A stretch of DNA of 63,898 bases, the filler included, from Licmophora abbreviata (lineage: Eukaryota): NCBI GenBank assembly GCA_900291995.1. It is 18 parts of 18 records of this genome, joined end to end, with 100 filler letters (N's around TTAATTAATTAA, not from the genome) between each part and the next. Parts side by side here need not be neighbours in the genome. Positions count along the whole stretch, not along the records: positions 20,138 to 25,698 come from OLMU01003891.1; 17 more parts are not named here. The stretch is one strand, 5' to 3'. The notes under the pieces were generated by a model that made no database searches, had not been told where the DNA came from, and saw only the letters and a list, made by a program, of their open reading frames with translations. Made by a program: the position numbers and the translations under genes. Below are positions 1 through 63,898 of this stretch, piece by piece. The first letter of the stretch is position 1. Each line of letters begins with the position of its first letter.

Positions 1-51
1 GCCCGGCCCTGTCAAGACCGGGCGCGTCTGGCGGGTGCATCTGGCGGTGGC

Positions 52-639
52 TCAGGCGGCTTGAAGCTCGCCGATCTGATCCAGCGCGCGGGCAAGGCTT
101 GCATCGGCGTCCAGCGCCAGTTGATCGGCGGCCACCACGGTCACGTCGGTGATCCCGACAAAGCCGAGGATATGGCTCATATAGGTCGAGGCGTAGTCGA
201 TCGCGGCGCCCGCCTGCGTGCCGCCCGAGGCCATCGCAAGGAGCGCGCGCTTGCCGGTCAGCAGGCCTTCGGGGCCGGTTTCGGTATAGCGGAAGGTGAC
301 ACCGGCGCGCGCCACATGGTCGATCCATGCCTTCAGCGCCGAGGGCACGCCGAAATTGTAGACCGGAAGCCCGATCACCAGCGTATCGGCGGCGCGCAGC
401 TCGTCGATCAGGCTGTCGGACAGCGCAAGCGCCTTCCCTTGTGCGGCGGTGCGGTTGGCCTCGGGGGTGACATTCGCGCTCACCCAGTCCTCGGTCAGAT
501 GCGGCAGGGGGTCTGCGGCCAGATCGCGATGCCGCAGATTGGCGGCCGGCCAAAGGGCGGCGATGCGCCCGGTCAGATCGCGGGTGACAGAGCCTTGGGC
601 GCGCGCCGAGGCGTCGATACGAAGAATGCTATGGGTCAT
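52..639 (-). CDS. azoR: FMN-dependent NADH-azoreductase (AzoR/AcpD family), 195 aa
   Basis: C-terminal part of ORF 52..1596. Starts MTHSILRIDASAR at ATG 639 with an AGGA SD-like motif upstream. Motifs GLPVYNFGVPSALKAWIDHVARAGVTFRYTETGPEGLL and ASGG are typical of AzoR. Confidence 0.92.
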   Translation of the reverse strand: MTHSILRIDASARAQGSVTRDLTGRIAALWPAANLRHRDLAADPLPHLTEDWVSANVTPEANRTAAQGKALALSDSLIDELRAADTLVIGLPVYNFGVPSALKAWIDHVARAGVTFRYTETGPEGLLTGKRALLAMASGGTQAGAAIDYASTYMSHILGFVGITDVTVVAADQLALDADASLARALDQIGELQAA

Positions 640-765
640 CAGAGTCGTCCTGTGCGATTGGGGATGTGTTCCGTCATCGCGATAAGTAGCCTGTGCCTTT
701 TCAAACGCAATCTTTCGTGAGAAACATTGAGTGTTGAGATTTGCACATTGGTTATCGGAGCCTTC

Positions 766-1647
766 ATGGACAACTGGGACGAGATCCGCACCGCCTTCAA
801 CGTGGCCCGCATCGGCACGGTCAGTGGCGCCGCCGAGGTGCTTGGCGTGCATCACGCCACGGTCATCCGTCATATCGACGCGCTGGAGCAGCGCCTTGGG
901 GTCAAGCTGTTTCAACGGCACGCGCGCGGCTATACCCCGACCGAGGCGGGCGAGGATCTGTTGCGCGTGGCGCAGGCCACCGATGACCAGTTCTCGCAGC
1001 TTGTCGGGCGCATCAAGGGGCGTGGCAACGATGTCTCGGGCGAGTTGGTGGTCACCTCGCTTGGCGGGCTCAGTCATCTTCTGGTTCCGGTCCTGACCGA
1101 GTTTCAGGCCGAATTCCCCGATATCATCGTGCGCTACCTGACCGGTGACCGGCTCTTTCGGCTGGAATATGGCGAGGCGCATGTGGCGATCCGCGCCGGT
1201 GCCGTGCCCGATCAGCCCGACAATGTGGTGCAGCCCTTTTTCGAGCAGAAGATCACGCTTTTCGCCTCCGACGCCTATGCCGCGCGCCATGGTCTGCCGC
1301 AGTCCGAGGCCGAGATGTCCGGGCACCGTTTCGTCGGGGCCGATGACCCTAATTCCCGCGCGCCGTTCTTTCGCTGGATGCGCGAGACGATCCCGGCGGC
1401 CAATATCGTGTTCCGCAGCGGCGATGTTCATGCGCAGCGCCGCGCGATCAAGCAGGGCGCGGGCATCGGTTTCGTGTCGCGATTGCAGGCCCGCGAGATG
1501 GGCGGCCTGATCGAGGTTGTCCCGCCGCGCGAGGACTGGGCCGCGCCCTTGTGGCTGGTGACCCATATGGACCTGCACCGCACCACCAAGGTGCAATCCT
1601 TCCTGTCCTTTCTCAAGAAACGCGCCCGCGATTGGGACGACGCATGA
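766..1647 (+). CDS. LysR-family transcriptional regulator, divergent from azoR
   Basis: GGAG SD at 757-760 and ATG at 766. N-terminal HTH (GTVSGAAEVLGVHHATVIRHIDALEQRLGVKLFQR..GY.PTEAG) followed by a substrate-binding domain. Confidence 0.93.
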   Translation: MDNWDEIRTAFNVARIGTVSGAAEVLGVHHATVIRHIDALEQRLGVKLFQRHARGYTPTEAGEDLLRVAQATDDQFSQLVGRIKGRGNDVSGELVVTSLGGLSHLLVPVLTEFQAEFPDIIVRYLTGDRLFRLEYGEAHVAIRAGAVPDQPDNVVQPFFEQKITLFASDAYAARHGLPQSEAEMSGHRFVGADDPNSRAPFFRWMRETIPAANIVFRSGDVHAQRRAIKQGAGIGFVSRLQAREMGGLIEVVPPREDWAAPLWLVTHMDLHRTTKVQSFLSFLKKRARDWDDA

Positions 1648-2578
1648 GCGACCGGCTTCGCGGTCATCTTGCGATGCTCTCCTTCTCGGCGCTGATCGCG
1701 GGGTCTTTCGCGCTTGGCTCCATGGCCGCGAACGAGATCGCGCCCACAGCCCTGAATGCGGTGCGCTTCGTGATCGCCGCCTGCCTTCTGGGGGCGGCGG
1801 CGCATGCCACGCATGGCCTGTCGCGGCCCGCGTTCCGGGCGCCGTGGCGCTATCTGATCCTTGGCGGGTCGATGGGGCTTTACTTCGTGCTGATGTTCGA
1901 GGGGCTGAAAACCGCGCGCCCGGTGTCGGCGGCGGCGGTGTTCACNNNNNNNNNNNNNNNNNNNNNNNNNNNNNNNNNNNNNNNNNNNNTTAATTAATTA
2001 ANNNNNNNNNNNNNNNNNNNNNNNNNNNNNNNNNNNNNNNNNNNNTGACCCGGCGCATGGCGCTTGCGCTCAGCGTTGGCGGCGCGGGTGCGCTCTGGGT
2101 GATCTTCGAGGCGGATTGGGCGGCTTTGGCGGCCTTTCAGGTGGGCCGCGGCGAGGCGATCTATTTCCTCGGCTGTGTGGCCCACGCCTTTTATACGCCG
2201 ATGGTGCGCAAGCTGAACCGGGGCGAGCCGCCGGTCGTCTTCTCCTTTGGTGCCATGGTTGCCGCGGCCCTTCTGGTGACAGGCGCGGGCTGGCCCGCGC
2301 TGCGCGCGACCGACTGGGGCGCCTTGCCGCCGATCGTCTGGATCACGCTGGCCTATGTGACGGTGGCGGCGACGGCGATCACCTTCGTTCTACTGCAATA
2401 CGCGTCGCTCAGGCTGCCAAGCGCCAAGGTGATGGCCTATACCTATCTCACCCCGGTCTGGGTGATCTGCTGGGAGGCGGCATTGGGAAATGGCGTGCCG
2501 CCTGTGATGGTGATGCTCGGGGTGGCGATGATCCTGACGGCGCTGGTGCTGCTCCTGAAGGACGAGCACCCGGCCTAG
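1644..2578 (+). CDS. EamA/DMT-family transporter, interrupted by assembly spacer 1946-2045
   Basis: Start overlaps the LysR stop (ATGA). Hydrophobic multi-TM sequence with LNAVRFVIA before the gap and YASLRLPSAKVMAYTYLTPVW after it. Confidence 0.85.
1946..2045. other. Artificial contig spacer N44-TTAATTAATTAA-N44 (stop codons in all six frames)
   Basis: Identical 100-nt spacers start at 1946, 3055, 5124, 7577, 17966, 20038, 25699, 31816, 36387, 38242, 39622, 42337, 45418, 51562, 56314, 60824 and 62300. Confidence 0.99.
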
Positions 2579-2929
2579 TCAATCCTCGTTGGACAGGGCC
2601 GTGTCACCGCCTGACAGCTCGGCCGCCAGAAACTTCTCGAACGCATCGAGGTTCACCGCCTCGAACTGCCCGAAGCTCTGCATCCAGATGCTTGCGTCGC
2701 GCAGGGCGTCGGGTTCCAGCTTGCACCATTTGACCCGCCCGCGCCGTTCCTGGCTGATAAGCCCCGCGCGGCTGAGAATCCCCAGATGCTTGGAAATCGC
2801 GGTCAGCGACATCTCGAACGGCTCGGCCACGTCGGTCACGGCCATGTCATCCTCCAGAAGCATCGACAGGATCGCCCGTCTGGTGGGGTCGGCCAGGGCC
2901 TGAAAGGTGATATCGAGCTCTTCGGACAT
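2579..2929 (-). CDS. ArsR/SmtB-family transcriptional regulator, 116 aa
   Basis: MSEELDITFQALADPTRRAILSML...AISKHLGILSRAGLISQERRGR is a typical ArsR winged HTH. Convergent with, and directly abutting, the EamA stop. Confidence 0.9.
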   Translation of the reverse strand: MSEELDITFQALADPTRRAILSMLLEDDMAVTDVAEPFEMSLTAISKHLGILSRAGLISQERRGRVKWCKLEPDALRDASIWMQSFGQFEAVNLDAFEKFLAAELSGGDTALSNED

Positions 2930-2960
2930 GCAGGCCATAAAGCGCGGCGCCTGTCGTTCG

Positions 2961-2976
2961 TCAACCATTTGGTTGA
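2961..2976. promoter_or_regulatory. Perfect inverted repeat TCAACCA-TT-TGGTTGA, probable ArsR autoregulatory operator
   Basis: 7-2-7 palindrome about 30 nt upstream of the ArsR start. ArsR-family repressors bind dyads over their own promoters. Confidence 0.6.
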
Positions 2977-3272
2977 ATATGCCGAAATGACCAGAACGGC
3001 GCTGGAGACGGCTGCGGCACAATACCCCGGCTCTTGTGGCGCTGATATTTATCANNNNNNNNNNNNNNNNNNNNNNNNNNNNNNNNNNNNNNNNNNNNTT
3101 AATTAATTAANNNNNNNNNNNNNNNNNNNNNNNNNNNNNNNNNNNNNNNNNNNNTGATATTTATCACATTTTTTCAAATACTTAGCGCTTACTGCGCAGG
3201 TCTTCACGCGCGCTTGACTCACTGCCATCCGCCGCATAGCAAAGGCACAACCGTTCCAAGGGGTGAACCATC

Positions 3273-3635
3273 GTGACAGATCCCGACCAAAGCGAGCGCC
3301 TGGCGCAGCTTGAGGACAGGATCGCGGCTCTGAAAAAGCAGAAGGAGCCGCGTCACCATTCCGAGGAACACTACAGTCAGGCGCAGGTCGCCTGGCGGAT
3401 GGTAACGGAACTTGTGGCCGGTCTGATGATCGGCTTCGGCATGGGATACGGGCTTGATAGCCTGTTCGGGACGATCCCGATCTTCCTCGTGCTGTTCACA
3501 TTGCTGGGTCTGGCCGCGGGCATCAAGACGATGATGCGAAGCGCAGACGAAATCCAGCGCAAGAAGCTGGCCGAAGAGGCCGAAGACACTGCGCCCGGAT
3601 CGGGCGACGACAAGAGGACGAAAGATGGCGACTGA
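3273..3635 (+). CDS. atpI: ATP synthase protein I (AtpZ/AtpI family)
   Basis: [44 protein letters not shown] motif. First gene of the F0 operon; GTG start. Confidence 0.9.
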
Positions 3636-4380
3636 AGCGAAGGGCGAAGCAGGCGGTCTGGTGTTCCACCCGATGGATCAGTTCATCGTGAGCCCGCTGT
3701 TCGGAGACGGCCCGGTGGGTCTTTTCACGATCACCAATGTGACACTCTGGATGGCACTGACCATCATCGCCGTCATCGCGCTGATGGTTCTGGGCACCTC
3801 CGGGCGCTCGACCATTCCGGGTCGGATGCAGTCGATCGGCGAGCTGGCGTATGGCTTTGTCTACAAGATGGTCGAGGATGTCGCCGGCAAGGATGCCGTA
3901 GGCTTCTTCCCGTATATCATGACGCTGTTCATGTTCATCGTCTTCGCCAACTTCCTTGGCCTGATCCCCGGCTCGTTCACCACCACGTCGCATTTCGCCG
4001 TGACGGTCGTGCTGGCGCTGCTGGTGTTCATCACCGTCACCGTCGTGGGCTTCGTCAAGAACGGCGCGGCGTTCCTTGGCCTCTTCTGGGTGAGCAGCGC
4101 GCCCCTGCCGCTGCGCCCGATCCTCGCCATCATCGAGGTGATTTCCTACTTCGTGCGTCCCGTCAGCCACTCGATCCGTCTTGCCGGCAACCTGATGGCC
4201 GGTCACGCGGTGATCAAGGTGTTCGCCGGCTTCGCCGCGATCGCGGCGGTCAGCCCGCTGGCGATCCTTGGCGTCACCGCGATGTACGGGCTCGAAGTCC
4301 TGGTGTCCTTCATCCAGGCCTATGTCTTCACGATCCTGACCTGCGTGTATCTCAAGGATGCGCTGCATCCCTCGCACTAA
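3625..4380 (+). CDS. atpB: F0 ATP synthase subunit a
   Basis: [40 protein letters not shown] (conserved Arg), [14 protein letters not shown]. Confidence 0.98.
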
Positions 4381-4432
4381 GGTCGAACCGCTCAAACATA
4401 CCTACAACTTCCAATCGTAAGGAGAATACATC

Positions 4433-4657
4433 ATGGAAGGTGAACTCGCACATATCGGCGCAGGTCTCGCAGCAATCGGTTCCGGCGCAGCCGCAATCGG
4501 TGTGGGCAACGTGGCAGGCAACTTCCTGTCCGGCGCTCTGCGCAACCCCTCGGCAGCGGCCGGTCAGACCGCGACCCTGTTCATCGGCATCGCATTCGCA
4601 GAAGCACTGGGCATCTTCTCGTTCCTGGTCGCTCTGCTGCTGATGTTCGCCGTCTAA
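4433..4657 (+). CDS. atpE: F0 ATP synthase subunit c
   Basis: 74 aa with GxGxGxG helix, RNP loop and ion-binding Glu in FAEALGIF. Strong AAGGAG SD. Confidence 0.98.
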
Positions 4658-4740
4658 GCCTTACGGAACCTTTCCTTACGTGCGGGCGGCTGGCAGGACT
4701 GGCCGCCCGATAGTGAGACCAAGTTCCGACGGAGGACGCA

Positions 4741-5346
4741 ATGGCGACCGAAACAACCGGGCAGACTGTAAGCACCTGTGTCGTTGACGGCTCTGCCGTC
4801 GGCATGCCCCAGCTGTGCTTCGACTGGTGGCCCAACCAGATCTTCTGGCTCACGGTCACGCTGGTCGTGATCTTCTTCTTCCTGTCGCGCGTGGCCCTTC
4901 CGCGCATCGCGGCCGTTCTGGCCGAGCGTCAGGGAACCATCACCAACGATCTCGCCGCAGCCGAGGATCTCAAGGTCAAGGCTGTCGAGGCCGAAGAGGC
5001 GTACAACAAGGCGCTGGCCAATGCCCGCGCCGAGGCGCAGAAGATCATCGCTCAGGCCAAGGCAGAAATCCAGGCGGATCTCGATGACGCGACCGCCAAG
5101 GCCGACGCCGAAATCGCAGCCAANNNNNNNNNNNNNNNNNNNNNNNNNNNNNNNNNNNNNNNNNNNNTTAATTAATTAANNNNNNNNNNNNNNNNNNNNN
5201 NNNNNNNNNNNNNNNNNNNNNNNGGTGCGATGGACAGCGTCAAGGAGGTGGCCAAGGACACCGCCAAGGAACTCGTCGCCGCTTTGGGTGGCAGCGCCGA
5301 TGCGCGGTCGATCACCTCGGCTGTCACTGCAAAGATGAAGGGATAA
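4741..5346 (+). CDS. F0 ATP synthase subunit b', interrupted by spacer 5124-5223
   Basis: GMPQL...PNQIFWL...[12 protein letters not shown]. After the gap the frame reads [22 protein letters not shown]...KMKG*. Confidence 0.92.
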
Positions 5347-5351
5347 GCGCC

Positions 5352-5921
5352 ATGAGAGGATCTTCCATGCTGATCGCGCTTGCCGCCACGGTCTCTGCCA
5401 GCCCTGCGCTGGCAGCTGCGGGCAAGCCCTTCTTCTCGCTCGAGAATACCGATTTCGTCGTGACGCTCGGCTTTCTGGTGTTCATCGGCATCCTGCTTTA
5501 CTTCAAGGTGCCGTCGCTTCTGGGTGGGCTTCTCGACAAGCGCGCCGAGGGTATCAAGTCCGAGCTCGACGAGGCGCGCGCGCTTCGTGATGAGGCACAG
5601 ACCCTGCTTGCGGGCTACGAGCGCAAGCAAAAGGAAGTGCAGGAACAGTCCGAGCGCATCATCGCCGCCGCCAAGCAGGAGGCCTCCGAGGCCGCCGAGC
5701 AGGCCAAGCTGGACCTCAAGGCATCGATCAAGCGCCGCCTCAAAGCGGCCGAGGATCAGATCGCATCGGCCGAAGCCAACGCGATCCGCGATGTTCGCAA
5801 CGAAGCGATCCGGATTGCCGTGGCCGCCGCCACCGATGTGATCGCCAAGAACATGACCGCCGCCGACGGCAACAAGCTGATCGACGACGCCATCGGACAG
5901 GTCGACGCCAAGCTGCACTGA
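5352..5921 (+). CDS. atpF: F0 ATP synthase subunit b
   Basis: PFFSLENTDFVV.LGFLVFIGILLYFKVP..LDKRAEGIKSELDEA, followed by an Ala-rich coiled coil. Confidence 0.95.
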   Translation: MRGSSMLIALAATVSASPALAAAGKPFFSLENTDFVVTLGFLVFIGILLYFKVPSLLGGLLDKRAEGIKSELDEARALRDEAQTLLAGYERKQKEVQEQSERIIAAAKQEASEAAEQAKLDLKASIKRRLKAAEDQIASAEANAIRDVRNEAIRIAVAAATDVIAKNMTAADGNKLIDDAIGQVDAKLH

Positions 5922-5946
5922 CGCTTGCCGCAGGCCAGAAATGAAC

Positions 5947-5980
5947 AAGCCCGGTCCTGAGTGACCGGGCTTTTTCTTTT
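5947..5980 (+). terminator. Rho-independent terminator of the F0 operon
   Basis: Stem AAGCCCGGTC / GACCGGGCTT with a 6-nt loop, followed by a T-rich run. Confidence 0.9.
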
Positions 5981-6018
5981 GGGCCGGGGGGAGCGGGGGT
6001 TCATTTTGTCGGGCGCCG

Positions 6019-6050
6019 AAAAATGAAAGGGGGCCGTTGGTTCGGCCCCT
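6019..6050 (-). terminator. Rho-independent terminator on the minus strand
   Basis: Minus strand reads GGGGCCG-AACCAA-CGGCCCC followed by CTTTCATTTTT. Confidence 0.75.
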
Positions 6051-6143
6051 CGATCATTCCTGCCACGTTGACACTGAACACCTTGTGATACGCGAGAGGG
6101 CATGTTCTGAGTGCTGCCCGGTCATCCCGTATCGGAACCGTTG
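6019..6143 (-). ncRNA. Candidate ~125-nt small RNA between the atp operon and folC
   Basis: Sigma70-like promoter TTGACC(6177-6172)-N17-CAATAT(6154-6149) upstream and an intrinsic terminator downstream. No credible enclosed ORF. Confidence 0.45.
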
Positions 6144-6287
6144 CACAGATATTGGCGACTCAGATCGAATCGGTCAACGCCTAGTGATTCGATTACACGA
6201 AATTTCCTGCCTCAGCGCGAAAGTGACCCGCGAAACGCTCTCGAGATGGACGCGGTCGCGACCGGCAGGCGCGTTGCCGGTTCCCTG

Positions 6288-7562
6288 TCAGCCGTTCTCG
6301 CGCAGAACGCCGCCCGCCAGATAGAGAGAGCCGCAAATCAGGATGCGCGCCTTGGGGTCCGCGCGAGTGATCCGCTGCACCGCATCCAGCACGGTGCTTG
6401 CCACATGCGCTTCCATCCCGGCGGCGCGGGCGGCGGCGGCGGTCGTCTCGGCGGGCAGGGTATTGGCCTCGCCGGGGATCGACACGGCGGTCAGGCTTGC
6501 CGCCTGCGCCGCCAGCGGCGCGAGGTAGCCCGCGATATCCTTGGTGTTCAGCATCCCGCAGATCAGATGCGTGGACCGTGCGGGCAGGGTGGCCAGATGC
6601 CGCCCAAGCGCCTGTCCCGCCGCCGCGTTATGCCCGCCATCCAGCCATAGCTCGGCCTCGGGTGCGGCCTCGATCAGCGGTCCATGCTGCAGCTTCTGCA
6701 TCCGGGCGGGCCATTCGGCGCGGGTGACGGCGGCCTCCTGTGCCGCCTCTCCAAGACCCAGATGGCGCAGCGCTGCAAGCGCGGCACCGGCATTGTCGAT
6801 CTGGTGCGCGCCCGGCAGATTGGGCAGCGGCAGATCGGCCAGCCCGGTTTCGTCCTGAAACACCAGACGCCCGTGATCCTCGCTGACATGCCAGTGCTGC
6901 CCTTGGGCGATCAAGGGCGCGCCAAGCGCCTGTGCGCGGGCCTCGATCGCGGCTTCCGCCGCCTCTTCCTGTGGGCCGACGACGCAAGGAACGCCCCGCT
7001 TGAGGATCCCGGCCTTTTCGCCTGCGATCTTGGCCAGCGTGTCGCCCAGATATTGCTCGTGATCCATCGACACAGGGGTGATGACCGTGAGGGCAGGGCG
7101 CGCGATCACGTTGGTCGCATCCAGCCGCCCGCCAAGACCCACCTCCAGCAAGGTGTAATCGGCTTCGGTCCGCGACATGGCCAGCAGCGCCGCACAGGTG
7201 GTGATCTCGAAATAGGTGATCGGCTCGCCGCCATTGGCGGCGTAGCATTCGTCGAGAACGGCGCTCAGGTCGGGTTCCGAAATCAGCTCTCCGGCCAGCC
7301 GGATACGTTCGTGAAACCGCGCCAGATGCGGCGAGGTATAGGCATGCGCGCGCAGCCCCGCCCCCTCGATCCCGGCGCGGATCATCGCCAGCGTGGAGCC
7401 CTTGCCGTTGGTGCCTGCGATATGGATCACCGGCGGCAGACGGTCCTGCGGATTGTCCAGCCGCTCCAGAAGACGCCAGACCCGGTCCAGCGTGAGGTCG
7501 ATGATCTTGGGGTGCAGCGCCATCATCCGGTCGAGGATGGCGTCGGAATGAAGGCCGCTCAT
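6288..7562 (-). CDS. folC: Bifunctional folylpolyglutamate synthase/dihydrofolate synthase
   Basis: IHIAGTNGKGST P-loop, YTSPHL..FHERI, EVGLGGRLDATN, LDGGHN, ICGSLYLAG. The start overlaps the stop (ATGA) of an upstream gene cut off by the gap; accD is the usual neighbour (inference). Confidence 0.97.
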   Translation of the reverse strand: MSGLHSDAILDRMMALHPKIIDLTLDRVWRLLERLDNPQDRLPPVIHIAGTNGKGSTLAMIRAGIEGAGLRAHAYTSPHLARFHERIRLAGELISEPDLSAVLDECYAANGGEPITYFEITTCAALLAMSRTEADYTLLEVGLGGRLDATNVIARPALTVITPVSMDHEQYLGDTLAKIAGEKAGILKRGVPCVVGPQEEAAEAAIEARAQALGAPLIAQGQHWHVSEDHGRLVFQDETGLADLPLPNLPGAHQIDNAGAALAALRHLGLGEAAQEAAVTRAEWPARMQKLQHGPLIEAAPEAELWLDGGHNAAAGQALGRHLATLPARSTHLICGMLNTKDIAGYLAPLAAQAASLTAVSIPGEANTLPAETTAAAARAAGMEAHVASTVLDAVQRITRADPKARILICGSLYLAGGVLRENG

Positions 7563-7676
7563 TCGGTGGCGTTTGGNNNNNNNNNNNNNNNNNNNNNNNN
7601 NNNNNNNNNNNNNNNNNNNNTTAATTAATTAANNNNNNNNNNNNNNNNNNNNNNNNNNNNNNNNNNNNNNNNNNNN

Positions 7677-8734
7677 GGCTCCACGCTTCTCCGAGTCCCA
7701 GAGTCGGCGCCGATTCGTCGAGCTCGTATGAACAACACGAACAAGCATACGGGGGTGGGAGTCCATCATTATCATCCTTGGCAGCCCGTTGTAGTAATCA
7801 TGATGATCAGCTCGTTGTCGACTGTTCTCGAAGACGCGCACTGCAGAACATCGTGTGTCTTGGAAGGACCAGTAGTGTTGCGGCAGCCCTAGTCCTATTA
7901 TTGGATCCCCGTGTCGCCGTGGCACAAACAGAAACCTTGTCTCTTCCTCATGTTGCTACTGTTCAGAAGAAGCCATTCGCTCCGATCGAGAATCTTCTCC
8001 CCGCCGCGCGTGTCAAAGCTTCGATCGATCGATCTGTCGTGGCAGCGAAAGCTCTACAGGCATCATCAGACGACAACGAAAAAGAAGAGCTGCTACGGGA
8101 GCTGCAGTACCTGATTCTAGCGCCCCGCTCCTCTTATATAACGAAACAAGAAGCGTCCACTGCGAAACGATATCTTCAAATCGACACCTTGAACGAGTGG
8201 ACCAAGGCTCGTCAAAAGGATGCTGAAAGTAACGTCTTTCCTGCAGATTCAGCAGCATCCGTGGATCCTCTTACACGTCTCAATGAAGGATTCGAACAAT
8301 GGGGAGAACGTGGTCAGTTTCGTCGGTTAAGACGACAGCAGATTGCGTTGGAGAACATCAATCCGATGCGTGCCGCCTTTAACAGTTACACCAACAACCT
8401 TGTGTTTGGTGACACCTATGTGCTTACGGCAGAGAGTTCCGAGAAATCCAGAATGATTCGACAGGATCAGCTACCCGATGTAACTTCGGTAATCAGGAGT
8501 GATCTGGATCTGAGGGATCTATATAGGAATCAAATACTGACAGCCATGGATGATGCGAGAGCCGAGTTGAAGTATCAGTTGGAGCAGATGGATGATTCAG
8601 CAAGGGACATGAGCGAGCTAGTGTCGCTACTGATTGGTGCTCAGAACTCCTGCAACAATTGGTTCGACTTTGTACCGGAAGTAGATGTCAAGACAGCCAT
8701 GCAGAAGGTGCTTGCTGAAGAGGGCATAGTATAG
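7677..8734 (+). CDS. Hypothetical algal protein, 5'-truncated, probably thylakoid-lumen targeted
   Basis: Frame is open from the contig edge. SRRRAL...hydrophobic stretch...AVA resembles a twin-arginine lumen signal. The rest is a helical protein of unknown family. Confidence 0.55.
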
Positions 8735-9151
8735 CAATCGCAGCATTAATACCGGTACGAGCACGCGAGATCTACATTGAACATGTGAATGATGCCCACC
8801 CTGCCTGCTAGCATATGCTCCTACTGTACAGTAAGTGCAGACTCGCACGAGGACCTTGATGTCTTATAAATGGTATATGCGCGTGTTGCTTTGATAAAGA
8901 ACCACCAAAGACGCGTCCGTCTAAGAAGTACGATACTTGTACCAAGTTCAAAGTTGAAAGTGCCACCGCACACGCACCCCAATCAGTTGCGAGCTCTCGA
9001 AATCCCAACCTCTTTTCCAGCAAGTAGGACCTCGCATGGCGTCACGATGACTCACAGACAGCTCCTACGTAGGGTCTAGTACATATCATACAGCCGCCAA
9101 TACACACATCGGTTCAGTTTGAACTCCGCCACAGCTCACTTTTCTTGGAAC

Positions 9152-12100
9152 ATGGACCAGAGACAACGGTGCTGGTTCTTGTCGTCGTTGTTGCTTATCT
9201 CTTGGCTTGCTCCTTCTCTCTCGTTAAGTTTGTCTGATCGTCCTCGACGAAAGATGACCTCGAAACCAGGAGACGGCAAGTTTCATTTCTGCATCGATCG
9301 CGGTGGAACCTTTACGGACGTTCACGTGATCCTGCCCGATGGCCAGCAGCTAGTCACCAAGTTGCTTTCCGAAGACCCCATGCACTACGATGATGCTCCC
9401 ACAGAGGGGATCAGGAGGCTTTTAGAAAAGTATACAACCACCCAGACAGCATACGCTCGAAGTGCTCCATTGAAAACGCACGAAATCGGCAGCATCCGAA
9501 TGGGAACGACCGTCGCCACGAACGCCTTGCTGGAACGCGACGGAGCTCCGTTGGCACTCGTCATCACCCAGGGCTTTGGAGATTTATTGGAGATTGGCAA
9601 TCAGGCACGTCCCGATATTTTTGATCTCACATGCGCCAAGCCCAGCTTATTGTACAAGCAGGTGGTGGAGATTGACGAGCGAGTCGTCTTGGATGCGTTC
9701 TACCCGACGGAACTCGCCGAACAGTATCCAAAATTCACTGGAATCACGGGAGAGCATGTGCGTGTCATGAAAGCGCCTGACCTAGCGGTGGTCCGAAAGC
9801 AGCTCCAGCCTCTGTTGGACTCGGGCATTACGGCGTTGGCTATTTGTACCATGCACAGTTACGTCTATCCGGAACACGAACTCATGATTGGTAAGGTGGC
9901 CGAGGAGATGGGATTTGAACAAATCTCTTTGTCCAGTCAGGTCATGCCCATGGTGAAGATTGTCAGTCGGTGAGTGCTTTGAATAATTAGGAACGAGGGT
10001 AGATCGTGATTGACTGAAACTCTGCCTCACCGACACACCTTTCTCACTACCTTTCTGCAGCGGACACACGGCATGCGCGGCGGCCTATCTCACTCCCAAA
10101 ATCACCACGTATCTTTCATCCTTTCGCAAGGGATTTGATGCTGACCTTTCCAAAGTCCCTTTGACGTTCATGAAGAGTGATGGCGGTTTAGCCCCCGTTG
10201 ACGACTTTGGTGGACACCAAGCTATCCTGAGCGGTCCGGCTGGTGGAGTCGTGGGATATGCAAAGACAACGCCAACCCGCCCCGTAATTGGCTTTGACAT
10301 GGGAGGAACGTCAACTGATGTATCCCGATATGCAGGATACTGGGAACATGTTTTCGAGACGGTTACTGCTGGAGTCGCCATTCAAGCGCCACAGCTCGAC
10401 ATTAACACAGTGGCTGCTGGAGGAGGTAGTCGTTTGTTTCTGCGATCTGGATTGTTTGTTGTGGGACCGGAGAGCGCCGGGGCCCATCCAGGGCCTATTT
10501 GTTATCGCAAGAATGGATATCTTGCGGTTACTGATGCCAACGCTGTGTTAGGAAGGGTACTTCCTGAGTACTTTCCCAGCATCTTCGGACCGAACGAAGA
10601 CGAGCCGCTGGACGTGGGTGGCTCACGGAACGCGTTTGAGAAGCTAGCTAAAGAGGCGGAAGCTGCAGGGCGAAGTGCAGAGGAACTCGCATATGGCTTC
10701 TTGCAGGTGGCCAACGAAGCTATGTGTCGACCAATTCGGAACTTGACACAGATGAAGGGATTCGACATCACGACGCACACGCTTTCTTGCTTTGGAGGCG
10801 CAGGACCACAGCATGCTTGCGCCATGGCCAAAGCCTTGGGCATGACCAAAGTCTTTGTGCATCGCTACGGTGGTGTGCTATCTGCGTATGGACTGTCTAT
10901 GGCGGACGCTGTTCGGGAAGAGCAGGAACCAGCGGCTGAAGTCTACTCCACGCCCACGGCTGGTGTCTGTACCGACACAGAAGCTCGTGACGCACGATTT
11001 GCACACCTTTCCGAGAAAGCTCAGGGAATCCTCATAAAGGAAGGATACAAGGAGGAAGAAATTTTGATCGAAAAATACTTAAACATGCGCTATGAAGGGA
11101 CGGACAATGCCATCATGATCCAGGAGTCCAACGAGATTCCTTATGGAGAGACATTTTACAATCAATACATGCGGGAGTTCGGATTTGCGCTCGAAGGCCG
11201 AAGTATTCTCATTGATGACTATCGCGTTCGGGCTGTTGTTCCTGGCGAAACTCCAACTCCACCGACGCCCGCCGCTCCACTTGGAGCCCCATCGCCGGGG
11301 GGAACGATGCGCGCCTTCTTTGAAAATGGATGGGAGGATATCTCAGTGCACAAGATTGAGGAGCTGAGGCCGGGTCACGAGATAAATGGGCCCAGTATCA
11401 TAGTACAGGAGATCAGTACGGTTGTTTTGGAGATTGGATGCTCGGCAATTGTAACCGCAGATGGAGATTTGGACATCACGGTCGCTGCAGCAGAGACGGT
11501 CGACGAGGAAGAGGATGGAAAAATGGTCATCAAAGAAGATCCAGTGAAGCTTTCTATCATGGTATGTCAAGGCGCTTGTGCGCTATTCCTTCATGTTGAA
11601 GAGACATCAATTCTGACGATTTGTTTCCACTTTCTTTGCAGTCGCATCGATTCATGGGCATTGCCGAACAGATGGGACGCACGCTCCAGCGTACCGCCAT
11701 CTCGGTCAACATGAAGGAACGTCTTGATTTCTCTTGTGCACTGTTTACTGCCGATGGCGGCCTTGTGGCCAATGCGCCACATATTCCAGTCCATCTTGGC
11801 GCAATGCAGTCTGCAGTCAAATTCCAAGCCGAATATTGGAATATGGAAGGTCGGGAAGGAATCAAGGAAGGCGAAGTGAGTGCAGCTGTGTACACCTGCA
11901 CCCATGTCCACTGAGTAGTGCTGATTGCTCATACCACTTTTTTGTCATTGCATTTAGGTACTCGTCTCGAACCATCCTCAGCTGGCTGGTGGATCCCATC
12001 TCCCAGATATCACAGTCATTACGCCTGTGTTTCATCATGGAGAGATAATTTTCTACGTTGCGAGTCGTGGTCATCACGCCGACATTGGAGGCATTGCACC

Positions 12101-13274
12101 TGGATCCATGCCTCCACATTCAACTTGTCTGGAAGACGAGGGAGCAACGATTGTCGCCTTCAAGCTGGTAAGGGATGGAAAGTTCCAAGAAGAGGGCATC
12201 ACTGAGATTCTGATGGCTCCAGGGAAGCTGGAGGGGAACTCGGGCACGCGAAATCTGCGGGACAACTTGTCCGACTTGAGAGCCCAGGTGGCGGCTAACA
12301 ACTCGGGTATCCGACTGCTGACAGAGCTCGTTCACGAACATGGACTGCACACCGTTCAGGCTTATATGGAATTCATCCAGAAAAATGCAGAGATCTCTGT
12401 TCGCAAGATGTTAAAAGAGTTCGCAGCACGACATGGAACGACGGCGCACGCTATCGATTTTATGGATGACGGAAGTCCGATCGAGCTGACCATTTCCATT
12501 GACAAAGATACAGGGGACGCCTTCTTTGACTTTTCAGGAACCGGACCACAGGTTCTCGGAAACCACAACGCTCCCCCCGCAGTCACTTACTCGGCAGTCA
12601 TTTACTCGCTGCGCTCGTTGGTGGCGCAGGACATTCCATTGAATCAGGGATGTCTTGCTTCCATCAAGTTCAGTATCCCGAAGTACTCACTGCTCAATCC
12701 ATCGTCTGACGCCGGAGTCGTTGGTGGAAACGTGGTGACATCGCAGCGAGTCGTCGATGTTGTTCTGCGCGCATTCAAGGCATGCGCAGCGAGTCAGGGG
12801 TGTATGAATAACCTTACGTTTGGAGATGACAAGTTTGGGTACTACGAGACGATAGCTGGTGGTGCGGGTTCTGGTCCGACGTGGGCAGGAAGAAGTGGAG
12901 TCCACACGCATTGTACAAACACGCGCATTACCGATCCCGAAATTCTCGAGAGACGTTATCCAGTCCTGTTGAAGCAATTCGCTTTGCGTCAAGGCAGTGG
13001 TGGGCTCGGCAAGTTCAAGGGTGGAGAAGGTGTCATTCGTGAGATCGAGCCCCTCCGCCCTTTGGTCATGTCGATTCTGAGCGAACGACGTGTCTTGCAC
13101 CCTTACGGGATGGCAGGAGGTGAAGAAGGCGCCTGTGGTCGGAATTTACTGCGCAAGAAGGGAGGAATCTGGGTCAATATGGGAGGACGGTGCAGCAGCA
13201 CCATGGACGTTGGAGAATGCCTTCGGATCGAGACTCCTGGTGGAGGTGGATATGGACCTGCCGAGACCTCGTAG
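9152..13274 (+). CDS. OXP1: 5-oxoprolinase (ATP-hydrolysing, fused hydantoinase A/B type), 3 introns
   Basis: [70 protein letters not shown] introns at 9970-10060, 11562-11641 and 11876-11957 give a continuous frame. Confidence 0.95.
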
Positions 13275-13529
13275 AGGTCTTTCGTGTTTTGAGTGTACTG
13301 TAGATCGACAACAAATGGTACGCCACAGGAGAAGATTGGAAACTGCTAATATTACAGTGCTTTTTGCCTTTTGATCGACAACCGTTAGTTTCGCACGAGC
13401 TGTTTAGCTACTGTGTGATACCGTTAGTCAAACGTCCCGCCCCGAGCGCCAAGATGTCTCCATTCGATCACGAGTTTTCCCTGTCAAACCGACAGACCCC
13501 ACATCGCTTAGTTTTCTGTTATACACCTT

Positions 13530-14014
13530 CTACTGCACATCTGTTACTTCTTGTATCAGTGTCACTGCATCTCCTTTGAGCAAGATACGCCCCACGTCGC
13601 TTCGCGTTCCCTTGACGATCTCGACCGCATCGTCCATTACGATATTCATGTACTCATCAAAGCCAATGATTTGCCCCTCCATGACCGTACGTGTATCCTC
13701 GTGCAGCCAGATCTTCACTCTTGTCTTTTTCTATAAGAATCATAAAGAGAGTTGGAAAAAACCAAGAAAGGATGAGTCGAGAGCAGAGCGAAAGACGAAT
13801 GAGGCCGTTTTCTCGGGTACTAGTATTCGGTACATGGCGGGGATCACGGACAAGGCCAACCAGATTCCTTTTCTATGCACCAGATATACCATTTCTACGT
13901 ACGCCATGGAATCTATATGGACGAGATCATCGAGTGACACTGACTGACCTGTAAATGCGAAAAAATGACATTGATGGGCAATGTCATCACCTTTTTGACT
14001 TTTCTCGGAGGCAT
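13530..14014 (-). CDS. SME1: Small nuclear ribonucleoprotein E (SmE), 1 intron
   Basis: MPPRKVKKVMTLPINVIFSHLQ | KKTRVKIWL...EGQIIGFDEYMNIVMDDAVE...GRILLKGDAVTLI. Intron 13731-13948. Confidence 0.95.
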
Positions 14015-14399
14015 AATGAAAGTGTATTGTTTGTGGATGTACAAAGGAAGAGAAGAAAGAGACTGAGACGCTCAAATAAAGCAGGGAGACGAAGCGACCG
14101 ATGCAAAGGAGGGAGCAGCTTTTTGTGGTCGACCGAAGCGGAAAAAAATCTAAACGTGTGGGCGTCACGCGTCCCGGCATACGCACAGACGGGCGGCTAC
14201 GACACGCAAGAAGTGTGAATCAAATCGAATCGAATCCAATCGAATCAAGTCATAGCGGTAGTTAGAGTCTACAACGGTGCCGCGAATTTTTCTGCTACCA
14301 CTGCTTCATACTCTTACATATGTTACTAGCTGGCTAGCTAGAACTGAAGGGATGTGTGTGGCTCCGTCGGCGTTTTGTCGAGCTCAGGGTAATGAAGAG

Positions 14400-16260
14400 C
14401 CTTGTGTGCTTCGGTGGACATGTCACCCAAGTGTTACTTTGCATGCAGACCTTTCGACTCCGACGTGCGCTCCGAAGCTGTCAAAAAGTTCCCGTATTTC
14501 TTCTCCATGTGCCGTACCACACCCAACGCACCCCAGTCTCTGTAGCGATCTCACGCCCGCTCAAAATACGTGAGAGCCCATGAACGGTCTTGTTGAGCGA
14601 AGTAAACGCCAGCTAGCTCATTTGCAAGAGCTTGAAGATGCAGGATCCCAAGTCTTCCTGTAACCTTTATCACCTCGTCATAGGCTGTGCGCACATCTTC
14701 CGGTGTGGACCTCTTTGAGCTAGAGCTCTCTCCCGCCTGCAACAGCAGCAGCATTGGATGACAGTTTACGAGGCCTGTCTTGAGCCACTTTGTAAAGAGA
14801 CGAATGACAGCAACCCCCGATCGCCGACGAGCCCGTTTTCCCGATTTCTTCTACAAGGAATGTGACGCAAATCCCAGAAAGAAGTGTTTGTAGGCAACAA
14901 AAGTCTCGGGGCCTTCCGGTCCATCAGGCGACTGGCGCCACATCTTCTGTGACATTTCCCAGGCGAAATCAAAGTCCCCAAAGAAACAGGATAGCAGAAG
15001 CCGAGCGAAGAAGGTAGTCTGCATTGCTTGATCGTTTTTACTAATTGTCCATTGCACGACGTACTCATCTTGAGCCATGTATTCGCCTGTCAGTTCTATG
15101 GTTTTGCAAGCCCCCATCAAGTTACACACCATCTGAAAAAAGCCACATTGCTGTCCCAGATGATCTGGTTCCCGTAGTCCTTCAAAAGACTAGCATATCA
15201 CATTGAGTAGCTCCGAGATATCGTTGATTCGCTCATCAGATGCACCGGGTAGACTTAAGATATCATCATCCGATAGATTGCGAAGCAACCACTTTGTGCG
15301 AAGGGTTTCAAATACGGCCCGGAGAGGCAAAAATCTCCCAAGAAGAACAAAAACAACTTCCATTAAGGCTGCCCGCGCCACTTGGAGTGCTTCATCTGCC
15401 TGTCCTGCGTTAGACAAAGCAATTTTGTTTGACGATGGGAGCCGTCGACAGGACGGTGTGAGCCGAAGAGCAACAATCTGCGATGTGCAGTCGAATCCAA
15501 AGCCAAAGTCTCAAAGATGGACAAGGAAGCATCCCCCTCCATTGAAGGTCGTCGAGATAAGCACATTCGTAGTTTCTTCCGAAACAAATCGAATAAAGGA
15601 CCGAACGACAAATCGAAGGCGATCTGAACCCCATTGATTGGCAACACTTGCGAACGATGTTTCATCAGTACCATCGTTGGGAGGAGCGTTTCATCATCCA
15701 GAAGCTTCTGTGGACGAGGATAAGAAGTCAAAATCAGCTTAAGATCCGTCTGAAGATCATTGTCTGTAGAAAGCTCGTTTCTCTACATTGGCCTGACTCC
15801 GTTCAAGGCTTCGAAGAGCCCACCCAAGGCATCTGCAAAATCCCGAAAAAAGGTTCTGTTGTCGCGCGTCCCTGTTCAAACTTGCCCACACAACAGATAG
15901 TCGTCTTCTCTCCTTGGATGGGATGAAAGAATTCCTTGACTAGAGTGGATTTTCCACTTCCAGCGACTCCCTCGACAAAGACGGTGGTTGCTTTTCTCGA
16001 CACGGATGCACGTGCCAAGTATCTCTGGAGAGTTTCCAGTTCATGTCGCCTCCCACAGAATTTCACTCGGGAAAAGACCAATTATGCGGCCATGTGGTCC
16101 CTGCAAGTCGTCTGTGCCACCTGTGAATTCCTCGTATAGTACTCGTAGACCGGTATGATAGAAGAATCCCCAGAACAACTTCTCTTGCGTCATTCATCCA
16201 ACTTCTTGTTCAATCCCTGTTGCCTGTTGCTTGTGTTCCTTGATGGGTCGACCTCGCTCG
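14400..16260 (-). pseudogene. Fragmented AAA/STAND-like P-loop NTPase with helical-repeat C-terminus
   Basis: FCGRRHELETL, Walker A GVAGSGKS, GKFEQ..EPF, YLDDLQW and C-terminal LANELAG..YFERA lie in different frames separated by stops and frameshifts. Boundaries are approximate. Confidence 0.6.
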
Positions 16261-16658
16261 ACATTTTTTTAATTCGGTGTTTCGTCTTTTTCATTTTTTT
16301 CTGTTTTCCAAACTCCAACCGTCCGTCCATCGACGGACAAACAGAAATGACCGGCTGGCGCGTCAATCCAAGATTGAGAGAAAGACAGGAAGACCCACGC
16401 CACACTCGAAAGAACGACACAAGATCAAGTACATCGCGGATGAGGAACACGCCGAATGATACCGGCATATTTCCAATCCCAACAGCAGCAGTACACCCGG
16501 AACCTCTCTCTTCCTGCTCTTGTTGTGGATCTTTAACAGTCTCGCAACGTAATGAATTCGGCCAAACTTACGGTGGGCTCATAATTTTAAGAAAGCGTTG
16601 ACTGACAAAACTCTGTTTGTTTTCGAAACATCACGAACACGCCAACATACACAGAGGC

Positions 16659-18827
16659 ATGAGTTCCTCCAACGGCTTGAGCTGCCCGATTCACCCCATC
16701 GCGGACGATCCGCACTGTCCTAGCTGCAAGGCTTGGGGGCAAATTGATACAGCAAGGAAGACGTTGGCACTTGAAGAACAACGGTTGGATCTCGATCGTC
16801 AACTCTTGCGCAGCGACAAGAAGCAGCTCCGCAAGACGGCGAAAGTCAATCAAGAACTGACCCAACAGTGCGGAAGAATGCAGTCGCAGCTTGAGGGAGT
16901 CACAAAGGAACGAGATGAACTTTCCACCAAATTATCTGACGTGCAAGATGCCATGAAAGAACAGGAAGTGGACTACTCTGACAAGCTGCACAAGAAGGAA
17001 GGAGAACTAGAACGCCTCAAGTCAGAGCACCAAGAAATCTTCCAGAAGACTCAAGACGCTCAGAGTCAGGAGCACCAGCGTGTCCTGGGACTTCAAGATG
17101 AAATCAAGCGACTCGAAAAGGCTCATGGCGATGAACTAAGTGAATTGGAACAGAAGCACGAGAAGGTCTTGGAAGGCTTGAAGGCGAAGAATGAACAAGC
17201 CTTGCAGAAACTCACGGATGAAAGCGAGGCGAAACGCCGTGCCATGGGTGAAGAGCACCAAAAGATAGCATCCGAACTACAGGAACAGGCTTCCATGCAA
17301 CAGCTTCAGGCGGAGAACTATGCCGAACAGCTCAAGGTGCTGGGTTTGATACACAATGAAGAAAAAATGGCTTCCGAACAGGAACAGCAAGAAGTGGAGA
17401 ATCAGCTTGATTCTGCCAACGCCAAGGTCAACGAACTCCAGCAGCAGCTACTCGAAGAACAGGAAGCCAAACAGCAAGTCGAAAGTGACTTGCAGAAGTC
17501 CAAGGAGGAAGTTGAGAACTTGAAAAAGATGGCTGCTTCAATCAAGGAGGATCACATCAAAGAGCGCAAGAAGCTCGAGCGCGAAATGGAGAAGTCGCAG
17601 CGCCAGCAGCGCATCCATTTGACAGCGGCGGTCGGCAACGCGGCCGTGGCGAAATCAACGCAAGCACACGTGGAAAATCTTGAAAATGAAATGATTGAGC
17701 TAGAAAAACAGGCGGATAAATACAAGCACTCGAACGAGGAGCTAGTGATGCAGTTGGATGACATCAAGCAAGGCGGTGGTGGCGTGGATGCCTCTCAGCT
17801 GATGGAAATGCGAGGTCGGATCGATGAGCTGGAACAGCAACAGGAGGAATACGTCAATATCCTACGGATGAAGGATATGGACATTGAAGATCTCAAGTTG
17901 CAACTCGAGGAGAAGGATCAACATCTGTTTGAGAGTAAGAATGCGGCCAACTTTGCCTTTGAAGGNNNNNNNNNNNNNNNNNNNNNNNNNNNNNNNNNNN
18001 NNNNNNNNNTTAATTAATTAANNNNNNNNNNNNNNNNNNNNNNNNNNNNNNNNNNNNNNNNNNNNGAAGGCGCGCTCAAGTCGCCGGCTTCGGATGGGTC
18101 AGGAATCGATGGCGACAAGAGTGACTCGTCCAACATGGAAGAAAGCACAAGCAATGGTAAGAATGGTCACGAAGCCATGTTGAGCCGTCGAAGCAGTAAC
18201 GAGGGTCGCCATGTTACGGAATTCCCGTACTCTATGGAAGCGGAAGGCGGCCGATACACGGGATTTGTCAATGGCGATGGAGCTCCGGATGGACGTGGTA
18301 CTTTTCGCTCCGAGAAGGGAGACATCTACGAAGGCGAATGGAAGAACGGTAAGACAAGCAGCCAACCCGGCATCGCAGTAGCATTCTTGACTAGAGTCTA
18401 ACATTTTCGCAATCCCCCAACACGATGCCCATTCACAGGCAAACGCCATGGCCACGGTGTCTACACTTGGTTTGACGGCGATCTCTTCACCGGTTCCTGG
18501 CTGAACAACAAGCGCCACGGTCACGGTGTCTTTGTGTGGGCCGATGGTCGCATGTATGATGGAGAGTACGTTGACAACCTGCGGGAGGGCAAAGGCATCT
18601 TCACATGGCCGTACGGGGCTCGCTACGAAGGCGAGTATCACGGTGACAAGCGCAGTGGACATGGCGTCTACGTGTATGCAGATGGACGCAAGTACCGTGG
18701 CGAATATAAAGACGAACGGCCTCATGGTCAAGGAGTGGAGATGGCAGTTGATGGCTCTGTGTTGTACGAAGGAGAGTGGGCATTTGGTGAGTTTGTGGGA
18801 CCCACGAATGGCAAGAGTAAAGAGTGA
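16659..18827 (+). CDS. Long coiled-coil protein with C-terminal MORN repeats
   Basis: E/Q/K-rich heptads up to the spacer. The contig ends share GAAGG, which joins them in frame. After intron 18349-18438 come repeats of the type YEGEW.NGKRHGHGVYTW.DG. Confidence 0.75.
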
Positions 18828-18948
18828 GAAGTAATCACTTCGTACCAGGTACCGTAGTAGAAAACAAGACTTTAAAATAGCGGAAAGGAGGTACTCTTTT
18901 TTACTGTAGCTGCTGGTGCCGAGTGACGGCTCTATTTTTCCTGGACAA

Positions 18949-19953
18949 CTACTTTCGTTTTGGCTTTGCGGGTCGCGACTGCTTCCATCCCACCGACATG
19001 CGTTTCCATAGAGTGTTCCTTGCTTTTCGTCTTCTAGTCGTCGGCATGTTGTACGGACTTCCCTCCTCAGCCGCGGAAAAGGTCGGTAATAAGCTACTGG
19101 AGGCTGAATGCGCATCATCGTCGGGAATATCACTGTATTGCCATCTCCGTTGATAGGCTCGTATTCGCCAGCATAGGTTCCATCCCACCATGAGCGAAAC
19201 TACCAGTACAAAACAGTATGCGACGGCAGCCTGACGGGCTGACGATATGACCACCGATGCCAGGACGTAGGATTGCTTGGAAACGTCCCCCGTCTGCTGA
19301 CTATTGGACACCGCGGCAATATCTTTCACTCGAATGCCCTTGAGGTACAATGGCTGTGTCTCGACTAGATGTGCGACAAAGAGCTGTTTGCAGCAGTACA
19401 CACGTACGTACGAGCGAAGGAGACGTGTGAGCATGCGTATTTGCGCGATACACACATATGAGTCCCCACATTTATTTTCAGAGATCGTTCCTCGATCGTT
19501 CTCCAGTTCAGGATTCAAGCTTACCAAGAACATAATCCCGACCAAACTGAAACCTGCACAACCCCTTGCACAGCATTGCGTGTCAATCATGCCCTGTTTC
19601 TGTCTTTTTCGATTTCCTGCAAGATAATGGTGATAGTCCTTATCTGGAACAAACAGAGGAGCCCCATAGTGGGTGGTCGCGCCCGCATACGACTCCCTCG
19701 CCGTGTTCCAGTGTCTACTGGACGTGGGGGTCAGGAAGGACGAATGACTAGCATGTCGAGGAGCTTTCTTTCTGTCTGCCGTCGCTGTTTCTAATGAAGA
19801 CCCATTATCGTGAAACGAAGAGGATCGACTGAGACTGGGACTCAGATTGCCATCGCTGGCCCTGCGGTTGCGGACGTTTCCCGACTGAGGCGCCGCCCGT
19901 TTCCTCATGGTCGAGACGGCGTTGGATTTGTGGTGTCGCTTTGGTGGGTGCAT
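18949..19953 (-). CDS. Two-TM membrane protein, possibly RNase kappa / V-ATPase subunit f-like, 1 intron
   Basis: Low-complexity N-terminus, then CCARGCAGFSLVGIMFL | LFVAHLVETQPLY and a second helix AAVAYCFVLVVSL. Intron 19384-19524. Start uncertain (19953 or 19908). Confidence 0.5.
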   Translation of the reverse strand: MHPPKRHHKSNAVSTMRKRAAPQSGNVRNRRASDGNLSPSLSRSSSFHDNGSSLETATADRKKAPRHASHSSFLTPTSSRHWNTARESYAGATTHYGAPLFVPDKDYHHYLAGNRKRQKQGMIDTQCCARGCAGFSLVGIMFLVSLNPELENDRGTISENKCGDSYVCIAQIRMLTRLLRSYVRVYCCKQLFVAHLVETQPLYLKGIRVKDIAAVSNSQQTGDVSKQSYVLASVVISSARQAAVAYCFVLVVSLMVGWNLCWRIRAYQRRWQYSDIPDDDAHSASSSLLPTFSAAEEGSPYNMPTTRRRKARNTLWKRMSVGWKQSRPAKPKRK

Positions 19954-20357
19954 GCATGCAATGACCGGTGCAGCGCGCAATTTCGCGCGTTGAATCTTGG
20001 TAGAACTATCAGACCGCTAAGATCCGTAGGACTAAGCNNNNNNNNNNNNNNNNNNNNNNNNNNNNNNNNNNNNNNNNNNNNTTAATTAATTAANNNNNNN
20101 NNNNNNNNNNNNNNNNNNNNNNNNNNNNNNNNNNNNNGACAGTCTAGAGCAACAGACACTAAAAGAGTGAGAGGATCCATGGATCCATGGATCCTCGGTC
20201 TAGCTAGTCTCGATCTCGGAGCTCGGACCTCGTGCCATCGAGGTCTGACAAGAACCGCGCGGTCACAGTTAGACGAAACGATATCATACGGTTACGCCTT
20301 ATCCAATCACTTATCACTGCAATGGCAACGACGCAACCCTTCCTTAGCTTCTATAAA

Positions 20358-21386
20358 TTACTCCTTCTTTTGAAGCGTGTAACGCCTGTACTCGAGAAAG
20401 CCAGAAGCAAAATTTTCATACACTCCGTAGCCTTGACACCCCGCAAAGGCCAATGCCGTTTTCCAAAAGAAGCCCTCCTCGCGCCCCGTGTATTCCTTGA
20501 CGAGCTCCTCGCGACGTTTTGACGCAGCTTCGAGTCCACGCAGGACGCCTGGGGTAATATTTTCTTGCTGGATCACTTCCAACCCGATCGCGTCTTGGAA
20601 TGCCGAGTCGACCTGAGCAAAGTCTTCTGAAAGGCGGAAATCGCACATTACAAGGTATCCTCCAGGGCGGAGAACACGAAGAGCTTCGGTAATGAATTTT
20701 TTAAAGTCGGGGTAGCAATGCGATGATTCCTAGACGATGCAAAGCTCTGTGAGCGCACTGTGTGGCATGTAGAACAAGAGGAGAAAAAGCAACCATCGAC
20801 GACAACGTACCACATTGAATAAAACATCGAAGCTGTTATCTGGAAGATCCAGATTGCAAGCATCACCCTGTACAAAGCGTAGATTAGGGACCTCGGCATG
20901 AATCTGATTTGCAACGTTGACAGCTGCGGAAGAAAGTTCCACGCCGGTCACCGTCTTGGGCTTGAGGTATCGAGCCACGTAGGAGGCGCCCCCACCGCGA
21001 CCACTGCCTACCTCCAGCAGGTCCTTGTCCTTTACTGGCACAGCGCTCACGACTTCATGATACAACTGAATACTGTAGATACCACTTCGCTCTGTTTCGT
21101 CTTCTGCCTCCAATCTGACGGTCTTGCCTGACTCTGAAAGATAGCCATAGTTCATATACGACCATTTGAGATCGACCGGGATGAGATATGCCATCAGTTC
21201 GTATACGAAACGCCAGGTTAGGTGCTTCATCCAGTTGATCAGAAGCCCCGGTCTTGGTTTGATAAACCAACGGAAGAACTTTTTGGATCTGCTCATATGG
21301 AGTTCATAGTCCTCGTCGTTCAGAGGTTTAGTTTCGTCGGCCACAGACGATGCTGCATCAGCAGTCGCATTATTTTCTGAGTTCAT
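20358..21386 (-). CDS. Class I SAM-dependent methyltransferase, phthiotriol/fatty-acid O-methyltransferase-like, 1 intron
   Basis: YMNYGY, SIQLYH, LLEVGSGRGGGASY, FVQGDA, SFDVLFNV | ESSHCYP..F..E..RVLRPGGYL..DFR. Intron 20730-20810. Confidence 0.85.
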
Positions 21387-22088
21387 CTTTTTCGAATAGT
21401 CCAAGCAGTGATTTTCATCGATCCAGACTGTTTCTCGAGTGAGTCAATCAGCTTTATATGTTTGACAGCTTGACCTTTTTGAACCATGTCGCAGTCAAAG
21501 TTTGCCTTGGCCAGACTTTTGGACGATAGATACAATGATGCTGATCGTGTGTAGTGGCTCCTTCCAAACAACAACAACAAGGCGCGCGTTGAGCGATTTT
21601 CTTTTTTTCCAATTTTCCGGGATTTTTAACTTTTTTCCAGTCGCACATCGGACAAACATCAGCGCTCATCACTCATTGACGACGTGACCATGGGCGAGCA
21701 GAGGTCGGCGCCAACTCTGGTCGCGTCGTATAGAGAAAATCTTGAATTGGCGAGTCCGCAATGAAGTGCAATACCATGCACATGGAGAAGAGCTGTACTT
21801 GCTGGCGCTCCTGAGAAGAGTCGACTGACTGCGAGACGTCCACGCTCGCCTCCACGCTCGCCTCCACGCTACACACTATCGACGCACGTCATGTGCATCA
21901 GGAATCGCGGAGACCGCCAAAAATGACCATGTGCGCCATGCAAAGTGAACCTCAACGTACATTCTGCGAATGATTGGCGTCCCGTGAACACCAAAATTTG
22001 GACCATCCTCACAAAACGAAACTCCCCGCTCGACAACGCAAGCAACCACAGAGACATCGGTAGTACTACTGCAACATCCCAGTCAACC

Positions 22089-22661
22089 ATGGGCCGTACC
22101 CCACAGAAGACGAGATTGGTCGACGAGGGAGTCTTCGAACGTATCCTTCGCGACACTGATATTGACGATGTACACGCTGTGATGAACGCGCTTCGCCAGT
22201 CTTCCGCCAAGAGTCGTACCACCACCACCGCTCTCACAGGTCGCACCGTGACCCCACGCCGTCTTGACTACGAAGGAGAGAAGGATGACGAAGAGGAGGA
22301 GGAAATGAACGAAGATGAAGATGAGGAGACCGGAACTCCCATGGAAGAAGCCATGGCAGCCGAACAGAATCGCAGTCTCAAGCGGGAGTGGAATTATCTA
22401 TTGCGCAATGCGCCGAAACGTAAACGCCGACGTGCCAAATACAAGGCAGACCCTGGTCGCTTCACCGAAAAGAATAAGGCCATAGGACGTCACAAGTTCA
22501 CGGACCTTGAGAAGGCTTGTATCCACAATGGCCTAGTCCGCCGTGGCGTCGGTACGTGGAAGAGTATCAAGAAGGACTTCGCTTGGTCTCTCCGCAACCG
22601 CACGAAGGACCAGGTCCGAGGCTGCTATGTAACGAACCGAGAGAACTGGGGCTACGAGTAG
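22089..22661 (+). CDS. Single C-terminal Myb/SANT (telobox-like) domain protein
   Basis: Acidic tract and basic NLS (PKRKRRR), then KFTDLEK..I..GL.RRGVGTWKSIK....LRNRT..QVR. Confidence 0.7.
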   Translation: MGRTPQKTRLVDEGVFERILRDTDIDDVHAVMNALRQSSAKSRTTTTALTGRTVTPRRLDYEGEKDDEEEEEMNEDEDEETGTPMEEAMAAEQNRSLKREWNYLLRNAPKRKRRRAKYKADPGRFTEKNKAIGRHKFTDLEKACIHNGLVRRGVGTWKSIKKDFAWSLRNRTKDQVRGCYVTNRENWGYE

Positions 22662-23090
22662 GTCCGCTTTTAGTTTGTGATGTGTTTCATTGTGAAGACG
22701 TGGTGGAGCGAGTTTGATTGAGGAGAACAATAGTTTTATGTTCAGAAAGATATTTGTTAGCATTGAACTCCTCCACAAAATAGTACATACTCGTAGGCTG
22801 CTAGAGGGTTCGTAGCCGTCAACTAAAGCATACCAGTATCGTGGCACCAGCCAGATCTAGCGAGAACCACGCTTCCTACCAGACTGATGTCCGAGCAGAC
22901 CTCTCTGAACGCGCATGGGGATGAGGGAACGACCGCAAATGTCGTCATGGTCGTCCCAGGTGAATGTGATTCGGCAGCATGGGAAGCTGTATGACACTGG
23001 CGGACAGACCAACAACAACACACCGTCCGTCTGCCCGTCCGTCAGTGTAAGTTGGTTGGAGTTAGACGATGCCCAACAATCACGTTCACC

Positions 23091-24620
23091 ATGAGGATCC
23101 TTGGCTGCGGCTGTGTTCTTGTTGTCATCTTGTTTGTCCCTCACATATGGGCATGGAGTCCTTCTTATAGTATCCTACATGCGCAGCGAGTTTCAGGGTC
23201 AGAAATGACTCGAAAGAAACAAAGGCGGCCTTCGACACGGTCCTTCTCCTCAGCGACCTCTAGCACCACCAGCAGCATGCCATCGTACAAGGAACGCCTC
23301 TCGCAATGGAAGATTCCAACGAATCTACCCAAACTACTAGTGTTCGACTTAGATAACACACTGTGGACACCAGAACTATATCAGATTAAGAGAAGCCGAA
23401 AGCAAGTCCCAATCGCAAACAAGGACATCCGTCTGTTTGAAGGGGTACTTGAATTACTGCAACTGCTGTCTTCTCGCGATGAGTTTCAAGGCGTCCAGCT
23501 CGCTGTGGCTTCCCGGACTAACAAGGGCGATTGGGCAAGAGAGCTGCTTCAAAATTTTGTCGTACACGGCGACATGAACACCAATCTGCAAGACATTCTG
23601 GATCACGTCGAAATCTACACTGGCAGCAAGCGGCGTCACTTTGAGGCGCTCAAAGAACAGGCAAACATGAAGTTTTCGGACATGGTATTCTTTGATGATG
23701 ATGTACACTTGAATCTGAATGAAGTGTCGGCTATGGGCGTCTTTTGTAGTCACTGCCCACATGGACTTACAGTCGACTTATTCATGTCAACGTTGGACAA
23801 GTACGATGAGCTGCTACTACAGCACTCTTCCGGTCACTGGATGGGACACATTGTGAATTCTCAGAAGCTCGGTCTCGCAACAGCCACAGCACTCGATGAA
23901 GGCCGTAAAACTACAGGAGTCGTCACATTTTACAATCCCACAAAGCGATTTGGCTTTGTCCGTGAGCTCAACAAAACCGACAAGGAGTTCTTCTTTCACG
24001 AATCCAAAGTTGCCGAGGGTGTCATGGTGGAGAAGGGCATGCGCGTCGAATTCGAAACACTCGTGGATGGCAAAGGGCGTCCTGCAGCTGCGGTTCTCTC
24101 CAGCAAGGACGAGGATGGATCCTCGAACGACCAAAACCTTGTATCCATGCCATGCTTCACCATGAGCCAGCCGTTCGTGGCGCTGCTGCTGAATGGCATA
24201 AAGACGGTTGAGACGCGAAACAACGATATGTTTCGTGATGTAACGCCCGGTACACGTGTCTTACTTCACTGCGGTCGTCGGGATTGGAAAGACCTTGAGG
24301 CGCCCAGAATTGCACTGCGCCAGGCTGGATATTCCGACGATGACATAGACAAACTCTCCAAACTGCCCAAAAACATGGCGAAAGGAAGCATCGTCGGTAT
24401 TCTGACGGTTGGCCGGACATGGGAATCTAATCCACAGGAACGACAATCCTCAGATTTACAACGACAAGTGGTGGCGAATGAGCATGACATGGGAAAAATC
24501 TGCACCGCCATTTCGAATGCACAGTGGTTAGACCGACCAGTGCGTACACGCGGAAACCCTGGCGTGTACAAGGTTCCTTTCCCCAAGGACAGGCTACCAT
24601 CGCCTGGTAGCAATGATTAG
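23091..24620 (+). CDS. Fusion: signal/transit peptide + MDP-1 HAD phosphatase + cold-shock domain + ASCH domain
   Basis: One intronless ORF. HAD motifs FDLDNTLW / VASRT / GSK / FFDDD; CSD RNP motifs KRFGFV / FFFHES; ASCH motifs MSQPFVALLLNGIKTVETR, GSIVG and RGNPGVY. Confidence 0.85.
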   Translation: MRILGCGCVLVVILFVPHIWAWSPSYSILHAQRVSGSEMTRKKQRRPSTRSFSSATSSTTSSMPSYKERLSQWKIPTNLPKLLVFDLDNTLWTPELYQIKRSRKQVPIANKDIRLFEGVLELLQLLSSRDEFQGVQLAVASRTNKGDWARELLQNFVVHGDMNTNLQDILDHVEIYTGSKRRHFEALKEQANMKFSDMVFFDDDVHLNLNEVSAMGVFCSHCPHGLTVDLFMSTLDKYDELLLQHSSGHWMGHIVNSQKLGLATATALDEGRKTTGVVTFYNPTKRFGFVRELNKTDKEFFFHESKVAEGVMVEKGMRVEFETLVDGKGRPAAAVLSSKDEDGSSNDQNLVSMPCFTMSQPFVALLLNGIKTVETRNNDMFRDVTPGTRVLLHCGRRDWKDLEAPRIALRQAGYSDDDIDKLSKLPKNMAKGSIVGILTVGRTWESNPQERQSSDLQRQVVANEHDMGKICTAISNAQWLDRPVRTRGNPGVYKVPFPKDRLPSPGSND

Positions 24621-24677
24621 ATAGAAGATTGTAGAAACTATCTGTCGTCTCTATAGAGTACCGGTACACGTACTGTG

Positions 24678-25355
24678 TTACAGCGCATTCAACCGCGCCT
24701 TCAAATCGGGCAATGCACTGTCGAGCGCTTCTTGTTCTGCTGCAGAAAGTTCTTCGCCTTGCGGTTTGGCTGCAGGCGCTTGCAGTCCCACCATTTGCGA
24801 GTCCATCTCCACTCCGAGTTCTGCCAAGACCTGGCTTGTCACTTCCTCCGCTTGCTCGTCCAGCTCGTCATTATCAAACGCATCAATCAGAGCATCATTC
24901 ATCATTTCCTCCTTGACTTGCAGAGTCTCATTCTGTTTGGCGAACTCTGCCATGATCTTGGTCGTTTCCGACGCACTCATGGCAGCATTCGCCTTACCCA
25001 TAGCCTCCGAGACACTGCTCATTGCCGACGCCGCCGCCACTTGCGACGCCATACTGGTCGCATGCATACCAACCGCGGACAACTGTGCCTTGGCCGCATA
25101 CAGCTTCTGCCGTTGTTGACGAATCGTTACAAGCTGCTTGGCAAGTGCCGCCAGGGCAGGATCTTTATTGGAACTGGCCTGTTTGGCTCGCTGTTTGAGT
25201 TCGATGACGACTTGCTTCTCTTGTCGATCCAACTCGCGCAATTCGCGCTCCATATCACGCTGCGAGCTTCGAACTTCGCGACGTGTCTCTCGTTTGGCCT
25301 CCCGAGCTGCCTCCTTGGGCGTGGGCTTTTTGGAAAAGGGATGCCACGATGTCAT
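24678..25355 (-). CDS. VPS2: ESCRT-III subunit Vps2/CHMP2 (Snf7 family)
   Basis: RDMERELRELDRQEKQVVIELK, LAKQLV.IRQQ, KEEMMNDAL, VLAELG, and a C-terminal MIM-like DLKARLNAL. Confidence 0.9.
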   Translation of the reverse strand: MTSWHPFSKKPTPKEAAREAKRETRREVRSSQRDMERELRELDRQEKQVVIELKQRAKQASSNKDPALAALAKQLVTIRQQRQKLYAAKAQLSAVGMHATSMASQVAAASAMSSVSEAMGKANAAMSASETTKIMAEFAKQNETLQVKEEMMNDALIDAFDNDELDEQAEEVTSQVLAELGVEMDSQMVGLQAPAAKPQGEELSAAEQEALDSALPDLKARLNAL

Positions 25356-26330
25356 GGTGGATTGCAATAAAGAGAGAAAAGAAGGGGGGATATGCAGCCT
25401 GCGAGCGTGTGGCACAAGCACGAGTGAATAGATGTCGTGATGGTGAGACAGACAAAAACAAGGGTGATTGCAATGTGCCGAAATCCTCGAAAAGTCCGTT
25501 TACACTGGACCTGCACTTGGTATCCTATAGAATGGTCCGAGAATCAACATTGACTCTCTCTCGTTGCTACCACTATGTTTCTTCACCCCACACGAGTCGA
25601 CATGCCATGATACTACCCGGGAATGAGAGTGTACGCAACGACCAACACAGAACTCTCGGCTGTTTCGTCTATTTTCGATCAATTTTCATTTTCATGACNN
25701 NNNNNNNNNNNNNNNNNNNNNNNNNNNNNNNNNNNNNNNNNNTTAATTAATTAANNNNNNNNNNNNNNNNNNNNNNNNNNNNNNNNNNNNNNNNNNNNCA
25801 TTTTCATGACTTTCTTAGTTTCCTACCTTTATTTGATGCCACCTATCACACTAGAATGCCGGATAGCGACGATAAGACTCCAGTGAGGGAAAGAAACGCA
25901 CGAACAACTCCAATGGTGTTGGCGAGCAGTGTTGTGTCGTCGTTGTTCGTGGTTTGTGTCTCCGTGTTTCTCTGGAGCTCGGAGCTCGCACTTTAAGGGT
26001 GTCTGTTATTGAGTGTGTCTGTCAAGTTATGGAAAGGTGGCACACGGCCGACTATCCATGTGTAACTCCCGCTACGTTGTCTGTTCCAGGACTGCACGTT
26101 CTCACCAAAAAATAAAAAAATGGACATTGAACATGGTCATTGGACACATCGAGTGGTCGTCGTTGCTGGTCTCTGTTACAGCCGTTGTAGTGGTTGAGGC
26201 AGTTCTATTGTAGTCGGCAGGTGACTGAAGGAGAGAAGCTGCTATCGGGGAGTAAAAGAAAGGCTCTGATTGGATAAAACATTGAATTTTGGAAGACTGA
26301 ATTCTTCTGGTGAGGCACCCGCAAGCAGCC

Positions 26331-28495
26331 ATGGCGACGCCACGTACTCCCAAAAAGGTGGTTCCCATTGACGAATGCCTCTTCGGACCTGATCGAGCAT
26401 GTCCTCCCAATATCAGTGAAGCTGTTCTGAGTCCGGTCCGGCCTTCACGGCACGACCATCCATCCGCGGTGGGCAGTGATAGTACAACTAAGTCACCATC
26501 GTCACCGCCATCGGTCCTGTCCCCACGCTCGCCCGGTCGCTCGCGCGGGGATGGCCTCGACGACCTGGAAGACGGTCGCTGGGAAGCTGCCATACATTCT
26601 CCCAGCAAGCAACAAGGAACCGTGACACCGGCGGCCGAACACACTATTTCTCTCCCTGACCTACGACGCTTGGCCTCACAGGGCATTGTCGATTCGGGCA
26701 GTTTCCGTCCCATCACTTGGAGAGTTTTGCTAGGATACCTGCCTCTCAATACGGCCGAGTGGAAAGATACATTGTTGGAGCATCGGACATTGTATCGATC
26801 GCTTGTTTCGGAACTATTCAATACTCATGATGAACTCAACAAGGGAAATGAGCTGCGAGGACATCGCGGAAGAAGAAAAGCCAATGCAAAGCAAAGGAGA
26901 AAGGAGCTTGAAAAGGAAGATGCGTCGGAACATGGCGACGACAAACACTCAGCAGACAGCCTAGAAGTGAATTCATTGTCTACGGAGGAAGAGTCACCCG
27001 AAAAAGCGATGGAGACGTTGACACTTGAGCAGAACGAAAGTAATCCAATGAATGAATTTGATGACATCAAAGAGGAGCCTGTTGACGACGCCAATACAGA
27101 CTCGCCGCCCAGCCCACCGACACGACGACGTTCCAACAGCATTGGAGGAAGTACTCCCGAGGATGTCGGTCGTCTCGAATGGCGCATTAACCTGACGAAA
27201 GATCCACCGTCTTCACTATCGGCCACAACTGCACACGGCGATGGATACGAGGCACTTGTACCGGCTCGCATTCGCGAAGAGTGGAAACGCAATGGACGCG
27301 ATTCCACAGCACTCGCAGGTATGAGCAGTGGACATGGTCTCAATACACTCTTGGTGACGGATCACCACAACAGTCCCACTGCCAAAAACGAGAAGGATGA
27401 TACGGACAGTGCGAAGGACCACAAGAAAGACACGGAAAAGTGGCACCAGTTCTTCGAGTCGGCCGCTTTATTGGATGAAATCCGCAAAGACGTTGTGCGG
27501 ACACATCCCGATTTGTCGTTCTTCTTGGAGCCTGAACGAAATTTGGGACAACGGCGGTATGCCGCCCTGGAGCGCATTCTGTTTGTCTGGGCGAAACTTA
27601 ACAAAGGCGTAAGTCGAGTGCACCATTGCGCCATGTCCCGGTTTCGTGGAATACGTGGAGCTTACAAGCTTGTCTTTCATCTGGTTAGGTTCGCTACGTT
27701 CAAGGAATGAACGAAATCGTCGGGACACTGTACTATGTAATCGCAAACGACGTGAATGAGCAATGGTCCTGCGAGGCGGAGGCTGATACGTACTTTCTCT
27801 TTAACAGTTTGATGACAGAGATGCGAGATGTTTTTGTTCCTGCCCTCGACGATGCAGACACTGGCATTCAGGGTCGCATTGCCAATATGAAATCACTTTT
27901 GTCGCTTCACGACCCAGAAGTCCGCTGTCACTTGGACGACTGTGGAATCGATGCATCGTTCTTTGCAATTCGATGGCTCACGACACTGCTCTCACGGGAG
28001 TTTCTGCTGCCCGACACCATTCGACTGTGGGATAGCATGTTTGCTAGTACCCACAAGGACAACTTTTTGCGTTATGTGTGTGTCACCATGGTCATGGTGA
28101 TTCGAGAGGACTTGCTCAAGGGCGACTTCTCAACGTGTCTCCGCCTGCTTCAGTCGTACCCAACAACGAACCTCGACCACTTGCTAGAGTCCAGTCGTGC
28201 TCTATGGATCTACGAGTCTCAAGTCACCTTGGCTTGTCACAAGGGAGGGATCAGTCTACACCAGGCATTGTCGACTATTCATCCACCTCCATCCATTGTC
28301 ATGGCATACGGCTTGCCCGGTGGAGTAGCATTTCGGCGGTCTGAGGGAGACAGTGGTGGCTCAAAGCAGACGACAGGAGTGAACGGCAGTCTCTCGTCCA
28401 CGGGGCGAAACCTAGTCAAGGGCGCTAAAACATTCCTCGGTGGTCTTGGGAGGGAAGTTGGAAACATGCGAAAGGCCCGATCGACTGAGGACTAA
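26331..28495 (+). CDS. TBC-domain Rab GTPase-activating protein (TBC1D13-like), 1 intron
   Basis: RPITWRVLLGYLP, EIRKDVVRT (Arg finger), YVQGMNE (Gln finger) formed across intron 27609-27688, FFAIRWLTTLLSREF..PDTIRLWD. Confidence 0.92.
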
Positions 28496-28625
28496 GGGGG
28501 CCGCTCGCCAATCAATGTACGCGCACCGGTAGAGCACTCACTACTACTAGAAAACTAAACTGGAGTAGAGACGACTGTAGACCCCCGACTCTGTTGATGC
28601 CTTTCTGCGTTTTATAGTCACGTTT

Positions 28626-29073
28626 CTATTTACGTCCAAATCGAGGAGGCGGCGTTCGGACACGACGTCCCTCCTTGGATCGACCACGGACAATGCGCTG
28701 ATGGACGGCAGCCTCCACACAGTAGTACATTTTCAAGTAAAGCTTAGGCAACTGGTATTCCTGATAGGCAGAGGCTTCCTTAATATCACGCAACGACGAG
28801 GCATCGACAATGTTGCGAACAATGAAACGCTTGATGGCCTTATCCTTGGGAATGGCCTTTCCCGTGGACACGCATCTGAGGAGGTGAAAAAATGTATGAT
28901 CATGATTGGAGAGAGTTGTGAGTCATAGAAACGATTAGAAAAGACTTGAGCCTTGCATCTCCTTCTCTTCTTCTGTTTCATCATCATCCTGCAAATGAAT
29001 GCACCTACCTGACACGCTTGACGTGGCCGCGGTTCTTCTTATTCCTTCCGTGGTTACGTCTCTTGACAGTCAT
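28626..29073 (-). CDS. RPS26: 40S ribosomal protein eS26, 1 intron
   Basis: MTVKRRNHGRNKKNRGHVKRVR | CVSTGKAIPKDKAIKRFIVRNIVD...LPKLYLKMYYC. Intron 28876-29008. Confidence 0.97.
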
Positions 29074-29709
29074 GGTTCAGTACTGCTACTTATCTGTGAC
29101 GAGATAAAAGGGAGAATAATGAGGAGGGGTGTCTAGTGCAGTACGACATGCATCCCTGTGATGCACGCTCTTCTTCACGGAGTAATTTGGTTCACATCAT
29201 GCTTCATCCAGGAGAAACCGTCGTCCTGGCGGATCAGACAGACAGACTGCGACAGCAAAACACACGGCAGCGACTGTCGTCCATGAAAATTGGCTTCCTT
29301 TTTCCGTCGCTTCACCACACGCTCGCACATCCAGCATCCATACGTTCGCCTCTCTTCCTTACTCCCATGCAGTGGAATGATACACTATTCCGCCACACAG
29401 AGTCTCACAAGAGCCACGTACCGGCGTCGTTTCGGGTTGTGTTGCAACACAAACGAGATGTGCGGGGGACCTGGACTCTCTGCCAACGTAGTGCGCAGTA
29501 CTTTTATGTACGAGACCCATCAAGTAAGTGGTAAAGATCTCTATGGAATTTGGAATTTGAAACTTCACCGCCAAACGAAACACACAGACGAACAACACGC
29601 CATCGACCATGATGATGATGCTTTGCCGCTAAAATAGGAAGAAAACGACGGCGACAAAGTTCGTCTCTCGGCCCTGCAGCGCTTCTTCTCCCCCTTGTGA
29701 ACGGCTACC

Positions 29710-30363
29710 ATGTCAGAAGACCACTTTCTCGCTTCCTTCCTCCAAGAAGAGCTCCCCAAATTGGGTCTCGACTACGAAACCTACGGCCCCTACGTGATGA
29801 CCGACACGATTCTTACTGCCGATGACGATGAGTGGGATGCCGTCGTGGAATTGTTACAAGCTTCTTCGGAGACACACAATGATGATACAGAGGTGTGGAT
29901 GGAACTGAAAAAGACGCTTCAAGACAAGCAACGAACTCACAAGGAGCAACAAGACGAACAAGAGCATCAACACCGCGCCCAGCAGATACAACAACAACAC
30001 GACATACTACAACAGGAAATTCGACTGGCGCAGTCCCATCCAATCGAGACGACTCAGCAGAGAAAATCATCGGCCTTAGATGCTCAGAAAAAGGCTCTTG
30101 TGGATCGATATGCCTACGATGAATCGGAACGCTACGACGACAAGGGCAATCTAGTAGTAGTCAAAGGTGATGATGCCGCGGATGCTTCTAACAACAAGCA
30201 GGTAGCGCAGCAGGCGCATCTGGAACAGTCCAAACTGGAACGGCAGCAATACAACACCTCTAAAAAGGCGGAGCGAGAAGGGACGGCAAAAGCCAAGCAA
30301 GAAAAAGCGAGAATCAAGGAAGAGCGACGGAAGCGCGCGACAAAGGGAGAAAGAAAGAGGTAG
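29710..30363 (+). CDS. CCDC43-like coiled-coil protein
   Basis: LGLDYETYGPYV at the N-terminus, KKALVDRYAY in the middle, and a C-terminal RKRATKGERKR that matches the CCDC43 pattern. Confidence 0.7.
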   Translation: MSEDHFLASFLQEELPKLGLDYETYGPYVMTDTILTADDDEWDAVVELLQASSETHNDDTEVWMELKKTLQDKQRTHKEQQDEQEHQHRAQQIQQQHDILQQEIRLAQSHPIETTQQRKSSALDAQKKALVDRYAYDESERYDDKGNLVVVKGDDAADASNNKQVAQQAHLEQSKLERQQYNTSKKAEREGTAKAKQEKARIKEERRKRATKGERKR

Positions 30364-31136
30364 ACTACTCGTAATGAGAAAAAGTAGCAGTGTAGTAGAG
30401 GACTACTACCGTGTACAGTCAGTGTACCAGGTAGAGTGGCACCTGGCTAGTATAGACTACAATGGAATCTGTTCTAAAATCAAGCGAAGATTCGACTTTT
30501 ACAGTCAGCCGGGCATGTTTCTCAGGGTCAGCGGAGCTGAACTTGCTTCATCGGTAATGAGTGTGGGGCTGTCTCCACTCTTCACTGAACATGGCAATTC
30601 CTCCTTTCATTCGTGCGCTTCACCCGCCCGTGTTGAGGTTTCAAACCGACGAGCCGGGGGAGTGACAACTCATCATCGATCGTTCTCCATGAAAGCGTAC
30701 GTCAATCGAGAACCCGTCATCTCCGAATCTTTACTTCACTCTCTTTTTACTACAGTACTGCCTGGTACTGCAGCACCGTGGCTCATCATCCCACTTTTCA
30801 GTCGTGGTCATGCGTTGAGTGCAAACGCATTGTTCATGACGCGCCGGGGTTTTGTCGCCTTTTTGGGAGGCGCTTGTCTGTGAAAGGCACGTTTCGTCTG
30901 CCAGCGCACAGAGGGTTCGGTGTCGACCGGCCCAAAAGCGACGATCCCATAAGTATCAGAGGTGACGCAATGTCGCAATCCTGTGTAGATAGCTACGTTC
31001 AGTACTGATAAATCGAGTCCCGTCTGTGGGCTACTCCGTCTCCAGTTCAGGATGGAAGACTCCCGAAGCTCGAAGCTCACTTTTCTTGCGAAGCTCAAAC
31101 GTGTTTTCACTGCAAAACCAGAACCCCCTTGTGACC

Positions 31137-32278
31137 ATGAGGTTATCAACGCCTCTATGCCCCCTGCTTCTATCAGGCTCCTGCGCTGCCTTTGTGTCAT
31201 CCCCAATTCGCCTGAGAAATAGAATTGCGACGTTTGGGCGACCGAATCATTCCAGAAGTCGCAGAAATGCTCCCTCCATGTTCATGGACGGCGTCGATAT
31301 GGAGCTACCATCGCACCTCATGGCCATGTCCTTCGCCATGCCCATCAACGCATTGTCAACCGCCACCACAGCATTAACATCAGATCCAACCATCGAGGCT
31401 GAAATCCTGAACGACGTGGCTCATGTCGGTCTGGACCTTGCCACCTTCTTCGGTCCCGCCACCGCGACTCTTCGACTGGCGGCCGTCATTGGACGAATCT
31501 GTGCCATTGGAAGCGACTATCTTCCGGATCATTCGATGTTGCCCTCTGAAATTCTGTTTCAGTTCTTTATGCTGTGGATTGCCTCTTCGGGATTCTGGAA
31601 GAGCGTCTTTCCGTTCGCGCTTGGAATGACTGCCAAGACTGGGTATCGTGATGCACGCGCATACCACAAGGTCTTCCAACACGCGGGCTTGTCATGGATG
31701 CAGTACAAAACCATGCACAACTACGCCATGGAGTGGGTGACAGTAGAACCAGGGGTCACCATCACGTCGGACGAACACTCTTCTTCTGGTACCAATAGCA
31801 GCGACGAAGAAGAGGNNNNNNNNNNNNNNNNNNNNNNNNNNNNNNNNNNNNNNNNNNNNTTAATTAATTAANNNNNNNNNNNNNNNNNNNNNNNNNNNNN
31901 NNNNNNNNNNNNNNNAGCAGCGACGAAGAAGAGGAGGACTGCATCTATTGGCTGTATCGCGGTGACGTACAAGTGGGGAGTGCTGGACAGTCCTTAATGA
32001 ACCTGACCCAGGGTTTGCTGGGAGAGAAACGTCTCGCGCGGTCGTTGGAGAAGAAGGACAAACGGGACGATGCCGTCGACGGACGCTACCCCAAAACTAC
32101 GATTCGTGCTGGCGGCACAGGAGCGACCCTGCTTCGCATTCGTGCATCAAAGCTCACGACGCTCATGGATCTTGACCCCGACCTGGCGCAATCGATTCGT
32201 TCCCTGTTGCTCAAGGGAATGGAGGAGAAACTCAATGCCGTCTTGACCACTAGGAACGGTGTATCAAACGGGCTTTGA
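31137..32278 (+). CDS. Plastid-targeted membrane protein with a possible cNMP-binding/Popeye-like C-terminal domain; spans spacer 31816-31915
   Basis: Signal peptide ending CAA-FV (ASAF-like) and TM helices. The contig ends overlap by AGCAGCGACGAAGAAGAGG and continue in frame (YWLYRGDV...LLGE...TTIRAG..GATLLRI). Confidence 0.6.
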
Positions 32279-32587
32279 TACCAGAGATGAATGGTGGGAG
32301 TCGACAAATGGCGGAGTAAACGATTTCTCACTGCATGTTCATACAGAGGTTGGCGGGATACAAACAAGCGACAAGAACACAGGCGTGTACATAGACAAGG
32401 CTTCGAGCGGAGGCGAGTCGAAATTACCAAAGAAGGCAGTGGCGTCTTCGCACTTGGTTCATCGACACAATAGAAATAGACTATACGAAAAATAGAAATA
32501 GAGATACAAGAACGACCATGTGACCTAATGATTGAACTGGGACATGAGATGGTTCGTGGGTTGGCCACCACGTTCAAACATCACCAT

Positions 32588-33776
32588 TTACATTTTGAAC
32601 GTCGTCTTCATGTCCATGCGATGGCCCGTACTCATCTCCGGAATTTGCGTGTACTTACCATGGAGAAGCTTGCGAATGTTTCCCAACAATGCAACGTACG
32701 ACTGATCGAAGCCATTCTTTTCAAAGGCTTCCCGAAAGCTCCACGACATGGCACCTGTTGCCTGTCCTCCGATGTTGGCTGAGGAGCAACAAAGCAGTGC
32801 GTGAGATGGCATACACACAAACTGTGACAAACAATCATACAACCCAACTAGACGTACCATCCGCAGAAGTCTGTTCGTCCCGACACCCTGAAAACTGAAT
32901 AACATCCGCCACTGTCGACCTGATTTCAACCTGCCTTTTCTTGGCTTCTTCATTCGGTTGAGCAGGCGAGTCGCTCATGTATAAAGTCAAGGCCTTGACA
33001 CCCGATACGAGGGCTCCTGCTTTGTCACCTTTCATATAACTCATCCCGGCGCTAAGCGCCGCGTCGAGTGCCGCCTTGCGATTATCAACCTCGTGCACTT
33101 CCAGGTTTCCATCGGGTGCGTACGTAAAGGGCAAGTCAAACACGCTCCCCGAGTGGCAACAATCCATAATGGCAGTGAGCCTTACACCTTCTGGTAGACC
33201 TGCCACCAAAAGAGCATGTAGCTCATCATCGACGATGACTCCGGCCTTTTCGTAGTCTACTGGAACAAGCGTCTCATCCTTTCCATCCACTTCGTCCGAG
33301 TCGTTGTCGTTCTGCGACCCACCGTGTCCACTGTAATGAAAGAACAACGAGTCACCACTCTTGGCACCACTGACTAGCCACTTGAAGGCCTGAATCATGT
33401 TTGCGCGCGTCGGCATGTTTTGTTGATCATTGTCGACCAAGACTTTCATGTGCTCCGCGTCGGTAGGAAACTTAAAGTGCTGCACGACAAACTTGGAAAT
33501 GTTTTCCACATCATTGATACACCCTCGTAGTTCAGCGCTGGAACCAAAATAATTTATACCAACAAACAAGGACTTTTTGTTACCGTCGCACGTCGACAGA
33601 GGAATGTTGGCGCCGTCGTCGAGATCGCTGGCGGCAGCGCGGGCTTGGCTGGCGTTGTCTCCGCCCGTGTTGGCCTCGTCGTCGTTGTTTTGACTATCCT
33701 TTTCCTTTTGCTGCTCCTCCAACACATCCAAGGCTACGCCTGCGGCTGCCTTTAGGAACCCGCCGAAACCACTCAT
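32588..33776 (-). CDS. Metacaspase (type I order, p20-p10), 1 intron
   Basis: KSLFVGINY, LRGCINDV, catalytic dyad HYSGHG and DCCHSG, FSGCRDEQTSAD | ANIGGQATGAMS. Intron 32779-32857. Confidence 0.95.
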
Positions 33777-34065
33777 GTTGAGAGCCAAAGCTGCAGCAGG
33801 CGGCGTGATGATCTGTTCGACGTGATGTGTGCAAGAAAAAATGGCTCCTTCGCGATCCGCGAGTGAGTCGAGTCTTGAGAGCGCACCTCGCGGAGCTCGT
33901 GGCGCTCTGATGAGATCTGATGAAGGTCAAACTTCAAACTTCAAATCGTCTTCACTTTGCTTTCGAGGAGAGTACATAGCATGGGCAGACTGAGGATGTT
34001 TCATCTACGCAAAATTAACAGCAGTGATAATATACCGACAAGAAATAGCTAGGAGTCGGTTTCTA

Positions 34066-34725
34066 CTATCCTTCGAAGCCCTCTTTCAATTCATCCACGT
34101 CGACTCCCCACGCCTTGACCATTTTCTTGTTTCGCGGTCCCTCCAGCATGGTCGCCAGTCCACCTGATGCCTTTGGAGGCGGGTTCACTCCTACCAATTT
34201 GGTTACAAAGAACTTGACTGACACTGTACAAAGAAGGTACACAAACAAGAATGCACATGCCTGATCCATTCCACCCACTGGGTTCTTTTCTTCAAAGCTC
34301 GGCGAAACGACATCCTCCAGGTCCAACGTTCTCTGCGTCAAACGCCGCATCATTTTGAATGGTGCAAAGGGCAATACCGCCACAATACGTCCGCTATACT
34401 CGGTCGAAAAGATGCGATACAAAACGACAAAGACGAGACTGCCAAAGATACGGGGCGACATGTGCTTTTGTGCGACATCCGCTGCCGCCTGATGATATTC
34501 GTCCGACGCACGCTGTAGCTTCTTGGCATTCTTTTGCTGTTTGGCCGCATCCGCGTTCTCCAGCGAAGCCACGATCTTGTCGTATTTGAAGTGCGTTCGC
34601 TCCAATAGCGACAAGGCACGTTGGTATGGTTCTCGGGAGAAGATAGTCTTTCGGGCAACTAATTCACACAGGAATTGTACCACTGCTACTGTAGTGGCAA
34701 TATTGAGTATATCGGAAGCCGTCAT
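34066..34725 (-). CDS. TMCO1: TMCO1/DUF106-family ER membrane protein
   Basis: TM - coiled coil - TM layout, YSGRIVAVLPFAPF, R.L, CAFLFVYLLCTVSVK..V.KLVG. Confidence 0.75.
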   Translation of the reverse strand: MTASDILNIATTVAVVQFLCELVARKTIFSREPYQRALSLLERTHFKYDKIVASLENADAAKQQKNAKKLQRASDEYHQAAADVAQKHMSPRIFGSLVFVVLYRIFSTEYSGRIVAVLPFAPFKMMRRLTQRTLDLEDVVSPSFEEKNPVGGMDQACAFLFVYLLCTVSVKFFVTKLVGVNPPPKASGGLATMLEGPRNKKMVKAWGVDVDELKEGFEG

Positions 34726-35371
34726 GACAGTCTAAGAGAGAGGATGACGGAAAGTAGCGTGCGATATCCGACGATAGAGTATGCTGCTGATGGTGTGAGA
34801 AGTTGACAATGCACAGATTGATTCGATTCTAGATTCCATTACCGTTCACTCACTCTTTTGGCACCCGGACAGCGGAAGGACACCGATTTTCGGCGGCAAA
34901 AACTGTGACACTTATGGCCGATTCAGCCAATACGAGTTGCCCGTAAAACACATGGCATATATACACCTTATGCCTCTCAATACGTGAACTAAACATTATG
35001 TCCCCCTTTTAGAGAAAAATAGCGCGCGAAAACTGTAGGCTATATGAAAAACCATAAATACAAGCTCGGCTCACTCCTCTGAATCCCTGACAGGGGAAAA
35101 TTCTCTGGTACTCATTGTACAATCCTACGATCAGTATATAAGCTTCATGAGCTGATAGGTATATATGTATTGCTTCATGACCAGCATCTTCGTTGGCTGC
35201 CAAAAAGGACGCGGTTCAATCTCTTGGTGCGTGAGGAATGAGGATTCCAGGCCGGTTCAGTTCACTTGTGGGCGACGACGTCGCTCCTTTGGGTCGAAGA
35301 TACACCAATTTGAAGTCAGATCTTTGCATCTCTTCAAGAGCAGGGCGTTTCTTGAACTGGTGTGAGCAAGA

Positions 35372-38300
35372 ATGCAGCTAGAGCGCCGGTATCTTCATCA
35401 CAACGAAGCTCCGAGCACTGCCAACCACGGCACACCGCGAAACATGAGCAACGCCCCTTGGCAGCAGCAGCACCCAGGCCCTCCTCAAGCTATCAGTAGT
35501 GCTCACAGGCCTCTATCTCCCCGCGAAAAACAGCTCCAAGAACAACGGGACTCTACCTACGATCAAGAGTATCCTGGACTTGGGGCCAATTCTGGCTGGG
35601 ACAACCAATCCGGCACCGACCATCGTAGTACTAGTAGTGGCGGTACGGGCGGGAGCGGCAACATCTGGGGCGCACCTCAGCAGCCCAGCAAGGAAAATAT
35701 ACCCGAAGTCTCGTCCCCCGTGCCGAGGGCATCGCCTTCCTTCTCTCCCTCCCATGCATCATCTTCTCCGCATCTTCGTGGGAACCAGCACTACGAAGCA
35801 GACATGGTTTCAGCCATGTCTGGACTGAACTTTCAGGGCGTTACGTCCAAACCAACGCTCTCCTCCTCTGTCAGCCTCGCCAGCGGTGCATCCGGAAACA
35901 CCTCCATCCCCGGACTCATCGGTCTCAGCTCTGCTTCCAACATGGATAACAGCATCGATCCTACGACTGCCACTCAGAGTTCTATACAAGCCGCCGCACA
36001 GCTGCGTCGTTCCCCCATCAACCTGCAGCGCCGCGAATCGGACGACTCGTCGTCTCGCCAGAGCGGCAGCGCCGGTCGCAACAGTCGTCGCCGTCGAGGG
36101 CGTAGAGGCAAGCAAAGCCACAGCTACCCGCAGCAGCAACAGAACTCTTCTCCCGAAGGCGACATGCCAGGCCCCCCTCCGCTGCAGCTTCGTTCTAGCG
36201 GCGATACGGAAAGCTCCTCGGAAGCGCTCCGCGCTTTGATGGGCAGTCCTACCATGGCATCGCGTCAGAACTCCGGTGCGGACATTCTCCTGTCCGACCT
36301 GGCATCCCGCCAGTCTTCACGCGGGGGCACGTCCTTGTCGTCGGCGGAAACGCACCCCATTCTTCCTCAACAAATGGCGGCGGAAGNNNNNNNNNNNNNN
36401 NNNNNNNNNNNNNNNNNNNNNNNNNNNNNNTTAATTAATTAANNNNNNNNNNNNNNNNNNNNNNNNNNNNNNNNNNNNNNNNNNNNATTACGGCGAAGAC
36501 GACGATGAGGCATACTACGACGAGGACGCTTCCTGGGATCAAGGTGGACTTACGCATGGCTCCTCTTTGGCATCTTCTCAAAAATCCAAACGCCGCGAAT
36601 GGCTCCTTCGCATGAATCGAAGGTTGCAGGAAACGCCGGTGGGCGAACTCGATCCGACCGTTGTCCCCTTGAATGCCGTCATGAATGGATGGGCCAAGAC
36701 CAAGAGTTCACAGGGTGCTGCCATGGTCGAAATGTGGCTCAACCGTTCTCAGCAGGAATTCGATGCGGGGAATAGTCGTGTCATGCCCACAGCGAAAATG
36801 TACACTATGGCAGGTAAGCAGATGTTGTATTGTTTGTGTGACTTTGCGTCGTCTGTTACACTCGATAGTCTCTCACTCACGGACTACTCCATTTACTGTC
36901 TTGTTCCTGATTAGTCGACGCATGGGCCAAAAGTGGGGAGGGCGGTGCCGCCGCAAGACGTGCCGAGGCCATCTTGCAGCACATGAATCAACTTTACCAG
37001 TCGGGGGGACACGACAACTTGAAGCCGACAACAGGCATTTTCAATGCCGTGATTAACGCCTGGGCACGAAGCCGCGAGAAGATTGCACCGGTACGCGCCG
37101 AGCAGATTCTTGAGTGGATGGAGAAACTCCACGATAATGAAAATTTGGACATTCAGCCTGACAAGTACACGTTTAATACGGTTATTCATGCATGGGCCAA
37201 GTCGGGAGGAAAAGAAGCGGCAGTAAAGGCCCAGCAGCTGTTAAACCAGATGCACAAGATGCACCAAGAGGGGAATCTGCTGGCCAGGCCGGATACAATT
37301 ACGGTAAGTTTGGAGGTGGTCGCTCCGGAGTGCATGGACGAATCGTTTGGCAAGGTTTGCTCATTCTCATCTTGTTTCGGGTTCCCGTGTTTTGCAGTAC
37401 AATGTCGTGATCAACGCATGGGCAAAGAGCATGAGCAGAGGGGCAGCCATGGAGGCTGAGAAGTTGCTCACCAAGATGCATCGCCTTCACGAGAGCGGAG
37501 AGAAGCACGTTATGCCAAATGTCGTTACATATGGGGCTGTGATTGACGCATACGCCAAGAGTGGAGAGAAGGGAGCAGCAGCAAGGGCCGACACGCTGCT
37601 CGCCAGTATGATCCAGTTGCATCAGTCGGATCCGATCAGTAATAAGGACCTGGCTCCGAATACTTATGTTTTCAATACGGTCATCAATTGCTGGGCCAAG
37701 AGCAAGGAACCGGATGCCGCATCGAAAGCAGAAGAGATGTTGGTCGCCATGGGACAGCTTGGAATTCCAACTCTGAAACCCGACGCGTTCACGTATACCG
37801 CTGTGATTGATGTGAGTATTCGAATATTGATATGTTACCGTTGTCAATACGTGCTGTTTCTTTTTTTGACACCTTGCCCTCTCTCGTTTTCAGGCGTGGG
37901 CTAAAAGTGGACATCGCGGCGCCGCTTCTCGGGCTGACCAGCTACTCGACAAGATGGAAGCGAAGTACATGGCTGGAGATGCGGACCTTAAGCCGAACAC
38001 CTTCACTTACAATGCTGTCATCAATGCACTCGCGAAGAGTGGGGAGCCGGGAGCTGCCGCAAGGGCAGAGCGAGTGCTGCAGAACATGGTGAACCGCCAC
38101 CGTACCAACTCGAACAACGACATCAAGCCCACTACGATCAATTTCAACACGGTCCTTGATGCATGGGCGAAGTCTGGCGGCGGAAGGGCCTCGGCTGAGC
38201 GCGCAGAGGAGATTTTGGAGTGGATGGATCGGCTATACAAGNNNNNNNNNNNNNNNNNNNNNNNNNNNNNNNNNNNNNNNNNNNNTTAATTAATTAANNN

Positions 38301-39340
38301 NNNNNNNNNNNNNNNNNNNNNNNNNNNNNNNNNNNNNNNNNGATGCTTGGGCCAGATCGGGGGATCGCATGGCTCCTCACCGGGCGGAACAGATTGTGAA
38401 TCATATGGACGAACTCTACCGTGCAGGTAACAAGGGCGTAAAGCCTGACACGTACACATACAATACTTTGGTGAGTCTATAATGGCGATTTCCGCATTGC
38501 GGCTCCCAACTGTGCGAGAAGATCTCACACATTTCGTCGGTGCTGCGGTTCGTAGATCAACGCCTGGGCAAAGTCTGGCGAGAAGGGTTCCGCTGCTAGA
38601 GCGGAACATGTCTTGTCTGTAATGGAGAGACGCTATGCCGATGGGGACCAGGACTTCAAGCCCAATACACGCACACACACATCTGTCATTGATGCTTGGG
38701 CGAAGTCTGGGGAAAAGGGAGCAGCGCGACGGGCAGAGCAGATTTTGAACGCTATGCAGGGTCTCTTCGAGTCTTCTGGGGATTCGGATGTCAAACCGAA
38801 TGTCCACACAGCCAATGCTGTGTGTAACGTAAGTCCATGGTCAGTCGTATCCATTGCCTGAAAGCGAGAAGACCTTTGTCTGACTCCAGCTCTCTTCTCT
38901 CAACCGTTCAGGCTTGTGCATTCACCAAAATCGCAGATGACAGGATTGAGGCACTTCAGATTGCCTTCCGGGTCTACGACTGGCTTCTCGCCCAACCGGA
39001 TATGGATCCCGATGCGTACACTTACACAATTCTCCTTTCCGTCTGTGCGAATCTCTTGCCAAAAGAAGATACTGCTGGTCGATATTCGCACGCAAAAGCT
39101 TTCTTTGAGCGATGCTGCGAAGCTGGTCACGTAAACGACTACGTCTTGCGCAAGTTGCGTGCCACCGTGTCGGAGGAAGAATATCTCACTCTCGTCAACT
39201 ACCAGGCCAACGCATCAGCCGCAGCCATGCCACCAGCTTGGACCCGAAACGCACGTGGGAACTCGCACTCTTCTAGGGGAAGGAAGAGCTCCTGTCACTG
39301 GTCAAACCGTCGCGGCAGCAATGCGAAGAATAGGAAATGA
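35372..39340 (+). CDS. Pentatricopeptide-repeat protein with a long disordered N-terminus; at least 5 introns, spans 2 spacers
   Basis: Repeats of the type P(N/D)..TYN.VI(N/D)AWAKSG...AA.RAE.IL..M. Introns 36814-36914, 37304-37397, 37812-37893, 38471-38555 and 38829-38911. The join of the N-terminal part across 36387-36486 is inferred. Confidence 0.85.
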
Positions 39341-39721
39341 ATCAATCCATACAGGTCAACTACATTCATCACACTCAATCCGCGCCATGTGGCTGTTAAG
39401 CGCCACCTCATCCGACGGCACAGCAAGCCTACATTTACAGAATAGAGTACAAGCACAAGGACTAACATTTAAATGGTCGTTTGCTACTTTAGCCAGCCGC
39501 CCGTTTCAGAAGAGAGGAAACTTTGGCATATCCCTATCTCGCTCGGCAGCCGCCCGGCGAATCGCTTGCCAAGCTAGCCACCCTTGCAAATAATTTACAG
39601 CCAACACAGCAGCCCGTGCAGNNNNNNNNNNNNNNNNNNNNNNNNNNNNNNNNNNNNNNNNNNNNTTAATTAATTAANNNNNNNNNNNNNNNNNNNNNNN
39701 NNNNNNNNNNNNNNNNNNNNN

Positions 39722-40567
39722 CATCAAGAGCCCGAACCCATCTCTCTCCACCAATTTATGTCGGCCAGAAGCAGCTACGGACGTGCTTTCAACAAGATCC
39801 CTCCAAACAGTCTCGACTTGGTCAGTATCCTCCAAGTTTACCACATCCAAAGCGCCCACGTGCTCCGGCGTGATGCCTTGCAGATCTTCGTCGAGTACAA
39901 TCTGCGAGGCAGTAGACTCTAGCGTAAACTGTTTTCCATCGCCTTTGTTTTCGTCCTGTATTGACCGAAAGAAAACGATGACGTGCAGCTTTTCTAGCCC
40001 AGCTTGTTGCCTTCTCCTTACACCCTCCAAGAGACGTGTCACCCATGCACGATGGTTCGCTGTCCCCGGATTCTCAAACCAAATCACCACCACATCGCAT
40101 ATGGAACAAAATGCTTCTATAGAAAAGTCATCCCTAGGAAGAGTGGCTCTGGATAGTCTCTCTGTCTCGCCTGATCGTTGTGGCTTGGATGTGAGCACGA
40201 GTGACGATTTCGAGGCGGCTGTCGGAAGGAGTCTCGTCAGCCAAGTCACCTCGGACTGTCCAATGGAATCACCAGCAGTCTGTTCTCCCAGTGGAACAAT
40301 CCCGACGGAAGTATATTGAGATGCTTCGTCGCCAGCCACCTCCCCCGAGATATCAACTCCACCTCTCCAGGATATATTATTGAGTAAAGTCTTGAGTAAA
40401 TGCTTATTAGCAGTGGAAGATCTACCATACCCCCACGTCCGTTTTCTTGCATGATGGACTGAATTCCAAGAGTTCCATGATCTTCCGTCGCCGCACAGCA
40501 ACAAGCTGAGTAGAAGAGTGACAGAAAATCCCACCGGAATCAACGGTATGAAGACACCGCCAGCCAT
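39722..40567 (-). CDS. Hypothetical protein with an N-terminal signal/TM segment, 3'-truncated at the spacer
   Basis: MAGGVFIPLIPVGFSVTLLLSLLLC, with the frame open for more than 280 codons to the contig end. No recognised motif. Confidence 0.55.
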
Positions 40568-42208
40568 CGTCGTCGTTGTTGATGGTTTGATGGTGTACTC
40601 GTAAGTAATGTGGTGTACGGCCGGCACTTCGAACATCGAACGGTGCAAGACAAAACTCAAAATGAACTCACATCAGAATGAATCAAAACGTCACACTCGT
40701 GACTGTCATTTTCAGTCACGACTCAAACTTCATGCAGCGTGACACCATGACCGTAACTGACAGATGACTTGACGACTCGACTCGATCACTCTCTTATGAA
40801 TCATAGCGTTGCAAAAGAGTGTTCCTAATCTAGGTCTTACCGGTACCAGGTACTAACCTACCTCACCCATAGTATGCACTCCTGGCACAACTTTGAGGAA
40901 CTTGCAAGCTTGATTCGTAGTAGAGGCGAGTTAGAATCGAAGCTCTTGAGGCTTGCACTGCCGAGCAGCCAGAGTGCGAGTTGGCTACATCTGGTACAGT
41001 ACTAGCTAGCTAGTCGCTTCTTGATTGCTTCTACGATGCTGGAAGTAGCTAGTACAATCTGATCCCTCGTGTTGCGCAAGGACCTCCACCGGAGCTCGTG
41101 GATCTCCTCCCAACGGCGACTGGTATGATTTCCTGCTCGAACATGCGAAATGTAGCTAGCAGCTCATTCTAGAAATGAGGGCCAACGACGATGGCTACTT
41201 ACTTGCAAGCCAATCATCATCTATCTACATAGACAATGTATGACAACTGAGTTAACTGTACCTACCGACTCTATTACAAATACTGGGCACAAGCACGCCG
41301 TGCAGTATCCAATGCACAGATCATTCTTAGACTGACTCTCTCCCGACCCTAATTTTCAAAGTTCGAGCGCCGCGCCGCCTCTAAAAAAAGGCGGGCTCCA
41401 CGACCTGGCGAGGATAGCCTGGTAGATACATGTTCAACGGAAATGTATACATATCGTGGGCTGATTGAGAATATTTTGAGCAAACATAGTATTGATCCAA
41501 TCCGGCATGCGTGATATACAATTTTTTTTCTTAAATTTGTGGCTGTCATACTCGCCACAACGCATAAGATACTGATGATTTTGTGTAGAACCCACAGCAA
41601 AGCATATAGACAAATATAACCGATAGTACCTGCACACAAATGGTCAAAATTCGAGCGAAGTCAGATCATTGAAAAATCAGTGTATACCTTCCATACCGAA
41701 TATGAATCATATAATTATCTATGCCTTCAGGGGATATTTTCAAATTACACGTGCTTATAGCTCAACTGACACGCCATCGCCGTTCGGCGGCTGGGCAGGC
41801 GTGGAACGCGATGGTCAAGCCTCCATTCAAGAAAAGGAGCACAACACCACTGCATTGCGCTTTGACGACGAGTGCAGCGTTTGAGTCCGAAGTCTTGACG
41901 ATTGGATTGTCCAGACGGTACGAGACCAGCGCCCCCACGAAGTTTGATAGCGTTCCTAACCATTGGCAAGAGAACGCACTGTTGAAACATAGGGGGAAAG
42001 CCGGGGCATCACTACGAACTACGAGTCGCCGATATTGACCTGATATACGTCGCGCTAGATAGGTACAACAACACCTCGCCGTCCAAACCACCACCACTCT
42101 CTCCCTCACCACTGAACTGCAGTGCCTGTATCATTTCTGGACTTGCGTGGAGTAATGCTAGTTGTATGAGCAAAGGGCTGGGGAAAATTGCTTCACGAGT
42201 TTCACGTC

Positions 42209-42945
42209 ATGTCTAAAGAAGAAGAAAAGAACGAGGAGCTTCCACCGAGCAAGCAATCGCCCGAAGAGGACGCCGAAGCGGAGGCGAAGAAGGACGATCA
42301 TGCAAAACAGGAAGAGACCGAGGACCAGACTGGAAGNNNNNNNNNNNNNNNNNNNNNNNNNNNNNNNNNNNNNNNNNNNNTTAATTAATTAANNNNNNNN
42401 NNNNNNNNNNNNNNNNNNNNNNNNNNNNNNNNNNNNGGATGCCCGACATCCCAATGTCGCCACTCCCTCCTGGTATGGGACGACATTATCCCCACCACCC
42501 TGGTATGCCTTCACCAGGACCTTTTGCGTCACCTGGCATGATGGGCTTTGCGAGCCCCGCAAGGCGGAGCGACTATCGTGGTCACCCGGGACCGCATGAC
42601 TACATGCAGCCTGCGCACCCATACGCTCATGCTTCGCCTACAAACAGATCACAGCTTCATATGCCACAGAGGTCCTCTGAAGTTGCTCAGCATCGCCATC
42701 CTGACGGATCTATGACGATATCTATTGGACGAGGCGGCAATGGCGCGCCTGCTTTCGGTGGCGAGCCCCGCCTTTCTCCCCCACCTGACCAGGCAGGCGC
42801 AGTTAACATGTCTGACATGCTCTTTTACGACAATGGCGAGGGCCCAGAGGGCCAGCCGTCAGTGTCACAGGGTGGTCGAGGTGGAGGCGACGCGGAAGGC
42901 CCAGGACAAGGCGAACCAGACGAAGAAAAGGATGGTACGATGTAG
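42209..42945 (+). CDS. Hypothetical low-complexity protein; middle lost in spacer 42337-42436
   Basis: Acidic N-terminus MSKEEEKNEE and a P/G/H/M-rich C-terminus on the same strand. The join is inferred. Confidence 0.45.
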
Positions 42946-43056
42946 TCGTGGAGCGCGAGATGTATGTCAATTGTGTCAAAGTGTTTTTGTTAGTGAAGAC
43001 TATAACTATCGTATAATAGCGATGAATGTTTAGCGACGAGGGCGTTTCCAAGCAGG

Positions 43057-46000
43057 CTAAATCGTGAGGTCAATAGCGTCGTTAGCAAAGGCCCCGGACT
43101 TTGCAAGCTTGCCCCCAGACTGCGTCGAGCGATAGTTCTTGCTGCGCTGGGGGCTGCCTCTTAGTATTCCAGGTGCGGCTACTGCTGCAGTGGCAATACC
43201 CTCGTCTTCGTCGCTACTTGAGCAAAGAAGCACTTCGTACATAGATTTCTTGGTTAGGGTTCGCTGCTTCACAGGCCTACCCGCATCCACAATCCTTCCC
43301 TCATGTACGATTGTGGCCCGCGACGCCAACGACTTGCTTGGTGGCGACGGGACGTGAGCTTTTGAAGATTCACCAGATGAATTCGTAGGCGCTGGCAGTT
43401 TCCGAGGCGATGGACGGGACTTTTTTGACCTAATGGAGAGGGGGGTCGGTGTCCTAGCCCGCGTCTCTGCCACCACATCCTTCGTCGAACCTTTAACTTT
43501 TCCTGATGGGGACTCGTTTTTCCCGTTGCGGACTTTAGACAGCAAGCTCTTGTCAGCAGCCCGCCTTAAGGGCGTCGGGGACAGTTGTCGCTTTCTCGGA
43601 GTAGTGACACACGGGGAGAGCTCACAGTCCACGTCCACCTCGGGCATACTACGCGCCTTTTCCGCCTTGGAGGCTGGCTCGGACTGGGAGCCCTCGCCAG
43701 GGAACAAGTTCTTCTTGCTCGTAGTTCCCCAAACGTAATCGCTTGGTATTGGTTGCTGGTGCTCAGGATGGCTAGCCGAACCAACTCCAGGTGCGTGGTC
43801 AGCGGACGCCTTGGCCTGAGCGCCAGACCTGTCTCCATTCAAAGCTGCCGGTTCTTCTTCCTGTGATGCTTCCAAATCAAGGTCGGCCCCAGTATCTTCA
43901 AGTAGCGTCTCATGGTAGTGGAGTTTGCTGATCATTGATGTATGGCCAAAAGTACCCAACGACTGACGCTTTTTGAGGCCGGTCTCGTTGCCCATTTCTA
44001 GAAGGCCACTCAGAATCACGTCGCGCTTGATCGATGCGAGCTTTTTCTCCTCCGAAGCAGAATCAACCGAGACATCGATTGACTCGCGCAGAATCGGCAG
44101 CGATTCCTTTGCCTCTCCTTCCTTAGACTCAAGTCGCCTGATTTTCTGCTGATGAAAGTAGGTTGTATACCAGCGCGTGTCGCGTTCGAGGGCATTGCAT
44201 GTATTGTTTACTGCGTCAAACTGATTCATTTCGCATGACCACAAGTCAGGCAAGTTCTCGACGTCGGCTTCCGGAGGAAGCATCCTCCACTTTTCACAGA
44301 TATCGCATTGAACCCACGAATCCATCTCTTGAACCTCACTCAACTCTTTCTCGGTAAAGAACCTTTCAGGATGGCGCTGGTCGACGACTCTTTCAGCCAA
44401 ACCACTCTTATTGACAGAGCGACTGTAGATTTTCTCCTCGATCGACCCCTCCGTAATGAAACGATAGGCGAACACGGGCTTCGTTTGACCGTATCGGTAG
44501 CATCTGCCCAGAAAGACATGGGACGGCGAAATAGGTCGGTGAGAAGTAGAGCACACTACGATTGCTGAAGCGGTGAAGACACGTTCATTTTCTTACCTGA
44601 AGAGAGCCTGCTCCGTGATACTAGGATTCCAATGGTTGTCCAATATTACGACCTGGGAAAGGAAAGAAACTGTGTGAGTGAAGAGGAGACGGCATGGCGT
44701 CACACACGCCTCAACCCAATGTTTCATATAACTTACGCGGCTTGCGGCGGTGAGGTTGATTCCTAGCGAGCCCGCCTTGATTGAAATGAGAAAAATCTTG
44801 CCGTTTGACGATTCTAAATGAAGAGGAGCGTCGGGCGAGTACTCTGTCCCCTGAAAAGATGCAATCATATCGCCACGCTCAGAAGCACTGACTTGTCCAT
44901 CAATTCGAAGATACTGCTCATTCTTCCGCCAACTACCAAGTTTCTTTCCGGATGAGATTGACGTGAGATTTGATACGAAACGGCCCCAGTCGTCCATATT
45001 CAAGATTTCTTCAATAAAGTCGAGAGTGCGAAGACATTGGCTGAAGCATACAACCTTCTCGCCGAGATGATCGGCGTGAGCCAGGATCCGTAAGAAAAGC
45101 ATGATTTTGAAGCCGTTTTCTACATCCTTCAGCTCGTCCGTTCCTCGCTTCGCCACCGCCTTGCTCCACCATGCTTCCTTAGATCTCTCACCGGTCGGTC
45201 CCGTTAGATTCGCCGAACTTGGTACTTTCGATTTCGAGATCTCAGCATGGCTATTTTGAGATTCTTCTCCCGCTGTCTTGCCATCGACTGAGACGGGCGC
45301 AATTGTGCGCTGGCTGCATCTAGAGGACATGAGGAGGCAGGCGGGATGGTTGTGCAGTGGGCGCACACTGGACTCGAATTTCAGAAAGTTGTCGTTCGCA
45401 GGAAATTTTTCTTGAATNNNNNNNNNNNNNNNNNNNNNNNNNNNNNNNNNNNNNNNNNNNNTTAATTAATTAANNNNNNNNNNNNNNNNNNNNNNNNNNN
45501 NNNNNNNNNNNNNNNNNCTCGAATTTCAGAAAGTTGTCGTTCGCAGGAAATTTTTTCTTGAATGCACGGTACAATCGCGCCTGTGTTTTACTCTGGCGAA
45601 CATGAAGAACAACTTGCTGCATCGGCGGGAGCTCTTTGGACAGCACCGAGCGATCTCGTCTGTGCATGAATGGCGCCATAATACTTGAAAGTTTCCCTGT
45701 GAGACGCACTTGCTCACGGACTTGCCGTGCCGACGAGTCGGAAGCCAGCCCTTCCATTATCGGGCGTTGATAGATGCGCTCGAAATAGGATTGAGATCCC
45801 AAGCATCCCGGTCGGCACCAGGAGGCCATTCGCTATGGGCAAGACGTGAGACAAAATTTGCGAATGAGCTCAAAAGATTACAGTATCTTGACCAACTTCT
45901 TCGGTAAGCGCATGCCTTGTACTCACAAAATACTCTCCGAGTGAATTCTGAAGTGGGGTGCCGGACAAAGCCACCCTCTTGACAGTAGAAACCGTGCACA

Positions 46001-48712
46001 ATGCTTTGAATGTCTTGTTTTCAAGGTTCTTCAACATCGTGTGGGCCTCATCCAATACCACAACGTCACATAGTTCCTCTACTTTCTTTACGACGGAGAG
46101 GGCTGGGCTCCCAGGAGGAGTAACATTGATCAGAAGGGAGTGAATTTTGACGTAAACCCGATCGCTGCAAAGCAGAACCCCGCCTTTTCGGGCCCATCTA
46201 CGAACAGTACCTTCCCGCTGAGCCTTGTCGCCATTATTGAGATTAAGCACGACTGTAGGCGGATACAGACCGTCTAGCCACTTGTCAAACTCATTCTCCC
46301 AGTTTGCCAGAGTGTTCACAGGAACAATCAACAGAGCCCTGTGAACGAGGCGTATCGGCAGACCAGATTCGACCTCAACCTGCAAAGCCGGGTGGTTGAG
46401 CAATGTATGAAGAAAAGCAATGACTTGCAGACTCTTTCCAAGACCTGAGTGGGAGCGACAAGAATATTTTGTGTTGGAAAGAGCAAGTCAACAGCAGCAA
46501 AGACACACCATGACAGAAAACGCCTCATCGACTCGACTCACCCATATTGTGCGCCAGAATACAGCCACCGATTCCCCCAGCCTCGCCATCGTTCTCTGCC
46601 TGCAAATAGCCCTTCCTATCGACATACCCAAGCTCAGGACAAACGTTTCGCCAAATAAATTTGATGCCCTCCACCTGATGCTCTTTCAAGACGCGCGCCA
46701 AAGGTTCAGCAACAGAGATCGTTCGCCGACCATCACCGCCTTTGGAAAGAATCAGAGGGGAGGCCTCAAAGATCCCCTTCCGACCGGGTTCGATTGCGAA
46801 AGCGGAAGCTGATTCCGATCGTTCCTCCAATGACAAAGAAGCGGAGTCATCCGCCGTCGAGGACACGCACTTGCGCGACGAATTCCAATCCTGACGAGAA
46901 TCTCCCGGCGGCTCGACCGCTGCACGTTCCTTCGGCATCGGAGCAGCCAGACGAGACCCTCTGTCGGGCCCTTGCTTGCGTCGGTCCTGCTTCTTCTTTC
47001 TGTGAAGCGCAATCTGATAGGCATCCTGTCGGATGACCACCGTTCCAGTACGACGCGTATTACGCTTTCTCTCATTTACGAACTCCCTTTCATCGGCAGC
47101 ATTGTTGATCTGTTTGACTGCCGTTCCACTATTCTTCAGGATTTCGTCCTCTCGTTGGCGGTATCGCTCCACTTTCTCAACATCGATCTCATCCACCTTT
47201 GTCATGGAATGGCGCCACTGGCCTCGTTCCTTTGAATCTGGTAAGATCTGGTCTTTCGTAGTCTGTAAATCTTCAATTTCCAAGTCATAGTCCCCTTCCT
47301 CAAGATCTTGGTCATAGACACTAGGATCAGGTGCGCTGTATGCTGTTGTGGGAAGCACGCCAAAGAATTAAAAACGGCATGAGTCCAGTCCCAGTACTGC
47401 TGCAAATGAAAAACCTGAAAATTCACTTACGCAGCGGCGCTTCCATCTGATCCAATGCCCGATCTGCCTCTGCCTTCCATGGGGGCGGTGTCGCTTCAGC
47501 ATTCGGTCGTCTCCCAGATAATTTTGACTCTCGATACTTGTAAAAAGCCGACAAGGAAATGCTCCGATTCTCAAGCTCCTCTTGTACAAAGACGACACGA
47601 TCCCGAATCCTGTACTGATGATCCGTCCACATGGCAATCCAGTCGTCCAATTCTCTCTCTACAAGTTCATGTACGTCCGACGGTGGTGGCGATGACAAGG
47701 CATCGTATTCGGCTTGAATAAGCTCCCGCTGCCTCTCTTCTTGCTCCTCGCTCCGTTCACACTCTTCCAATTCATCCTCCAATACCTCGAGCTCTCCCAA
47801 CAGCTCCTCCACCGACACCATCACTTGGTCCTTAGTAGTATCCGACTCTAAAGTAGTAGTGGTAGTATTCAGTTGCATGCTCTGCAGTTCCCTTGGAGGT
47901 TTACAAACAAGGCACGACCACGCTTCTGTTTCATCACCCAAGAGCCGTAGCGTTTCATCCCTGTCACCACCACCATGTGCCTGGGAGACACAGTTCGTAC
48001 AAAAGGCACGCGGACAAGAGTCACATAGTACCAAGAGTGTACTATTGTCACTATGGACACACCCTGAACAAATTTCGTCGTCTTCTTCTTCATCATGTTG
48101 TTGTTGTTGTTGTTGCAAGACACGATCGGCACAGACGCAACAGACAGGTACCTTCAAGAGCGGGTGAGTGTGAAGAGCGTACAGACACTTGTCTCCACGA
48201 ACTTGGACCTCACAGACCCAACAATACAACGAAGAAGAAGAAGAAGAAGAAGAGGAGGATGAGTCAGTGGCTGCTGCTGCCGGTCCCAAGATTCGATCCT
48301 GCGTACTGCTACTAGTAGACTTCTCGCCGTCGTCCGCTGTTGCTCGCAAGAGAGTGTCTTGATAGGCTTGCTCTCTGGCAATCACCGCCGCATCGTTCCG
48401 AGCACCACTACTGGTAGTAGTAGTAGTAGTAGTAGTAGTAGAGGGCTGTTCTTGTACTTGCAGAGGAGTGTCTTTTGCCTTTTTCTTGTGCACTTGTTCG
48501 GGTGACGTTGGTAGTAAGTGCAAGGATGCTCGTTTCTTTGTTCGAAGAGTCTGCATAGCAGGCAATGACTCTACAGCGACTGTCGTCAAAGGATTTTTCG
48601 AAACAGCAGGACGGACAAGGGAGGCTTCCGTGTCGTCGTCTTCCTCATCGCTACTGCTACTCAGCTCTTCAATACACAGTCGATGTCGCACAGCACTGCC
48701 CTGACTGGACAT
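43057..48712 (-). CDS. ATRX: ATRX-like SNF2 chromatin remodeler (ADD/PHD + SNF2 ATPase + CW zinc finger), multi-exon
   Basis: ADD motifs HPLLKVPVCCVC and LVLCDSCPRAFCTNC...WSCLVC. Helicase motifs LKEHQVEGI.FIW, GCILAHNMG, LDEAH, ALSGTPLQN, YLRIDG, LISIKAGSLGINL, RCYRYGQTKPV. Then WVQCDICEKWR..P...LPDLWSC. Confidence 0.88.
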
Positions 48713-49043
48713 ATTGATGGAATACTCGTATGATAGTGTAATGATATCGTACATGTCCAGGAACGACCAGACGACACCGTGCTGTTGTGTTTCTCACTCC
48801 CGCGCTCCTTTTTGGGTGTCTTTGGAACGAACGACTGCGTAGAAGTTGTACTGAGTTCTACTTATGATACTTATGACTGAGCGCGTTCATCGTGACTCGA
48901 CTCGACTCACTCTCGGGCGTCCATCCCACGAGCACATTCAACATGGAACGTGGCCAAGAGAGACCAGAACGTTTTTTTTCTACAGTGACTGCAGTCTACA
49001 CACTCCTCCTTCACTAAAACTCAACTCATTGACTAAACACTCT

Positions 49044-50106
49044 TCAGTTGACTCTCTTCTTGATTGCCGCAATCGCCTTTCCCGGATTCAAGTGTTTCGG
49101 ACACACCTTGGTACAGTTCATAATGGTATGACACCGGTACAGCTTGAAGGCATCGTCCAGATCCGCCAATCTCTTTTCCGTCATCCCATCTCGACTATCC
49201 TCAATCCACCGATAGGCCTGCATCAAGACCGCCGGTCCCAAGTACTTTTCCGCATTCCACCAATAACTCGGACACGCCGTCGAACAACACGCACACAAGA
49301 TACACTCGTACATGCCATCCAACTTGGCACGGTCCTGCCGCGTCTGCAAGAATTCCGCCTGTCCCTCTTTCTTGGGCGACGCAGGCTGCAACCACGGTTC
49401 AATGCTGCGGTACTGTTCGTAAAAGTTGGACATGTCCGGGACGAGGTCCTTGATGACGTACATGTGCGGGAGGGGATAAATCTTGGTGGCAGCTGCAGTG
49501 GCAGCATCAATGTAGGCCAAACAGGCCAAGGTGTTTTGCCCATTGATGTTCATGGCACACGAACCGCAAATGCCCTCGCGGCAGGAACGACGAAAGGTAA
49601 GCGTCGGGTCTTGCTCTTCCTTGATCTTAATCAAGGCATCCAGGACCATGGGACCGCAGTTGTTCAAATCGACCGGGTACGTGGACTGCACACACACACA
49701 CATAAGTAGTAGAAGTATCAGTAGAAGAAGGTGAGTACAACAAGTGCGCAGTACAGAGTGTAGTGGAAGATAGACTGCCAAAAGAGACACACAGACGTAC
49801 GAGATAGGGCTTTTGGTTCTGTTCGGGATCCCAACGATAAATCTTAAAGTACTTGATGTTTTCCTGTGGTTTGGGAGGCGCTGTCTTGAGAGAGGCATCT
49901 GTCGTCGCTGCAAAGGAACGAACCAGAGTGGACTGGACGGACAGGTTCTGTTGCTGCTGCCGATGTAGTGCAGGACAGGAGAGAAAGAGTGGTAAGACAC
50001 GCGCATATCTTGGGGAAATCAATCCATCGAATCTGGACAGTCGCTTCGATTTCTTTTTTAAAAATCAACATACCTTTCCAATGGCACGTCGAAAAGACGA
50101 GAGCAT
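49044..50106 (-). CDS. SDH2: Mitochondrial succinate dehydrogenase iron-sulfur subunit, 2 introns
   Basis: [11 protein letters not shown] presequence, [51 protein letters not shown]. Introns about 49948-50073 and 49686-49800. Confidence 0.97.
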
Positions 50107-50566
50107 GGTGTGACTATGTTTTATTCACCAAGGCAAGGCAAGGCAAGGGGCAAGGCAAGGCAATGGAACGCAACGGAACGACGCGACGAAGAAGAATGCC
50201 ACACTCGACACCTTGTTCGCGTTGCGCCATCTGTCCGCGGTGGATGCTGTGTTTCTTTCTGTGTGTGACTGATGAGTCAGTCGTGAGACATTCCGCATTC
50301 CGTGTTCGGCATCACCGAACTACCTTGAAATGTCTTTCGTTCGAAACACCATGCAAACCGGACTGAAACCATGGCATGATGGATGACCCACTCACAACAA
50401 ACACACCATAGCAGTAGACTGTATTCGCATTATATGACAGCTCGTATGCTCTGAACAGTCACACATAGACTGCTGAGTATCAAAGTAGAACACAGGGAAA
50501 TATCCACTTTTTTTTCTCTCTCTCTGGAATGAATTTGGAATGACTCTTGCAGTGTGAATAAGAAAC

Positions 50567-52399
50567 ATGTCCTTTCGCACTCGATCCAGCGGAACTCCCA
50601 ATACCTTTGCCTATTTGAGTGGATTCGCACTTTGTTTGGCCTTGTCTGGTTTGATTGGTAACTTGATTCATTTGCAAACGCTCATGACAACAACAGCAAC
50701 AACAACAACAACAACACAAGACGATGCACGACTTTGGATGCCAACGACGAGTATTACTAGTAATAGTGATTGGGAGACACGATATTCGAGGATGAACTCA
50801 CGGAAAATGACATCACTCGAGGAGGAATCTGTACTATCAAAACCTACTAGGGACGAGTCCTCGGAAGAAGAAGTCCTTCGGACTGTTTTGAGAAGAGCAG
50901 TGGAAAGTTTGGAAGTCTGTCGAGAGATGAGTCATGTTGACGGTGGCAGATTGGAAGCTGCTACTGCATCCGGAACGGCAATGTCATCCTATCGACCACG
51001 ACTCTCACCCTTTGGGTGGATCAATGAACTTACCAATCATCTGTCGTCGCTGCCACCGACCACAACAGATTCCTACCACAAGAAACAAGCAACAGCATGT
51101 CGACTTGCACCAACAACGTCTTGTTCTTCGTCGCAAATGACCATGCTGGTCGTTGCTAGTCCTCTTACCGTCGACGGTACTCACTCCTGGCGTACCCTCT
51201 TTCTCAACCTCCTCCATTGGCTCACGGATGATGACTCGACCATCTCTGAAATCCACGTTTTACTTCTATTGGAGAATGCAAATAGCACTACTGTGACGGA
51301 CACTGAGAAGAAACATGCAAACACGACGGGACTCTTGCTGCAATCACTCCAGTCCGACACAAAGTACGGACATCGACTGCTCTCCTGGCATCGCGATGGC
51401 ACACACAAGGTCACGCTAGTATTTCCTCAGAACAATGAGAAGGAGGAGGATAGCAGCTTGTGGGAACGAGTGGCACAGTGGAGCGACACGGTGAAAATTG
51501 CAAGCGACGCAGTCTTGCTTGTCAATGGCAGTGTGCCGTATGAGGGTAATTCAGAAGGACTNNNNNNNNNNNNNNNNNNNNNNNNNNNNNNNNNNNNNNN
51601 NNNNNTTAATTAATTAANNNNNNNNNNNNNNNNNNNNNNNNNNNNNNNNNNNNNNNNNNNNCTCCAGGTGGGGTTGGAATTATGGAAGCGACATTCATCG
51701 ACTCTGGTGGCGAGTCATGTGTGGCATGTACACGGCGGTGTCCAACAGGAGACGACAAACAACAATCGTTCTTCTACTTCCTTTCGAAGCGTCTGCCAAG
51801 GCGATAGGCTGTCATTGGGGGATTCGGTCAACGCTACCACTACTAGTACGCTCCCGGACTGGTCCGGTTTGTTGGTACATCGTTCCTACTTGTCGTTGTG
51901 CTGGTTGCACCATCCCGTGACCAAGTCTCTTCGTTTGTATCATTGGCCATCTGAGGAGTCATCATCTCTTCTTGCGATGGTACTATGGTTATTGCAGCTC
52001 TCGACAACGACAGCAACGTCCGATCCTCTCTTGTACCCATCCAAAGTATTGCGCAACGGCATGGGGGTGGTAATGAAGACAAGCGGGCGCTTGAAATCAG
52101 GTACTCTCGCTGCGAACACATCGGACATCCGTAGGAGTCGTACGATGGTGGAAAATGTACCGGACAAGCCACCGCACGTGAGACGAAACGGTGGAAATCA
52201 ACGACGACTGCAACACGTGGAGCACACCGGCTCATTGAATGACTTGGTTCTGTCTGATCTTGCGGGCTACTTTGGTAGTGTACCATCCAGAGTGATCGAC
52301 TGGTGTCTCGAGGAGGGCGCAGATCAGTTCTTGGGGAGCGACGAGCCATCGTGTGAAATACCGTGGATGCAACACCCCATGGACAACAGCATATGTTGA
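50567..52399 (+). CDS. Type II membrane protein, distantly glycosyltransferase family 64-like; spans spacer 51562-51661
   Basis: N-terminal TM and Thr/Ser stem, then SDAVLLV...LELWKRH..LV.....H...LVHRSYL, reminiscent of GT64/EXTL2. No clear DxD motif. Confidence 0.35.
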
Positions 52400-52600
52400 T
52401 ACCTGCCTGGTGCCCCTTGGTGTCACTATGGCCGCCTCTCCATTGTAGCAACCTGGTTGGAAGTAAAGGGTCTTACCGGCAGTTGAAAAAGGAGCAGCAG
52501 ATATTATTCATTTGTTTATCAAAAATACTACTTGCATCACACGAAGGCATATTGTAGTCTACTAGTAGAGCCCTCCGGATGGTGCGCGCCACCCAAGAAT

Positions 52601-53617
52601 TTAAAATTTGACATCACGCATGATGCTGACATTGGCGCCATTGATATTCATGCCATCGATGGGCATGTTTACATTTGCCCTCCAGTCAGCATCCTTCCAT
52701 TCCACGTTGACGTTGTCGTTGGGCGTGAGCCTGGTCGTGAGCCGGTTGTCATCTCCAAGACGACGCTCCCATTCTATTGACACATCGCCTAGATTCGTAA
52801 TGGTAGGGGCAATGCGATTGTCTTTATCAATCTGCTGCGAGAAGGTGACCTCCTGGGCATCCGGAGAAGCCGTTAGCTTGACGTTGGTTTTGTTGTTGCT
52901 GTAGCTAATAACGAGGTCGCTGGAGTCGTCCTCGAGGTTGAAGCGGGGAGTGACGGTGATGTGGGCACCATCCTGGTCGAAACCCTTGGTAGCTTCCAGG
53001 CGCTGAAGGTTAAAGATCTCCTCTCCAGCATTGGCAATGACGCGAAAGGCTAGGTCATGCTCTTCGTTGGAAGTATCAAGCGTGAGGTCGGCTGACTTGA
53101 GGTTCTGTGCGTCCATCTCTGCACGGACAACACAGCCCCATCCGGAGACGTCCGTGCGAGCGGTGCCCCAGAATTTGCGAGGGAGAGAGGCGAGGTCGGA
53201 GGTGGGACGGAGGTTTGCGACTATGCCGTAGTCAAGGTCGAGGTCACCGGACTGGGCGCTGCTGGACCAGCTGACTGTGGGGTCCAGCGCGTCGATTCCA
53301 TTGAACCTTCCATCGCGAACTTGAATCTGTAAATGAAGGAGCAAAGAGGCAAGTCACTTATTGAGTCTGGAGGTAAGCTTGAAGAAAAAAAACAGGTAGT
53401 ATAATGCCAGAACGGCATTCAATGGTTTCCGTGATGAGACCCCTTCAAGTATCATTTCGATCCAAACTCGAGACGTCTCCTCCTCTGGAGAGAGCGAGCT
53501 CGCAATGGACACTCATAGCACAAAACGATCCACTTTAAAACTTACAGAGAACTGTGGCTTATTGGCAGCGGCACAGCCAACGCTAATGACGAGCAGAGCG
53601 GCACTGGATACCTTCAT
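52601..53617 (-). CDS. Signal-peptide-bearing beta-strand-rich protein, paralog A (putative beta-barrel), 1 intron
   Basis: MKVSSAALLVISVGCAAANKPQFS | IQVRDG..., intron 53327-53545. Alternating polar/non-polar strands; ends VSIMRDVKF. Confidence 0.75.
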
Positions 53618-53946
53618 GGTGGATGGAAATGAAATGGATCCATCAAGGCGTGTCGTCGTGTCGTCTCATCTTTTGTAGGGCGCGCGCGGCGATGACAACA
53701 TGCAAGCTTGCTGGGCCTTTTTCTGCTTTATGATTGGGATTATCATGTGTGAATAGTAGCAATGATATCAATGACGTACTTTGGACACGCCGGGCGACGG
53801 ACAGAAAAGATATTTTGTTTGATGAGACCCGCGATGGTACCGGCACCGTGGCACTTCATCAGCACGCAAATCTCCAAGAGATAGGCGTCTTGACAATCGT
53901 GCTCTTTCTTGAGACTAGCCTGCTTACTATGAGAGACCGGTCAAGT

Positions 53947-55038
53947 ATGAAATTCCGGAGCCTTCTTTCGTTTTGCCTCTTCATAGAGGTCTTCTCCGGA
54001 GGCGCAAACCAAGCCCCTCAGTTTTCCGTACGTTGTCGACGTGGAATCCGCAAAAGGAGTTTTCCTCATGAAACACATCATGACTGCTTGGCGACTCAAA
54101 CTGCACGTTTCATTTCATTATTCCCATAGGTAGGAATTCATGGTGGACAGGGCGGGACAATTATGGGTCTCGAACCCGTTCTTCGATGGACCACGTCTGC
54201 CAAAGCAGGCGACTACGACTTGGATGTGAGTACGAGCACCGTGATGGCGCGCACGCAGGCACGGAGGTACCCAATATGTACCGACCTGTTCCTCTGATTC
54301 TCAAATCTGTATTTTTTGCAAACAGGGAGGACTCACTATACGGGTGAAGGATCTGGATGAGAAACCGACATACTCACTCTTTGGTCGAGCTCAGCGTACA
54401 ATAGAAGGATTTCGATTGTCGGCAAAGGCTGATCTAGCGGACGCTCAGATAGACAAGGTAGACGTAGATCTCCGTGCAGACGGACAAAAGAGCTCCATTC
54501 AAGTACTGGGAACTGCAGGTATGTAGGATGTGGTTTGGCGCCATGACGTGTCTTTTGGAAGGATGCAGCTCTCTGACTTGATCGCCCACTACCCGACATC
54601 AATTTCGCAGGCACCAAGTACTCGATAGGCAGGATCCAGGTCAATAGAGCGTTTGATCTCAAAGGAGGAACATTGAACGTGAACCCACGTCTTGATATTG
54701 AGACTGCAGAGGGCGACCTTACGGTTGGCTATTCGTTGAATGATGTGAATCTCGTCGTGGACGCTTCGCCCTCGCGGCAACGATTCTCTCTGTCTCGGTG
54801 GTTTGGAGACAAGACGCTCGTAACGCCCTCGGTTTCGCTGCAGGGAGACACATCGATTGCAGTCAAACAAATGTTGCATGAAACTGGTAGTATCACGGCA
54901 GTGTTGACACCGAAAGATTCAGTAAATGTCAAGTGGGAAGACGGACCATGGGTTGCAAACGTAAAGGCTCCCATGGAAGGGTATCTCTTTGAAGGAGGGG
55001 TCGATGTGAGCGTTAAACGAAGGGTCGACTTCCCTTAG
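53947..55038 (+). CDS. Signal-peptide-bearing beta-strand-rich protein, paralog B (putative beta-barrel), 3 introns
   Basis: MKFRSLLSFCLFIEVFSGGANQAPQFS | VGIHGG..., introns 54028-54129, 54226-54325 and 54519-54610. Aligns with paralog A (TPKDSVNVKWEDGPWVANV vs TPNDNVNVEWKDADWRANV). An alternative ATG lies at 53929. Confidence 0.75.
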
Positions 55039-55268
55039 GAAGAACGAGAATCATCGGGGGTTTTCTACAAAACTTGAGTGTGATGATGATTGCTGTGAAT
55101 GCGTACCTGTTCTGGTCTTGGTAGCTGTGTGTATGTGACCAAGTTCGATCGATCGGCGAGATTACCATAAAAGCTAGATGAATTCTGAAGTTTGCTGTTG
55201 CCGTGTCAGCACACGAAGCTTTGAGCAACGATCCCTCTCCCATTAGCTACTCTATCTACAAGGTATCA

Positions 55269-56629
55269 TCATGCATCTATGCGTACCTTTTTTCGATCGA
55301 TGGCCCGCTCCTTCATGGCTGTGGTCGACTCTCGAATGTCGTCACAAAACTTTTGCATGGGCAGTATGCTAAAGGGCTCTTCCAGCTGTACCGCCAACTC
55401 TTCAATACCAAACAAGAACAGACTAAGTATCGACGCTGCAGGAATCAATTCGATCCCTTGAAAATGTTGCCACCATGGTATGCTAGCAGCAGCGCTGGCG
55501 CTGCTGATTGGATCAAACGTTTCATAGAGTGCCAATGGTAATAGAAGCATGTACAGACTCAGAAACCGAGCCGAGTGACGACTGTACACAAGTGGTACCG
55601 GTGACGTGTAGATGCGGTCGCAGGTTGCCATGCAATCCCCGATCAGCACTAGGGATTTGTCAATTTCCACACGCCTCTTTTCATCAATCGGGATTCTGTC
55701 GAGCACCAAGGAAAGTTCCATCAGGGCGGCCGTGGCGTGATGGTCGACGAAACCAGTAGTAATGTACGACAAGAACCCATGTGGATCTTCGTCGGGCGGG
55801 AAGGCTGCATTCAGTTCCTCGGCGTACTGCTCGGAATCCTCAGGACCACTCAATTGATTCATCAGTGACCTCGACAGGGCCCAAGTCGCTCGTGTGAGCT
55901 CCTCCAGCATCACTCTTTTGGTACCATCTTCGGTACTACCATTTTCATCCGAGTTACAAAAGGTCGATGCCATTCGCACAATATTTCTGCTTTGCGACAC
56001 AATCCTGCCCCAAGTCACACGCGCTTCCAACCATCGTTGATAACTCGAATTGGTACGAAAGACCAACAGCAATCCAAGTGCCGGTGAGGAGACAGTAAAG
56101 GGCAACGTGGGGAGTGACAAGGGGGGGATGGGAAGGTGCATGACACCCACCAGACTGCTGTTCCAGAGAACGACGATGGCCGCAATGGCACTGACCACGA
56201 AAACTTGTGTTTGTAATTGCCGTACAATGCCAGAAAAGAATATCATACGCAAGTTTTCTGTAAATCGATCTTCAGATCGATGATGAACCCATCGTCGTGC
56301 CCCAAATACGGTTNNNNNNNNNNNNNNNNNNNNNNNNNNNNNNNNNNNNNNNNNNNNTTAATTAATTAANNNNNNNNNNNNNNNNNNNNNNNNNNNNNNN
56401 NNNNNNNNNNNNNGGCGGCCATCAAAGAACCTTCTCGGAACTTTTGTGTGGAATCATTGGTTGTGGTGGTGAATATCTCGTCCTCCTCAGTGGAAGTATG
56501 TTTGGCGTTCAGCGGTCCTGAAATTGACCGCCCAAAACTGTGATGGGTTGAACTGCAGAATGCGTCAGCAGCTCTTGTAGCGTACAGGAGAAGCCCTATC
56601 CGAAAGATATCATCTCTAGTAGTTCTCAT
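55269..56629 (-). CDS. Plastid-targeted bestrophin-like anion channel (VCCN/BST type); spans spacer 56314-56413
   Basis: Presequence ending ADA-FC (ASAF-like). LGLLLVFRTNSSYQRWLEAR, PVPLVYSRHSARFL, FGIEELAVQLEEPFSILP. Confidence 0.88.
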
Positions 56630-57113
56630 GGTGTCTCGGAGACGATCGAAAGGCGATTGAAGGCGCCAGGGTCAGTCACCTGAGAACACTTTCGGCAAAC
56701 ATCATCTCGACCACAGCATCGTGATGCCAAAGATTTCAAAGAAGAAGAAAATCGCGAAAAGATCGCGCGAGAACGTGCAATGGTTCTTTTCTCTTCTCAC
56801 TTTTGGGTTCCCATTTTGCATTCCTATTCCGAGCGAAATGCCTGATTCCTTTTTTGACTTCTCATTCGATGACATCATTCCACTTTATACGGTCCCTAGA
56901 ATGTTCATATTGACACGTGCAATCTGATTTTGGAATAAAAAGTCTTATCATTGTCGTTCCTCATACTAATAATCTCGCAGAGAATATATGTTGTCTGACG
57001 CCACCATGCGAACCCCAATGTGTCAACGACGCTCCCCATTTGAGAAGCGTCAATCGATCGACACATCAATCACAAACTCACCGAAAAGTACCACCATCAT
57101 CCGATCCTTGACC

Positions 57114-59183
57114 ATGTTGGCTTCCAACAGTCGACAAATCCTCCGTACAGCGACCCAGATCGGCGGTCGCACCGCCCTAAAGGCCCTCACGGCTCGCGCT
57201 GTGCCCTTGGCATCGAAACTCGTTCCAAACGCTTCACATTCTCAGGTACGTTTCATACCGAATGTCATCCCACAGAAAGACCGATGACGCATCCCAGTCA
57301 TGCGAATCTCACTGCTGTCTCTCATCACTCTCCCACATTTCCCCACTCACAGACCTACCACCACCTTCAGCAACAACAAGCCTCCTTCGCTTCCACCGTG
57401 ACAACGGACCACGATGCTGAAAACCCGCGCGACGAGTATCAGATCTCCCGTACCATCACGGGCACAGACGCTTGCTTGAAGGCCGGGATTGCCGGGACGG
57501 GTATCACCGGACCCTCCACCATCTACAAGAACCTTTCCTTCCAAGAAATCTTTGACCACGAAGTCGAAAACAAGGAGGGTATCGTTGCCAACGCCGAGTA
57601 CGGTGACACCTTCACGGTGGATACGGGCAAGTTCACAGGTCGTTCTCCCAAGGACAAGTGGGTTGTTAAGAACATTGGCAGCGAAAGTGACGCCAACATT
57701 GACTGGGGCAATGTCAATCAACCCACGAATCCAGAAGTCTTTGAAGAGCTCTACCAAAAGGCCGTCAAATACTTCAACACACGAGAAACTGCCTACGTCT
57801 TTGACGGATACGTCGGCGCGAGTCCTAAATCCCAAAAGAAGGTCCGATTCGTCCACGAAATGGCGTGGTCTCACCACTTTGTCACCAACATGTTCATTCG
57901 ACCGGAAGAGGCTTCCGAACTCGACGATTTCGGCGAACCCGACTTTACCGTCATCAACTGTTGCAGTCAGGTCGATGAAGACTGGGAGCGCCATGGATTA
58001 CACAGTGACACGGCTGTCGTCTTTAACATTGAAAAGAAGATTGCCGTCGTGTTCGGCACCTATTATGGTGGAGAAAACAAAAAGGGAATCTTTAGTCTCA
58101 TGAACTACTGGCTGCCCATGGCGGGAAGCTTCCCCATGCATTGCAGTGCCAATGTCGGTAAAAAGGGCGACACAGCCTTGTTTTTTGGATTGAGTGGAAC
58201 GGGAAAAACGACACTCAGCGCCGACCCGCATCGCGCCTTGATCGGTGACGATGAGCATGGATGGGACGAAGATGGCATTTTCAACTTTGAAGGTGGATGT
58301 TACGCCAAGACGATCAATTTGACCGAAAAGACGGAACCGGATATCTACCGGGCCATCAAGAAGGACGCCCTTTTAGAGAATGTTGCGTTGGTGAAGGAAG
58401 AAGGTGGAAAGGTCACACCGGACTACTTCGATACGACCAAGACAGAGAATGGACGTGTCTCGTACCCAATCTTTCACATTCCAAACTACGTAAGTTTGGG
58501 CGGAGGTGGACTAAGAGAAATCATGCTGCCAACTTGCGCTCATACCCATACTAATACTTCTTGTCCCTCTCTCACCCCCACAGCACAAGCCGCAGATGGC
58601 TGGACATCCAAAAAATATAATCTTCCTCAGCTGCGACGCATTTGGAGTTCTTCCTCCGATTGCAAAGCTCACTTCGGAGCAAGCCATGTACCATTTCATT
58701 TCGGGCTACACTGCCAAGGTTGCCGGCACGGAGCGCGGAATTGTCGAGCCAACTCCCAACTTCAGCCCCTGCTTTGGAGCCGCCTTTTTGACCCTCCACC
58801 CGACGCGTTACGCCGACTTGTTACAGCAGAAACTTGAAACACATGGCTCGACTGCCTTCCTGGTTAACTCTGGCTGGTCCGGCGGAGCTTACGGTACCGG
58901 CGAGCGCATGTCCATCAAGACGACGCGCGCCTGCATTGATGCCATCCTGGACGGTTCCATTCATGACGCACCAACAAAGGTCGATGGTGTGTTTGGATTC
59001 GAGGTTCCTACAGAGCTTCCGGGAGTCGATTCGGCCTTATTGGATCCGCGCTCTACGTGGTCTGACCCAGCCGCGTTTGACGCAGCGGAGAATAAGTTGG
59101 CCAAGATGTATGTGGACAACTTTGGCCAGTATGCTGTGGAGGGACATGTCGACTACACTCAATACGGACCCAAGGTAGTGTGA
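57114..59183 (+). CDS. PCK1: Phosphoenolpyruvate carboxykinase (ATP), mitochondrial-type presequence, 2 introns
   Basis: [60 protein letters not shown]. Introns 57246-57352 and 58490-58583. R/A/L/T-rich N-terminus. Confidence 0.96.
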
Positions 59184-59490
59184 TCGCGCAGTGTTGGAAA
59201 GCAGCGAATCGAATCTGCTGAATGAATCCATTTTTCTCTCAGCTCGTACATACAAGTAGTCGATATGGAAATCCTTAGTGCACAAAAAACAATCAAATGT
59301 ATGAGGTGAACTGACTCCGAAGCGACTACATGTGCATGTGTGATACGAGTAGAGTACCTGGTACGAAGTAGCAGTTCATGCATCATAAAAGGGGAAAAAA
59401 TAGCTCTCTGAGCCATGCCGAATCTATCCGTGTCCTACCCGCAATTGCCCCCTAGGATCATGAGCAACTCACAAGTCCACGATATGAAAT

Positions 59491-60823
59491 TCAAATATGC
59501 TCATCATTGCAACGCTCCTTGAGGTCCGAGAATGCAGTTCTTACCCATTCGTCTTTCGACGTTCCCGACAAGTTTTCGATCTCGCCGAGGTCAAACAAGG
59601 CTACCCGTTCTGTCAATGGGTGCCAACCGACGTGTCGCCAGCGCACATCCATGTGCTGTTTTCCTTTGTTTGCAAAAGCACAAAGTGCATCCCAAAGCGG
59701 CCCCTCCTCCTTAGCTGTGTACCTGACCCGATCATGCTGTTCAATGGGCCAGAAATACGGCATAATCAGACAATTCTTCCCACCCGAAAGCGTCGCGACG
59801 AGAGACTTCCCAAACTGATCTCCATAAACAACATTCCAATTCTCCAGTTCCGCCTGGGCTGCGCGTTCAGACGATGATGCATTATTTTCCAGTTGCGCCT
59901 GGGATGGCCTTCCAGGCGTTGCTGCATTCTTCCTGTCGACTTCAGTATTATTGTAAAATTTGACGACGCAAACTCCAGCCCCGCCATGAGAATCAGCCAA
60001 ACAAGCTGAACCATTTGCTCCGAATCCGAGTGGCTGCAACAGATAGAGACATTTCACCCGCGGATGAGCCAAGGCGTATGCTTTGTATTTAATCTCGCCC
60101 GCTGAGAGTTTCTGAAACGCAAAGTTTTCAGTACAGTGGGATGCGTCGCGGAACTGGATCTTTCGCGCGAGCATGTCTTTGCCTGACTGGAGCTGAGAGT
60201 AGTAGTCCAGACCTTTCCCTGACTCGTACATGAGCAAGACGGCAGACGCAATAAGTGTGATCATGTCACAACCTGAAGCTGTACCGTCAATGGTCTCGGC
60301 TGCGTAAAGTACTCGTGATTCTCCACAGCAGCCTTTCTCGGTTAAACCATTCGCCTCGCCGCGCTTGCGCTTCTTGTCGTCAGAGGAAATTATGGCACCT
60401 TCCAAGGCGTTCTGTGGGTGGAAGGGTTGTGCTGGTGAGCAGCCATTTGTGGTCGTATCTTCTGCCATAACTTCATCCTGTAGGATGTTACAGCAGGCGC
60501 CGCGTTGTAGAGACGCCGTAGATGCAAGCATCCACTTGTTTCCCGTTGTGATAATTCCAAATGCTTGGGGCAAGCCCCCTAGACGAATGGTCTGAAGTTG
60601 GTCGTAAAGCTGCCCTGCCACCTTGCCGCTCCCGAAAATCTTGTCGTCGTTTGTCTCGTCATGAGGCTTTTTGACTTCTATACATCCGATTGGGAGTTTC
60701 TTGGAAGCCAATACCAGCATCAAATCGAATTCCATTGATAACATGCTTCGTTGGACTACTACGTGGATCATGTGGCGTAAACCAAGTGCGCGGATGACAG
60801 CAGCAACGAGGTTTGAGACCCTG
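59491..60823 (-). CDS. PD-(D/E)xK nuclease-like domain fused to an atypical protein kinase-like domain (Crinkler/CR-type architecture), 5'-truncated
   Basis: Nuclease part FDLML...PIGCIEVKKP...GQLYDQL...FGIITTGNKW. Kinase part LGFGANG, VVKFY, ELENW, LIMPY, HMDVRWRHV, LFDL. Intronless. Confidence 0.7.
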
Positions 60824-61391
60824 NNNNNNNNNNNNNNNNNNNNNNNNNNNNNNNNNNNNNNNNNNNNTTAATTAATTAANNNNNNNNNNNNNNNNNNNNN
60901 NNNNNNNNNNNNNNNNNNNNNNNTCGAGCCATTTCCTTTCTCTCCTCCCCGGGTCCTTGGTCAGCGCAATACTCTAGACCTATCAGATACGAGATACTAT
61001 CCAAAGCGCCGAGCAGCCGGCGGCGGCTGTTGGTTGTAAAATGAAAATGAATCTCTCCTGAACGAGTATCTGATGTCTGATTTCTCCTAAAAATTACTAC
61101 TTGAACTGTCAAATATGGAATGCGAGGTGCTGGCTGGCTGCTTCCTGAACGCCAGGTTGCTCGACCGATGATTAATACTTGACTGAAACACCACGAAACA
61201 TTGCCTGACCTGCAAGAATGTTGTATGTCACTGGTATCTGGTACCTCGGCTGCTGACTGCTAACCGTGACAAAAAAGACCAACAACAAGTATCCCCTCCG
61301 TCATCCACTTCTCAGTTTTCTTCGTCCTCATCCCCTCGTTCCGCATCTGAATCTTCCCCAACGCCTGCTTCATCGTCTTCCGCACCTCTGA

Positions 61392-62777
61392 TTACATGGA
61401 GGACAGTCCCATATAAGCCAGCTCCATTGTGGCCTGTCCAATGGCTCGAATACCCAGTCTTGTGATGGCACCGGGTACCTTGGCCTTGGCCTTGAGCTTC
61501 TGGCTGGCTGCTTTCTCTTTGTCACGCCAGTTGTACAAAGGCTGGTTGTCCCCAACGCGCTGCACAACTCCCTTGGGGCTGATGACATACTGCGTGTATG
61601 GAATGAGTTGCATATCCAGCATGGCCCATTTCTTACGCTCGGTCCCTAAGATCTCGCGGTTATTGATGTAAATCTTAGTATCGCCGAGACTTGAGCGAGG
61701 GTGCATCTTTCCATTGACGTTGATGAGGCCACCCACGGTCCATTTGAGTGGGCCACCAAGTTTTCCAAGAAAGCCCGCCTTGCTGTCATACCAGTAGTTG
61801 GTGTCACTGCGGAACCTCACGCCCCACTGAACGGCCCACCAGCGAATCTGAGAGAGCGTCAAGCGCTGACCATTGATCGACACATTGGAGACATCGACAT
61901 TCTCCACAGATATCTTGCGATCTGACTTTTGCTTCTCGCGAGCCTTGCGAATGGCATGGAACCCCTTTGGTGCCAACTCGCGCTGCTTGGGTCCTGGAAG
62001 AGCAAAGTGGGAGAGGATTTACAAGTCAGACTATCAGCACGGGCAATAACGACAAAATAACAAGACACGTGGCAGCAGCAGTCAGCAAGAGACGACACAT
62101 GCTTACCTTCCTGAGTCACCCAGTTGTCGAAGTCATCGGAAATGGGATCATTCGGCGACGTCGGATAAGGGAACTTGGTCTTGCGCTTCTCAATAGGGAC
62201 GCCGTTGATGTACACATAGGTGTTTTTCGTGTGGTTATTGGTATTGCCAACTGAAGACACCGAGGCCGCGCCGCTGCCTTGTCGTTTCTTCTTTGCCGCN
62301 NNNNNNNNNNNNNNNNNNNNNNNNNNNNNNNNNNNNNNNNNNNTTAATTAATTAANNNNNNNNNNNNNNNNNNNNNNNNNNNNNNNNNNNNNNNNNNNNG
62401 ATGGTGCCTTGTCCCATTCGACGCCGCAGGTGCTCGACGTGTACATACTCGCCCAAGTACAAGAGCGCCGCCATGTGAATAGGCTATACAGCGACGACCA
62501 AACAGGAAAAAGAAACAGCGATGCGGAGCTTAGAACAGACTTATCACCATCATCGCACATAAAGAAGTCTCTTCTCTTGTCGACGTACCACCATCATGGG
62601 CCGCATCGCCAGAGAGCTTGGATTCATTTCGGCCTCCTCACAGTCATTGACAATCGCTTCTGCATATTGTTCCAACGCTGGAGGCGGAGGCCACGTCAAT
62701 GAGGGTGCAGCTGGTCGCTTGGAATCCTTCACCATCGCAGTTAGTGAAGGAGGAAGCCCTGCGTTCGTTGCCGCCAT
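61392..62777 (-). CDS. Hypothetical protein with an XLG/EDR4-like YWYD...GxT.V.INGRE domain; multi-exon, spans spacer 62300-62399
   Basis: VSINGQRL...NYWYDSKAGFLGKLG...SSLGDTKIYINNREI. Intron 61994-62106 joins the upstream exon in frame. The 5' exons beyond the spacer are inferred. Confidence 0.6.
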
Positions 62778-63143
62778 GGTCGATGTGCTCTGCCGACGCG
62801 CTTTCGTTTTGCTGCGCGCAATTTGTTCGAAGCATCGTCGGGGGACGGACAGGCGCTTCCCATATCAGATATCAGCGATACATATTGCTCAACAGTCAAA
62901 TTTACTTAACCCTAGGACGTTCTGTACTAGCAATATGAGCATATTCACAAACATATTGATCCTCTATGATCAGTGACAGAGGGGTGTTCGCAAAAGCTGT
63001 TTCCTCTCACCTCGATCTCGCTTCACATTTTGATCCTTCACCAAACGGCGATGTGCACACAACTAACTCTGCAGAGGCTTGAGTTCACTACTTACTTCTC
63101 TTGACACGCTCCACCGCTCATTCCAATGACCATCTAACTCGTC

Positions 63144-63898
63144 ATGTCTTTCGACCCGTACTACATGAATGATCACACCTCGCAGGTTGATCTAGAATAT
63201 CGCCATCGGCTGTCCAACAGAACGATGAGCGACGATTGGAAAAACAATGACTTTCCGCCGCTGTCCAACGCCGCCGGAGAGTCCAACCGAAAGCGATTAG
63301 ACAGTAACTCTTCCTACAGTACTGACAGTAGTGCTGGAGGCACCAGGAAGAAGAGGAGTCACCGTCCTCGAGGATGTCGTGGCGGAGGAAGCCGTCGTGC
63401 GAGAAAGGAAAAGCGAGCAGCCGCGGCGGCCGCTGCTGCTGCCGAGGCTCTCGCGGATCCAACCACCAAAAACATCCAGCCAGGAGTGCAAGTGCTACAC
63501 TTGCCTACTTACCTCAGTTCACGCACTTCATCAAGCAATCCTCTTGAGCGTCCGGGTGTTGTATACCGTGAAACCTCTGACGAAAGTGAAACACCATACC
63601 TCATGCCCACCTCGTCGTCAACTTCCTCATCCGGGGACTGGACAAGCTACGGTGGCCGAGGCACCTTTTATCGGGATGGACCCACATTCTACAGCCCTCC
63701 TAGCTTCAACATCCTCCCCACCCTGCCTCCCGGTCAGCTCCTCACGGAAGACTGCCACGTGGCGGCAACGGGAATGGACGCGCTCCCGCCGAGAGCGTGG
63801 TCAGGCGGCCAGGTTCGTGGCACAACACCTTCCTGTCCCTACGCCCTCGTCACGCATCTGACAGGATCCGTGGGTTCTACATCCTACCAAAATGCAGC
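63144..63898 (+). CDS. Hypothetical low-complexity protein, 3'-truncated at the window end
   Basis: ATG 63144 opens a stop-free frame to the end of the window (absent from the ORF track). Contains the basic motif RKKRSHRPRGCRGG and a poly-Ala run. Confidence 0.6.
   Translation, partial: MSFDPYYMNDHTSQVDLEYRHRLSNRTMSDDWKNNDFPPLSNAAGESNRKRLDSNSSYSTDSSAGGTRKKRSHRPRGCRGGGSRRARKEKRAAAAAAAAAEALADPTTKNIQPGVQVLHLPTYLSSRTSSSNPLERPGVVYRETSDESETPYLMPTSSSTSSSGDWTSYGGRGTFYRDGPTFYSPPSFNILPTLPPGQLLTEDCHVAATGMDALPPRAWSGGQVRGTTPSCPYALVTHLTGSVGSTSYQNA

Follow-up and report, generated by a model that had tools for sequence, protein, structure and literature searches.

MDP-1 is a HAD phosphatase without a cap domain, and the role reported for it is that of a fructosamine-6-phosphatase. 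PDB titles show an initial deposition under the name of a hypothetical phosphotyrosine phosphatase, which would be a macromolecule-directed enzyme. Human EOLA1, an ASCH protein, is reported to remove the acetyl group from N4-acetylcytidine (ac4C) as a free nucleotide or in unstructured RNA, whereas ac4C in helices is left untouched, and a role in nucleotide salvage has been assigned to it (Relier et al. 2026); it is also described as accepting ac4CTP directly and as leaving ac4C in cellular RNA unchanged. Nineteen ASCH proteins are reported to lower tRNA ac4C on overexpression (Statkeviciute et al.), and the Escherichia coli enzyme YqfB is described as active on the free nucleoside. The activity of EOLA1 is disputed: in cited work, mouse EOLA1 expressed in E. 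coli was inactive on free ac4C, and the R26A variant is given as inactive in one study and as showing no significant activity loss in another. Preprints likewise dispute its location, cytosolic and ribosome-proximal versus mitochondrial; one describes it as a partner of 12S rRNA and TUFM within the mitochondrial matrix (Shi et al., bioRxiv 10.64898/2026.01.12.699056). Residue S7 of human EOLA1, in the catalytic pocket, is reported as phosphorylated in ~44% of peptides, and an alcohol residue at this position as conserved across the clade.

For organelles, C34 of chloroplast elongator tRNA-Met is described as unmodified, the sole mention of the modification being that it was detected in a lysate of rice chloroplasts (PMC8877259), and mitochondrial tRNAs are reported to be without ac4C. 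Fusions of the EOLA/TRIP4-like ASCH clade with HAD-phosphatase and S1-like domains occupy one Discussion sentence in the preprint of Relier et al. 2026. Among the papers listed by a literature search, no relevant one joined magnesium-dependent phosphatase with diatom, cold shock domain or ASCH. Dorrell et al. 2017 (PMC5462543) mention neither phosphatase, cold shock nor ASCH in their main text, and the 770 ancestral plastid proteins of that study may include the family. We analyzed a gene from Licmophora abbreviata, located in a window of 63,898 nucleotides (the whole stretch of DNA that was analyzed), whose architecture the original prediction had taken to be undescribed. That view stands insofar as we found no characterization of such a protein, and it has to be amended for the sentence in Relier et al. 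2026.

Reading frame and domain composition

The open frame extends from 23052 to a stop codon at 24618-24620, and the first in-frame ATG, at 23091, yields a protein of 509 amino acids (Table 1). Homologues are colinear with this protein from end to end, with a query coverage of 83-96%. An AlphaFold2 model of the 509-residue chain has a mean pLDDT of 87.5 and a pTM of 0.68; residues 1-55 are disordered and residues 60-509 confident, with the linker at 342-346 as the sole low-confidence insert. Given the confident model and the colinear alignment, we rejected both a chimeric ORF and a retained, unspliced intron. A three-domain fusion in one frame is far beyond chance, and a chance ORF was rejected as the source of the frame at 23091-24620, as was a prokaryotic contaminant, because the homologues belong to eukaryotic algae. 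Judged by its sequence, the gene is nuclear and of diatom type, and its product joins a phosphatase, a cold-shock domain and an EOLA1 relative behind a predicted plastid-import signal. Among the sequencing runs listed none was of RNA, and one of uncertain kind (0.06 of sampled words) gave contigs of 164 and 157 bases over 22894-22997 and 24112-24256, which have no bearing on transcription.

Table 1. Features of the Licmophora abbreviata fusion gene, with positions along the window.
Feature	Positions	Strand	Basis
Whole CDS, 509 codons plus stop, single exon	23091..24620	+	Translation, homologue alignment
Predicted signal peptide, residues 1-21, likely cleavage IWA-W with W at +1	23091..23153	+	Kyte-Doolittle scan
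Transit-peptide-like stretch, residues 22-76, disordered in model	23154..23318	+	Composition, pLDDT
Internal Met39, possible second start, lead only	23205..23207	+	Homologue comparison
MDP-1-type, HAD-IIIC phosphatase domain, residues 77-246	23319..23828	+	Pfam, NCBIfam, PDB, Foldseek
HAD motif I DxDxT, D86-T90, nucleophile Asp	23346..23360	+	Invariant columns
Cold-shock domain, residues 273-336	23907..24098	+	Pfam, Csp structures, Foldseek
EOLA1-type ASCH domain, residues 352-503	24144..24599	+	PDB EOLA1/CXorf40, Foldseek
K371, E374, R376 of GxKxxExR octapeptide, corresponding to EOLA1 K21, E24, R26	24201..24218	+	Alignment

The HAD domain scores well above the Pfam Acid_PPase cut-off (PF12689, residues 79-240, E 1.1e-39, 136.4 bits versus 27) and also passes the NCBIfam models TIGR01685 for MDP-1 (59.3 bits versus 53.75) and TIGR01681 (57.6 versus 35.75). 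Among solved structures, phmmer matched residues 77-236 to MDP-1 (2wm8, 1u7o) with E values of 1e-17 to 4e-15, and Foldseek matched MDP-1 (1u7p, 1u7o, 2wm8) with E values of 7.5e-11 to 2.9e-10, target-length TM scores of 0.78-0.84 and 32-35% identity. All four HAD motifs can be read in the translation (D86-T90, S141-R142-T143, K180 and D202-D203). In an alignment of 108 of the 121 sequences, with 13 omitted as truncated or partial, D86, D88, T90, S141, R142, T143, K180 and D203 are invariant, and D202 is kept in at least 90%. Nearly all fused and stand-alone relatives carry the subfamily signature W-x-P-E-[LM]-Y after motif I, which is missing from the solved MDP-1 aligned to the HAD domain. 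Since this loop is unlike that of solved MDP-1, the substrate data for MDP-1 are not transferable to the fusion.

The cold-shock domain was recognized by Pfam CSD (PF00313, residues 275-335, E 3.7e-8, 33.6 bits versus a cut-off of 27), by phmmer against Csp structures (E 1.5e-3 and weaker) and by Foldseek against CspA/CspB (target-length TM 0.80-0.85). Five strands in the model (273-282, 287-292, 299-303, 318-325 and 331-339) form the OB fold, and stretches resembling RNP1 and RNP2 lie near G288-F289 and F301-H303 in the translation. These four residues, G288, F289, F301 and H303, are each kept in at least 90% of the 108 sequences.

Residues 352-503, a span of 152 residues, match EOLA1/CXorf40 (6kir, 9kyi, 5y7d) by phmmer with E values of about 1e-18. 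Foldseek pairs the domain with EOLA1 at target-length TM scores of 0.84-0.85 (26-28% identity) and with the TRIP4 ASCH domain at 0.61-0.69; YqfB was returned neither by phmmer against solved structures nor by Foldseek. The Pfam ASCH model PF04266 stays under its cut-off (15.7 versus 21.2 bits, E 0.026) and covers residues 357-394 only, and precomputed annotation assigns it to 0 among the 120 matches listed. This model is insensitive to the EOLA1-type clade, with the consequence that public annotation reads "MDP-1 + CSD" or "hypothetical protein" and the third, enzymatic domain is invisible. The GxKxxExR octapeptide lies at G369-R376 and aligns to EOLA1 without gaps, and its K371, E374 and R376, for whose EOLA1 equivalents catalytic roles are reported, are invariant in the 108 sequences. 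T357 precedes K371 by 14 residues, as S7 precedes K21 in EOLA1, and the homologue consensus at this position is S. The domain thus has both marks of the EOLA1/TRIP4-like clade, Glu rather than Thr/Ser two residues before the Arg and a residue with an alcohol side chain in register with S7, under a rule that we take from published ASCH work. A two-chain fold test of HAD (77-246) versus ASCH (347-509), run without controls and with the supplied alignment unused, scored 0.00.

Presequence and predicted targeting

The N-terminal hydrophobic stretch ends at IWA-WSP, and the next 57 residues include 21 S/T, 10 R/K and 2 D/E. Model confidence is low over much of this region, with pLDDT below 50 for residues 12-53. 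Of the 74 homologues whose N-extension reaches 45 residues or more, 60 have a hydrophobic N-terminal stretch by a crude hydropathy scan, as does the L. abbreviata protein. We used a strict rule for the cleavage site, F/W/Y at +1, with a control: a small residue and then F/W/Y close the stretch in 43 of the 60 scorable homologues versus 22.6% of 3000 control windows, and a permissive version also taking L at +1 gave 55/60. An F/W/Y/L directly after the cleavage site (the ASAFAP-type motif) is the rule described for diatom aminoacyl-tRNA synthetases (PMC4494062), and both IWA-W here and the small-plus-F/W/Y pattern across homologues agree with it. The putative plastid-type presequence is thus supported by its conservation among homologues.

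Met39 precedes a basic, hydroxyl-rich stretch, and an internal Met is found in this region in 40/60 homologues; in 22/60 the next 15 residues hold three or more R/K and no more than one D/E, both being uncontrolled counts. Several gene models (P0013, P0025 and P0008) begin exactly at the internal Met. A start at Met39 could possibly yield a mitochondrial-type presequence, and dual targeting has a reported precedent in the diatom aminoacyl-tRNA synthetases (PMC4494062).

Working from sequence, the original prediction had called a single uninterrupted ORF encoding a plastid-type presequence, an MDP-1 HAD domain with its four motifs, a cold-shock domain with RNP motifs and an EOLA1/CXorf40-like ASCH domain. 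The frame and the three domain calls are borne out here, and the presequence call is supported by conservation among homologues. Its nucleotide ranges for the domains agree with ours within a few codons, except that the HAD domain reaches ~50 nt further, to ~23810.

Recurrent fusion of HAD and ASCH domains

The HAD-CSD-ASCH layout, recognized as PF12689 plus PF00313, occurs in 101 of the 120 matches listed. It is unlikely that the domains are transcribed separately, since all three lie together on each of three MMETSP transcripts flagged as complete (P0003, P0016 and P0093). Among pelagophytes, Aureoumbra, Chrysophaeum and CCMP2097 have a HAD-ASCH layout without the cold-shock domain, and the dinoflagellates Alexandrium and Cladocopium have the reversed order, ASCH-HAD, again without it. 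The stable link is therefore that between phosphatase and ASCH. Named homologues, a minority of all, come only from red-type complex-plastid algae (diatoms, Triparma, Heterosigma, pelagophytes, Chromera and dinoflagellates), and in one Atlas cluster of homologues the commonest phylum is Haptophyta.

We inferred an unrooted tree of the HAD domain with 52 rows, in which five reverse-order proteins form one group (100/98). This group nests among 11 stand-alone HADs, one of them from a red alga, and a 98/94 branch parts it from all 28 HAD-first fusions, a topology that fits two separate HAD/ASCH fusion events. Going by the sequences, the HAD/ASCH fusion is genuine and occurs widely among algae. 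Neither catalytic set varies across the 108 homologues, and both predicted activities therefore appear to be under selection. We note that some stand-alone rows in the tree may be fragments, and that P0227, of the reverse-order group, has no match to GxKxxExR.

Possible functions and comparison with known systems

We tentatively favor, at somewhat short of an even chance, an organellar enzyme that would dephosphorylate and N4-deacylate modified cytidine nucleotides or short RNA fragments from RNA decay. The predicted signal peptide would take the chain by the secretory route to the complex plastid, and a possible second start codon might take it to the mitochondrion. In the mature chain, two enzymes, an MDP-1-type HAD phosphatase without a cap and an ASCH amidohydrolase of EOLA1 type, would be linked by the cold-shock domain, which would bind single-stranded RNA and so keep the enzyme on RNA decay intermediates. 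The HAD domain would take off a terminal or mononucleotide phosphate and the ASCH domain would strip the N4-acyl group (in the known case acetyl) from the cytidine thus exposed, so that a blocked modified nucleotide would return as plain cytidine to the organelle pyrimidine pool. The location, both substrates, the reaction order and any coupling between the reactions are all part of this proposal. Two separate fusion events would be a classic sign of a common pathway or substrate for both enzymes, which suggests that the HAD and ASCH enzymes may act on common RNA breakdown products. Human EOLA1 is reported to take ac4CTP directly, so a phosphatase step before deacetylation is not obviously needed, and the sources cited here give no established ac4C source inside plastids; both points count against the salvage reading, as do the reported lack of ac4C in mitochondrial tRNAs and the disputed activity of EOLA1. 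The action on RNA or nucleotides that had been proposed in general terms fits recent reports of EOLA1/ASCH proteins as N4-acetylcytidine deacetylases. The idea of two RNA-binding modules holds less well: the two are unequal, the ASCH domain keeping its catalytic triad and the cold-shock domain being dispensable in pelagophyte and dinoflagellate relatives.

The protein might instead act on intact, functional organellar RNA rather than debris, as a regulator or repair enzyme and not in salvage, with the cold-shock domain binding single strands, the HAD domain healing 3'- or 5'-phosphate ends in the manner of polynucleotide-kinase-type phosphatases and the ASCH domain erasing N4-acetylcytidine, or a mark akin to it, from tRNA, rRNA or mRNA. 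This is rather unlikely in our judgment, even if most members keep the cold-shock domain with its RNP residues at 90% or above in the 108 sequences, the reported lowering of tRNA ac4C by overexpressed ASCH proteins and the in vitro deacetylation of unstructured RNA by EOLA1 point the same way, and capless MDP-1, with its deposition as a hypothetical phosphotyrosine phosphatase, would be macromolecule-directed. The pelagophyte and dinoflagellate versions lack the cold-shock domain, and the core function thus does not require tethering to RNA; cellular RNA ac4C is reported as unaltered by EOLA1, and the cited literature names no known ac4C site in plastid RNA. An organellar translation factor, in which the ASCH domain would bind small-subunit rRNA and EF-Tu, the cold-shock domain would be an RNA chaperone and the enzymatic residues would be secondary, draws on the reported binding of EOLA1 to 12S rRNA and TUFM in the mitochondrial matrix (Shi et al.) and on predicted organelle targeting together with a bacterial-type cold-shock domain in the fusion. 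It leaves a catalytically intact phosphatase joined to ASCH in two layouts unexplained, however, and leans on a localization about which preprints disagree; we regard it as improbable.

Plastid glycation or protein repair appears still less probable to us. The HAD domain would keep the fructosamine-6-phosphatase role of MDP-1, and the nucleic-acid modules would steer it to glycated nucleotides or RNA-bound proteins amid reactive sugar phosphates, consistent with a TIGR01685 score above cut-off, the MDP-1 fold match and a supported plastid presequence. Yet the loop after motif I is the different, subfamily-specific W-x-P-E-[LM]-Y, ASCH enzymes are described as cleaving amides and not ketoamines, and nothing in the analysis ties the family to glycation. 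Glycation repair and phospho-regulation on plastid ribosomes, both raised in the original prediction, accordingly found no support in any analysis here. It is also conceivable, at very long odds, that the chain switches itself, the fused HAD domain removing a phosphate from T357 as the equivalent of EOLA1 S7. T357 lies at an S7-like distance from K371 with S in the homologue consensus, and the reported phospho-S7 on ~44% of EOLA1 peptides and the alcohol conserved across the clade would agree with such a switch, but this is pure inference and a self-directed phosphatase would need no cold-shock domain.

Returning to the organellar dephosphorylating and deacylating enzyme, a broader and unlikely extension is that one conserved pathway has MDP-1-type phosphatases for one step and EOLA1-type ASCH deacylases for another, and serves to clear or recycle cytidine nucleotides that are N4-acylated or blocked in some other way. 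Red-type-plastid algae would have fused both at least twice and sent the product to organelles, and the diatom product may reach plastid and mitochondrion via the internal Met. If this were true, stand-alone animal MDP1 and EOLA1, the physiological role of each still being debated, would be pathway partners, and organelles would own a dedicated clean-up system for modified nucleotides. Fusion in two domain orders is a strong and cheap hint of a common substrate, giving a testable prediction for the human proteins and for algal organelles. It also opens the unexplored topic of how the chief marine primary producers rid their plastids and mitochondria of modified nucleotides.

Compared with known systems, the HAD domain shares all four HAD motifs with MDP-1 and passes the Pfam and NCBIfam cut-offs, but it has the W-x-P-E-[LM]-Y loop, is joined to other domains and is predicted to be organelle-targeted. 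CspA, CspB and CspE have the Pfam CSD and both RNP-like motifs in common with the fusion's cold-shock domain, which differs in sitting between two enzymes, in its weak sequence likeness and in being dispensable in some relatives. Human and mouse EOLA1/CXorf40 share the K/E/R octapeptide and the upstream alcohol residue but are single-domain proteins, without the phosphatase and the cold-shock domain that the fusion has. YqfB, a stand-alone ASCH N4-acetylcytidine amidohydrolase, has the fold class and the K and R of the octapeptide in common with the fusion; it is described as belonging to another ASCH clade, with T/S instead of glutamate. The dinoflagellate ASCH-HAD proteins (P0167 of Alexandrium monilatum and the P0183 cluster, with a member from Cladocopium goreaui) combine the same two enzyme families and keep the catalytic motifs, whereas their order is reversed, the cold-shock domain is absent and their HAD domain lies across the 98/94 branch from the diatom-type fusion. 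The HAD/S1-like fusions of Relier et al. 2026 are very probably the same family as the algal fusion; the passage cited gives neither taxa, targeting nor data.

Domains and conservation of the fusion protein

The fusion protein is a real, conserved and uncharacterized enzyme built entirely from known domains. The original prediction that an MDP-1-type HAD phosphatase, a cold-shock domain (CSD) and an EOLA1-type ASCH domain lie in one protein was borne out, approximate coordinates included, by Pfam, NCBIfam, structure matches and AlphaFold2/Foldseek. The protein passed the NCBIfam MDP-1 equivalog (59.3 versus 53.75 bits), and in a sequence search against solved structures residues 77 to 236 matched MDP-1 (E = 1e-17), residues 352 to 503 matched EOLA1/CXorf40 (E of ∼1e-18) and residues 273 to 336 gave weak matches to many Csp proteins. 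An AlphaFold2 model based on 108 homologues was confident (pLDDT 87.5, pTM 0.68) and poor only at residues 1 to 55 and linker 342 to 346, with Foldseek TM scores of 0.84 to 0.85 to EOLA1, 0.78 to 0.84 to MDP-1, 0.80 to 0.85 to CspA/CspB and 0.61 to 0.69 to the TRIP4 ASCH domain.

Features of the fusion protein and of the window
Feature	Location	Strand	Details
Fusion gene CDS	23091-24620	+	single open frame, 509 residues; stop 24618-24620
Acid_PPase	residues 79-240		Pfam E 1.1e-39
CSD	residues 275-335		Pfam E 3.7e-8
ASCH fragment (PF04266)	residues 357-394		Pfam E 0.026, under cut-off (15.7 vs 21.2 bits)
Snf7/ESCRT-III family gene, convergent with fusion gene	24678-25421	minus	Pfam E 8.9e-25
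Flavodoxin_2/FMN_red ORF	55-1596	minus	Pfam domain
Mur-ligase middle and C-terminal domains	6291-7562	minus	Pfam domain
Hydantoinase_A and Hydantoinase_B (oxoprolinase) halves, two successive ORFs	10161-13271	+	E 3e-89, 1.5e-150
PEPCK	57284-58834

The exact protein is absent from a 15-billion-protein collection, and a word-indexed search returned 129 relatives. Among the best 120 of these, which were listed, the closest is only 53% identical, query coverage is mostly 83 to 96% and spans all three domains, and the named sources include the diatoms Fistulifera, Mayamaea, Epithemia, Pseudo-nitzschia, Attheya and Amphora as well as Heterosigma, Triparma, a pelagophyte and Chromera. PF12689 and PF00313 are precomputed in 101 of these 120 homologues and PF04266 in none, so that they carry database names such as "MDP-1," "CSD domain-containing" or "hypothetical"; the EOLA1-like third domain, which the Pfam ASCH model scores too low, is thus hidden in public annotation. 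All three domains are present on three MMETSP transcripts marked complete, so relatives transcribe the fusion as a single mRNA. In an alignment of 108 of 121 sequences (13 truncated or partial ones were left out), invariant columns include D86, D88, T90, S141, R142, T143, K180 and D203 of the HAD and K371, E374 and R376 of the ASCH domain, while G288, F289, F301 and H303 of the CSD are conserved in at least 90%. Judged by sequence, the HAD and ASCH enzymes both look active.

The frame of the fusion gene is open from 23052, with its first ATG at 23091, in a region of ∼50% G+C whose genes look eukaryotic and compact. Downstream, the Snf7 gene has its stop at 24678, only 58 bases from the fusion-gene stop, and the two genes must therefore be almost in contact, or overlap, at their 3′ ends. 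An assembly gap lies immediately beyond the Snf7 gene, at ∼25700 to 25750, where unknown bases translate to X in ORF 25283-25750. Positions 1 to 8000 have a G+C content of 57 to 64%, versus ∼47 to 52% in the remainder of the window, and might represent foreign or bacterium-like DNA, a gene transfer or an assembly join. The two oxoprolinase halves probably belong to a single gene interrupted by an intron or a frame change.

Layouts of the fusion and the HAD tree

Searched exhaustively with HMMER, 1.84 billion representatives yielded 1,203 matches at E ≤1e-3 and 92 at E ≤1e-30, and layouts were assigned from a Pfam scan of 26 chosen matches together with motif scans and source names. HAD-CSD-ASCH is the common layout. 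The pelagophytes Aureoumbra, Chrysophaeum and CCMP2097 encode HAD-ASCH without a CSD, and the dinoflagellate Alexandrium monilatum and a cluster holding a Cladocopium goreaui protein have the reverse order, ASCH-HAD, with the catalytic motifs kept; the motif scan found no GxKxxExR match in one reverse-order row, P0227. The ESM Atlas holds an extra 50-member cluster, the commonest known phylum of which is Haptophyta (phylum is known for 6 members only). On the simplest reading, the phosphatase and the ASCH domain would be the stable partnership and the CSD an optional adaptor.

The HADs of all layouts and stand-alone relatives from Fibrocapsa and Porphyridium have the sequence W-x-P-E-[LM]-Y in common behind motif I; solved MDP-1 lacks this signature. 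In an unrooted maximum-likelihood tree of 52 HAD domains, all five reverse-order proteins cluster together (100/98) amid 11 stand-alone HADs, and a 98/94 branch divides this cluster from all 28 HAD-first fusions, whose side also holds 8 apparently stand-alone rows. Short sequences classed as stand-alone could be fragments. The simplest reading is nevertheless that the same two enzyme families were fused separately twice.

P0229, a 255-residue protein of the red alga Porphyridium purpureum, is an unfused HAD belonging to this subfamily, with ∼88 residues before motif I that may be a transit peptide; it hints that the phosphatase half arrived with the red plastid. Two proteins of the chlorarachniophyte Amorphochlora amoebiformis (P0217 and P0268, 812 and 840 residues) carry a HAD of this subfamily, with W-T-P-E-L-Y, behind a diacylglycerol acyltransferase domain, a partner quite different from ASCH or CSD.

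Predicted targeting presequence

The N terminus has a hydrophobic stretch ending IWA|W, and the next 57 residues, disordered in the AlphaFold2 model, contain 21 S/T, 10 R/K and 2 D/E. HAD motif I was located in 114 of 121 sequences; 106 of the 114 begin with M, and in 74 the motif is preceded by at least 45 residues. A hydrophobic stretch is present in 60 of these 74, and in 43 of those 60 a small residue and then F/W/Y stand at its end, compared with 22.6% of 3,000 control windows drawn from mature parts of the homologues; several misses, such as homologues P0066 and P0080, are window-edge cases visible by eye. The same cleavage-site pattern is described for diatom plastid presequences in the available text of PMC4494062, and we infer a probable plastid location.

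Past the putative signal peptide, 40 of the 60 homologues have an internal Met (Met39, 23205-23207, in the window), which opens a basic, acid-poor stretch in 22 of those 40, and some public gene models begin there. Homologues with this Met include P0007, P0013, P0015, P0018, P0025 and P0048. According to the same portion of PMC4494062, this layout in diatom aminoacyl-tRNA synthetases is read as dual targeting to plastid and mitochondrion. As a lead only, the internal Met could serve as a second start codon that sends the protein to mitochondria.

Possible function and comparison with EOLA1

Reported substrates of MDP-1 are sugar phosphates, phosphotyrosine and protein fructosamine-6-phosphate, and glycation repair in the plastid seems a quite improbable role for the fusion. 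We tentatively propose that the protein works in organelles as a bifunctional enzyme on products of RNA decay: the CSD would hold single-stranded RNA fragments, the HAD domain would take off a terminal or mononucleotide phosphate and the ASCH domain would strip the N4-acyl group from the exposed cytidine. Human EOLA1 is reported to remove the acetyl group from free N4-acetylcytidine, supplied as ac4CTP, and from ac4C within unstructured RNA, leaving helical ac4C of cellular RNA untouched (Relier et al., bioRxiv 10.64898/2026.08.01.741249). Against the decay-product proposal, plastids have no known source of ac4C in the available part of PMC8877259; EOLA1 activity is disputed, another study's mouse preparation being inactive per Relier et al.; and EOLA1 took the triphosphate directly, which leaves the need for a phosphatase step unexplained.

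An eraser and end-healing enzyme working on intact RNA is a doubtful candidate. According to Statkeviciute et al. (bioRxiv 10.64898/2026.02.27.708502), 19 ASCH proteins lowered tRNA ac4C, and mitochondrial tRNAs are without ac4C. Shi et al. (bioRxiv 10.64898/2026.01.12.699056) locate EOLA1 itself to the mitochondrial matrix, together with 12S rRNA and TUFM, and an organellar translation factor of that kind is an improbable identity for the fusion. It is highly improbable that the fused phosphatase regulates its own ASCH domain, where the conserved position-7 alcohol residue of EOLA1 is phosphorylated according to Relier et al.

The original prediction knew of no described protein with this architecture. 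The architecture itself has already been glimpsed in print (Relier et al.), in text that, as available, is without taxa, targeting or data, and our literature searches, partly of incomplete texts, found nothing further on the HAD-CSD-ASCH family. As far as these searches show, three findings are new: the plastid-type presequence is conserved, members with a named source appear confined to lineages carrying red-type plastids, and the CSD is dispensable, with the dinoflagellate ASCH-HAD fusion sitting on another branch of the HAD tree.

The fusion yields a testable prediction that extends to human MDP1 and EOLA1. From the texts available, K21, E24 and R26 line the EOLA1 pocket (Relier et al.), with K and E essential and R26A tolerated (Statkeviciute et al.). 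The window protein has the counterparts K371, E374 and R376, and its T357, 14 residues before K371, aligns with S7 of EOLA1.
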